Below are positions 1 to 64,000 of a stretch of DNA of 64,000 nt, piece after piece. The translations under genes were made by a program, and so were the position numbers. How positions within the stretch are numbered: position 1 is the first letter of the stretch; the number at the start of each line of letters is the position of its first letter. The stretch is from Phoronis australis (taxonomy: Eukaryota > Animalia > Phoronida), in the NCBI GenBank assembly GCA_002633005.1, contig NMRA01000069.1, positions 850,990-914,989 of the forward strand, in the 5' to 3' direction. The notes under the pieces were generated by a model. It worked only from the letters and a program-made list of their open reading frames with translations. It was not told the DNA's origin and ran no database searches.

Positions 1-318
1 TCATCTCACTACTAGGTGCCTACATACCAAATTTCATGAAAATCCGTTCAGGACTTTTGAAGATACAAAGGTAAGCGTAAAAAACTAAAATTGCCACTAG
101 GGGGCACACCGGTTGTCGGATCCATCCGAAAGTTCGCACATGCTGTCCCATTCATGAATGGAACATATGTGCCAAATTTCATGAATGTATGTCAAAGGGT
201 TTTGGAGATAGAGCAGCGGACGCCGGACGGACGCCGCCCGGACGGACGGACGGACGGCCGGACGGACAGAGATGACGGCATAATGCGTCCACATATAAAT
301 ATGTGGGCGCATAAAAAT
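1..318 (-). mobile_element. 5' end of a Helentron/DINE-like non-autonomous element (XPOT intron)
   Basis: Reverse complement starts TTTTTATGCGCCCACAT with a short hairpin and then (GTCC)n microsatellite. Homologous to the element at 12550-14213. Confidence 0.6.
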
Positions 319-716
319 TAAAATACAGATACACTCTAATTTGTTTCTATAACTAAGCAGTGAAAGTAATACGCAGGAAATGAAAAATAAGAATCTCATC
401 TGACTGGTGTAATCAAAATGACCTTACAGGAGTGGCACTGATGCTTTAGGCCACTGTTGCGCCAATCGGTCATGTTCAAATTTGAATGTACAAAGAAGTT
501 TGACCCTTGGTGCAAAGGTAAGCAATATCCTGGAGTTAATTACAAAATGACAACCCACTTCCGACAGTGTCATTCTGTTGGAAATCCATTATAGATTTCA
601 CGTGAGAGCGTTCCACTACAACAGCCACTGGGACAATAATGAGCACGCAGACTATTAATGGCTACGGAATACTTGTAGTCATTCTGGTATACTTTACGTC
701 TTCACTAGTCATTCAC

Positions 717-802
717 CTGGCATAGGCTCCTGATGACAGAGCCTGAGCACACAGCTGCCACCCATTGGGCGTGGACTTGAGTTGATCAAAGTACTGCAGT
801 GC
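717..802 (-). CDS. XPOT: XPOT coding exon 2
   Basis: TTTACAG acceptor, 86 nt, ALQYFDQLKSTPNGWQLCAQALSSGAYA, donor CAG|GTGAAT. Confidence 0.88.
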
Positions 803-1172
803 CTGTAAATGAATGGAGCATCAAAATAACAGTGCAGTCCCTCAAGCTCAATCCCTTTTTACACACCGGTGTAAAAATAACTCTTTTTCATTTTTTCAAT
901 GACCAATCTATGATCGTTGCGACGGCACAAAACTACGACATTATGTCCAATGCAGAGAATTAAAAGAACAGTACCCAGTACGGTATTAATTCCGAGATAC
1001 CAATATCAAGTAAAGTAATGATCAACTAAAATCTCAATTGTCTGCTATATTGCTTCCTAAATTGATGTGATTTCTCGTAGCCAACTTCTGAAGTTATCCT
1101 ACCACAAATCCAATATAATACCTGATGCTGTCCACTGACGTCACACAAGGCCTGCAGGGCTTGGTCGTCCAT
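717..1172 (-). CDS. XPOT: Exportin-T, 5' part (coding exons 1172-1122 and 802-717); gene continues beyond the window start
   Basis: Spliced translation MDDQALQALCDVSGQHQ|ALQYFDQLKSTPNGWQLCAQALSSGAYA resembles the exportin-T N-terminus as recalled for human (MDEQALLGL...ALAYFEQLKISPDAWQVCAEAL). Minus-strand GT donors at 1121-1120 and 716-715, AG acceptor at 804-803. Confidence 0.88.
1122..1172 (-). CDS. XPOT: XPOT coding exon 1 (MDDQALQALCDVSGQHQ)
   Basis: ATG at 1172-1170, 51 nt, phase-0 donor CAG|GTATTA. Upstream polypyrimidine tract and AG at 1213-1212 suggest a non-coding exon further upstream. Confidence 0.82.
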
Positions 1173-1199
1173 CTTGACCCAACTCAACCTTAACCACCG

Positions 1200-1600
1200 T
1201 CTTGCCCGCAACTACAAGGGAAAGATAAGGCAAGGAGTAACTTGAAACTCACCAGGTAGCACCAATGTGTTCAGGGCCTGCATTTAATGGGACATCATGC
1301 CTATTGACGAACAAAAAGTCCAAGGGACACAAATTGTACAACGTTCCCATGCAATTTTTTGCAAGTGCCACGCGCCAGGTCAGACGCTTTGATCAGTCTC
1401 TCGCTTGTCCTTGCCTGAACTCACGACATCAGTAGAAATAATTTGAGATTATCGTGCGAGGTGAAAAAGTTAACAGCGGCCAAAACGTGGAGTCGGAATT
1501 CTTTGCCAAAGTTATCTCAACTCCTGTAAACATGCTTCACAGAAGATATGCATAGAACCAGAAAGAATTGCTGAAGAAAGTAAGCGTTTTTGAAGTGATA
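1200..1600. promoter_or_regulatory. Probable bidirectional promoter / 5' UTR exons of XPOT and RBSN
   Basis: Unique sequence just upstream of XPOT. Candidate minus-strand donor GTGAGT at 1424-1419 and plus-strand donor GTAAGC at 1580. Inference only. Confidence 0.35.
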
Positions 1601-1999
1601 ATTTTAACTGTAAAATGTATTTTGGACCATGTTAAAACCATTTATTCGGTGACCATATTTTGGTTACCAGCTGTTTAAAATACACAGTTAATGAAATGAG
1701 TACATAAATACATGGGGAGTTCTGTACTCCCAGCTGTAATAGCCAGCTGAGGAGCTACGTGTTGCCTAGGGATAAAAAGGTGTCTTCAGTACCAGTCTGT
1801 GACTGCTGCAGCGCAAGCACATTCTAAATTTTCTTGAACATGAGAAACAATTCTATTGAACCTAGAAGTTCTTCCAAGCCTGGAAAAATAAAGTGTCCTA
1901 TGACGAGGAAAAGCATTAAATCAGTTGAGATTGGCAGCATTGACTGAAGAGTGGAGAGTGCATATGAATTACTAGCCTTGGTACAAAGCTGTATATAAA

Positions 2000-2738
2000 T
2001 ATACAGCTTTGCACCGATGTGGGTAAAAAAGTGGCAAGATAAAATCTGACACAAAATTAGCGTCATTAAAAACTACAGTCTTCCTTGAGTAAACTAAATT
2101 ATTTAACGGTGTTGGAAAAAATGGCGTTCTACCGTTATTTCGATGCTAAAGTTGTGGAGCGATCTTTAGCGACGGCTTTCGGCATCGTGAAATATTGCGT
2201 CACCTATTGGCCAGTTTCTTTTTTCGCCGATTCTTCAATCAACTGTTGTTCTTTCACGAGCTTGCGTACACGTCACAACAAATTATCAGAACTGGTTTCA
2301 CTTCATTATAAGTTTTTAGAATTTTGATACCGAAAAATCAAATTTCAGAAGAAATTTTGCTGCTGCAAGCTATCATCACCACCCGAGAGATGTCGCAAAA
2401 ATTTAGGAAATGGCGCGTGCGCGTGACACGAGCGTACTGTTTTCAAAACGACAAAATACTTTTCATTGTTAGAAAAGGCAGAGAGTTACACAAAAAAATG
2501 ATGTTTATTGCATTGTTTTTCACTTAAACGGCTGTAACGGGAAAGGTGTCGGTTGACTCCCAGATTTTGCATGCACACCGTCCGGTTTTTAGCTTTACAT
2601 GTTGATACAAGTTTTACGGTGCGGTGACGAGCAGAACTACCCAGGCTGTGTGCAATTTCGGGGTCTACGGAAGAAATATACACAGTGGGACCTAGCTGTA
2701 TTTTCACGACAGTCTTCATACAGCTAGCTGGCTGGCTA
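2000..2738 (+). repeat. Interspersed repeat family B copy
   Basis: Homologous to 4544-5260, 5293-6090 (reverse) and 7060-7680. Shared spurious ORF MSKLNYLTVLEKM...HYKFLEF. Confidence 0.85.
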
Positions 2739-3604
2739 ATGAATTACTAGAATAATACTCTGGCACTGGCAGTAGGTCCTATAAACATCCAAACTACATT
2801 CTCCCAATTTGAGAACCTGCTTCTGTTGTGATGCGAGTGGCACTAGTGTTAGCCTAAAATTAATACGTATTGACAGACGGGTTACGTGTCTAGTTAGTGA
2901 GTGTTTCTGTGGTAGTCAGTTTTACTGTTTTGGCAGACTGGTAGTCAATGGTAGTGATACTTATGATAAGTATTGTCAGTCTTCTATTCAGGAAAGTGGT
3001 CACTATTGTGCGCAAATTGAGAGAATTTGCAATAGAAATAGACAATATGACGTTTATATGTTTACTTACAAGTTCAAAAAACACCCTGAGAATTCAATGT
3101 CGAGAAAATAAAACGTGTTTCGCCACGTTTCGTCACGAAAACAAGACAGTGTGGTCGGAACTCAAGACAATCATCACGAACCCAAACTAGCGTTTTCAAA
3201 ATTATATTTTGATCATTATTACACATTTTTAGAATAGTGAATAAATATTTTAAAAGATATAATCATATATTAAATAAAATTAAAATGAAAATTACCATAT
3301 TTAGGATGGCCAGGCAACATTTAAAATGTATTTGGGATTGTCATGCGTGTGGGAGTTTCCGATTTTTGTCAAAATTTTATGTTTAGGATTACTTGAAGAA
3401 TGTGAAGCTGAATGAACAGAGATGGTGGGCGATAGGTTCTCAGTTTCCATCATTTGGAAAGCTTAATGTTTTTGTTGCTCTTCTATGTGCCTAAAGCTTC
3501 ACTATTTTCTGCTTTAAATTGTGTTGGTATTCTAAGTGGGTATCTAAACATCTAGCCTTCTTCATCTTGGTACAATACAAAGCTGTGCATGTATACTAAA
3601 CATA

Positions 3605-4534
3605 TAGGCAATGACCATCGCCTCTGTTGGCCCGAACCAGAGGTGATGCAGAGGCTATAGGTGCTCTGTACGCCGGAAGCTTTTCAGCGAATTATGCCTC
3701 GCACCGACTAAACCATCAAAGTCACGTTGTTATAAATAACTTTTGCGCATAGAGGAACACCTTTAGGAGGTTGTTGATGTGTTTAATTCCTTCCAACTCG
3801 AACAAATACTCCCGTTATGAAACTTTTTCTTCGAGCAGTCCCTATTTCATTTCCCAAAATCGTGAAATCAACATTTTCATTTTTTTAACCAGGCCGAAGG
3901 TCAGAAGTTGCGGACCTACCGGCGAACTTTGAAAGCTGAAGTTCCCGCCCTTCGCGTACGTGCTGCCAGGAACCAGCCGTGCATTTGCCGTGTTGTTAAA
4001 CATTAAATTGTCAAATATGTGCACAAATACTATTAAATGTCATATCAACAGCATTTATTTTTATCAAATACAAACAATAATTCATTGAAATACAATCAGT
4101 TTCAAGTAACGCCAATTTAAGACAAGTATAAGTGGTGGCATTTTGGAAACTAACATTTGACTGACAAGACCGCAATGGCTAACCTTTGGCCTATTTAAAG
4201 ATTGAGGTCATGAAGTCACATCACCTAGCGAGCGTGGTAAAAATTGGAGCGTGCGCAGTATAAAAATGGTGTGTTCACGATTTTGGGAACTGAAATAAGG
4301 ACTGCTCGAAGAAAAAGTTTGATAATAGGAGTATTTGTTCGAGTTGGAAGGAATTAAACACATCGACAACCTCCTCAGGTGTTCCTCTATGCGCAAAAGG
4401 TATTTATAACAACGTGACTTTGATGGTTTAGTCGGTGCGAAGCATAATTCGCCGAAAAGCTTCCGGCGTACAGAGCGCCTATAGCCTCTGCATCGCCTCT
4501 GGTTTGGGCCAACAGAGGCGATGGTCACTGCCTA
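3605..4534. mobile_element. MULE-like MITE with ~270-bp TIRs and a 9-bp TSD
   Basis: Termini TAGGCA(A/G)TGACCATCGCC...GGCGATGGTCACTGCCTA; CTAAACATA duplicated at 3596-3604 and 4535-4543. Confidence 0.85.
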
Positions 4535-4543
4535 CTAAACATA

Positions 4544-6090
4544 CAGCTTTGCGTCGGTGTGGGTAAAAAGTGGTAAGATAAAATATGATTCAAGCTTAGT
4601 GTCATTAAAAACTACAATTTTCTTTGAGTAAACTAAATTATTTAACGGTGTTGGAAAAAATGATGTTCTACTGTTATTCTGCTGCTAAAGTTGTGGAGCG
4701 ATCTTCAGTGTCGGATTATGGTGCCATGAAATATTGCGTCACCTATGAGCCAATTTCTTTTTTCGCTGATTCTTCAATCAACCGTTGTTCTTTCACGAGG
4801 TTGCGTACACATCACAACAAATTATTGGAACTGGTTTCACTTCATTATAAGTTTTTAGAATTCCGATACCGAAAAACTGAATTTCAGAACAAATTTTGCT
4901 GCTGCGAAGTTGTCGCAAAAATTTAGAAAATGGCGCATGTGCATGAAACACGCGTACTGTTTTCAAAACGACAACATACTTTTCATTGTTACAAAAGGTC
5001 CAGAATGACTCAAGAAAATGACGTTTGTTGCATTGTTTTTCCCTAGCTTAAACGGTTGTAACAGGCAAGGTGAGTATCGGTTGACTCCCAGATTTTGCAT
5101 GCACCCCGTCTGGTCTTTAGCTTTACGTGTTGATACAGGTTTCATAACGAGGTGACGAGCAGAACTACTGTGTGCAAGTTCGGGGTCTATGGAAGATTAA
5201 CACACAGTGGTACCTAGCTGTATTTTGACGATAGTCTTCATACAGCTAGCTGGCTGGCTACTATCCAGCTAGCCTTCTCTGCCGCTCTGGCCTAGCCAGC
5301 CAGCTAGTATGAAGACTATTGCCAAAATACAGCTATGTACCACTGTGTGTTCAGTGCCAGCAGACCTCGAAATTGCACACAACCCGGGTAGTTCTACTCG
5401 TCATCTCACTGTGCAAGTTATATCAACATGTAGGGCTATTAAGACCGCCGGGTATGCATGCTGTTGTAAAAATTAGGTTTTACCTTGCAATAATAACTAA
5501 AGGTGCGCCTAGAGTAATAACTGTATCCGTTCGGTTCAGCAGTCTCCAAGACGCCAACAGAGGGCGCACGCGGCAAAAGGCCAGCGCAGCAGTGAGACAG
5601 GTCAAATAATGTCTCACTACACTGCAAAATCTGGGAGTCAACACTGACAACAGACACTCATCTTGCCCATTACACTACGCTTGTGTCACACGCACGTGCC
5701 ATTTCCTAAATTTTTGCGACAACTTGGCAGCAGCAAAATCTGTTCTGAAATTTCGTTTTTCGGTATATAAATTCTAAAAACTTATAGTGAAGTGAAACCA
5801 GTTCTGATGATTTGTTGTGACGTGTACGCAACCTCATGAATGAAGAACAGTTGATTGAAGAATCGGCGAAAAAAGAAACTGGCCAATAGATGACGCAATG
5901 TTTCATTGTGGCGAAAGCCGACGCAAAAGATCGTACCACAATTTTAACAGCAGAATGAGGGTAGAAATCCATATTTTTCAACACTGGTAAATTAGTTTAC
6001 TCAAGGTAGATTGTAGTTTTTAATGACACTAATTTTGTGTCAGATTTTGTCTGGTCTTTTTCCTCCACATTGTCGTAAAGCTGTGTATTT
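4544..6090. repeat. Large inverted repeat (two family B copies, foldback-like)
   Basis: 4544-5260 and 5293-6090 are reverse-complement homologues around a spacer of ~30 bp. The right arm carries an internal insertion. Confidence 0.8.
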
Positions 6091-7059
6091 AGTATACAGC
6101 TTTGTGCCAAGGTTGTCCCTGGCCTTATTCTTGCCCTTGGCTTCGATTATGGTGCTTGGTGCAAAACTGTGTTATTACTAACGATACAGCGGTAATTGTG
6201 TACAATATGATAGCATTCACCTACACAAATGATTTTGGTATCGCTCGATTCCTCGCATCGTTCTCATTCCTAAAATATATGAATGTGTCCCGTTACGCAT
6301 TTCGTCACAATTTTGCCATCAACTTTCTGTTCGCACTACCCGTTTGACACTGCCATGTTCCCTCAACACAAGACCACAGCGACGCCTGTTGCTAATAGTG
6401 TAACAGAGAAATGAAAGGAGCTGGCAGAGTCCCTTCTGGTGGCCAATAGTTTCTCAAGTCCCCTGTTATCCAAAGACAGACATCTATCCAGCACTAGGTG
6501 GCCTCCCTTGGTGCCGGCGGGTATGGGCCACCCTCACCTATAGTGTAAAGACATTAAAGGCCCGAAACACTGGTGAGGGTCTGAAGGCTGCCTCTGACTT
6601 CGCAATCTTTTTGATTGTTAGTCTTATAATTCTGAATGGTGTTTGGCCGCGAGATTCCTGCTAAACTTTTCCTGAGGTACGTAACATACAGCAACAAGGG
6701 GAAATCTTTCTACCCTTTTTCCTTAATGTTTTTAGAATTGTGATCATTTGAACCCTTTTCCAAAAATTCTCTGAAGTGATATCTTTTTTTACAAATTTGA
6801 ACCTCCAAAATAACCCATTGTTTCTCAGATTCTTGTTACCGGATGCGTATGTACCAAGGTCACCATACAAATTCAAACCCTTGGGACCATAGCTCAGAAC
6901 AGGTGCGGACGGGTCTCGGTCGCTATGAACTTATGAAGAGCAACGGTGTCGATAGAGTTGTTCAGTTTTTGGCTGTCAGATGACTCCTTCCATTCAACAT
7001 GGTGGTATCACTGATCGTAAATGCGAGCAGAAATTTGATGATAAAAGTACTTCCTTAGA

Positions 7060-7680
7060 TAAATTAAATTATTTACAGGACTGATGTTAAAAATTTTTTT
7101 GTTCTATCTTTATTCTGTTGCTAAAGTTGTGGAGCGATCTTATGTGTAGGTTTTCGCCGCCTTGAAATATAGCGTCAATTATTGGTCAGTGTCTTTTTGA
7201 TGATTTTTCAATCAGCTGTTCTTCCATGAGGTTGCATACATGTCACAACAAATTACTGCAACTGGTTTCATTTCGTTATAACTTTTTGGTACTTTAATAC
7301 CTGCAAACCGAATTTCAGAACAAACTTTCTTGTCACGAAGCTGCCATCATCTTCTGAAATGACGCTTGCATGTGTCACAAGCACACTGTTTTTGAAAGGA
7401 CTACAAACTCTTCTTTGTTACAAAATTCAGGGAGTTATGTAAGAAAATGACGTTTGTTAGCTTATTTTCACTTAAGTGGCTGCAATGAGCAAGGTGAGTC
7501 GGTTGACTCCCAGCTTTGCATGCAATCCCGCCAGTCGTTAGCTCTGCATGTTAATGTAAGTTTCACAAGGAGGTGACGAGCAGAACTACCTGGGCTGTGT
7601 GAAATTTCGGAGTCTAACGGAGCTCAAAACACAGTGGTTCCTAGCTGACCTTAGTGTTCATAAAGCTTGCTGGTCGGCTA
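7060..7680 (+). repeat. Interspersed repeat family B copy (more diverged)
   Basis: Shares GCTAAAGTTGTGGAGCGATCT and GGTGACGAGCAGAACTAC with the other copies. Confidence 0.8.
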
Positions 7681-8944
7681 CTTTTCAGCAAGCCATATGT
7701 ATTTTAAAGCACAAGCCCTTGAGTTTATCTGTTCCTCAATCACCACTGTTATAAAAATAAAATGTTTATTATATTTATATTATTCAGTGGGAAGTTTATG
7801 AACTTGTGTCCAAACTATGTGGAAGGTCATAAAAACTGGGCGGAAGGTCATAAAAAACTTTTTTTCTCAGATTCTGTGAACTCTGAAATGGACATCAATC
7901 ATAAGAAATCCCCAGTGCAGTGGAAAAATTATTGTCGATTATCAGATTATGTTAATTACGATCAAATTCACGTAGGATGTTTACTACCATCACTAGTATG
8001 TAGCCAGTACTCACCTTTTAAAGTTCAACAGAGCTGATGGGTCTTCAGAGCGCTTTTCACAGATTTGTGAACATAAACCAAAAGAATGGAAGGGAAATAC
8101 TTGTCTTGTTCAACGTGTTAGTACCAATCAAATTAAATTCCATTTCATTAACATATTTAGGCAACAGCAGTTATGTTTCATGTTCTTTACCTTTTGCTAT
8201 CAACTACAAATCAAATAGTCTGCCATCTTGTTACGTCACTTTTTTCCTAAGGACGTTGTGAAAATTTCTGTGCTCATCACCAAGGACAGGACAGTGACAC
8301 ATAAGATTAATCTCATTTTCAATTTGTCCAGTATTGCATATTCTACAAAAATTACTCATCCTCGGTTAGTCTTGTGTGCCGCCTTGTTTCAATGTGATGC
8401 TTGGACATTGAGTACTTAAAATGAGCACCTATTTTCCTTAAGTAGGGGTTTTATAAGTACAGGTATTTTTCAGACTGCAGTTCTGTTTTGATAGTACAAT
8501 GGACGAATTATCGTAGTGCCAGTTTTGTATGTCACAGTCAATTAATCCCTGACAATTGTTTGAAAGGAAAAAATCTACATCACCCAGTCCACATTACCTT
8601 ACCTCTCCAAACCTGTAGGTATACAGTAGCACTTTGAACTAATATGCCCGGTTGTGCCTGCCGCCGTCGTCGCATGATATTATAATTAGTAGTGACTCAA
8701 ATGCTAGTGTTGTAATTGCCATGATCACATGACCCGAGAATCAAACCTGCGACTCTGATAAAACCTGCATGCTTTCTAACCATGATAGGCAATTGCTTGT
8801 GACTTAAAGTTGGTAATGGAAATGGGGATTTTATCACAATGATAAATATTTTGAGACCATTTTAGATTACGTTGTTCTTATTTACAGAATTCAACAACTG
8901 GTGGTGATGTGAAACTCATGTGATTATTACCACCTCACATCACC

Positions 8945-9089
8945 ATGACAACGACGGAGACGTCAGACATCAGGGAGGGGTTCCTGTGCCCAATATGTAT
9001 GAAGGACTTGTTTACACTTAATCAGTTGTCTGAGCACTTTGAGTCTGCTCACGCCAATGAAGACAAACAAGTCTTGCAGCAGCTTAAAG
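8945..9089 (+). CDS. RBSN: RBSN coding exon 1 (C2H2 zinc finger)
   Basis: CACCATG start; acceptor at 8887; donor AAG|GTAATT. Confidence 0.92.
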
Positions 9090-12000
9090 GTAATTTGAAA
9101 ATTTTCTTGCTACCATGTTCGCATTCTAAAAAGACTGATAGTTATTTCATCTGTAAATTTGTCAGTATTTATTGTCTTATTATTTTGCGAGTTACAAAAT
9201 TTGCATTTTTAAACCTGCTGTAGATCTGCCTTGGTTTGAAAGGTCTAACTTGATTTTAATCTCTCACCGGTATGAAATTGGTCATTTTTTTGTTCCTGGC
9301 TCGAATTCATGCTTATTTTTGGGATTGGAATTACAAAAACCTCCTGTTTTGGTTTCAACTCCAGACAACAGTAGTTGTCGTGAGTAGTTTCTAAACCAAG
9401 GCTAAATCCAGATATCAATCTAATCCATTCTGGTGCTGCAATCTCCACGCTCTTTTGTTCATTGTCACAGCTCACAGGCCTATTATCTACTATGGTTCAT
9501 CAATGGGTACCAGAGAACTGAAACCTAATACTTCTGTTTTTGCTAATTTTATGCTATTTCTTCAGGTAAAAATGATTAATAACTTATTTTTTATGAAGAA
9601 TTCAATTTCAGAAGCAAAGCAGATATTATTAAATCAACAGTTTTAGTCCAGGATATTTTGTGCAGTGGTTCATTGCCATTAAACCATCACTGTGGCATTA
9701 ATTGCTTTACTCCACCCAACAGGACCTTAAATCAGACTTCCTGATAAGCAGCTTCTTGGTGAGAGTGAGACTGGTACAAATCTGTTGGTGAAGTACAATA
9801 TGGTGTGAAATGGGCCTAGTTTGTAATGAAAGAAAGGACAGTTATGACCTGGGACCAGACGTAACAAGTTGTCTTGTCATGGCTGGTCTTTTTCAGTGCC
9901 TAGAACAGCCTGAAGCAACAAAGAAATGTTTTTTTCCAAACCCAGAAACAAATACTTTCAAGTTATACTTGTATATTGTTTAAATCAAAAGTTACGTACT
10001 TTGGCGTAACACAGGTCTGCAGCCTTTTTGAGTGTAAAAAGCATTCCGTCTCCTTTTTGTGTTTCTAGGTTTCTTTGCAAAAACAAAGAAGAAGATATTG
10101 TCTTCCATCGACCGCCTCGATGACGGTAGTTTGGATGGTAGTGATGGTGCACCTCAAAAAACTGTTGGCACCGCCCACGACCCAGTGGGTGGCATCGATC
10201 CCACCATGTGGGATGCACAAACCATTGGTATGTAACATGTCCTATCTTCAAGCTTCATTCAATGAGCCTTACTGTGCACTGCATTTCTAACGGCTTTCAT
10301 TATGTCAAACCAAAACTGAATCATTAGCAATCTGTAGGAGAAATAATTGCTTGTTGAGGCCTCAATCTTGATAACTTCAAAAAAGGTGAATTTGAGGCAA
10401 GAGGGGAATTGGTGATGGAGAGTCCGAGAGTGTGGAGCAAAGTTACATCCTTGTGTCCTATTGGCAGTTTTGTCGCTGCTTGTGGCTTACGGTTATTAAG
10501 AGTGGTCACATGACCCAACTAACGGCAGATTGGTAAATAGTCACATATCGAATTTTGCAGGCTTTCTACATTCAGGAATTACATTGTTATGCTGTTCCAC
10601 AGTTTTCTAAACGTTTGGCTAAATGCACACACTTGTGAATAAGGTCCTATGTAACCTTATTGAGACACAGACTTGTGAATAAGGTCCATGTAACCTTATT
10701 GAGACACAGACTTGTGAATAAGGTCCTATGTAACCTTATTGAGACACAGACTTGTGAATAAGGTCCTATGTAACCTTATTGAGACACAGTTTCCAACTTG
10801 GAGGAGTCGCAACCACTCTAAGTTGATCGTCCTAAGCTGAATGGCAAAATGTTTCTCAATGTGCTTATTGGCTTAACAATAAAATAAAGACGAGAACTTA
10901 ACTGCCATTTGAATGCTTCTCAGGTGATAATTGTTGTGTATTCATTGGCCGCCCTAGTCACATGACTCCTCTGTAGTTCAAAGTCGTGACTCTTTTTCAG
11001 GATTTTGAGAGTATGACAATTACACAGGAAACTATTGATTTTGTCGTGGTGCCAAGTTCAGATAATGCAAATGAATTGAAGGTGGATAAGGTTTTTTAAG
11101 TAGATAAGAGAAACCAGGTATACAACCGGGTGAGAATCAATTTTGGCTGATTTTTTAGTTACTGTTTCCAGTAATATGATAATAAATCATTAATTGTGCG
11201 TTTAATGATTCATTTTTGACAACGGTCATTTCAAGGTCATATACGTTACAAGTTGCTACTGCTGTTCACGACGAGTCTAGGCTAGAAAAAATTGCGAGGT
11301 CATTGTTTGAGACTCCCTTCTCTCAATTCTGAAATTCAGATAGCAACTAAATCCCAGGTCCAACAACCTTGATGACCAAGAAAAACCGTTATGTTGGTGA
11401 TTTTTTCCAGTGTTGCAGCAATCAAGCAGGCTTTTCTGTTCTACTAAAAACACTGTTGGGGCATTTTTGGGCATTGTGACTTGGCTTGCAGGAATTGGAA
11501 TATCCAAGTCAAACACGTGTGACTATTGCAAGACAGCTGAAATCTCAGTTCGCATTTTCAAATTTTGTTAATGCAATCCGTAGCTCGTTATGTCAGGCTC
11601 TGCGCAGAATTCAGTTTGTTTTAAATATCTTTTCAGGCAAAATTCGGAACCACACGGATTACTTTAGGCCAATCAGAGACGAAAGGATTGACCGATACGT
11701 TGTGGAGATGAACAAAGTGTTGATTCGACTGGACAAACTCGTGGGTCCAGACGTTCCCATAGACTCTGGGAAAAGAAAAGGTAAAGAGATGTATAGTTTT
11801 GTGATTTTGTGTCTTACAACATGCTGCTGTAATTTTTAAAACATTTTTATTACCGACAAAGTCTGTGACTGCCAAGTTGGTCACGCAATCCTTATGATTT
11901 CATCAACCATAGCAGATTTGCGACAGAAAAACGCTCATTTATTTTAAGATATCATAAAACAATGGGTATGCATCTTACCTTTAAAGTTTTATAACAATCC

Positions 12001-15000
12001 TAGCTGAATATTTATAAATAAAGATATGAGTACATATGGGACAGATTTAATGAAATGCGAACGTTCCAAGCTTTGCAGTCTTCACTAGGTATGGCAGGTA
12101 AAGTTTGGTAATTGTCACTGCTGGCAGACTCCCATCACTGACAAATCGTGCATTGCTCAGAACGTTTCGTGCTTTTTATTCATCTTGTTATCTTTTTATT
12201 GAGTCATGTGCTAATTTAGTCTGTGGTAATTACTCTTGCCTGTTTTCACACTTGTCATAACGTCTATGCTGCTTGCTTGTATTATCGCGTCTTTTTCTTG
12301 TTGTAGCTTTCGAGAAGAGTTTGGTGCCGTGGGCCCCAGATAGTGATGTGAAGCTGTGTATGACATGTGGCTCCCCCTTCACGCTGCTTAAGCGACGTCA
12401 CCACTGTCGTCTATGTGGAAGCATAATGTGTGATAAGTGTTCGCATTTCCTGCCATTTACGTTCGCAAGTAAGTCACTCATGTGTTACTGATGCTCAGAG
12501 AATTCTCACCAAATCTCACGCAGTGTGGCAAAGATGAGAAATTTTTCATTTTTATGCGCCCACATATTAATGTGTGGTCATCTCTATCTGAGTGTCCGGT
12601 GTCCGTTGTCCAGCATCCACAGCTGTATCTCCTAAATCTCTCACATGATATTGATGAGATTTGGCAGATGTGGATGACAAATTTCGAACCTCTCCGACTA
12701 CCGGTTTTAGTTTTAACGCTTACCTCTGTTCTTTCGGAGGTTCTCAACGTATTTTCATAAAATTTGGAACATAGGCATCTATTAGTGAGATGACACTATC
12801 CTCTCGTTTTCAGATAGATTCGACGTTGTTTGCACCATCTATTGGCCATTTTTACTGTTTTCGAGTCTGTTTTTTGGCGTCCACCACTCTATCAACCAAA
12901 CCACTCTAAAGATGATTGTGAAAATTGGCATGTATGTTCTTACTATGAAGCGGATGGCTGACGATGATTTTCCAACGACTTTGACTTCTGTGACGCCTCG
13001 TAGTGGCAGTTCTGTTTTTTGTGCCCATGGCGGTATCTCCTAAACCATTTGCAGTATCTTTACTAAATTCAACAAGACTTGATGTTGACAACTGATGAGG
13101 ACGACTTTCGCAGGGATCGGACTACCGGTGCACCCCCTAGTGGCAATTTTATTTTTTTATACGTTTACCTATGGTTCTTCAAAAGCCCTCAACACATTTT
13201 CTTAAAATTTGGGAATTAGGCATCTATTAGTGAGATGACATTATCTCCCATTTGCGTATGGATTCGAGGCATTGTGGCCATTTTAACTGTTTTTGAGTTT
13301 GTTTTTTGGCATCCATCCCTCTGTCCACCAAAGCGCTATAACTATGATTGTGAAAATTGGCATGTATGTTTTTACTATGAAGAAGATGGCTAACGATGAC
13401 TTTTCAATGACTATGACTTCTGTGGTGCCTCTTAGTGGCAGTTTTTTTTTTTGTGCCCATGGCTGTATCTCTCAAACCGTTTGTAGGATCTTTACTAAAT
13501 TTAGCAAGTATATGATGTTAACAACAGATGACGACTTTTGCACAGATCTGACCACCTGTGTGCCTTCTAGTGGCAATTTTTTTATACGCTTACCTCTGTA
13601 TATTCAAAGGTCCTCAATGGACTTTCATAAAATTTGAAATATAGGCATCTGTTGGTGAGGTTATGTTATCCTTCCATTTTCATGTGGATTCGAGGTATTT
13701 TGCGCCACCTAGTGGCTACTGTTTTCAAGTCTGTTTTTGGCACCCACTCTCTACGAACCAAACCATTCTAAAGATGATTTTGAAAATAGGCATATATGCT
13801 CTCAGTTTGAAGAGGACGTTGACGATGACGACTTCGACTAATGTGGTGCCTCCTAGTGGTGGTTTTGTTTTGTTTTGTGCCCATAGCTGTATCTGCTAAA
13901 CTCACTGCAGGATCTTTATTAAATTTAACAATAGACGACAACTTTCAGGCAGACGCTGTGATTCCTAGTGGCAATTTCATTTTTCCCTTTTTCATTTGTT
14001 TGTCCTAAGTTCCTTGACAGATTTTTATGAAATTTGGTAAAACAGTTTTCTATTGAAGAAGTGATGACATGTTCCGTTTTCAGATGAATTGGACGTTTTG
14101 CACCATTTAGTGGTCATTTTTATGATACAAATAAACAACTGAAAAAGCGCACCATATGCGTTGCATTCTTGGGCCCATTTCAACACTCGGCGTTGCATGT
14201 GTTGATTTTTTTTCGTAAAAGTGAAATTGCACTGAATAAAAACTTCATCAAAATTTAAGTTCTAAACAATACCTACCATCCGACAATATTTTCAGAAACC
14301 ATAGGCATTCACAAGTCTTAGAATGAGTGTAAGAACCCCTTGAAAATGAAAAAAATCAATTTCGATAATGAATGCCTTTGTCCAAAACTTGATGAGATTT
14401 CACCGTGACAACTTTTTTAGAAATATGGCTCATTGGAGTCTTTCATGCTTTTGCTGAAGCAGCAATAAATTCTATGACGAATATCAAAGAAAATTTAAAC
14501 CCCGTGTTTTGTAATCTTTTAACAGTAATTGTTTTTGTTTTGAGATAGAACCCCTTCTAAAGTATGGCTTTTAATATGGTGAATTGGAATGTCTTACCAA
14601 AGCACAACACTACAGATAGAATAGCGTTCGTGGATTTTCACATTTTCCTTTTTGATAATTAATGGCCTTTAGATTTTGCTTCTTTTCTTAAGTTGGTAAT
14701 AGTCTCTTGCAGGGGTCCAGTATTTTTAGAACGAGTTTGATGCCTGTTATTCAGTGGCTAAAACTGGTTCTCATTATGACTGAATCTTCTTATTTCAGAG
14801 GAACTTGTTAACCCATCATTTGGTAATGAAACTGTGGGCTTTCTTCGTCGTTCTGGGAGTAACAGTAGTCTAAACTCCATGATGAACCCAGAGGGGGAGC
14901 CTCATGTTCGCTCATGTCTAGAATGCCGGAAACTCCTGGAGAGACGGAGTTACCAGATTCGACAACGAAATGTGAAACCACCGATTTTAGAATTTTACGA

Positions 15001-16263
15001 GGTTGGTATACATGCTTGGGATTCCGAGGCTATGCAGTGTTATTGCAACCCATAATAGTTTGTTTTTCTAAATCACATTTGATCTCGAGACAAAACATTT
15101 ATACTATAAGTAAGAATTATTAGTCTTCATACACGCCATATGTTGGTCGTGATGTGGTCAACATGCGACATGTATGAAGACTAGTAATTCTTACTTATAC
15201 GATATTAACGCACTGGTTTATAACAACACAATGATAATTGTAAAATATTAAGGCTCCATCAAACATTTTTGTGTGAGGTGTGAATCTTAGCGCTTTCTCT
15301 TGATATTGATTTTTGACATTTTGCTTATAAAATAAACATTTATTTTAGAAAATGCGCCAGTTTGTGGAGGAGGCGGACAAGTCTCTCCCTGAATACATGA
15401 TAATGGCAGAGAGTCTGAGGAATGGTGAGCCCACCTATAATCTACAGGAAGCGCAGACAAAGCGACACCGGCTGTGCAAGCTGTACGAGTCCATCGATGC
15501 ACTGAGGTAGGTTGCCCTTGTGAAAGTTGGTCAAACAATGTGGCTTCATCTCTAACGTCACTTCAAGTTTTGTTCAAGACGTGACTGTTAAGACAAACTA
15601 GGAATTGAGCAAAGTGAATCGGAATGTAAAATTGCATGTTTGCTTGTTTTGAAAAATTACATTATGTGCGAGCTGAGTTGTGATTCTGCAAATGTGAAGC
15701 GCTGAATCCTGTGTATTTTCAGCAAAAAGATTGCAAATTTTGGTATGAACAATGAAGACCACCCACCTCCACCATCTGTCTGCAAGCTGCAGTCTTCCAT
15801 ACGACAGTTCGCAGCCTCGTACTTGCAGTTGAACAGCTTCGGTCTTCTGCCGCTGCCGAGCGAGGAGGAACTGAAGAAACTACAGGAGGCCAGGCAGGCA
15901 GAGATCCAACAGCGAATCATGCTGGAGCGGAAACAGTTAGCGGAGGCCCAGGAGAGGGCACGGAGACAGGAGGAGGAAAGACTTCGGCGACAGCAGCATC
16001 AAGTTGATAAGGATTTGTTGAAAGGTCGACCCAAGTCAGGGTCTGTGAAGGGGTCAGGGTGGACTCCACAGGAGGTCGATGCCGGGGGTACGGGGACGTC
16101 AGACGATCCAATGGTGCAACAGATGAACATTATCCGGGGGTACATTAAACAGGCGAGGCAGGCTCAAAAATGGGACGAGGTGCACATGTTGGAGATGAAC
16201 CTTAAGGACTTGCAGACCGAATATATGAAGGAGATGGGGAAGGGTTTCGCTGAGGCGACCTAA
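8945..16263 (+). CDS. RBSN: Rabenosyn-5 (C2H2 finger, FYVE domain, Rab-binding helical hairpin), 503 aa; exons 8945-9089, 10069-10227, 11637-11780, 12307-12468, 14799-15001, 15349-15506, 15723-16263
   Basis: Contains EGFLCPICMKDL..HFESAH (C2H2), GGIDPTMWDAQTIG, RIDRYVVEMNKVLIRLDKL, FYVE motifs WAPD and RRHHCRLCG, and DPMVQQMNIIRGYIKQARQAQKWDEVHMLEMNLKDL (Rbsn domain). All junctions are GT-AG, phases agree, total 1512 nt. Confidence 0.95.
10069..10227 (+). CDS. RBSN: RBSN coding exon 2
   Basis: TTTCTAG acceptor; FFAKTKKKIL...GGIDPTMWDAQTI; donor TTG|GTATGT. Confidence 0.9.
10631..10789 (+). repeat. 40-bp minisatellite, 4 copies, with an internal hairpin
   Basis: Unit ACTTGTGAATAAGGTCCTATGTAACCTTATTGAGACACAG; AATAAGGT/ACCTTATT inverted within each unit. 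Confidence 0.95.
11637..11780 (+). CDS. RBSN: RBSN coding exon 3
   Basis: TTTCAG acceptor; KIRNHTDYF...RIDRYVVEMNKVLIRLDKL; donor AAG|GTAAAG. Confidence 0.92.
12307..12468 (+). CDS. RBSN: RBSN coding exon 4 (FYVE domain)
   Basis: FEKSLVPWAPDSDVKLCMTCG...RRHHCRLCGSIMCDKC; donor CAA|GTAAGT. Confidence 0.95.
12550..14213 (+). mobile_element. Helentron-associated (HINE/DINE-like) element with internal ~430-445-bp tandem repeats
   Basis: Starts TTTTTATGCGCCCACAT, then degenerate GTCC repeats. AAATTTGG..ATAGGCATCTATTAGTGAGATGACA recurs at ~12760, ~13205, ~13630 and ~14030. Ends in a CAACAC..GTGTTG hairpin followed by a T run. Confidence 0.6.
14799..15001 (+). CDS. RBSN: RBSN coding exon 5
   Basis: FYVE insertion and final CLEC pair; donor GAG|GTTGGT. 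Confidence 0.9.
15349..15506 (+). CDS. RBSN: RBSN coding exon 6
   Basis: KMRQFVEEADKSLPEYMIMAESLRNGEPTYNL...LYESIDAL; donor GAG|GTAGGT. Confidence 0.9.
15723..16263 (+). CDS. RBSN: RBSN last coding exon (coiled coil and Rab-binding domain)
   Basis: Contains ORF 15745-16263; TAA stop at 16261-16263. Confidence 0.93.
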
Positions 16264-16700
16264 TGGGAATACTGAGGTGCATGTGTTTGAGATGAAACTG
16301 AAGGTCTTGCAGACAGAATATATGACGGATGGGCGAGGGGTTCATTGAGTCGATGCAAGGAGGATTCTGAGGTGCATGTGTTGGAGGTAAACTTGAAGGA
16401 CTTAGAAGTTCCATACATGAAGGAGAGGGTTAGGGGTTCACTGAGGTGATATAGTGGGGATATTGAGGTGCATGTGTTGGAGATGAACTTGAAGGACTTC
16501 CCGGAAAATATATGCAAAACCTGGGAAGGTTCACTTAGGCGACGCAATGGTATACTGAGGTGCATATGTCGGAGATGAATCTGAAGAATTTACTGGCGGA
16601 GTGTAAGACAGAGGTGGATATTGGTTCACTGAGGCGATGTAATGGCAATACTGTGAACATGTTACTAGCCCAATCTGAAGGGCTTGCAGCAAGGTCTGTT
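16177..16700 (+). repeat. Degenerate ~96-bp tandem repeat running from the RBSN coding end into the 3' UTR
   Basis: GAGGTGCAY..GAGATGAA..GAAGGAC..GGTTCACTGAGGCGA units start at 16177, 16274, 16369, 16465 and 16557, with a degraded unit at ~16653. Confidence 0.9.
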
Positions 16701-19700
16701 AGCTGGTGAAGCAAAGCTAACTGAACGTACTGTATGAAAGAAATGCTTTAGAAAACCGCATTTGAATTTAAAAAGCATCTGAGAGATTGATACTTTAATT
16801 GTGAATGTTGATATAATGATGGTTCTTCGTCTGGGGTGGGCTGCAACTGGCATCCCCACCCAATGGAACCTTAGTAGGATGAGTTCTGTATTTCCTTAAC
16901 ATGAGGGCAGCGCTTCAGTGGAAGAGATGGGAAAGAAATTTATGTACCAGGTTTGAACTTGTCTCTGCCATGCTGGAAATTGTTGTGTGCACTTTGAGCG
17001 TAGATTTTGAAAGGAGTTGTGATGGTTTTTGAGATGGGTTCTGGAGACAGTTTCTCGTGAGAAAAAGCGAGATCATACAAGACCACGCAAAATCATGCGA
17101 ATGAAAGGCAAGTGTTCGAACTTAAATTAGGAAAGTGGCTGCAACTGAATCAACTTTTCCATGAGGTTGGAAGAATGGGTTATGGGAGACGGTTTCAGTT
17201 TCTTGAGCAAGGAATTCTCGCAGCGAGTGTTTCAGGTGTTTGCAATGGGCACCTGGTGTTTTACTGCATTTATTGAGAAACAGTTTGTCGGTGCTATCTT
17301 GTGAGTAGCTAGTACTTAATTCAGGTAGTGTACAAGTGCAGTTGATATTAAAAAGTGACCTCAGCTGAATCTACAAAGAGGTTATTTCCATTGAGAAATG
17401 GCTCATCTCTTAGTCATAGAATACTTATAGGCGACACGGACGTACGGAAGCACTGCCAGCTCGGTAACTATCCTACATGACTGTACAATACGTTGTTGGT
17501 TTCCTCTCCTCCAAGTGTAGTCATTTGTCTCATGTTATATTAATACTCTCTAGACGGTTGTGACGTATGATTGTCATATATGATTTTCATTTATTATATG
17601 ACACATAGGAGGAGCACCATAGGGGGCTGGGGGCTATAGCCCCCCACTTTTTCAGTGCTACGCCGTACATAGTCTATAGGCGGTACACCACAGGGGGGCT
17701 GAAAGGTTTTAGCCCCCTACTTTTTTCATTGCTGCGCTGCCCATGTGACAATGCGAGTAAAAACTGAGTGATTTTCTTATATGACAATGGTATCACTGTC
17801 TAAACCTTCCAATTGTTGTATACGATTTTGTATAGGATTGATGCTATATCAGGAGTAATGTGCTGTTGCTGAATCTAAGGAGTCATGGATCATCTGAATG
17901 CGTAGTATTGTTAAACATATTCTCTCCATTTCACAAGCTATTGTGTTAAAAGTTACTTGTAGGAATTGCTAGTCAGAACAAAAGTTTACAGATTTAGACA
18001 CACTATATCTCAAAGGACAAATCGTACTGAATAACACTGTAGTTTTTCAAGGATCCGAATCTATCGCCAATATAGTTGCTTATGGAAAACATCGAATCGT
18101 AATCAGTTGCAAGACTGTTAAGTCGACAGTGTGATCTCGCTAAAAATTTTAAAAATCGAGGCATAGTCTTTTGACCACGCGTAAATCTTTGTCTGATACT
18201 GCTAAAACATTTTCTGAGTTCACGTAAACCAGGCAAAGTCTTATTGGTCACTGGCAAATCTGTAGTCTGCAAACATATGGCAGCATCATCTGGTGTTCAT
18301 TAGGGAAACGGAATGTCCAAGTTTTGATCTAATCTCTCTCAAAATGTCTTATGACGAGTCCCTGGTCACACCTGCCAGTCGTAGCGAACAGCCTTGTCTA
18401 TTCATAATCAATCCTGGAATCGGAAAGGTTTTCACTAAATAATTTCATTTGCTTGGTGAGACTTGAGAGTTTCATGAGACACAATCGAATACTTACGATG
18501 AATTGGAACATTTTCGACCACCAATGGCTGCCGTCATCCTCATAGTGATGGTCTTGCAGTCTGGTGAGAAGATTCCAATGAACCTAGTTTGAAAAAGTGT
18601 CCAATTTCACACACTACTTGATAGATGGCGTAAGAGCACCTGTCTGCATGAACTGCTTAGTGCGGCAGTTGTAAATGACAACGGGACGACATGGGCTTTG
18701 TGTTCCTTGTGACAAAGTAGAGTTTATGCCCCAGTCCAACAAGTACACTGATGCTCCATGGTTCAAATTGAGCTAATGGTCACCAGTGTAACCAGTGTGA
18801 CGTGCATTTGAACTGCGCCTTTAAATCGACATGTCGTACAAATTAAATAACAATACAATTATTAAGTGTGGAATGAACAAGTGTGTGTGATATGTATCCA
18901 TGACTGAAATGCTAAATTCTTTCTGAATGGAATTCAGAATTTGAAATTGGCTTCAGGGTGATGCAATAGATATTAGGAAGTATGGTGAGACTAGTCACTA
19001 AGATATTGTGCATACCTTGAGTAGGTATATATTGTTGTCTTTCATTTCAGTTACTAGTGTGACATCTATTGGCTCTTTTTAAAGTTTGCCTTGTTGGTGA
19101 ATTATTGGGCAAAACTGACATGGCACATAGTTTGTTAGGAAAGTAACTTTGAGTCTTATATACTAGCACAACACGTCAGCATCCCTTGATGTCGCAAAAG
19201 AATTCAATTACAACATTGTGGAGTGTGTCAATGCTAATTTGTTACTAGTGAAAACATGAATTTTATAATTTACGGAGATGCGCTTCTGAGTAGGACTTAA
19301 GGTCAATGTAAGTGTGTTCATTTGCCTTGTTTTCTGGTTGGATTGTTTATCTACTTACCGGGTAATATTAAAAGTACCTCTTCTACCAATACATGTACCT
19401 GTACTACCATACTTTCCCTGATGAATGCCTTCCCAAAGCACTGTCACAAAAAGCACATTCATCATACCCAGTGTAGTCTTGTGACAAGCCGAGGAGATTT
19501 TCCTTAGTTTATTTTTGTGGTTTCAAAGTGGGTTGGACGTCACAAAACAAAGTTGAGAAACTTTTAGATGTGCCAAACTATTTTAAACTGGTGTGTCTTG
19601 TCTGTGGGGTGCGTTTATTATCGCAGAGGTAGGCTATTTGAGAAATATGGTATACAGGCTTTTAATTCAGTCTACTCCTTTCTTCTGTGCAATATTATGT

Positions 19701-21795
19701 AATATAATTATAAAACAGCATTTTATGTTCACAATTTTTCTAGTCTGTGAGACATTGTGTGCAATTACACCAGCAGCATTTTTTGTTCATTCATATCAGC
19801 AGGGCCGTCCTGGATTACACGGTGATGGAACTTTCCTTTGTCATTAGTCCAGTTTATCAAACTTTTTCACGTCGGTGTTGCAGCCCACATCACAGCAGTT
19901 AATACTTCGTTGGCATTGGAAGGACGAATAGAGTTGTAACCAAGAAAAACTTGCAAAGAATGAGACAACAAATAACATGTGAAACTCCAGTGGCACGAAA
20001 ACGAGGCTGCAAATGTGCCGATAGATGTTTATGGCATTGTGGGCAAATACAGCGAGATTAGAGTGTTGCTGCGAAATCCGGGACTGCCCTATTATTGTCT
20101 AAGTTAACATCCAAGTTGCGAATAGATTATCAAGTATGTTAAAGCTGTGTATCCATAAAACTGCCTTGTTTAGGTGGTTGAAAAATGAAAATTAAATTGG
20201 GCCTTTTACTATAAAATTGGTCACTTGTATTACTCAGGGCTGGCAATGACCCATGATGAAAAAGACGGACATTTTCTAGGGGATGTGTCCTAAAAATACC
20301 GGTAAATAGAATTATGTGACAGAAATATTTTTGTGTTGTAAAATTTAGTGCAAGAAACTTTCTTCATAGATAAAATCAAAACAAGACAAAAAGGAGAAGA
20401 AGAAAAAGAAGTAACTAGAAATCAAAACCAAAAAAGGAAATCCTCTTAAAAGGAAAATTCCAAGCAATCCTTACCATGATGGGATTCCATTTTTATTACC
20501 ATCTCGAAAGCCATTTATGGCATTTCCACATGACTGCATCCACAATCAAGAATTCAAGTTCACGTGTTAGGAAATGGAAGATAATGTCGATTTTCATCTA
20601 AGTTCAGGTGAGGTTATGTGTGCTTTGGGAAGTAGGACGGTGAGGTAAACATGTACAGCTACTAGATGACATCAAACACCTTTGACTGTAATGTCTCTAA
20701 TACTGTCTTGTGATCAGCTCCACTCTGAACATAACGTACAATCCTGGAAATTGTTTAAAACTCCTATTTTTCAGAAATTGAATTCCTTGGAAATCTGCAA
20801 AACCAAAGCAGCACAATACTTGCTCTTGAAATACTGTTCATGCACCAATATAATCACACTAGTTATGAGTTCGGGATGAGTACGTGCAAGCTCGTAAAGT
20901 AGCCAGGAAGCATGCAAGAAAATTAATTCCTTGAGTAATTCTTATTTATTGTCAAGAAAATTAAGACTGGAATAAAAGCTTACAAAAAATTAGCGACGTT
21001 GCGTCCGCATCTCACGGACTTCAGCCAATCTGTTTTCTTAACTTGATGTCTCAAAATTTTCATGCTTTTACTTGGACTTCATTGTTGAAAAAGGTGACTG
21101 GCCCAACATGCTTATTCGAAATTTTTAGACAAGTCGTGCTTTATTTAAATTTCCAACTTTTAATTTAAGTAACCTTATACAGAGCAATGTTAGCAAAAAA
21201 GCAAGGAGAAAGGTATAATACATCAGGACATGCTCCAACAAGCTTACATAGCTTTCTCAAAGTTAGCTAAATACACCTGTAGTCGGAAAAATTGTCTGTG
21301 GACAGGAGGGAACACATCTTTCAAGCTATACTGTCTAGTTGGCAGCTAACAAATCAACACCAGTCCTGTTCTTGGGTGCCAAGCCTTATGTGCATAATTC
21401 CATGTCTACACACTCTTTTACAACTGTACATTCAAACAACTTGCACCTTGTTCAAAAAGAGGCAGCAAATTTGGTTTAATGAATGAATATTAAACACAGC
21501 AACTCACTAGGACACTAAATAAATATCTGAAATTGACTAGGTTTAATTCTCTGCAATTGACATACAATTGGGTGGTGCTCCCACAAATCATACCTCCCTT
21601 GCAGCCATTTTGAAATCTGCAGCAGTAATTACTTAACAAGTACTATTTCAAAAATGGTTTGAAATTTTGTTGATTGAAAAAGACTATAATTATGTTTTTT
21701 GAAAATTTCAACCAATTGTTAGGCTACAGTAACACAATTTTCAACACATAAATTCAACTTGGTGCCTCTTTAAGAGTAAACAATTGTTTCGTATG

Positions 21796-21982
21796 CTATC
21801 TGTTATCCCTGTCCACTTTCTGGTAATTGAATTTCCCCGTCATCTCCTTCGGCAGTGGCTCCCATCCAGGACATGGCACCTGGCCGGGCACTTCGCATAT
21901 GCACCACCTAGGGGCATTGTATCCAAAATTGGCTGGATTCTCTTTCTTCTCCATAGCAAGAGCTTCTTCAGCCAGCTTCTGC
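21796..21982 (-). CDS. MRPS25: MRPS25 exon 4
   Basis: PANFG...[12 protein letters not shown] motif; TAG stop at 21798-21796. Confidence 0.93.
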
Positions 21983-24900
21983 CTGAAAAGATTGAAATTA
22001 AGGTAAAGTAGATGTTCTTTACTGTCCAGTTAATTCAGAAAAAAATAAATTTAAAAGTACATAGAGTGTTATTTAAGTGACATGACTACTGCCTTGGGAC
22101 ATCCCATTTCACACAATGGCCAGAGCTGACCGACCTAATGTTGCGATGATCACAAAAAATCGAGTCTGACATGAAATCAGGTAAAATCTCACCAACTTCT
22201 TCACATTGTGGGTAGTCCCTGCAATTTTTCAAAATACTGACTGGTGGCAGCTACGGTACAAACCTTGAAGATGTAAAATCATTACACATCTTTGGTGGGA
22301 AAAATCAAAAATAAAACTTCACTTGTCTGCCATATCGTGTCCTAAATTGGTGAGATTTTAACATGAGGTAAATTAACACTTCTTGTTTTCTCTGGTTACC
22401 CTGTCAGGACTGCTAACTCACGAAGCTCATAATCTGTAACTTTTGTGCTAAAAATCCATACTTTATTCGTTAAAATTAATAGGATTTGTAAGATTTTAAA
22501 ACAATTTAGATATCAATCAAGAGATGGAGTGAAACAAATGTAAACAAAAATTTCAGTTTCATATTGTGATAACTAAAAAGGTCTACTAACACTAAATACA
22601 TCGCAAACATTTGCTGGTTTCTCCAACCTTCATATCAATATTGAAAAAAAACAAATTAAAGCTGTTTGGTTTGGTATAAAAAAATTGGGTGAAATCACAA
22701 CCAAAGAAATCCTTTCAAGGACAAAAATAGTTGGAGTTGATTTCAAGTTGATTTAAAGTGATGGTAGATCAAAAGAGATGAAAAAGGAGAAAACTGGAAA
22801 TAAAAACCAAAAAAAGAGGAAACCCTCTTTAAAAGAGGAAAATTCCAAGCCCTGGTATTGGCAAAAATGATCAAAATTCAATCGCCGTGTGTTCTTCGAT
22901 GACAGCCGTACTATATAAAGTTTTCAAATAATCAAAGCAAAATTTAACTGCTCCGCCATATTTGGTTCTAATCTGCATGCATGTCAAAAATTTATATATT
23001 AATTAACTTATTTATTTCATTTTTCATTCATCTGTACATATCATTGTTCATTTTATTTATTTATATTATTAATCTATTTATTGTAATTTTGAGGACCATG
23101 TGGTAGATAAGTTTTACACTTACCATGTTTTTTATCCTCTATAAATAAAGTTATTTATTATTACTATTATTGCTATTACTATTACTACTATTATTATTAT
23201 AAAGAAACATTACCATAAATATAAACAATGGCATTAGTTGTTGTCAGAGTGCTTGTAAACCCCTCTATTATCACAAAAACCAACTTTTGATTTAATGAAA
23301 TTGGTCTCAAATTGTGCCTCAACGAAATTTCAACTCTTTGACCGAACTGACACTTCATTATTGCTAGAGTCCCGTCTCTACAACTTGGCTTGTCATGCCG
23401 TGTCATTTTACGCACCACGCATCATGATCTCAAGGAATAATGAATTGTCAGTTCTTCGCAAACCCAGAAATCTCCGCTCGTCTTGGTAAGAATCAAAATA
23501 TTTACCAATTATAGAACACTACCTGATCTAAACCCAAAGGTTTACTTCTTGGGACAGTACATGGGTTTTTCACTGCGCCCTTTTTAATCATTATTTTTAT
23601 TAATTATTAAAATACTTACTCTGTTTTTCCTACCACTTTCTTCACATGATCAATAATAGAGTCTGCAGACTTACTATCACAGTCAATTAATACTTGTTCA
23701 CCAGAATCTGAAATAAGAGGTGCTACATCTGCAGCATAGGACATTGATATCCTCAACAAGACATCCATAATGCAGCCACACTGTATACAAACCATTTTGT
23801 ATGCTCTTTGGTCTGGTTTTCCACTTTTGCGCGAACGCGTAAGGTATAAAAAGGATTGGGGACAAGTGAAATTGTATTTTTTGCTTTTCCCACGAAAGAT
23901 CATTTTACATGCTCGAGGTTTGTACCATAGTTACCACCCGACAATATTTTGAAATGTTGTGGACATTCACAATGATGTTAGAGGCCTTTGAAAAAACGAA
24001 AAATGGCTATTTTGGTAATATTTTTGCAAGAAATATCTGCAATTTTACTGTACCTTAATTACCAAGGGTCGAATAACTCTGTAAGTATTAACAATAGGCC
24101 AACAAAACTGAAAATTCTTGATAACGACAGTTTAATAAAAATCTGTGCTTATGAAGGATCAAAAATCCCATGTGTGATAGAGTTCTTTTGAAAAATCTTG
24201 ATTTTAAACTTGATTGTTGTGACTTCCACAAATGTGATTCTTTTGTTTCAAAACATGACTCAAGGTTTTTTAAAAATGGCTCATTGCTTGAATAGGTCAT
24301 GCTGGGAGAACACTGTCGCATATTTCTATTCAGGAGTTTTTAAACACGACTCACTATAATGTTTGACTGCAGGTAATGAGAACACTTTAATACAGACCAC
24401 AGCTCATACATACATTTGCGAACCTCAAAAACTAATAAGTGGCCACAGCTGCAAGCATTTCACCATAATACATACTCATTACAAGAATTTACCTCAGGAA
24501 TAACTAATGTCTTAATTGCATATGAAGATGATATTTACCCCCAACCATAATGAGAGGAATGAAATGTGATTACTTCTCACCAGCAGCATCTACTCCAAAC
24601 TGGAGTCAAACAATCGAGTACAGAGACGACCTATTCCACTTACACAGTGCTTTAAATCGTCAAAATTTGACAACAGTATGTTTTGAAAATCTAAAGGCTT
24701 TGTTTTATCTACAAATATTAACGCCTAAAAAAGGTTCCAGGTGATCAGTGCAATGGGGTCACTGGAGCGGCTTGCGCTCGTCTGACACAACATGTACCAT
24801 GCTGCGGGCAATAATTTTTTTAACAATAATCCTACAAATGCTTTTTCGCAATAAAACTGAGTAAGTGCATCCCTTAGTTTTAATTTTGGTATAGATACGT

Positions 24901-26931
24901 ACCAAGGTAACATCTGATAAAGGGAGTTGGTGCTAAGTTCTTGAAGGTCACTATTTGAACTGATGGATTCTTGTACTGCACCTGAGCCAAGTTCCAAAAT
25001 ACAAAGTTCCTGAAAAATAATAATGTTCATCTTAATATCTAAAGGCATCTTGTTTTCATTGGATAATTAACATGCAAATAAACCAGGTTACTCAACCGCA
25101 TGAAGAATGCAGTTTTTGCAGTGGAGAACCAGTCGAGAAAAAATTGCTCATTTGTAGTTACTATGTAAATTTGTGCAATCTTTTTGTCCTTATTACATTG
25201 CATAAATCAAAGAGTTAATTTGTCTCTAACTTTTGGTATTGACGATATAATCTCCAGCACATTCACAGGATCAAAAATGTTTGAATTTATTTAATAATAA
25301 CATGAGGCAAGTGCCACATATACCACCAGAGATCTGCCAAATGTTTGCCAGTTTTCTATTTTAAATTAGAAATATTTGAATAATACAAAACCGAGAAATT
25401 TATTTTCAAAAAGTTGCTAATTACAAGTTTTCAACAGTCAGTGGACCACTATGGTTCCTGTGTTAGCAAACACTGAAAGCATTATGTGGCCCAAGGTGAC
25501 TGCGAGTAAGTGGAAAGCGGATAATATCAACATCGTTTGTATTTATCCCAGTTCAATTTTACCGGTTGTTTATATTGTCTGTGAGTATGACTGAAAATTA
25601 AATGTTTTAAAAAACATTAGTTGCTGATAACGAGTTATAAGCAGAATCAAACCTGCAATCACCACAGTCGTAGTTTATGAATGACAATATTTTTAGCATA
25701 TTTAACAGTTCTTACCCTATATTCAGCTCAGAACTGAAAGTGAGTCGAATTTTTTTCACAAATTTGTGAAATGGATAAAAATCAAATAAATGGGGAAAAT
25801 ACTTGTTGAGTATGCTAGTAGGTCTGCTAGTCAAATTAAATTCCCTTAGGATATTTAGGGAACCATAAACAGTCTTATTTCACCTCCTTTTACCTCTCTC
25901 TAACAATGATGAATCTAATCGTCTGCCATCACGTACTCTCAAAGTTTGACCTAATGACATCATATTATAATTAGTAGTGCCCCATTGAAAGCCAATGAGC
26001 AAAGTGAGTACTTTAGTTCACGAGTTCACCACTAGGTAATCATGAAAATGGCAGCAGAGTGACAGGCTAAATAGTAAAGTGTTATACCTTCGAGTGAATT
26101 TAACTTCTTTTGAAGTGCTTGATTTCATAGTAGTTATATTCGGTGGATTATTTATGCAGATAAATGTTTTCACGTGATTGCAGTTTTGATGCATGTATGT
26201 CAATTGTGCAATTTGAATGTATATGTAAGACACTAAACTTTACATTTACACTGTACGGACTTCCTATATTTGAGGGCTGGTTTGCTTCAACTAATTTAAC
26301 TACCTACTTAAAGTAACCAGCCTCGAGATAGTCGTAAGTGTCAACATTGATCCAATAGATATAAATGTCAACAGACTACCAAGTAGCTGAACAAGACATC
26401 ACCATAGTTGGACAGATGGTCACCTTGTAACATATGGAGGTTGTGATCCCTTCACCTCTGACCTAATGTATGTTATTTAGAGAACCAGGCAATCACTGAA
26501 TAAATTCCCTGTTATGCAGCAGACGGACTGGTTCTCTTAATCAGGGATGCTAAATCCAACCAGTGGGCAGTGGCAGTGGTCTGCCAGTGCCCTAGACAGA
26601 GACCGTCTCTAGTTGGTTCTGCAGAGATGGTGTAGACTGTTAGCCAGTACTAGTCTAGTTTTAGCAGCTTTTAGCTGAATGGTTAGTACGCTCGCCGGTT
26701 ATATCGGGGTCTCTGGTTCGATTCCCGGGTCGGGTAATCATATTGGATTCCTACAATTACCAAGTGTAGGCGTGTAACACACCTTAATCCTTCACTCTCT
26801 TTGTTGTACTTAGAATGTGGTGCAACATAGTTCACTGACATAATCCTAACATTGTCTTTGAATACGATTTCGCCCTTGTTCAAGTAGTCAAGTGTCCTCC
26901 TGAATGCGGCCCTTCCTTTCATAAACGGCAT
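21796..26931 (-). CDS. MRPS25: Mitochondrial ribosomal protein S25, 176 aa; exons 26931-26783, 25009-24903, 23707-23620, 21982-21796
   Basis: [35 protein letters not shown]...[49 protein letters not shown]...[36 protein letters not shown] matches mS25 along its whole length. GT-AG junctions, 531 nt. Confidence 0.96.
23620..23707 (-). CDS. MRPS25: MRPS25 exon 3
   Basis: 88 nt, [28 protein letters not shown]; donor AGA|GTAAGT. Confidence 0.93.
24903..25009 (-). CDS. MRPS25: MRPS25 exon 2
   Basis: 107 nt, [18 protein letters not shown]...PFIRCYL; donor TTG|GTACGT. Confidence 0.93.
26665..26740 (+). mobile_element. tRNA-derived SINE head / tRNA-like pseudogene in MRPS25 intron 1
   Basis: A-box TAGCTGAATGG (26672) and B-box GGTTCGATTCC (26715), but no proper acceptor stem. 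A related diverged copy lies on the minus strand at ~8720-8790. Confidence 0.55.
26783..26931 (-). CDS. MRPS25: MRPS25 exon 1
   Basis: ATG at 26931; donor AAG|GTGTGT. Confidence 0.93.
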
Positions 26932-27588
26932 CCTTTCCGGGGAGCTCCCTGCTTCAGGCTTTTCTTAAACTAATTTAGAAACCGTACTCTGTTGAAGTGC
27001 GTCCATCGGCGGCACACAAAAAACTTATGAAGCAACTTTTATCTGAACAGCACCACCGACTACAATCACGCTTTTTCAGTCACCTCCATGTACGAGTAGG
27101 GTACCCCCTATTGGTGACCTATTTGTTATATGTGAACAGATTATTTTCTGGAAAGCACATGGAAATAAATACAATTTACAATAGGTAAATTGAGGATATT
27201 GTAAAAAGTTGACGTTGACTTAAATATTTCATTTTATCTATAAAACGTCTTTAAGTGTCCAGTGATTCGTTTTAAAGATAAAATAAAAACATTAATGCAT
27301 GGTAAAAACCAGCTGTAAATTGTTCCCCTAAAAGAAACTGCACAGACCCTGCTGTATATTTGTTTTCAAGCTGACGTAAATTTTGTCCGTCTGCACCTTC
27401 ATCCATCAGTATCTTTTTCTAAATTTGGATGCAAATGCCAACGCTTGACTATCAAAGTCATGCGCAAGTTTACATCCTAAATTTTGGTAACACGGAATCC
27501 AATAGTGGTTATTGTCACAGAAACGAATCCGGGGTAATCGCAGAACAGCTGAGTGACTGAACTGAAGCCGAAGCCGACGGTGTGAAAA
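26932..27588. promoter_or_regulatory. Bidirectional promoter between MRPS25 and the ARMC10-like gene
   Basis: The two divergent ATGs are 657 bp apart. Confidence 0.65.
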
Positions 27589-27718
27589 ATGGCTGCCGAC
27601 CAGAAAACTTCTTCGCGAATCGCAGCGTTGGTAGCGCTCATAGCTGGAATTGTATATGTTTCCTACCGATTCACTCGTGACTATTGGACTGGAAGACTAG
27701 AGCCATTCGAGGAGGAAG
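27589..27718 (+). CDS. ARMC10: ARMC10-like exon 1 (signal-anchor TM)
   Basis: AAAATGG start context; MAADQKTSSRIAALVALIAGIVYVSYRF; donor AAG|GTTTGT. Confidence 0.75.
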
Positions 27719-30700
27719 GTTTGTGCGTGTGCATGTGTGTACGTGTGTGTGTGTGTGTGTTTTGTATTTCCTCTAGAAGATATTGGAACCAGTCCCTTTC
27801 TCCGGTTGTGTAGTAGACAGTGATCAGCGTCTCTAGCTGGCCCAGTAGAGGCGGTGGAGCTTCTAAGTAGCTTCGTACGCTGGAAGCTTTTTGGCAAATT
27901 ATGCCTCACACTGACTAAAACCTCAAAGTCATGTTGTTACAAACACAGGCGTCCTCAGCTTCTGATTGTCCCCAATACACTACACTACATATAGTATTAC
28001 AAGGTATGACGCTCCCGACTAGAAATTCCACGGGTGCTTCACTTCAGCCCTCCATAGCTAACATAAAACTCAATAAATTTACACAAAACAAGGTTTCAAC
28101 AAACCATTGGCAATTGTTCTTTCTTCCAATACCATTCACGGTGTCCTGTTTCGGCGACTTCGTAAGAAGAAAGCAGTCAAAGAACAAAAATGTTCACAAA
28201 AAGCCCAAACACACTTCCATCTTGGACGGCTCTAGGTCAAGGATGGTACGGAAATTACTGATGATTTACGGATGGACGGCATTATCGACATCTCATGACT
28301 TAACGCGACAAATTGGCAATTTCCATACCGTACTTTGACTGCGAATTTCTTACGAAGTCGCAGGAACAGGACACCGTGAATGGTATTGGAAGAAAGAACA
28401 GTTGCCAATGGTTTGTTGAAACCTTGTTCTATGTAATTTTATTTTTAGTTTTATGTTAGCTATGGAGGGCTGAAGTGAAGCACCCGTGGAATTTCTAGTC
28501 AGGAGTGTCATACCTTGTAGTATTAATATGTAGTGTAGTGTATTGGGGACGATCAGGAGCTGAGGACGCCTGTGGTTACAAATACCTTTTGCGCATAGTT
28601 CATAAAGGGACACCTTAGGGCATGCCCACCTTTGGCCTTTGATGTATTTGGGCAATTCCATGATAAGGTCAACTTAGAGACAAAAAATTTAAGTTGTGAC
28701 TATTTTTCTGGTCTCATCTGAAAGCCCAGTCCCTGTAGTTTCATTACCTATATTGGATTGTCCTGTAACTTTCAATTTTTTGCCTAAGCAGACCCATTTT
28801 TGGGTCACCTGACCCTGAAAATTAGCTCGATTTTCATGTGTGTTCAACTTTGGCTCATCATTGACCTGTCGGGGTCAAAGGTCAACTCCCAGGATATGGT
28901 ACTGTACGTCCGTCACAGAAAACAACTAAAACGTTTAGTTATGTTAAAAGTTTTCTATCACAAATAACTTGTTACTTAATACTATTGATCAAAATTTTAG
29001 ATCCCAGGGATTATTTGTTAAGTCAGAAATTGTGATAAAAATTTGTACATCCGTCACGTGCGTCTGTCAGGTACGTCCGTCACACCTATGAAATTACAAC
29101 TTTTCAGGCAATAAAAATAACCTTATGTCTTATTTTTACTTTCTAAATTTGCAGAAGATAAAATGTTTCTCACACCCAAGAACTTTTAAATGGTTAAGTA
29201 TTACAAAGACAGCTTTGAAATCGAGTAAAACAGTTGGACCACATTATAAAATGTAAATGAAACAAAAAATTAATTTAATGAACTTATTGTTTTTTTGTTG
29301 CTGCCCAGTGTTTGTAAAGAAATACTTTGCTTTAGGAAAATTCAAGATACAAAAATATTCAAAAAGAATTCCTAAGGTCCTCTAAAGTATAAATAAACAA
29401 GAGACCTGAAGGAATACAAGTCAAGTTGTAGTTGCACTGGAATCAATGTATTATTTGTGCTCTGGCCTTCTATGCTATGTTTTGTGTTGAAAAAGTCGAT
29501 GCTGGGCATTTTTAAGAGGTAGCAACATGTCACTTACATTATTGAGCATTTTTGTCACACCTTCATTGACTGTAGTCACTCTCGTTTTGTTTTGTAGTGT
29601 CTTGGGTGTTTTGTATGAAATGATTTCATGACAAAAGATTAAATCACCTTATCTTGCATATTTTTGTCAAAACAGGAACTTTAACCTTGCAATCTGGGGC
29701 TAATTTTTTCTGCAAAGCTTTCGAGAAGATTAAATCGGCGTTTAGGAACGAAAGAGGAAATTGTTAGAGACCACGGGAAGAACAGAATGCAACTGGGAGA
29801 AGAATAAACATCTGCCGGAATGTACTCTGAAACTCTTAAAAATGCCATCATGGATCAAGTAATTCGTACCTATGGGAACCGTGATGTAAAATTATTTAAT
29901 GCCTCTCTTTAAAATTGAAAAGAAGGAATGAGTTAAAGAGCTGGATGAAAAGCTGATCATACTAATGACTAAATAAAGACTAGTATCTGATAAGTTTATT
30001 AGCTCCACATAGTTTTAAATTGTAACCCTAAATGTAATGTTACTTAATGTTTGGTTTTCACACTGGAAGACAGCACAGTGTTTTGAAGCAAAATATGAAT
30101 GCCATAAGTTGATGCTGTCAACTAAACCATGCTGAACAAATTGTCTGCTTTACACTTTGTTACGTATAAGAAAATACTGAAGTCCTGTTACTAATATTTT
30201 TAAAACATCATCTTCAGTACATATTTAAACGGGCATGCAACAGAATCATCAACAACGTGGCCCGGAGAATAAGTCTGTACAAGCGCAGGACGAATTCTAG
30301 TTTAAAAAACAAATGATTAAAATGTTTCGAGTACAATAATGATTAGTAATGTTTAAACTTTAGTTCACATTTTGCATTTTGACAGTCATATTTATCTATT
30401 AGCTTTGAATTAGTATTCTACTTAATGCATAAAAACAGTTTTCCTGATAACCAACAGGTATCAAATACAAAATGGTTATCACTCTCATTCTATCTATCTA
30501 TATTGCTCACTAGCTTCGAAGGGCAGTGAGGATTTTAGGAGATTGTTTTATATCTTTAATCAAATGTATTGAAAACTTGAAATCCTAGAGTACATTCCCA
30601 GCATAGGCCTACCTGTGATGATTTCATCCAAAAGGTCAATCGGTGCATTTTTATGAAAAAACATTGGATCAATAGCAAAAGACAAATGTAGCTTAAATAC

Positions 30701-33700
30701 TGCAAAAGTTTGAATTATTCTGACTTGATATCTTAGTCACAACAAACAATTTAATACTAGAAATTCGGAGTGTACATTCATCACATACATCCGTCACGTA
30801 TGTCCATCACACTCACTCAACTGACAGAAATTCTTAGAAGATATTCTCAAAAACACAATGTGTTGTACTTTGCAAACATTCCACTAAATCATCATATAAA
30901 ACAAAATCTTGTATCTAAATGTAACTCACAGAAAATTAATGTTAAAATTTATTTTCAAAAATTCAAATTCTCTGCCTACGTCCATCACACCCCTTCCCTT
31001 TAAAGGTGATTTTCTCAGGTAAAAAGATAGGAGAAAATCTGATAATGCTTTGAAAGCTATTGATGAGACCTAACAATTGATGTATTAATTATTTTTCTTG
31101 GATGAACATTTTTTTCACAATTGATCAAAATGTTCTCCTATTTTAAGTCCGTCACAAATGCAATTGCCAATATAATTCCTTCCAACTTGAACAAATACTC
31201 CTGTTATTAAACTTTTTCTTTGAGCAGTCCCTCGTTCAGTTCCCAAAACCGGTAACTCGTCATTTTTATACTGCACACGTCGGGATATTACGTAATACCA
31301 CCTGCTACGCGCAGTGTTAAAAATGGCGAGTTACCGAAAAAGTTCGATATCGGGAGTATTTCTTCGAGTTGGAAGGAATTCGATGGCCTCCGAAGGTGAC
31401 CCTCTATGCACAAACGGTATTTATAACAATGTGACTGTGATGTTTTAGTCAGTGTGAGGTATAATTTGCGTAAAAGCTTCTTGCGTATGAAGCTCCTATA
31501 TGACCTCCACGGTCTCTATTGGACCACCTAGAGATGGTTATCACTGTCTAGGGAGGGTGAGGGTTGTTAGCTGGGTATATTTAACTTTGTAGCCCTAAAT
31601 GTAAGCAGCTAACTGGGTGAAGACTAGAAAGTAGGTCCCACCACCATCTGAACTGCTGGATCAGTGGAGACTAGTCTAAATTGTCAAAACACAGCTAACA
31701 ATCATGAATTTTACATATATAGACCTCGCAGTTTTACACAACTTGTATAGTTTTGCTTGTCACTTAGGCCTAGTCAAGAAACTTAATCAACATGTAGAGC
31801 TAGCGACGAGACCTGGCTAATTACACAATACATTGCCTTTGGCTGTGGATGCAGATGGTGTATAGGCCTATGGTATACAAGGGGAGTGATGGCCCTGTAT
31901 TTGTTTTAAGGGGAATCAGTGTTCAACAGTTGTAACGGTTCACTTTTTGATTGATAAAGTAAAGCTTATACTGAACAATATTTATGGAAATAGTTATCGG
32001 TGAATAATGAATTGCATAAAGGTATAGTAATTACTATAGCCGAAATTGACAGTCCCAGCAATCGAACTGCCGACCCCAATAAAACCGACGAGCATGCTAA
32101 CCATTCAGCTTTAGGCAAATTGTCCGTTAGCGAGTGGATTCACTGGAAGTACGTTTCACAACAGATATATACGCCGTCTCCCTTAATTTTTTGTCCTAAA
32201 TATGCGTCATTTGCATCAATTTGGTAATTGTATTAAATGTAACTTAATTACAAGAATAAGGGATTGGAGACCATGTAAATCGACAAAGGTATATTTACGT
32301 GTAATTCTGAACGTGTTGAGCTTAAGTACTACTTCTCCGTATATTTTCTCTCAAAAGTTATCACCATATGCCCGGTAGGTTTGGTGGACCAAGTAGGTAA
32401 AATTGCATCGCCCTTTAATGCCGCAGGTTTACAGGGGCGATGGCCTACCCCCTAGGAAATTTATTCATTTAAAAATAAAATCAAATGGAAGTGCATATGT
32501 GGGTTATAGTTAACACATTGTATACCGTGACTCTGGAGCCAATTTTGTTTACACTATCTGACCAAATCCATAAAAATCTGTTGAGTTTTACTTGATCTTC
32601 CATCACCGGGTGCCATTTTGAGGAATTTAAGTGAAATCATATCTGTTGACGAAATAAATTTTCAAGGGACAAAAATTCTTCACTGAATATCTTCCCATGC
32701 TACTTTTTGCAAGTGTCAGTGTGAGAGGTCACGTGCTTCGCTGTTATGGGCTTGTTGTTTAACTCGTATAACGTCAACTGAAATTCTGTTTATCACACGC
32801 AGTGAAAAAATTTATGTCATATTAATTCACGTAGACATGCTTCATCAGGGATATGTATAGAACCTGAAAGGATAGTTCAAGAAAGTAATCGCTTTTTATT
32901 TTAAGTATAAAATGTATTTTTGACAAAGTGAAAGCCTCATATTTGGTGACTATTTTGGCTACCGCATGTTTTAAATGCATGGGTGAGATTAGTACAGAAA
33001 CTGATGGGGAGGACTGTAGGCCTTGTATAGCCAGCCGAGGGGTTAAGTGTTGTCTATGCTCCAAGTAGCAAATCTTGCAGTCAACCAACATTCTCCTTGG
33101 CCATTACAACTGTTAAAGTGAAAATGGCCTATGAAACATCGTCTCCCTGCACCATCATTTCTCTGGCTTTTATAACAAAGAAAAACTTGTTGTCCAGTTG
33201 AAAACACAGTATGTTTGGGACAGCTATAGTGCAATGCGTTTTAGTGGTTTAGTCATGCTTGTTGGACAATTTCTTTTGTTTACCAGATTTGTTTTGCCGT
33301 TGCCTTTGCTTAACACACTTCAGAACTGCTGCCCCTTAGCCACATGTTTTTTAAAGAGAAAGAAATCCTCAAATGCCCAGTGAGGGTAAGTGTACGTGAT
33401 TTTTCGTAGAAAAGTAGGGCTGACACACGCCTCAAAATCAAATCATGGAAGGCCCCTATCTTTGGCCAAGTGATAGCGTTTCTGTTACAGTCAAACGTAG
33501 TATTTTACCGAGACATGGGTCTGCACTGTTGTTCATTGTATCTTACATCACCTTCAAACGGCATAACTACCCATGCTTTTTGTCAAAAAGTTTTGATTTG
33601 GGCCACTTAGCATTATGACATTGGTCTCATATTGTTCCTTAGTCAAAAAAGTTATTTCTTGGGTTGGGGAGAACTGACAGTTCGTACTTTCTTCTACCCT

Positions 33701-36700
33701 ATGTTTGCGACCTTGATGATTTAAAGAGATAGTAGACTGTCGGAACTTCCTGAACCTAGAGACCACTTCTAGACTGAGCAAAGGGCAAGACAAGACCAAG
33801 TTTATTATGGTTAGACGTCAGAACTCAGCTTTTGACAGAAACCGTGGACTTCATGCCACTTTTAAAACTGGCTTTTTGTATTCTGGACAGGCCTTAGTAA
33901 CTTCATAGAGCTGCTGTTCACAAGTTCAATGAAACACCATTCGCTTACTTGTGAACTATACTTAGCTGTCCAAAGGCTCAACAAGTCATCTTAGCTAGTG
34001 TATCTAAATTTGTCCATTTAGATGAGCTGGTCACCTTCTTCCTGTTATTCCCAAAAGCAGTAAAGGGATGGTAGGCTTGGATGGGTCATAGTACAGAAAA
34101 TGCTCTGAATCTGAAATGCAATATTACCTATTGTTATGTAATGGGCAAGGGTTGACTTTGTTATTGTGTTTACTGGTACATCTTTGGCTTGTACAGGCTA
34201 ACCATATACTAGGACCTTTTGGATGCCTGTGTATTTTATCAAATATGTACAAAACTATAGATTTTAACTCTTGAAATAATAAATAATAATCATTACTTAT
34301 CAGTATGAATAACATGACCAAATTTTGGTTGAAATAAATGTCCCAACATGAAATCTCAAAACCACTGTTATTTGTTATGAATTTTTTTCAGACTCAACAA
34401 TACGTCATGTGATGTGACCAACATCTTGTAGTTAATGTCAAATATAATATCCACCTAGAAGCCTACCACTTAATGAAAAGATTATTCACTTCCTTGAACA
34501 ATAGTAGGAATTTATTTATCACTTCTCTTGAATTACAACGATTTTCCTTGGGGTTTCTGTTTCATATATTACCACTTTAATAACACTAAGTTTGCTGGGG
34601 CAGCTTTTTGAAAGAAGGCACATTTTTTATCCTCAGGAGCACCCAACGGCCAGTTTCAAACCTGGTTGGGAATATCCGTGCATATGCATATAGGGATACT
34701 GAGTTAGCGACCTTTTGACGTCGTTGCATTGACCTAGTTGCGGGAGTGTTTTTGCATCAATTTTTGCTTGAAAAACATTCAGGTGGTTAGGAAAGAAACT
34801 GCTGGCGGAAATGACCCTTTTGCTGCCAGTTTTTATGTATGGCTGACGTGTTGGTGTTTTCGTTAGCGTTTTTTACGTTTTCAACGAAACTTATCGTTAT
34901 CGTAACCAAGTATCTGTTTCAGACGCAGACATTTAAAGCTAACCTGCTTGTCACTCACTACTTCAATTGCCCTGCTAATCACCCCCCTGGCCCACCAACT
35001 TCATTTTATGTTTCAATGTTTTTCTGTGTCTTCATTTCTTAAAAGCTCCTGGCATTCCGTCCTGAATGACACTTTGCCCACTTTACACCAATCTGTCGTT
35101 CGTTGAGTCACGTGACTATGGAAAGTCCCGTTCTTAGGTATATAACATACGAACATCACAGACATCGTCAGTGGATGGATGTTAATTTCAATTTAAAAAA
35201 CATTTGTGACTGACTGCAAGTTAGGAATCTACAGGAAAACTAAATGAAAAACATTGTTAGTGTAAAATTGAATACTGTATTATCAGCTGGGGTGGGGAGG
35301 GGGGTTTAGAATGCATTTCAAGTTTTAAGTTGCATTTACACCAGATGGAGCAGCTAACAGGGAATAGCTGATGGGGTGCAAGTTTGTGTGTGTAAACAGG
35401 ACTGACACCTATTTATTGTGCAATATGACAGACAAGTAAAACATAACGTTATCGAATTTCTCAACTTTTAGTACTGATAAATTGTAATTTTTATGATTCT
35501 GTTCTGAACTTGTCATAAAACAACATTTAGCAAATTAGTCATTTTTCAGCAAGGCGTTTTGTTGTTCCAATTATTTTTGTGCAAAATAAGTTACAATGTG
35601 TCGTTCTTTAAACTGCTGTTTGACTGATTCATACGTGATGTTTATCAGCACTACATGTGAACATTTTGTCGAACGACATTGCTGTTCAGTCAAATAAATA
35701 CGGAACCTTTTATTTTTCAAAGCATTTCTAGTCCAAAGTTTGCTCTATCGTAATTTAAAAGGTGAAACCACTCCATTAGCAAAATTAACCAGTCGCTGGA
35801 TTGACAATCGTTCTACCCACTGAATCACATGAAGCAGCATTTGACAAAATATGATGATGGCTCCTAGTAATTAGGTGTGTCCAAGCACTTACATTTTAAA
35901 AAATAAGTTATGAATAAAATTGCTATTTGCAAGAAAGTCTTAAATGATTGTTTTAACATTTTAGAACTTTTCACATTTCTCTAAATCATGTCTGAACATT
36001 TGTAAACATGTGGCAAAAATCGGGCCTTTCTTACATAATGGCCACCTAGTGATTGAACTTAAATTAGGTCACAAATATGTAAATTTCACAGGAATTATAC
36101 CAAATTTGAGCTTTTTGATTGGTCCAACAGAAAGGTAGAAGATGAAGTTCTCAGAATGTGGAGGGATATATGCATCCTCAAAAAAATTTTCACCGACGAG
36201 GTCACGTTGCCTATTTTCCTAGGCCATTTTGCATATAACTTGAATGCGTATGCCTTTTGATGGAGAGTTGTAAACAAATCACATTTGGTGAAGGTTTACT
36301 TATTTTTGTGTAAGCATATAGCTTGTAATTTCCGTGGACTAATTTCATGTTCCACAACGGACCTCGCTGATTGTTGTTTCAGAGAATCATTTCAGAAAAT
36401 AGTCTTCTGTGTTAAAAAAGTCTTGTAGACAGTTGCACTTATTTATTTGGCTGTTACCATAATTTAACAGTGGAATGTTTTTCTATGTGTCTAGGTGCAC
36501 CAGTACTTGAGACGAGTTACATAATTGTATTAACCCTTGAAAGGGACCATTGATTTCATAAGGGTTGATCACCTGTCAGGTCATGCCTGTTTACATTGAT
36601 CTGACTTCAGGTATCTTGATAACTGGCTTGAATGTACCAGCAACCAAGAAATGGACATCTGTTTAATGAAGTACAAAGCATGCAGTTATATTGTAATTAA

Positions 36701-39700
36701 GTTTATTAATCAAGTCTAAATGATAAATCACCACATATTTTTTATTCTTTTGCAATTTTGCAAAAAGTATTTTTTCCAATGTTAATGCCTGTTGGCTAAC
36801 GCGCATCTGACATCACTGGGATGTACCAACCTCACAGAAGAAAAGCAAAAAATGCTGTGAGTTTGCACAGGTTGCCATTAAAGATGCCCTCGCTACTGGC
36901 CAAATGGCTCAATGCGATGAAATTGAAGAATTTGCCTGTGAGTGAGCACTCCCGCGTTTGTGTGATGATCATTTCTCTGGAGTGAGAAGGTACCCAGTAA
37001 AAATGAACTTAAGGTTGTGGACAAAAATGGCCAAATTTGGCTTACTTTGAAACGTCAGATCTCCAAAATGGCCGATCAGATTCACATGAAGCTTGCAGGT
37101 ACCTTGCTTTATGGGCTGTTTTCTAAAGGAGTTGTTTGAGAAATGGTCCACTTTTGCATGACGGGCTATCAAAAATAGGACTTCAATGCAAAAATCAAAA
37201 GGTGCATGAGACTGAAACCTAAGGATATTTGTTTTTGCAACTTTATCCTCAACACTTTTGTCAAATGAAATTTGACCATGTCATTGACATTGCTACAAAT
37301 CTGCCTTCCATTTATGTTAAATTTTACTGATGGTCACATGACCCTGTTACTGGCAGATTGGTATAACTGTAAAAATCAAGATCTATCATTATATATACTT
37401 TTGCAGAGTTCATTTCTCTAGTTCTATAAATGCACAGTCCTATTCATAAGGTCCTACATAGCTCAGTGTACAGTATGTGTCCATTGGCATACCGTATTCG
37501 CCCTAATAAGCGCCTAGGGCGCTTAGAAAAATTCGTTTCAGGGAGGTGCTTATTGTAGCCTAAAACGGTTGAAACCCGGTATCAGAAGCAGGTGCAATCG
37601 GAAGCTATTATTCATCAAATTTACACTCTGTGACGTATCTGTAACCTATGACAGACATTGTACACAATTGTGGTGCATTGCTATCAAACTTCGATACGAT
37701 CCTTTTTCAAAAAAATTGCTGAAATCCCAGGGTGAAAGCTTGCCGACTGATGTGTCGCTGCCTCACGATGGTCGATAGGGCAACTTGAATTCTTGAATAA
37801 AAATACAGTTTCGACTCAACAAANACTTTGCCCACTTTACACCAATCTGTCGTTCGTTGAGTCACGTGACTATGGAAAGTCCCGTTCTTAGGTATATAAC
37901 ATACGAACATTACAGACATCGTCAGTGGATGGATGATAATTTCAATTTAAAAAACATTTGTGACTGACTGCAAGTTAGGAATCTACAGGAAAACTAAATG
38001 AAAAACATTGTTAGTGTAAAATTGAATACTGTATTATCAGGTGGGGTGGGGAGGGGGGTTTAGAATGCATCTCAAGTTTTAAGTTGCATTTACACCAGAT
38101 GGAGCAGCTAACAGGGAATAGCTGATGGGGTGCAAGTTTGTGTGTGTAAACAGGACTGACACCTATTTATTGTGCAATATGACAGACAAGTAAAACATAA
38201 CGTTATCGAATTTCTCAACTTTAAGTACAGATAAATTTGAATTTTTATGATTCTGTTCAGAACTTGTCATAAAACAACATTTAGCAAATTAGTCATTTTT
38301 CAGCAAGGCGATTGGTCATTCCATTTATTTTGTGCAAAATAAGTTACAATTTGTCATTTTTAAACTGCTGTTTGACTGATTCATACGTGATGTTTATCAG
38401 CACTACATGTGAACATTTTGTCGAACGGCATCGCTGTTCAGTCAAATAAATACGGAACCTTTTATTTTTCAAAGCATTTCTAGTCCAAAGTTTGCTCTAT
38501 CGTAATTTAAAAGGTGAAAGCACTCCATTAGCAAAATTAACCAGTCGCTGGATTGACAATCGTTCCATCCACTGAATCACATGAAGCAGCATTTGACAAA
38601 ATATGACCATGGCTCCTAGTAATTAGGTGTGTCCAAGCACTTACATTTTAAAAAATAAGTTATGAATAAAAATTGCTATTTGCAAGAAAGTCTTAAATGA
38701 TTGTTTTAACATTTTAGAACTTTTCACATTTCTCTAAATCATGTCTGAACATTTGTAAACATGTGGCAAAAATCGGGCCTTTCTTACATAATGGCCACCT
38801 AGTTTTTGAACTTAAAGTAGGTCACAAATATGTAAATTTCACAGGAATTACACCAAATTTGAGCTTTTTGATTGGTCCAACAGAAAGGTAGAAGATAAAG
38901 TTCTCGTATAAGGAATGTGGAGGGATGTATGCATCCTCAAAAAAATTTTCACCGACGAGGTCACGTTGTCTATTTTCCTAGGCCATTTTGCATATAACTT
39001 GAATGCGTATGCCTTTTTATGGAGAGTTGTAAACAAATCACATTTGGTGAAGGTTTACTTATTTTTGTGTAAGCATATAGTTTGTTATCCTTGGACTAAT
39101 TTCATGTTCCTCAACGGACCTCGCTGATTGTTGTTTCAGAGAATCATTTCAGAAAATAGTCTTCTGTGTTAAAAAAGTCTAGTAGACAGTTGCACTTATT
39201 TATTTGGCTGTTACCGTAATTTACAGTGGAATGTTTTTCTATGTGTCTAGGTGCACCAGTACTTGAGACGAGTTACATAATTGTATGAACCCTTGAAAGG
39301 GACCATTGATTTCATAAGGGTTGATCACCTGTCAGGTCATGCCTGTTTACAGTGATCTGACTTCAGGTATCTTGATAACTGGCTTGAATGTACCAGCAAC
39401 CACGAAATGGACATATGTTTAATGAAGTACAAAACATGCAGTTTTAATGTAATTAAGTTTATTAATCAAGTCTAAATAATAAGTCACCTCATATTTTTTA
39501 TTCTTTCGCAATTTTGTAAAAAGTATTTTTTCCAATGTTAATGCCTGTTGGCTAACGCGCATCTGACATCACTGAGGCTGTAGCGCAGGTGAAGGCCTCT
39601 CACAACTGTGTGTTGTGAGAGGCCTTCGCGCAAAAGTTCGTATTGTAAGTTTATTACTCATGTAGTGTTGACTACTAGTGGAACGATGCCATTCTGCATT

Positions 39701-42700
39701 GCTTTTGGATGTACCAACATCACGGAAGAAAAGCAAAAAATTCTGCGAGTTTGCGCAGGTTGCTTTTAAAGAAGCCCTCGCTACTGGCCAAATGGCTCAA
39801 TGCGATGAAAGTGAAGAATCTGCCTGTGAGTGAGCACTCCCACGTTTGTGGTGATCACTTCTCTGGAGTGAGAAGGTCCCCAATAAAAATGAACTTAAGG
39901 TTGTGAACAAAAATGGGCAAATTTGGCTTACTTCGAAACGTCAGATCTCCATAATGGCTGATCAGATTCACATGAAGCTTGCAGGTACCCTGCTTTATGT
40001 GCTGTTCTCTAAAGGAGTTGTTTGAGAAATGGTCCACTTTTGCATGACGGGCTATCAAAAATAGGACTTCAATGCAAAAATCAAAAGGTGCATGAGACTG
40101 AAAAGCTAAGGATATTTGTATTTGGGACTTTATCCTCGACATTTTTGTCAAATGAAATTTGGCCATGTCATTGGCATTGCTACAAATGTGTCTTTCGTTT
40201 ATGTTAAATTTTACTGATGGTCACATGACCCTGTTACTGGCCAATTGGTAACTGTAAAAATCAAGATCTATCATTATATATACTTTTGCAGAGTTCATTT
40301 CTCTAGTTCTATGAATGCACAGTCCTATTCATAAGGTCCTACATAGCTCAGTGTACAGTATGTGTCCATTAAATTTAGAGTAGGATTCTTAATAATCCGT
40401 TGATGGTACACAGTTTTACTTTAGTGAGCCTGCTCATTTTGTTTTCATGGGCATTCACAAATATCCCTGTCAAAGTCATTGTGCTCCCTAATCAAATTGA
40501 TCAAATTTACATCCACTGAATGGAGTCTATAAGGCTTTTCCCACCAACATAAATCCGACACTAGCGAAGCATCAATGTAATCTACGAAGTTAACTTGAGC
40601 ATTCCCATCAGCATCAGTAGTTACTACTCGTCAGGGCTATTACTAAATGATGCTATCATCATTAATTTTAAGCTATCCCAAGGTGGCATACTGTATTCGC
40701 CCTAATAAGCGCCTGGGGCGCTTAGAAAAATTCGTTTCAGGGTGGTGCTTATTGTAGACTAAAACGGTTGAAACCCGGTATCAGAAGCAGGTACAATCGG
40801 AAGCTATTATTCATCAAATTTACACTCTGTGACGTATCTGTAACCTATGACAGACATTTTACACAATTGTGGTGTATTGCTATCAAACTTCGATACAAGC
40901 CTTTTTCAAAAAAATGTGCTGAAATCCCAGGGTGAAAACTTGCCGACTGATGCGTCGCTGCCTCACGATCGTCGATAGGGCAACTTGAATTCTTGAATAA
41001 AAATACAGTTTCGACTCAACAAATTACCTGAAATCTTCCTTAAGTTTTCCAAATAGCTTCCCGAAGATTTTTAAGTTTCCTTAACTGTAGATTAAGTCCA
41101 AATCTGCGCTACATCGTACCCCACAGCATGAGAAAAATGTCTGGACGAACACACATATTGTTGTCACGTGACGCCTGTTTTGAAGTTCGTCTGCATGTGT
41201 GAGTGAGCGAGAGCATGCATGTCATCATAGATCATTTGCCAGAGCAAACGCAATGTAACTGAAGAAATTAACTCAAGCAGTAAAGCCGAACGCGTTTTAT
41301 TTAGCACTTGCTAGTGTCATCTGCTAAAAAACATCCGAGAATTGTCTCGGTAAAGCTGATATTTAATGTCATTGAGTCGCCGAGTGACTGGATGCGTGAC
41401 AGTCTTACAGATTCGGGGTGTAAGGGTGCGGAAGTGTTCACTATCAGTGGGTCATTTTGACTTTAATAGCAGTGCATCTGGATCTAGGTCTTGTCGCAGA
41501 ACGTAAATATCCAATGCAAAACCCAGAAACTTCCTGATAGTGATTTTTGTCTTGTGAAATAGACATGGGAATTAGACGTGTTTTGTGTAGGAAAGCACAA
41601 AATATATGTTGATGCTTAAATTTCGTCGCATGTATTTAAAAGCTATGCCATAGCGAGATGTTAAACAAAGCTTCAAAAAGTGGATAGCTGGCAACTACAA
41701 TTGTCTCAACATAAGGATACTCTCAGAACTTTTGATGCGTAAGTCTGGAAGTGTGGGTGAGCGTGCCCAATACAAATGTTTGTACTGGCAGAATTTATTT
41801 TGATAACCTTCCAAGAGTGTATTTTCTGTCCTTGAATCTATTTTGAATCTGTGATTGAATGTGACATAGCATTATGAGTTTGTGATAACAAATTACCAAA
41901 TAATACAATCAAGCATGTGAATAGAAAACAATATACAAATACCAATGTTTGAATTAACAGAAATGTTTTATATTTTTCTTTCTTAGTATCTGTCCATGTG
42001 TTGACAAACATATGACTCTATGAAAACATATTACCAATAATATCTTTGTTACTTATACAGCCAAAGCATGACTGCCAAACAGACTAATTGATACCAGACA
42101 CTGTAAAGTCCACCATCCTTATTCTGGGGATCATTTGGAGAACACTTGACCTGAGGAAGTCAAATACACATTTTGTTCCTAATGCAGCTTATCTGGCATT
42201 GGACTGTCTGGGGAAAGCCTTATCTAGAAGGCCTATGCTCAGGGCTGGGGAAACAATTTCAGAATCGTAAATACCTGGGTATTTCACCAGATGTTCGCAT
42301 CATGTATCTCTCAGAACACTGTGGCTGGAGTATGTACTCCATTATATTTGACAAGAATTTGCTGCTGAGAAATTGAAATGGGGGTGCATCCTTGGGGGGC
42401 ACCTTTTATTAAGTTTGCAGATGAATAAATCCAGTCACATTTTTGGAGAGTGGACCATTTACACAATAATTAAGTTGAGAGTTTCTGTGAAAAACCACTT
42501 TGTATAGATAGAACTCTTGCAAAAGTCTTTTTGAATTGTAGTACAGTTATCAACTTTTTGCCCTGCAGTTTTTAGGCATTCATTTTCTAGAATTGTGCTG
42601 AATAGGCATAGTATGGTTGAGTTCTAAGCTATGAATGTAGTCCGGGAAAGTACCCTCTTGTAGAAAATTTGGGATTGATAAACACCTATCTGATAGGCAT

Positions 42701-45700
42701 GTCCCTTATATGTATATTAACCATCTACAGTACGTCACTGCAAAAAATAATCGGACAGAATGTACCATAATTCTACGTCATGATGACTAAGTTAAGTGCA
42801 TGGGGAATTCCCTGTCATGGTGGTCGAGGGCAATGTGGTCACATGACAGGGAAATGAAATTTCTCTTGATTATTTTTGGTACGTTCTGTAGTGAGTATTT
42901 TGCACAACAGTCGAACATACGCAGCCTGTGCATCTGGCTGGCCGGATGTAAGATTGTTCTGATGGTACTGTACTTGTTTGTTTCCAGAGAAGAAAAAGAA
43001 AAAGAACGGAGACAAGAAGAAAGACGAGAATGGAGATGGTGACGGACAGAGTAGAGAAAAGCCAGAAACTAGACTGGGTAAATATCTTGAGCTGTAACGG
43101 GGATGTCTCACGGAAATTCTCACTGCGTTCTCAAGAATTTTAACAAACTGTTAGAACCAAATGAATACTGAAAACATTTGGCTGCAATCTAATCTATACC
43201 TCCATATGGAGGGGCTGTATTCAGTGAGTCTTTTTGGCCAAAGTTGCTAGTTTCTGTTAGTCCCCAACCTTGGTCATCATTTGTCGCGTCTACACTCAGC
43301 ATGCCCTAGAACGACTTGAACGAGTGCAGCTTACCCTCTCTGTGTGTGGATCGTGCACACATACATATCCGATAACTTGAGTAAGGTGGAAGTTGTCCGT
43401 CTATGCATTACAATGAACAGCTAATGCGAATACAGGGAACAAAAGAAGACTAGTCTGTATGTAATCGCACCTGATAGTTATTTCCGTATGCACCCCAGGT
43501 TTGTGGCCACACAGGAATTAGAAGTAGCGCAAGTTACCATAGAACAAGTTACCTTACCTCCATAAGGTGGAGTAAGTTGTCATTAAAGAGGCAAGTTACA
43601 CTAGTTAAAATAGCATCCAGGCAGCCATTAAAACTAGCAACAATTCATAACAGGAGTAACTTGTAGGATAAGTGTGTCTGTGGACGGCACCAAAGATATA
43701 TGGTTCAGGGCCCAGTTGCCGGTTGCATGAAACAGTCCCAAATAGGGACTCAACTAAGGTCCCTAAGTCTTTTTACGTATTTGTTTCTCTATGGACTCAC
43801 AGATGCAATATTTTTTATCATTTCGTGTTTATTATGAGCTTCTCTTTGATAAATGACATTTTCTAATAATTGAATTCAAAACTGAGCCCAACGTTCATTG
43901 AAAATAAATAGGGACTCAGTCCTTAAATTGGAGGTGTTGCATGAAAAGATACCTAAATATTTTCGATAATATTAACAATTCAACGTAGAATTCACTCTCG
44001 ACTTGTATCAAAGTCAAAAGTTGACTTAGTATTAAAACTAAAACAATTCAAGAAAGGGCAATCGATGTTTTCAAATGTCCAAAAATACGCAGTAGACTTA
44101 GGGAACTTAGTTAAGTCCCTATTTGGGACTGTTTCATGCAACCGGGCACAGATGTCTTGGGAACAAGTTTTGGGTGACACGCCCTTAACTTAAATTCCCG
44201 TGTAGCGCTTTATTTGAAAACCATGGTATTACAGGGCCCTTGATGCCTTAAATCAGTTTTTGTTCAATTGCAGTGGGACCGAAATTTTGTATCTTCGTCA
44301 GTCCTTGGGATGGGGATATAGCTCTGAAAACTGCAAAAAGAATGGTTATTTCGAAGAATAAATTTGTTGTAGAGTATTGAGAGGTTGTGGTGGACTTTAA
44401 CAGCACGGCCATTCTCATCTCACTACAGAAGACGCTAACAACACAATGTCCTCGGCGAGCACTGCCACAGGTTACGACCCTATCACTCGGGTTATTAAAA
44501 AGTTGCAAGTGAAACGATCTCCAAAATGAGTGAAAATAAAACTAGACTTTAATGACTACCATCCGACTTGGGTCATACGTCATTGCCTCAATTTTCATCG
44601 AGGAAAGTCAACTTGGGATTTAAATGACTCGCTATTATGTTCGAGGACCGAGATTTAATCAACCAGTCGGTCATGTGTACCCGGTTTTTGAAAAACCCAG
44701 CAGAATCAAGTAAAAAAAATAAAATCCACTTTCCTCATTTGCTTACTTATCAATTTCAGTTTTACTATATTTCACGATGATAAATGAAAACTTAGAAGTG
44801 ATGTGGTTTGCCTTACTTTTTGTGCTGAATTTTACCTGATAAGTTGCGGCATGTCATTTTTATTATTTCATAAAAGCGGAGAAAGGTCAGCGCCACCTTC
44901 AGAAAGAATGAAAAACTACTTAGAAAATGTCTGCTGCAAATCGATCGTTGATCGATACGTGGCCAGTTTACATGGACTTTGATGGATTACAGTCTTAATT
45001 TTGGCAATTAAAAAACAAAAATTTCATATCTACTACTGAAATACGGAAGTTCTGTTTGGAATCTCTTATTCCTTGAATGAAATCAGATTCTGTGAACTCC
45101 GTCTGTTTTCCATTACCATGTAAAAATTCTTAAGTTTGCGACGAAAATGATTTCATAAAGTTTCTGTAATTTCTGTTTTTTAAGTCTTGAATACATTGTT
45201 CCTGATAAAATGTTCTTGAAAAGTTGTTTTTGTTCCAAACTGATGAATTTTTACTGTAGACGCCAAAAAATGATACTCCCTGCCGGACTCATTATTTTAA
45301 CTTAGATTTTGAGATTGTTGCACAACAAAGTGTTCCAACTATTGGCTCACGCGGTATTTTAGCTGTGGTATTACGGTAAAATCCCACAAAATTAGGACTG
45401 GTGAAATTTTTTCATATTTTTTCCGGGAAAGATATGCAGCACTAAATTAATACCTTAGCATGTTCAAGTTCTGGACATTAGCAACCTCCAGACAAAATTT
45501 TGAAAAACTTTAAACAATTCTAGCAGTTATTCTGTCTGATAATTGATATTTTATGATATTGAAACAAAAGTCTGTTGTTTTGACACTCTCTTACTTCATA
45601 CAGATACTCTAATCTGAATAAGCATTGTTTTTAAGACATTGTAAGAAGATGAGGCCAACTTGAGTCTGGCTTAATTTGATGATAATCACACATTGTCATC

Positions 45701-48700
45701 ATTGTCTCGTAACTATGGCAACATAGAAAACGCATGGGTTTTTTTGAGGAAGGGCTTAGTCCAATATACTCAAGTATTAAAAAAGATAATGAATTTCTTT
45801 TTTGGCTGTACCACAAAGACTGACATCTAATTGGAATTGCCCTAATACTGTGGTGTTTGTTATGAAACTGATGATTGTCGTGTGTATTGGTTCGGGGTTG
45901 AGATGACTAGTACGGTTGTATTTTTACAACATTAAACAAAACTTCCATTTGTCATTTTTGTATTTCATCTTCTGTACCTAACTGAAGAATTTTTATCATA
46001 CTTATCAAAATTCTCCATAAAGTTTGGCGACCTTAACTGTACTGTCATCATACGACTAGTTTTTAATTTAAACTGTCTGTATCACCTGGCAGTCATCGCC
46101 TTCAGCTTAGCTGTATACTGGGTATATTCTTCTGGATCAATACTTTCACCGCAATTATCTACACTGCCTGTTAACGCGAGTTGCCCAGGTTAATTGTTTG
46201 TAACACATGTGGCACACTGATGGGAGGGAATAAAGATGAGTGCTATGAATACAAAATTTGAAACAATTGTTCTTTTCCAATATTTTTGTTAACGGTATAT
46301 TGAGTATCCAAATGTACCTGGGATTGCCGGTACATTTTTGTTAAAGGTATATTGAGTATCCAAACATTCGCTGGAGTACCTGAGATTACCGATGTGGCTT
46401 TGATTTGTCTTTTTTTAGTAAACAGAAAACTAGAGGTGCTTCGTGTGTTTGTTAACAGCCAATATCCCCCTCAGTCCCTGTGAAAAAGTACCATTATTAC
46501 GTGAAGTAGACAATCGTGACAGATTGCCTGTGCTTGCGTTATGTACAAACTTTCCGATTATTGCTGAACAATTTCAACTTCCATCTGTTTAGTACTTACT
46601 GCGTGCTCAAATATGTGCGTGCCTACTTTGTGCCGACATGAGATTTTTGCAAGGTCGGCAAATGAAATTTGAGGTCCTATTGGTGGCTTGTTGGTCGCCA
46701 AACTGAGCCTTGGTGGTAAATGCTGGTTGGAATGGAGCTTAACAATCACTTCATTCTTATTTTATCTTACTTTGAAGTCAGCCATTTTTGGCCATCCATT
46801 ATAGTGCTTATTGTAACTTTCAATAGTTTTGTTTCCTCTACTTTTTCTGAATTAAAGTCAATTGTTCACAAAGGATTGAATAAGAACGAGGATTTTATAA
46901 AAAGTATTAGTCTGTCTGTATAAAGGTTTTTTCAATTAGCGTTTGCTCGAGTAAGAACGGAAATGAGATTTAAGAGTCATGCGTGAGTGAGTTTAAGTTC
47001 AACAGATGTCATTTTTGAGGTCAAAGGTCAAATCCAAAAGCACATTTAAGTTTATTTTTGGCCACTTGTGTTTGAATATTCACCCTGAGCATATTTTCAG
47101 AAACTTTTCGTACTATGCGCCCACTGTGGATTGCTCCCAAGGGGCTCTCACGGAAATGACTGTCCAAAAAGACCCCCGATGGAGATCTATTGGAGCCTTG
47201 TATTGCAGCCACTGTGCCTGATTCAGCTGTGGCCTTTTAAGGAATCTTGCAATAGGAAGATTTTACATTCGCAACAGTTTTTGCTATAGCAATGCTTCTG
47301 TGGACAAGTGATTTAACTGAAAATTCTGATATTCATTTTAAGAATCAAGATAACATTGGCGTCTTCCTCTAACATGCAAAAGCAATGATCAAAAGGGCCC
47401 TCGTGAAGACCTCTTTGAATGTTTCTGTCCAAAAGGGCCGCGATGGGTCTTTGTCATGGTGTCGGCTCTTCCAGAAATCCCCAGTACTTTTCTTTTTTAA
47501 TGTTTGTTACGAAATCTTCAGAATACAATGAATATACATAACCCAGAAAGCGCCAAGAGGCATTAGATCTGGGTAAAAAAAAATGCAAAGAAGTCTCTAT
47601 ACAATGATTATATACGAATACATAAAAAAACTGATGTTAAGAATACAATGATATATGACAACGTACTAGGCATATATGTTCAGCTAGTTTGACATATGGC
47701 AATCTCTGGAAGTCTCTTTAACAAGTTTTATTTAGGTTGAGATTTCTTAACACCATTAAAAGGAAATTTAAAGCAATTTGTGGTGAGGTTTTTGTTGAAA
47801 TTTTCTTCAGGTTAAGGTTGTGTTGGACCTTACTGAGAATTCTGCGTATTTTTGAAAATATCGACAGACTGATGGATTTTATATTTTCTGAAAATAGAAA
47901 GCCTGTAGAATTTGATTTTTGGCATTTTAACAATCATCTATTAATTCGGTCATGTGGCCACGTCTTTTTAGCAAAAAAGAAAGTTGCATTTGTAGCAAAA
48001 CAACATCAATAAAAAACTGGTCAAATTTTATTTCATATGAGTGTTAATGGTGAGAGCTCAGAACGCTTATTTTCATTTTTTTCTCACTTACTGCTGTGTG
48101 ATATTGCAAAAATGTCACTAATTTGGGAGGAAGGTGCTTGCCAATGTTGGCCCTTTTGATTTTTTAAAGGTTCTAATTGTTGCGAATGACCACATCTTCT
48201 TAAAACTTTGTTCAAGTTAACTAGACGCATTGAACTTGAAAATTATAAAGCATTTCTTTGGTGTCATTAGGCTTTTGTGAAAAATTAAACTTTCCCTTGT
48301 CCATCATATTGTGTCCCAAATTGGTACCGAACATTAAAATGTTGAAATTTTGAAGAAACCTTATGCAAGGTGATCATGGATTTGAAAGTAGTACACTTGT
48401 CATCTTTATTTCAGACTTGTCGCAATCTTGGGAAAAGGTTGAAAGACCGAGCGAGGAAGGCGGTTTTGAAATGGTTGGTTCTATGCAGGACGATTCCGTC
48501 ATTGTGCTTAAGCAAGAACTCACTAGTGGGTCAAGTGGACTGGCAGATACACCCACTGACCCCGGACAGCAACACACTCTTGATTATGGCTCCGTCCAAC
48601 ATACAGAGCATCATGTGACACAGTCTTGCAGTAAATCTGTCGATGACGATGAGCCTGCGCCTCGTGAGGCACGGCACAGACCTGCCCATTGGACAGGACA

Positions 48701-51700
48701 AAACCTGCTTGGCCCAGAGTCACTTGGAATAGGCGGCACCTCGGGTATGTAACATGCACTGGTCAACCAGGTTTTATTGTTGGTTACGATGTATTCTATG
48801 TGTTGATTACATTTAACAAAACTACTAAATTCAAAATGGGTCTAAATGGCTTTGTTTGGCCTGAGCACTTCTTTTAATTCTGCGAACAGGCCTTTTTGGT
48901 AGGATTGTTGTTTCTAAGTCACCTGTTTAGAAAAAGTACTGGCTGTCGAATGGTCCATCCAGTATGGCAGGTGTTAACAGAAAAGCGACGGATAACCATG
49001 ATTCTCATTTTTCATTTTGAAAAATGAAAGACGTTGCTTGAAAATAACCAATCGAAAATAAAAACTCTTGAAGGACATTCCTCAAAAAAATAACTGAAAT
49101 TAGGGATCTGTTTTGTGACAAATGTGATAAAAACTGGTTCGGCCAAAAATTTGTTTCTTTTCTTTGTCGTCTTGTTTTGAAACCCTTTGCTCACCCACTA
49201 AGTAAAATGTAATCATTGATATCAGCCAAGGTTTCGCTTTTTTAAAAGCTGTACAAAAGCACGTAAACAAGGGTAAACAAGGTTTGAAATGCTATGGTTT
49301 GTCAAGTTACTGGTAATAAATTGCACACCAATTTTGCTCATCTCAGTAGATTTTTTTTGAAAACATGAGCAACTAAAAAATACCACACCACCAGCCTAAT
49401 TTTCAAAAAAAAGAAGGCGCGTTTTGACTGAAAGCCAGTTTAAACATGAAAGTCAACTACAGAACAAATTATACAAAGGGGTTAGTCAGAAAAGTCTGAC
49501 TCTGCAAACAGTACAAGTTAAAATTGGTTATAACCAGTTAGAACTGGTTTAAAAGCCGAAAAATCGGGACCAATTACAAAGATATGAGTGGAAGACTACA
49601 GGTAGGAACTAGTCACAGCCGGTTACTGCCAGTTACAATAGAGTCGTCCTGGATTACAGTGATATTCGAATTTCGCTGTATTTACCCATAATGCCGTAAA
49701 CATCCGTCAGGTACATATGCTGCTTTGTTTTCATGCCACTGTTATTTGTTGTTGACTGATTCTTAACAAGTTTTTCTTCTTTGCATTACTCTGTTTGTTC
49801 TTCCATTGCCAATGAAGTATTACATAACTGCTGTGCTGCGCGCTGCAGTTCCAACATGAGAAAGTTTGATGGATACATGATCTGAAGTTCTTCGCCTTCC
49901 CAATATTAGTGAGGGACACGAAAATGTGCTGATTTTCAAAACGAGGTTATGCACTTTCTTATTTCCGGGACAAAGGAGAGTTCTACCACCATGTAATCCG
50001 TAACGACCCTATTGGGCTTACATTGATTTCTTTAAGAGCAATTCAGAATAAAATATTTTTTTGAAGTTGTCGTGTTTGTCCCTTCAAATGAACGATTGAT
50101 TTATCTGCTGCAGTTTGGAAACATGCACTAGTGGTTGTCAAAAACTTGCAACTGAGCTTAGTTGACATCAATACATTATGATGGGAAAAATATCGTTTTT
50201 AGAAAGTTTTAGAAATTTGCACCTTTGGCAATTTTTTTGAGTCACCTGAAATGATTATTTTTCAGACCACCATGTAAGCCTGCCCGTTGATTCACATCCT
50301 GTTACATCTGGTCAACATGTCTCTGGTGATCCACATCATGTAGCATCTGCCGGACATCACATTCCAGTTGATTCACATGGCTTTATTTCAACTGGACATC
50401 ACATCTCAACTGATTCACATGGTGTCACATCTGCCGGACATCACATTCCAATTGATTCACATGGCTTGATTTCAACTGGACATCACATCTCAACTGATTC
50501 ACATGGTGTCACGTCTGCGGGACATCACATTCCAGTTGATTCACATGGCTTGATTTCAACTGGACATCACATCTCAACTGATTCACATGGTGTCACATCT
50601 GCGGGACATCACATTCCAGTTGATTCACATGGCTTGATTTCAACTGGACATCACATCTCAACTGATTCACATGGTGTCACGTCTGCGGGACATCACATTC
50701 CAGTTGATTCACATGGTTTGATTTCAACTGGACATCATGTCTCAACTGATTCACATGGTGTCACATCTGCTGGACATCACATTCCAGTTGATTCACATGG
50801 TTTGATTTCAACTGGACATCACGTCTCAACTGATTCACATGGTGTCACATCTGCCGGACATCACATTCCAATTGATTCAAATGGTATGATGTCTCCTGGA
50901 CACCATGCCCTAGTCAATTCACATGGTATGATACCATCCGGACATCATATCCCAGTCGCACCTACCAATCACATTTCATCCGAATTTCTGGCTGGAGGTG
51001 ATGGCCACCACGTGCCGGTGACCGGTCACTCCGCTCTTTATGATAATCACCATATGCCGCAAACTAGCGCTCACGTACCATCAAGCGAGCATCACACTTT
51101 CCCTCTCAATAGTCACACTGGCAGTGGTGATCACACCACCATTCTGTCTCACGGCGCTCTCGATGGTCATCATAGTGATGTGACTGGCCACCATGGTCTT
51201 GCTTTCGGTACCATCAACCAAGGCTACACTGATGGTCATCACGGTGTCCCTGACCAGCATGGGATTTCTTCACATGGGATCAGTCTGGAGGATATTGGGC
51301 TTACAGCAGACTCGCATGGAATCTCTGAAGTATTGGCTCACGAAAATGGAGTTGGCAATGTTGGACATCATGGCGTGGAGCCTCATCATGGTGAGATTTC
51401 ACTCGTGGGATCCTCCAACGAATTTTTGGGCACAACGTCTCTGTCCAACAATGGCTACAGTTTAACGCCAGAACAACTGGGTCTGTCTGGATCTGGCATC
51501 GTAGACAGCGACACCAGTCTTGCCTTTGACACGACCATGACGCCAAGTCGCAATGGACACTTCCTGGAAACCTCGCAGATTATCCCTGTCGATGTACTTG
51601 GCCTTGATAGCGAGGCTCAAGATGGAAATGTAAGCAGTACATCTACTGTTGAGCAGCAACCCATAACTGAGGTTGATTTGAAAAAACCTAAGTCAGCTGT

Positions 51701-54700
51701 GTCGGGTAGTTCATCGAGTGTTAACGCCTCAAAACCAGTGACAAAAAAACAGCTGACAGCTGCATTAGACTCCCTTCCGTCAGACACTGGAAAACCGAAG
51801 GATTTGAAAGCCATTGTTCAAGAACTCAATAGTGATCCGACTAATTCCAACCATACTGAAAAGGAGTCTTCTTTGATTAGTGCTATAAAACATCAGAATC
51901 CCTCCAAGACCAGCTTTAAAGATTTGCTGGATGGAGGCAGGTCTGAGGTGCAGGCGGATGCTGGCTCGGTATCACAAGACGATATCGTAGATTTGCTGGA
52001 GGCAGTCGACAGGAATGCTCTGCTTCGGAAACATGCCGACACGTTGCTGTGTCTGTTGTCTGTGGATGATGAGGAACAACTGGGTAAAACTCTAGTCACC
52101 GTGTGCAAGTTGGCAGCGTTCACCAAAAACCAGGTGGGTATTTGGTTGGAGAGTGTGTTCTTTTGGTGGCTGAGCTGTTCAGATACGTTGCTGATATAGT
52201 TTCTTGTTCTGGCAAAACTTGTGTACATTAGTTCTCAAAAAAGTTGACAAACCTCGTTGAAATTCGTCTGGCTTTGTCGAAGTTACTTGTAAAATTCAAA
52301 CAGAATCCAGGTGAAAAGTAACACCCTGTCATTCAATGTTGTCCAAATTTTGTTCTGCAAGCTGGCCATTCTTCAACTTGACTGTTTTGTTTTCGAAATC
52401 TTCTATATCGAGGTGGGCTTGCTCTTCCCTCACAAGTATTGCTACAGCAATTGATTTTCCTTATCCTAACATTTTCTTCTCATTCATGGCAATTTTCTCA
52501 TGATGCCCAAATTCATTCTTTGCTAACCACTGTTGTACCTAGTTTTAGTATTCAGAGTTTTGACACTTTGTATCAAAACACATGATGAGAAAACCTGGTG
52601 GAAGTAGAAATGAGTCTTCAGAAGAAAAGAAACGTGCTGCATGCGATTGGACACCTTGTGAGAAAAAGTTGCAGTGAGAACTTCCTATACTGACTAAAAA
52701 CATGTCTTCATTTCACCACTTCATAACACTACCTTAAGCTCAAAGCTGTGTTGCGTAGATGCTAGAATTTCGCAAGTAAATGTAGTCTGATCATGTGCAC
52801 GCTCACAATACATGACTATATCTCGTGAAGTTTTGTGAGGTGGTTACATCTAACACACATAAAAAACAGTGCAGGTGGCCTGATGTGATTTACCGTGCAT
52901 CAGACGTGCGCAGGCCTCATGGTTGGGCCCATTGCACAAAACACCTTAGCTAAAGCACGAGAGCCCAGTTGTGGTTCTTCTTGAAGGAAGTTTTCAAGTC
53001 TGCCCGTCTCCTTTAAGAAAATGGACAGATGTTTCCATTTGTTGCTCTGCTTTATATGTTGTAGGCATGTAACAGTGCTATCCAGTAGGTTGCTCCATAG
53101 CCTATAAAAAGCTGGGCAAGACTCTATCAGGTGTTTGGGAGATTCTATGTCAGCACCACACTCGGAACACACTGGGCTCCCCATATACCCAGTAATGTGT
53201 CTGTGTCAGGCTAGGTTACAATGGACTGTCAAAATTTGAATCATGTGTCTTATGCCCCATCTATTTAGACTCAAAAGGTTTTTTGAACCTTTTGGTTTGA
53301 TCACATTGGGAAAATTCTCCTTGGTCTCTGCAGGAATTAAGTTATGCCCACTGGGCTGCTGACTGGGTATGTGCCCAGTTGTATGTCTGTGACACATAGC
53401 CAAGGGTAACTTCGTAAGAAAAATACTAGGGCAAGTTAAAAGGCTTTTGTAATTGACCTATCGCAAGCTCCGCCATCTTGCAAACAGTCGGCAAACAATA
53501 AGTTTTACCCGGCAACATGTTTGTCGGGTAAAAGAGCGGCTTGGAAATGAAGGTGTGTCAAAAATGCTGTTTTCTGATTGGTCAGTTAAGCCGTCAGTCA
53601 AAATCCTGGCGATAGGTCAGTTACCACAGTATGCGCTTGAGTCGCTCAGTGTAGTCATCATAATTCCAAAATTACCAAAAACCAATCTATGGCAATTCTC
53701 CACCTGGTGTGCACAAAAATAATTACCAAAGTTATCATTTTCCATTTTTTAAATGCACTATTCTTAAATATGCACGTCTAGCATTTGGTTATTAAGTTTG
53801 CACTACTTGTCTTTGATAAGTTACTGTAGTAAAATGTCAATTACGGTAGAGGATTGCCGTACCGCAATAAACTCTTTTAAGACAATGAACATTATGTTAG
53901 TTGAGTTGAGTTATGAAGTGTTATCGATCCCTGCAGTAAGAAACCACATTCAGGCACCTGTCTGGAAGTGATTCATTTTTGTTCTGATTTCCATTAAGAT
54001 AAAAGCTGCAACTTCAAAACAGCTGAATGAAAGGTCAATGAGATTCTTCAAATATCTTACATGGATAATTTTTTTCTATTTGTGACCTGGTTATTAAGCT
54101 TGGCGTGGTGGTTGTCGTTGACCAACTGCTGTGTTTTTCTAAAGATGACCTCATGCAATGCCACATTGGCGTGCTAGTCGTCACGTCTTATGTAAGTCCT
54201 TCACTTTCGTTGGAAAGGTTTATGTGCCCATTTTTCATAAGGGGTTTATGAAAAGAATATGAATTTGGAAAACTGTAACATTGTTTTTGAGATTCCGTAT
54301 CAAATGAAATTTGGTCCATCACATTATTGATTTATTGTTGGCGTTCACAGCAATATTTAGTTGAAGCCCTTGAGACTTGAAAAAGGGCAATTGTGTTAAT
54401 TATTTTGAGATTTTTACTGTATTTTATGTGTAGCGACACTGAACTCAACAGTCAGTCTAGAAGACAGTCTACTTTATTGTCCCTGGGTGTCATAGTGGCA
54501 TTTGCAGTAATTTGTTCTCTACCTCCCAGTGTGCATTAGATAAAAATTTTCTTGATAAACTGTTTAACAGGTTCATTAGCGTAATCGCACTCATCCGCTG
54601 CTTTTAGCATACTCTAATTATTGCTCCCATCACGAGTTGGTGCACAGCAGGGAGCAGTATTCTTGTCCTTATATCAGGGCGCGTTGTTGAATGGATGTCT

Positions 54701-57700
54701 CAAGAAAGAATACTTAATAATTTTGTTTCTGTGTTGTACCATGGTGTAGGTGACCTTGTCGTCATTTTCAAGGTTTTGGGAAACATTGGCGCTTTACTTT
54801 GTACCTAGGTTTAAGTGGGACAACTCCAGGCTCAGTTGATTTTGGTGACCTTGACATGATTTTCAAGGGTTTAATGCTACTTTAAGCCTTAGCATTTTGC
54901 CACTTAATGTTAATTTTACTGTTCTCCATAGTTCTAAATATTTAGTGGTAATTTAATTTCACTCGCTAGAATGTTGAGTCTTCAAATTTGAACTGGAAGT
55001 TTGGCTACCGGTATTTACGAAAGTAAAGGTTCGTATTTATTCACTCCTTAGATAATTTTCATAATAGTCATTTCAGCGGTCCCGCATTTGAGAACCAGTT
55101 TTCTCCACTGAATAACAGGCATCAAACTGGTTATCAAAAGTGGCCATTGTTCATTGGTTGTATTCCTTTGGTGCATAATGCGGCATTGCAGAAATAAACA
55201 GCAGTCATAATGCAACATTGAAAGTTAGGATTTGTTGTTGGATGATTTTTGAAACGAAGATTATTGTTGATGCCAGACTTGTGTAATCCCGACTGACAAA
55301 TAGCTAGTAATTAGTGAATTGGCGTCTAGTCAGCATACTGAGTATATGGCAAAGGAAGGGGTTGATGACTGACTTGCATTTTGAAAATTTACTGACAAGG
55401 TTGGTAAAAAATAATCTGACCCTAGAAACATGTATAATTGGTTAACTTTGGAAAGTCGTGTCTAAGAGTATTGGCTGTGCAGCTCCATATGAATCTTACT
55501 GATACTATGCTATGTGGACTGTTCTCCAAATGCCTTTTTAAAAATGTTTTGCATTTGCATCAAAAAATAGAAGATTGATAGTATTTATCATAAAAACATC
55601 AAGAGTTGCATAAATCAAAAACGAAATTATAATTTAGAATACTAACAGTGTGTTTGAGATTTAAAGTTGAACATCTGTATTAAATTTGGTCATCTTATTG
55701 ATGTCGCTGTTTCAAAATGTACACTTTAACTTTCTTTTTTGATAAGTTTTACTAATGACATGTTGGTATAAAATCAAAAATCAAATTCTATAGCCTTTCT
55801 ACTTCCAAGAATACTTTTACTCAGAGTCAAAATGTTTAGTTTCATAGGAATTGGGCTAAATACAAACACTTGTCGATAAGGCTTTCATAACATTTTAATA
55901 GTTCTTGAGACTGGTGTTTATGTGGTAGAGGGCTGCCCATCATTGTTTATAGCACATAATGTCTCCCATGTAGTGTACATCTTGAATAGTGTGGAATCAT
56001 TACACATGAATTCTGTTACGATAATATATTGTTGTTGTTTTTAATGTCATTATTGGTATAGGTACTGCTACTGTGTCAACTTATAAAGAAAAAAATGTAA
56101 GTATAGACATCTGTATCTGATCTTGCCACAGTTAGGTGATAAATCTCTCATACCCTGGATGGCCCTCCATGAAGTTTAATTTCCATCCGAGACCTGCCCA
56201 TTTCCATTTTTGGATGGATTTGATTACAGCTGTTCCTTGGTGGCATGTTTATGCCCCGGTTACATCTATCAAGCTGGTAGATTTTCAGAAAGTTCGGCAA
56301 GACAATGTTTCTGTCAAGGACAAGAGGGTGCCTACCTTTTGTGGACGAATCCGACTTGAGTGCGAATTATTGCTATTTTAGGACATCCTGCGTGAAGCTG
56401 GGATTATCAACAGACTCTCAGTCCTTCTGCGTCAGCGAATCGGAGACGTTCGCCTCCCAGACAGGCAGGACACTGTTCGTCACGTGTCCAATTGCATCAA
56501 TAACCTCGCCGGCAATGAACAGAATCAGAAAGTCATGCAGGTAGGTTGCTAATTCCGTATGTCATTCAACTTCTACATTAAGGTAAAATCTTACAATTTT
56601 GGAAAAACATTGTTGCTGAAATTACCCCTTTTCACTTTGCAAGTGTAGCATTGTTGTGAATGTGAAACATCTCTCATGGTACTGTAATTTTTCACCTATT
56701 TAGCACAAAATTTTACTGACTGTTGAAATTTAATTTTGCCAGTTTTCTCAATAACAATAAAGATGAAGAAAATTTTAATCAGTTGTTAGCTTTTTGTGTT
56801 ATGTAGATGTCACAAAACAGCATTTGGTTAGGTTTCCATAATTTTCACCAATGTAATGTCGGCCTTAATTGAAAAAATGGAAAATTACAAGTTGGGCAAT
56901 CATTTTTGAGCAAAGTTATTGAAGGTCTACCGTTAGCTGTTGGTCACAACTCAACACAGAAAAGCGTTTAATTTGGGGCTGCGTATGAATCGTGAAAAGT
57001 ATGGGGAGGCAAAAGTTCACTTGTTGGCCATATTGTGTTCTAAATTGATAAGAGCTCAGTGTTGCTCAGTATGTAATGGAAGCTAAGAGACATTTCAACA
57101 GTAATTTAATAAACCTTTGCGTTACGAAGATATCGTAATATCGCATTCGTCCGGGTTCTTCGGGGCATTTAAATTGAGAAACTTGCGTTTAGTCTACTGC
57201 AACATCATAACATAGGCATTGAAAAGTGAAATGTATAGTGGACTATTCTTGGATGGGTGTAGTGAAACTACGGCATTCACGTTGACTGATACAGTACTTA
57301 TTATTGTTATGTTGGACTCTACGGTCTAGTCTCTCATTCATCCAAATATCTACAAAAGTATTGAGATTAACTCGGTAACGGTTTATATTTTCTCTGGGTA
57401 GAAAGCTGTAGAATGTAATTTTTCACCCTGTACCAATCTGCCATTAATTGGGTCATGTGACCACGTCTTTTTAGTAAATTAACTCAAAAGGAAATTAAGG
57501 CTCATTCATAGCAAAATAACAGTATCAAGAACTTGACCAAATGTCATTTGATGCAAATATCCATGGCTAAATCTCAAAAGCTCTAATTTCTTGCTACATT
57601 TTTCTGAATTCTCATTTCGTTAAAAAATCACTAAGTCCTATTTTTGGACAGCCTCATCCAAAAGTGGAACATTTAGTTTAAAAACAATTTCTCGCATCGT

Positions 57701-60688
57701 TTTAGAGAACTAGGCATTAAGCAGAGTATCTGACTGTTTCATGTGAATCCATTCAGCCGTTTCTGAGATATGATGTTCCAAAGTTAGGCAAATTTTGACT
57801 TTCTTTTAGTGCCTTTAATCGATGTTTTAACTGGGGCAGTTCTATCTTGGGGTTACAAGGAGACTGTAACAAAAAAATTTCTATTTCTGTTCCTGTTGCT
57901 GTCTCGGCCATGCATCGCATGGTTGTGTGTTCCTCGATGTTGCTATGGAATTCTAGAAAATGACCTTTAAAGCTACACGCTGTGAAAAGTTCAAATATCA
58001 GCAATTTGAGATTAGAATAAATTGAATTCGTGGCAGCTTGTCTAGTCGCAAGTGGAAGCAATGACCTCCATCAGTTGCACAAAATTTTGTAAGATTTGAA
58101 CTGATAAATGTCCGCATTAAAAGTATATGGAAAAATCTCATTAATTTCAGACAAATTTTAAAAAAGTAATTGCCGAAATGACTCTTTCTTCATTTTTCAC
58201 CTGCTTCCAATGTTGTTGTGAATGGTCGCATTCTTTCAAAACATCGCCTAATGGCAGGTATGGTTTAAAAACATTTATTTGATGCACGATATGTCTCATG
58301 GAAAAATGAGCCATCAAATTTCACCTGTCTGCCATATGTCCTAAGGTAGTCAGATTTTACCGTAATGTGGTATCCACGCTGTACTGTATCCACGCTGTAC
58401 TGTATCCACGCTGTACTGTATCCACGCTGTACTGTATCCACGCTGTACTGTATCCACGCTGTACTGTATCCACGCTGTACTGTATCCACACTGTACTGTA
58501 TCTCTCCCCCAAAAGTGTTAATTTCAATTACACCATTACACCTTGATACAGTTTTGAAAGCTATATCTTTAAAATAGCAAGAAGATATTTCCAAGAAGGG
58601 ACAGCATCCACACTGTACTGTATCTCCTCTCACCAAAAATGTTAATTTCAATATTGATTTCCTTTTACACCTTAAAATAGTAGGAAGTTATTTCTGGGAA
58701 GAGGCAACTAGTTAAAGCACGATATTTGATCTCTTTCCCAAAGTTACTTTTTCATTGAAGAGAAAGGAGATGGTTAGTGAAATTTGTTCTAATGAATTGT
58801 ACCAGTGATCTCTTCCTATGACATTCAATAGGGGCATGTCAATATCAGTGAATGCCATCACAATTACCCAGTTCAGTGGGGGGCTGTGGTCAATAACAAT
58901 GTCATTAGCATATCAGATTTGCATACTGTAATGGTAATGTCGTCATGGCACTGGGTATTCTCAAAGTGTTGCAATGTTCCCGTTGATGAGTCACGGCAAT
59001 GTTAAACCAGTTGAAGATTTTTTGTCATATTTTTAACATTGGGGAGAAGCAATTAGGCGAAATGCTTTGTTTTTTGTTGCCGGGTTAATGATGTTGAAAT
59101 TATGGGCTATTGGCAAGCTGTGGCTCTCTGTCTCTCCCTGAAGCGTGTGTTTTGCACACTTATGGAAATAGCAATTATTGTAAATGATGTGTGCCCTAAT
59201 GCTGTTACTGCACATGATAGGTTTAGTTTTCAAGCTCTAGTGTTCTAGTGCCAAAGTTCAAAACTAGTCGTATTAAAGGCTGAATTAAAATGTTTCAACA
59301 TATGAAAGTGGATTAAAATGACTACTAAAATTGTTATTGTTTTGTTTCTTAGATGAAAGACACACTCCACATCTCATTTCTTATCTTATTGACATGAATT
59401 TGCATAATATGTATTCTGTCAATAGCTTCACCTTGATGGTCTTGGTTTAGTCAGATGCAACGTGGCACTTTGGCAGCCATTTCACTCTTTGCAGAGTCAT
59501 ATCTGCATTGTGCATTGTCTGAGGAAGTATCCTTCTGAAATTGGTGTTTGGATGGAATTAGCCTCCCGTTTTCGCTTTAACTTACCATTTTCGAGGTATT
59601 TGAGATTTTCTGGTGACTGAGCTTTTTTGACTGATTCATCACTGCTCTTGTTTTGGTTTACCGTCCACTGTACTGTTTCTTAATCATTTTTATCCTGATC
59701 ATCCTGGATAAAATAAATGAATAAATATAGGTGTAAAACCTATGGTTCTTTTTCGCAGGATTGCATAATGGCTCTGATAGACATCACGAACAACCTGGAC
59801 ATGTACAATGAATCTGTCCAGATCTCTGCACTCCAGGCACTCACGAACATCTCTAACCTTGAGGTTCACCACAGCAGGTTCACTCGGATAATTCGGAAAC
59901 TCTACGCTTTGGTTGATAACGGCTCAGAGCCGGTGCGTCTCCAAGCTCTGAAGGTTCTTGCCAACCTCTCGGCCAATCAGGAATCCGTACTGCACCTCTT
60001 GGCTGCTGGGGTAAGTGCCATAATTTGTAAACATTTGATTGCTTGGATCTCTTTTCTTGTTGGATGTGGAACTTAATCTAAGTGGATTTAGGTGGGAACA
60101 GAGGACCTGGCGCCCCCTTTTGACACAAAGAACTCGGGTGATTTAGGGTTCGCGGAGACATTTTTCCTTTGAGAGGTGTCGTAACATTAAGCGGTGCCGA
60201 ATGTGGAGAAACGTAACAAATCTTTAAAAGTGCTTTATGTAGTGAAATAATCCACTTGCAGACGAAGTCGACTTGTTGTGTATGCACAAAAACCAGCGTG
60301 ACATTGTTTGATTTTGTCAAAGTCGTTCTTAAAAGTGACTCTTGAAAGCACTCTGACTAATTGTTTTTCGTTTCAGTCGCCCAAGTGTAGCATTGAGCTC
60401 CTGGATCTAGATACACCCGCTGAGTTGATGCTTCGATGGGTGACAGTTCTGGCCAACGTCATCGAGACCGTGAAGTCACGTGGCATAACGCTTGAATCGC
60501 TGCCCACGTACGATAGAGCTCCGTCTCCAGAGACTCTTTATCAAATCATTTACGGCCACAGCCAAGCTCATGAGCTACGTAATCTTTTAGTTACTCTTTC
60601 CATCAATGTTAGCGATGCCACCATTCGGCAACTGGTCAACAAGATCCTGTCAAATTGGTCACTGTCGGCCAAACATTCTGATGTGTGA
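27589..60688 (+). CDS. ARMC10: ARMC10/ARMCX-family armadillo (Arm_2) protein with N-terminal TM anchor and a large His-rich insertion, ~1046 aa; exons 27589-27718, 42988-43077, 48415-48744, 50266-52133, 56382-56540, 59759-60010, 60377-60688
   Basis: N-terminal TM IAALVALIAGIVYVSY followed by R. The C-terminal part LAAFTKNQDILREAG..NCINNLAGNEQNQ..VQISALQALTNIS..LQALKVLANLSAN resembles ARMC10 as recalled (NAAFSVNQAIIRELG..ALNNLSVNVENQ..VQLAGLTLLTNMT..VLKLLLNLSEN). Intron phases 1,1,1,0,0,0 join to a 3141-nt open frame. Linkage of the first exons to the rest is inferred. Confidence 0.8.
27944..28574. mobile_element. Nested MITE with ~220-bp TIRs and an 8-bp TSD (hAT- or P-like)
   Basis: Termini CACAGGCGTCCTCAGCT...AGCTGAGGACGCCTGTG; GTTACAAA duplicated at 27936-27943 and 28575-28582. 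Confidence 0.88.
28651..31168. mobile_element. Nested unclassified non-autonomous DNA element
   Basis: Short TIR GGCAATT(C/G)CAT...ATGCAATTGCC; recurrent subterminal (C/T)GTCC(G/A)TCAC motifs near both ends; host TIR sequence resumes after it. Confidence 0.55.
35071..41023 (+). repeat. Near-identical tandem duplication (35071-37823 and 37825-41023) joined at an N
   Basis: Both copies start ACTTTGCCCACTTTACACC and end CGACTCAACAAA. A single N at 37824 sits exactly at the junction. Copy 2 has extra segments at ~39575-39706 and ~40371-40684. Confidence 0.92.
39686..39870 (+). pseudogene. Frameshifted THAP zinc-finger remnant (transposon-derived)
   Basis: MPFCIAFGCTN, frameshift, then ...LLLKKPSLLAKWLNAMKVKNLPVSEHSHVCGDHF gives the C2CH THAP signature (CxxxxC...W...VCxxHF). 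A truncated copy lies at ~36818-36975. Confidence 0.7.
42988..43077 (+). CDS. ARMC10-like candidate Lys-rich cassette exon (90 nt)
   Basis: TTTGTTTCCAG acceptor; EKKKKKNGDKKKDENGDGDGQSREKPETRL; donor TGG|GTAAAT; symmetric phase 1. Confidence 0.6.
43708..44148. mobile_element. MITE, possibly PIF/Harbinger-type
   Basis: TIR CCGGTTGCATGAAACAGTCCCAAATAGGGACT..CCCTAAGTCT at 43719 with its reverse complement ending at ~44145; the left end begins GGGCCC. Confidence 0.75.
48415..48744 (+). CDS. ARMC10: ARMC10-like exon (330 nt, disordered, LIR-like motifs)
   Basis: TTTATTTCAG acceptor; open frame DLSQSWEKVERPSEEGGFEMV...; donor CGG|GTATGT; symmetric phase 1. Confidence 0.75.
50266..52133 (+). CDS. 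ARMC10: ARMC10-like giant exon (1868 nt): His-rich repeats, Ser-rich linker and start of the armadillo domain
   Basis: TTTTTCAG acceptor; in frame with ORF 50466-52199; ends LAAFTKNQ with donor CAG|GTGGGT. Confidence 0.85.
50346..50933 (+). repeat. Coding minisatellite: 84-bp unit (two 42-bp subunits), 6 near-perfect copies plus 1 degenerate
   Basis: Unit encodes SAGHHIPVDSHGLISTGHHISTDSHGVT; units start at 50346, 50430, 50514, 50598, 50682, 50766 and 50850. Confidence 0.95.
52900..53310 (-). mobile_element. 3' remnant of a non-LTR retrotransposon (I/LOA/R1-type C-terminal CCHC knuckle)
   Basis: ILTVHCNLA*HRHITGYMGSPVCSECGADIESPKHLIESCPAF fits the LTGH..Cx2Cx8Hx4C pattern; contains an in-frame stop. 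Confidence 0.7.
56382..56540 (+). CDS. ARMC10: ARMC10-like armadillo exon
   Basis: DILREAGIINRLSVLL...NCINNLAGNEQNQKVMQ; TTTTAG acceptor; donor CAG|GTAGGT. Confidence 0.88.
58371..58502 (+). repeat. 16-bp minisatellite, 8 copies
   Basis: (TATCCACGCTGTACTG)n; a further partial copy with flank at ~58606-58655. Confidence 0.95.
59759..60010 (+). CDS. ARMC10: ARMC10-like armadillo exon
   Basis: DCIMALIDIT...VQISALQALTNISN...LQALKVLANLSANQESVLHLLAAG; donor GGG|GTAAGT. Confidence 0.9.
60377..60688 (+). CDS. ARMC10: ARMC10-like last coding exon
   Basis: SPKCSIELLDLDTPAELMLRWVTVLANV...; TGA stop at 60686-60688. Confidence 0.88.
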   Translation, partial: SPKCSIELLDLDTPAELMLRWVTVLANVIETVKSRGITLESLPTYDRAPSPETLYQIIYGHSQAHELRNLLVTLSINVSDATIRQLVNKILSNWSLSAKHSDV

Positions 60689-63520
60689 TTGTTTATATTG
60701 GACAACAGGTGCCAAAAATTGACCGGGAATTCCCCATTATTACGGTCGCCATCAGAGGTAGGATGGATGGGTGACCATCCAGCATGTTGGGCAAACAAAA
60801 CTGTGTCCCATAATTTTTGGCACACAGCTGTTAAGTAACTGGTGATAAAACGCAATTGTTTTAATGCGTTCATCCTCGGCATGTTACAGCTTGGTGCATC
60901 TAATGACATTTGCGTCAATTTTACTGGTGTATTTGGTTATTCTGGCATTGATAAAAGGTTAGTGTTTTTAGTTGTCCTGTGCTCACAAGTGCAGCATTTT
61001 GCCTTTGGTCAAAAGCTTGCAAAATAACGGCGATACATAGTGGTGATGTAGCAGTGTAGAAATAGGTCACATTTTGACCTCGATGTTACTTTTTAATTAT
61101 GTTGCCAAACAGATTCCTCATATCATGCAGTCAAAACAGCCATCCACTCTGTGGCATTATTATGCGCGCAGAGGACGGACATTTGGGATGACCCTAGAAG
61201 TGGTATGCCGCTATTCTTGTGTCATATTTTGTGTTTTTGATCCCCCTAAATTTGCCTAGTATGTGTATGGGTGAGTCTGTGAGTTGCTCAAAAACGTACA
61301 TCTTCTTGTGTCACTGTAGGTCCAGCTGCCCAGTACATTGCGGCTGCAGGCAGTTGTTGCTGAGGATTGCCACTTTAAGAACCAGGCTCTGTTATACTTG
61401 GATTGTTGTTACTGTTAGTAAACATAGCTATTGAACAAGAAAAGTGATCTTGTTCCGTTGTTGTTGTTCAGAATATGACCAAGAGGTGTCATTGGTGTTG
61501 TTGTTGACTTTTGACCCTTGTAATGTAGATTCTTTCTTTGATCGTTTAGAGGCGCAAAAACACATATTTTAGGATTTTTTGTTTCAAAACACTTGCCTTT
61601 GCATTAGACCACTTAAAAGTACGGAAAAAAATGAGAGCGTGCTCGTTTAAAACTTGATTCGTTGGTCAGTGTAGGCGACATTCATGCACTTTTTGCAGAT
61701 TACGCCGTAGGCTGGTTACCTGCTGAAACATTAGATGGATGTTTCGAGGCTTTAAGAAATATTTTAGAACAAAGGTGGGAGAGGATTTTAGCCTTACATC
61801 AATACAAACTCTAAAACCTTCTTTACAATGAACAGTACAATTTCGAAGTAACAGCGATTTAATTGATTTTATTGAAAAACTGATACATTTCTATAAGTAA
61901 TGTGTAATTGGCATTTTGGCTTGAAGTTCCCAATTTTGACTTTGTTTAGTTATTTTGTGTGTCACTTTAAGTATTCTTTATTGCCATCCTTTTTTTGAAC
62001 AAGGAGTTGGATTTAACTTATTCTGCAAATTTGTAAGTTTCCATCTTTGAATGATAACAGGGCTTTAAAAAACTGGAAATATTTGTGATTTTTATGCTCG
62101 TAACTGCCCCTGTCCTTATTTTATAAATTCTATGGGTACATATTTAATTCATTACAACATTAAGTTTTTCTACAAGAAATTTCTTTGACTATTACGACTT
62201 TCACAGAAATTTTGGTTATGTTGTGAGAGTTTGTTTAACCCTAGGTGATATTATGTTAGAGTGTCAGGGTTTGTAACATTTACGAAATGCATTTTGTGTT
62301 GTGTTTATGTTGAGATATGTTCATTTCTCCCAGTTTGTATTAAATGGCACAATTCTTTGAATCAACTGCCGCTTCATAAACAACTAGTCTTCAGGGCCAC
62401 TTAGTGTTTTTTGTTGTTTTTTATGTTTAGTACAAAAAGATAATGTACAATACTGAAATTAAGCTCAGAAAGCAGTAGAAATTATTAGATCTGAGCATTT
62501 ATTGAGGTGAAAAGGGGCTACAGGAAATTTCCCCAAACAGGTTCTCCCAAATATAAGCACATTGGCCTCGATCTTACTGTATAGACCTATGGGCATACTT
62601 TCAGGGCTGCAATTAAGGACATCTACAGTTTGTCAGGTTTTTCTATGTCAGTGGTACAGGCAAATGTTGAACAAAAAAGATTATTTGAGAAATGGAACTA
62701 AGTTTTTGGTTTATCTAAAAATTGTACTTAAGGCTATGTTAGACCATATAAAAATGACCAAATTTGTCTAACTTCGGAGCATCGTTTCTCTGAAATGACC
62801 GATGGGATTGATACGAAACTGTCAGATACCATGCTTTATGTACTGATATGGGAAATGCTGTTAGGCAATTGTTTTAAAATGTAACCCATTTTTGCATGAG
62901 GGGCTTTCAAATATAGGGCTCGTGTGATTTTCATAAAAAACCTTGCCAAAAACAAATTATTTTAGAAAACTTAATTGTTTTTGAGATTTTGTCTTGAACA
63001 TTGATGTGAAATAAAAATTAGGTCATGTCATTGATGCCATTGTTTTTTGCTAAATTTCACTGAAAAAATAGGATCACGTGACCAATTTAATGAAAGATTG
63101 GTAAAAAGTCAAAAAACATATTATACTCAGTCTGGCTTATTACTTTCAGCAAATACATGCTTTTACAAAGTTGAAATTTGTAGTTTTGTAAGTATTTGAC
63201 TAAATATGCAGACTTTTCAATGAGGTCTTGCGTAACAGCCTCACTAGTACCACATCTATCGATTTAGGTTAGTCTAGTTTGTTGACACAAACATACAGAA
63301 TGTAGACTGATGCAGGCAGAGGAATGTTATAATTTTTTTTTTCTTGGCAGAATAGAGTTCACTAAATGCTTAACTTAATTGAAAGTTTACTATTGACCTT
63401 TTCTTAGCAACCCTGCTTGGTTGAAGTATTTCAATATTTTTTATTTGCCAATGGTTATAGTGTTAGTGTTAGTGCATTCTCTACCTCTCCATGTGTTGAT
63501 ACTCGTCACTGTGTGAAGTA

Positions 63521-63833
63521 CAGGGCTTGGAATTTTCCACTTTTAAGAGGATTTCCTCTCTTTTGGTTTCAATTTCCTCTTAACTGATTTCAAGTTTTTT
63601 GAGTCTATTTTTTGTTGACTTTTTTCATGCAAAAACATTCATTTCACTTGAATTTTACAACACAAAAAACATTTCTATCACAAGTCTATTTGTGGAAGGA
63701 TACATCACCTCTCTTTGTCCCTCTTATTGTCATTGGTCATTCCAAGCCCTCGAATATGTAACAGTTTGTGTCATTAGTCATTCCAAGCCCTGGAATATGT
63801 AACAGTTTGTGTCATTGGTCATTCCAAGCCCTG
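63521..63833. mobile_element. Small hAT-like MITE with a tandemly repeated 3' end (41-bp unit, ~2.6 copies)
   Basis: Termini CAGGGCTTGGAA...TTCCAAGCCCTG. Related fragments at ~20415-20466 and ~22795-22853. No TSD recognised. Confidence 0.5.
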
Positions 63834-64000
63834 TAAATATAAAATATCACCAATATGGCAGACTAGTGAAATTTCTGGGGGTGGGTTTTCAGAAAGAACT
63901 AGCAGCACCAAATAATTGTTTTGTTGTTTTCAAGTTCATTAACAGACAATGTTTTGAGGGTTTCACAAGTATTTGGAAAATGGAAAGGATAATTTTGGTA

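Follow-up and report, generated by a model that had tools for sequence, protein, structure and literature searches.

Gene structure and transcription of the His-rich exon

The window analysed here is a 64,000-nucleotide stretch of the Phoronis australis genome (contig NMRA01000069.1). Its + strand, on which the exons and repeat features below lie, carries an ARMC10-family gene model of seven exons and 1046 aa, whose fourth exon encodes a large His-rich region. The coding part of exon 1 (27589..27718) comprises, by sequence and hydropathy, the start codon, a hydrophobic N-terminal anchor (aa 11-29, 27619-27675, hydropathy 1.83) and then Arg residues, and its translation aligns weakly with the N terminus of a Lingula relative. 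The junction of exons 1 and 2 is a predicted one, lying outside the stretches in which reads were aligned. Exon 2 (42988..43077, 90 nt), rich in Lys, Glu and Asp, is defined by a fitting frame and an RNA joint to exon 3 (43077>48415; 4, 14 and 16 reads in RNA-seq runs X2-X4, and one X1 contig). Exon 3 (48415..48744, 330 nt) encodes an acidic linker rich in Ser and Gly, and both of its joints are read through. Exon 4 (50266..52133), placed by its joints and RNA depth, has AG/GT ends and an open frame throughout, and contains the His region, a His-poor spacer and the start of the armadillo domain. Its terminal part (51951..52133) aligns with the start of the relatives' conserved ARMC10 C-terminal domain from about aa 746-773. 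Its length of 1868 nt, its entry in phase 1 and exit in phase 0, and its carrying the start of the domain all agree with the preliminary description.

The remaining exons complete the armadillo domain. Exon 5 (56382..56540) is joined to exon 4 in RNA and shows 40% identity to the relative L001, exon 6 (59759..60010) carries the Pfam Arm_2 match and shows 52%, and exon 7 (60377..60688), with sense-strand RNA depth, encodes the end of the domain and the stop codon and shows 37%. The intron positions of exons 5-7 are common to the gene and L001. Three of the six model junctions (2-3, 3-4 and 4-5) are read through in RNA, and the RNA joints listed included none of exon 6. The His exon had been placed between the TM-anchor and armadillo exons, and this order stands, with the addition of two overlooked exons (42988-43077 and 48415-48744). 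The gene lies head-to-head with the mitoribosomal gene MRPS25, an arrangement only suggestive of a mitochondrial role.

The RNA evidence comes from one study's stranded RNA-seq, represented by three runs of which 18-19% each was read. The two junctions of exon 4 are covered by 26 and 23 reads, and its sense-strand depth is unbroken, with every one of the 21 bin-by-run cells at 1.7-18.9. The joints listed for the three runs, at thresholds of at least 3 reads and of differences from 2 reads in 100, included no exitron, internal acceptor or skip of exon 4, although with the 18-19% sampling rare or tissue-specific forms may have been missed. The junction reads thus show that the His exon is joined to exon 3 and to 56382 and is included in the spliced transcript, with no skipping seen. 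An assembly artefact, a pseudo-exon and a separate transcript were ruled out by the junction reads on both sides of exon 4. The 1868-nt His exon is therefore confirmed as part of a transcribed ARMC10-family gene.

Family membership and predicted location

The earlier assignment to ARMC10 is supported by the Arm_2 match, the relatives and the tree. Exon 6 matches Pfam Arm_2 (PF04826) at 46.3 bits (E 4.9e-12, cut-off 20.4); exons 5 and 7 singly gave no Pfam match, though both align with relatives. A word-index protein search with exon 6 alone also gave no match. The nearest relatives are protostome Arm_2 proteins, and a tree made without an ARMC12, ARMCX or GPRASP outgroup places the gene inside a protostome group of 23 rows (95/95), next to deuterostome rows that carry the ARMC10 name. 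The gene bears introns, unlike the single-exon ARMCX retrocopies, and its seven exons match the number in mouse ARMC10 (PMC5424104). Vertebrate ARMC10/SVH likewise has an N-terminal TM segment with a basic flank, a C-terminal armadillo domain and a multi-exon gene; identity to lungfish ARMC10 is 30% over 241 aa. In Phoronis australis, the basic flank consists of three Arg after aa 11-29 and a Lys run in exon 2.

The armadillo domain has diverged. Its branch length is 1.12 against a median of 0.57, which is equally consistent with relaxed constraint and a new role, and its mean identity to lophotrochozoan relatives is 35%, whereas those relatives average 42-55% among themselves. Location on the outer mitochondrial membrane, interaction with Miro/TRAK/KIF5 and an AMPK-dependent role in fission are described for vertebrate ARMC10 only (PMC5424104, PMC6328551, PMC8666550). 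By analogy with vertebrate ARMC10 and from the pattern of an anchor plus basic flank, the Phoronis australis protein is likely to be located on the outer mitochondrial membrane with the His region facing the cytosol. The long branch and low identity would also suit a protein anchored elsewhere, such as in the ER or vesicles, or a divergent duplicate existing alongside a conventional ARMC10, with the His region serving another compartment. However, the family-like order of anchor, linker and Arm_2, the basic flank of the TM segment and the intron positions common with L001 make this most improbable; the neighbouring MRPS25 also points away from it, though only suggestively.

Architecture of the His repeat

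The His region spans 376 residues (aa 185-560) between the membrane anchor and the armadillo domain and contains 75 His, 31 Asp/Glu, two Tyr, four Phe and no Trp, Lys or Arg. The His residues form 50 clusters (His or His-His), separated start to start by 49 gaps, of which 32 are of seven residues and 41 of 6-8, with none below five. Over aa 190-476 (50283..51143), 41 heptads follow one another in a single unbroken 7-aa register, and 38 of them carry His at position 4 or 5. The repeat hierarchy rises from 7 to 14 to 28 aa, and the basic unit is the heptad rather than the 14-aa unit proposed previously. A tandem repeat search (TRF) gave a period of 84 nt with 6.7 copies and 95% matches (50344-50902). 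The homogenised core consists of six 84-nt (28-aa) copies (50346..50849) with 36 His in 168 aa and lacks Tyr, Trp, Cys, Lys and Arg. Comparison of the copies showed pairwise differences of 1-6 nt among the six and of 18-22 nt for a seventh, which with one more heptad follows the core (50850..50954). The predicted six to seven copies with six His per 28 aa thus resolve into six near-identical copies and a diverged seventh. A 29-nt degenerate pattern of the unit matched 12 times, all within the array, and 0 of 100 shuffles contained any match.

The array passes into a degenerate His region (aa 414-560, 50955..51395) with 26 His in 147 aa, corresponding to the roughly 150 aa of looser sequence in the preliminary description. 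This is followed by a spacer of about 185 aa (aa 561-745, 51396..51950), His-poor and of Ser, acidic and Lys composition, which lies before the armadillo domain and was absent from that description. The degenerate region keeps the 6-8 spacing: no His pairs occur at lags 2-4 (13.1 expected), and 24 occur at lags 6-8 (12.7 expected). At the DNA level the period is nearly gone, with an identity of 0.33 at lag 21 against about 0.27 at lags 3-12. Nine decayed heptads, placed in the register that the core sets, contain 11 His, of which 10 occupy positions 4/5 (0 of 100,000 permutations). Positions 1, 2 and 7 keep the core residue in five of the nine (p 0.03-0.17), and this partial retention of non-His positions indicates that descent from the array, with no selection on His, accounts for part of the spacing. 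The pattern suggests that an old tandem array with a 21-nt unit decayed toward its edges and that its middle recently underwent expansion in 84-nt higher-order units.

The main rival to a function of the His residues is that a lineage-specific minisatellite expanded neutrally or nearly so in a tolerant linker and does no more than provide a long, disordered, acidic tether, the His being an accident of the seed unit. This reading is quite possible; the near-identity of the six core copies in DNA, which reflects recent homogenisation, and the partly kept non-His positions both favour it. However, the His spacing has outlasted the DNA period, and none of the 376 residues is Lys or Arg. Allelic variation also weighs against it through an excess of synonymous changes, although allele counts are small. 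The non-array alleles of exon 4 show seven synonymous and five nonsynonymous changes (pN/pS 0.22-0.28, p 0.010-0.028), and the degenerate His part alone shows four and two (p 0.03-0.053). Exon 3 shows one synonymous and three nonsynonymous changes, with no apparent constraint. Two read-level variants in the array alter a His, with ambiguous mapping.

Linkers across ARMC10 relatives

Comparison with relatives showed how far the linker itself is unusual. The linkers of vertebrate and amphioxus proteins differ from that of Phoronis australis in being about 22-54 aa long with 0-1 His. Protostome ARMC10s share the architecture (Lingula 998 aa, Owenia 854, Aplysia 686, Dreissena 627 and Mytilus 516), with an armadillo identity of 33-45% and long, Ser/acid-rich linkers that are unalignable and in no case His-rich. 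Among 38 TM-bearing relatives, linker length ranges from 0 to 677 aa (median 184 aa) and 28 linkers are net negative; unrelated 10-aa tandem repeats occur in the linkers of two bivalve genera, Mactra and Dreissena. The linker is thus the part of the protein that varies most across the family, and repeats arise there readily, as would be expected of a neutral spacer. The Phoronis australis linker, of about 710 aa, is likewise net negative (-52). It contains 84 His (11.8%), against at most 4.8% in relatives' TM-bearing linkers longer than 50 aa, and reaches 12 His per 50 aa, against at most seven in 53 relatives. The contrast drawn earlier with the roughly 340-aa vertebrate protein therefore holds for the absence of a His-rich region there, but overstated the oddity, since long linkers are common in protostomes.

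These comparisons suggest that what is new in Phoronis australis is the His content and spacing rather than a long insertion, all of the sampled relatives, which include no close one, having linkers that are not His-rich. A word-index protein search with the whole His exon found no match among proteins of 342-1089 aa, and aa 185-560 gave no alignment better than E 0.09 against 125 collected proteins. A Pfam Pox_T4_N match on the array (E 2.4e-5, below the cut-off, with 0 passing stretches) was rejected as a repeat artefact. A limited literature search found no paper on a His-rich ARMC10 linker.

Structure and charge predictions

Of five single-sequence AlphaFold2 predictions for the whole exon, the best showed repeating strands over the array (10-residue block pLDDT 66-79), whereas the other four had mean pLDDT values of 29-39. 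Together with the alternation of polar and beta-branched residues in the heptads, the strands would fit a beta-solenoid with stacked His ladders, forming a rigid metal-binding rod. However, the His region folded alone had a mean pLDDT of 32.9 and no strands of at least three residues, Foldseek returned no match at E <= 0.001 among 45 rows, and near-perfect repeats are a known source of confident but false solenoids in AlphaFold2 (PMC11795689). The rod appears very unlikely. The composition and the irreproducible fold point instead to a disordered His region. With assumed pKa values, its calculated charge is -24 at pH 7.2, -6 at pH 6.5 and +15 at pH 6.0.

A chain rich in Gly, His and Ser, multivalent and of low complexity, whose calculated charge reaches zero between pH 6.5 and 6.0, might also drive pH- or metal-triggered clustering of ARMC10 into condensates on the mitochondrial surface, and bridging of chains by metal ions is plausible on chemical grounds. 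The analogy proposed was with the squid His-rich beak proteins, which are alike in their Gly/His-rich low-complexity repeats and differ in being secreted structural proteins. Their phase separation needs the Tyr of GHGxY and is abolished by single Tyr-to-Ala changes (PMC6884462). The Phoronis australis region has no GHGxY pattern with Tyr to set beside this, with none in the 168-aa core and two among the 376 residues, four Phe and no Trp being the other aromatic residues, and at the pH of the cytosol the chain carries a strong negative charge. The analogy fails on sequence, and condensation appears improbable.

A candidate metal- and proton-responsive tether

A model for the chemistry is histidine-rich glycoprotein (HRG), whose GHHPH repeats offer about 10 sites for Zn, Cu, Ni and Co, with Kd values in the micromolar range (PMC5372734). 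The analogy made in the preliminary description is a loose one. Both proteins have tandem repeats containing Gly-His-His, and HRG serves as a model for multi-site Zn/Cu binding and pH-dependent charge. However, HRG is an extracellular plasma protein with a 5-aa unit of three His plus Pro, whereas the Phoronis australis unit has 7 aa and one or two His, its clusters are never less than five residues apart, and it is predicted to be cytosolic. No HRG-type GHHPH-like pentapeptides were found in the region, and homology is neither found nor claimed.

The reading preferred here, with a probability of about 0.45, is that the His region is a disordered cytosolic tether forming a weak, high-capacity, metal- and proton-responsive segment on the outer mitochondrial membrane. 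Zn/Cu-type binding and a pH response would be its candidate functions. His clusters seven residues apart could wrap round one metal ion, and the tether may offer many weak sites for ions of the Zn/Cu type, while a drop in pH would remove its negative charge. Metal loading or protonation might then compact the acidic tether, and compaction could alter the reach of the armadillo domain toward trafficking or fission partners.

Free Zn in the cytosol is picomolar to nanomolar. Most micromolar sites would thus be empty at resting levels of cytosolic metal, so that a responsive tether would work as a switch or a buffer for surges, not as a store; the same consideration counts against a metal role. 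A stronger version of the responsive tether, in which about 50 evenly placed His sites on the cytosolic side of mitochondria form a dedicated metal- and acid-sensing ladder that collapses upon a Zn/Cu surge or cytosolic acidification and so switches ARMC10's control of mitochondrial transport or fission, linking such stress directly to mitochondrial dynamics, is doubtful. His-rich metal-binding repeats are known mostly from secreted proteins and transporter loops. One borne by a mitochondrial anchor that faces the cytosol would be a sensor built into the protein, through which metal or pH stress could act on mitochondrial movement and fission. The fixed 7-residue His spacing would also offer a clean natural peptide for studies of metal binding. 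Should the His region be a mere spacer, the comparison still shows protostome ARMC10 to be, as a rule, a long-tethered protein with a linker remade lineage by lineage.

Gene structure and expression of the His exon

The 1868-nt His exon (exon 4, window 50266-52133, plus strand) has AG and GT at its ends and falls inside a 649-codon open frame. In a seven-exon ARMC10 model on the plus strand, it follows the coding part of exon 1 (27589-27718), exon 2 (42988-43077) and exon 3 (48415-48744) and precedes exon 5 (56382-56540), exon 6 (59759-60010), which matches Pfam Arm_2 over the curated cut-off, and exon 7 (60377-60688). The splice sites are canonical, and the 1046-aa product has a single, terminal stop. 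It consists, from the N to the C terminus, of a hydrophobic anchor (aa 11-29), a charged and acidic linker, the His region (aa 185-560), a His-poor spacer (aa 561-745) and the armadillo domain. The model and the RNA joints retain the His exon of the preliminary description and add exons 2 and 3, which it had overlooked.

The RNA data, all under a single species label, comprised three stranded runs of one study, 18-19% of each being used, and an older set of contigs. Over 48300-56620, mapping at 97% likeness gave exactly two joints in the three runs: exon 3 to exon 4, in 4, 4 and 18 reads, and exon 4 to exon 5, in 7, 6 and 10. Reads of the three runs (4, 14 and 16) also span the exon 2 to exon 3 joint, as does a single contig; the exon 5-6 and 6-7 junctions are not among the best 15 of 55 joints, and the exon 1-2 junction lies beyond both mapped stretches. 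Sense-strand depth over exon 4 is 1.7-18.9 in all seven bins of all three runs, no antisense depth was found there in these runs, and the intron upstream has a depth of at most 0.27 per bin. Loss of the His-rich part as an exitron, use of an internal acceptor and a separate transcript had been named as possible objections; none is borne out in the 18-19% of each run, since only the two flanking joints occur and sense depth is continuous. Sense depth also persists across 60689-61500, to the end of the mapped stretch, indicating an ARMC10 3' UTR of at least 800 nt.

Thirty exonic variants were classed from the best 40 of 41 (10 intronic ones were dropped). Outside the array of near-identical copies, exon 4 carries seven synonymous and five nonsynonymous variants (pN/pS 0.22-0.28, p 0.010-0.028), including four and two in the degenerate His part (p 0.03-0.053). 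The corresponding counts are one and three in exon 3 and three and two in exon 5. Nine variants fall inside the array, two of them altering a His; they were excluded from the ratios because reads there cannot be uniquely placed. The allele pattern supports translation and constraint of exon 4; selection on His as such is not thereby established.

Repeat architecture of the His region

The main period called by Tandem Repeats Finder is 84 nt, with 6.7 copies and 95% matches over 50344-50902; a 42-nt period is weaker. The six 28-aa core copies differ pairwise by 1-6 nt, with five distinct synonymous and three nonsynonymous variants among them, and the seventh copy differs by 18-22 nt. A 29-nt degenerate unit pattern has 12 matches, all within the array (0 in 100 shuffles); the unit therefore does not recur through the window as a dispersed repeat.

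The array is built on a hierarchy of 7, 14 and 28 residues, and His occupies position 4 or 5 in 38 of 41 heptads in one unbroken register (aa 190-476). The start-to-start gaps between the 50 His clusters of aa 185-560, 25 single and 25 double, are exactly 7 residues in 32 of 49 cases, 6-8 in 41 and under 5 in none. In aa 414-560 the DNA period has nearly vanished; His pairs at lags 2-4 are absent there (13.1 expected; as low in 0 of 20,000 permutations), and lags 6-8 hold 24 against 12.7 expected (p 0.0006). In nine decayed heptads, with the register set by the core, positions 4/5 hold 10 of 11 His. Positions 1, 2 and 7 agree with the core in five of the nine (p 0.03-0.17), and this retention counts against a purely His-directed reading. 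We infer that an old 21-nt array decayed at its edges and that its 84-nt core was recently homogenised.

The best AlphaFold2 model of the whole exon shows a strand-rich, solenoid-like array with a block pLDDT of 66-79; the five models have mean pLDDT values of 47, 39, 32, 30 and 29. The first 240 residues alone gave no structure (mean pLDDT 33), and Foldseek found no significant match. AlphaFold2 is reported to yield confident yet false solenoids on near-perfect repeats (PMC11795689). We regard the His region as likely disordered.

Comparison with ARMC10 relatives

Word searches with single exons recovered no relatives. A metagenome scan gave one among 229 candidate stretches, L001, which comes without the upstream part and shares the boundaries of exons 5-7 (identity 40, 52 and 37%). 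A two-sequence profile then recovered 28 proteins, and phmmer on cluster representatives 95. The comparison set holds the 53 of 125 proteins with at least 280 aa and a family-profile score of at least 120; it includes isoforms and near-duplicates, is mostly molluscan where named and has no close relative of Phoronis australis.

In the armadillo-domain tree (28 rows), the Phoronis australis sequence falls within a 23-row protostome group (support 95/95), on a long branch of 1.12 against a median of 0.57. The mollusc, nemertean and arthropod-type subgroups do not include it, and the tree does not separate it from the annelid and brachiopod rows or from L001. All deuterostome rows but one, an unnamed fish protein, bear the name ARMC10 or ARMC10-like. 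Five protostome orthologues (P0002, P0004, P0016, P0020 and P0065) have long, unalignable linkers and misleading database names, such as 'retinitis pigmentosa 1-like 1', 'RIO kinase 1' and 'GPCR-associated sorting protein 2-like'.

Among the 53 relatives, 38 have an N-terminal TM segment; their linkers span 0-677 aa with a median of 184, the zero coming from an aberrant prediction. Net charge is negative in 28 of these linkers, neutral in 4 and positive in 6. Those of Mactra and Dreissena contain unrelated 10-aa tandem repeats. The Phoronis australis linker has 84 His in ~711 aa and reaches 12 His per 50 aa, against at most 7 in any of the 53. The ARMC10 architecture is ordinary, and the His-rich linker chemistry was seen in none of these 53 relatives. 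A search by title and abstract start, covering few subscription journals, found no ARMC10 His-rich linker.

Neighbouring genes and repeats

MRPS25 (mitoribosomal mS25) was identified at 23619-26931 on the minus strand. Its internal exon at ~23619-23735 matches solved mS25 chains (E 2e-6), and its likely first exon begins at 26931, head to head with ARMC10, whose start codon is 657 bases away. The two genes, both for mitochondrial proteins, may have a common promoter. Tail to tail with MRPS25 is the 3' end of a Rabenosyn-5-like gene (11480-16263, plus strand), whose last exon (15706-16263) matches Pfam Rbsn (E 1.5e-15). RBSN also adjoins MRPS25 in the human genome, and the adjacency would then be an old conserved linkage.

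Dispersed repeats occur in intron 4 (52134-56381) and at 43302-44603 and show heavy RNA coverage of either strand, including thousands of partly matching reads at ~55087-55139; they are probably mobile-element fragments common in the Phoronis australis genome. Further tandem units are of 95 nt (16177-16576, overlapping the Rabenosyn stop codon), 432 nt (12711-13813) and 16 nt (58370-58502, near-perfect, in intron 5).

Possible function of the His-rich linker

Vertebrate ARMC10 has a TM segment (aa 7-29) with a basic flank, resides in the outer mitochondrial membrane with its chain mostly cytosolic, and is tied to KIF5/Miro/Trak2 and AMPK-dependent fission (PMC5424104, PMC5865771, PMC6328551 and PMC8666550). 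Homology with this protein would place the His region on the cytosolic side. The region contains 75 His, 31 Asp/Glu and 2 Tyr but lacks Lys, Arg, Cys and Trp; its calculated charge, with assumed pKa values, is -24 at pH 7.2, -6 at pH 6.5 and +15 at pH 6.0. Coacervation of the squid-beak type is unlikely because it requires Tyr (PMC6884462). HRG repeats bind ~10 metal ions with micromolar Kd and have a pH-dependent charge (PMC5372734).

The region may act as a tether that would compact in response to metal or acid surges, or as a neutral spacer. On established chemistry, a chain carrying 50 spaced His clusters is almost certain to bind metals in vitro. Free Zn in the cytosol is far under micromolar. 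Because of this low free Zn, we tentatively favour the surge-responsive tether (probability about 0.45); a neutral spacer is the main rival and only somewhat less probable. The feature is real, expressed and regular, but it lies within the most changeable region of the ARMC10 family.
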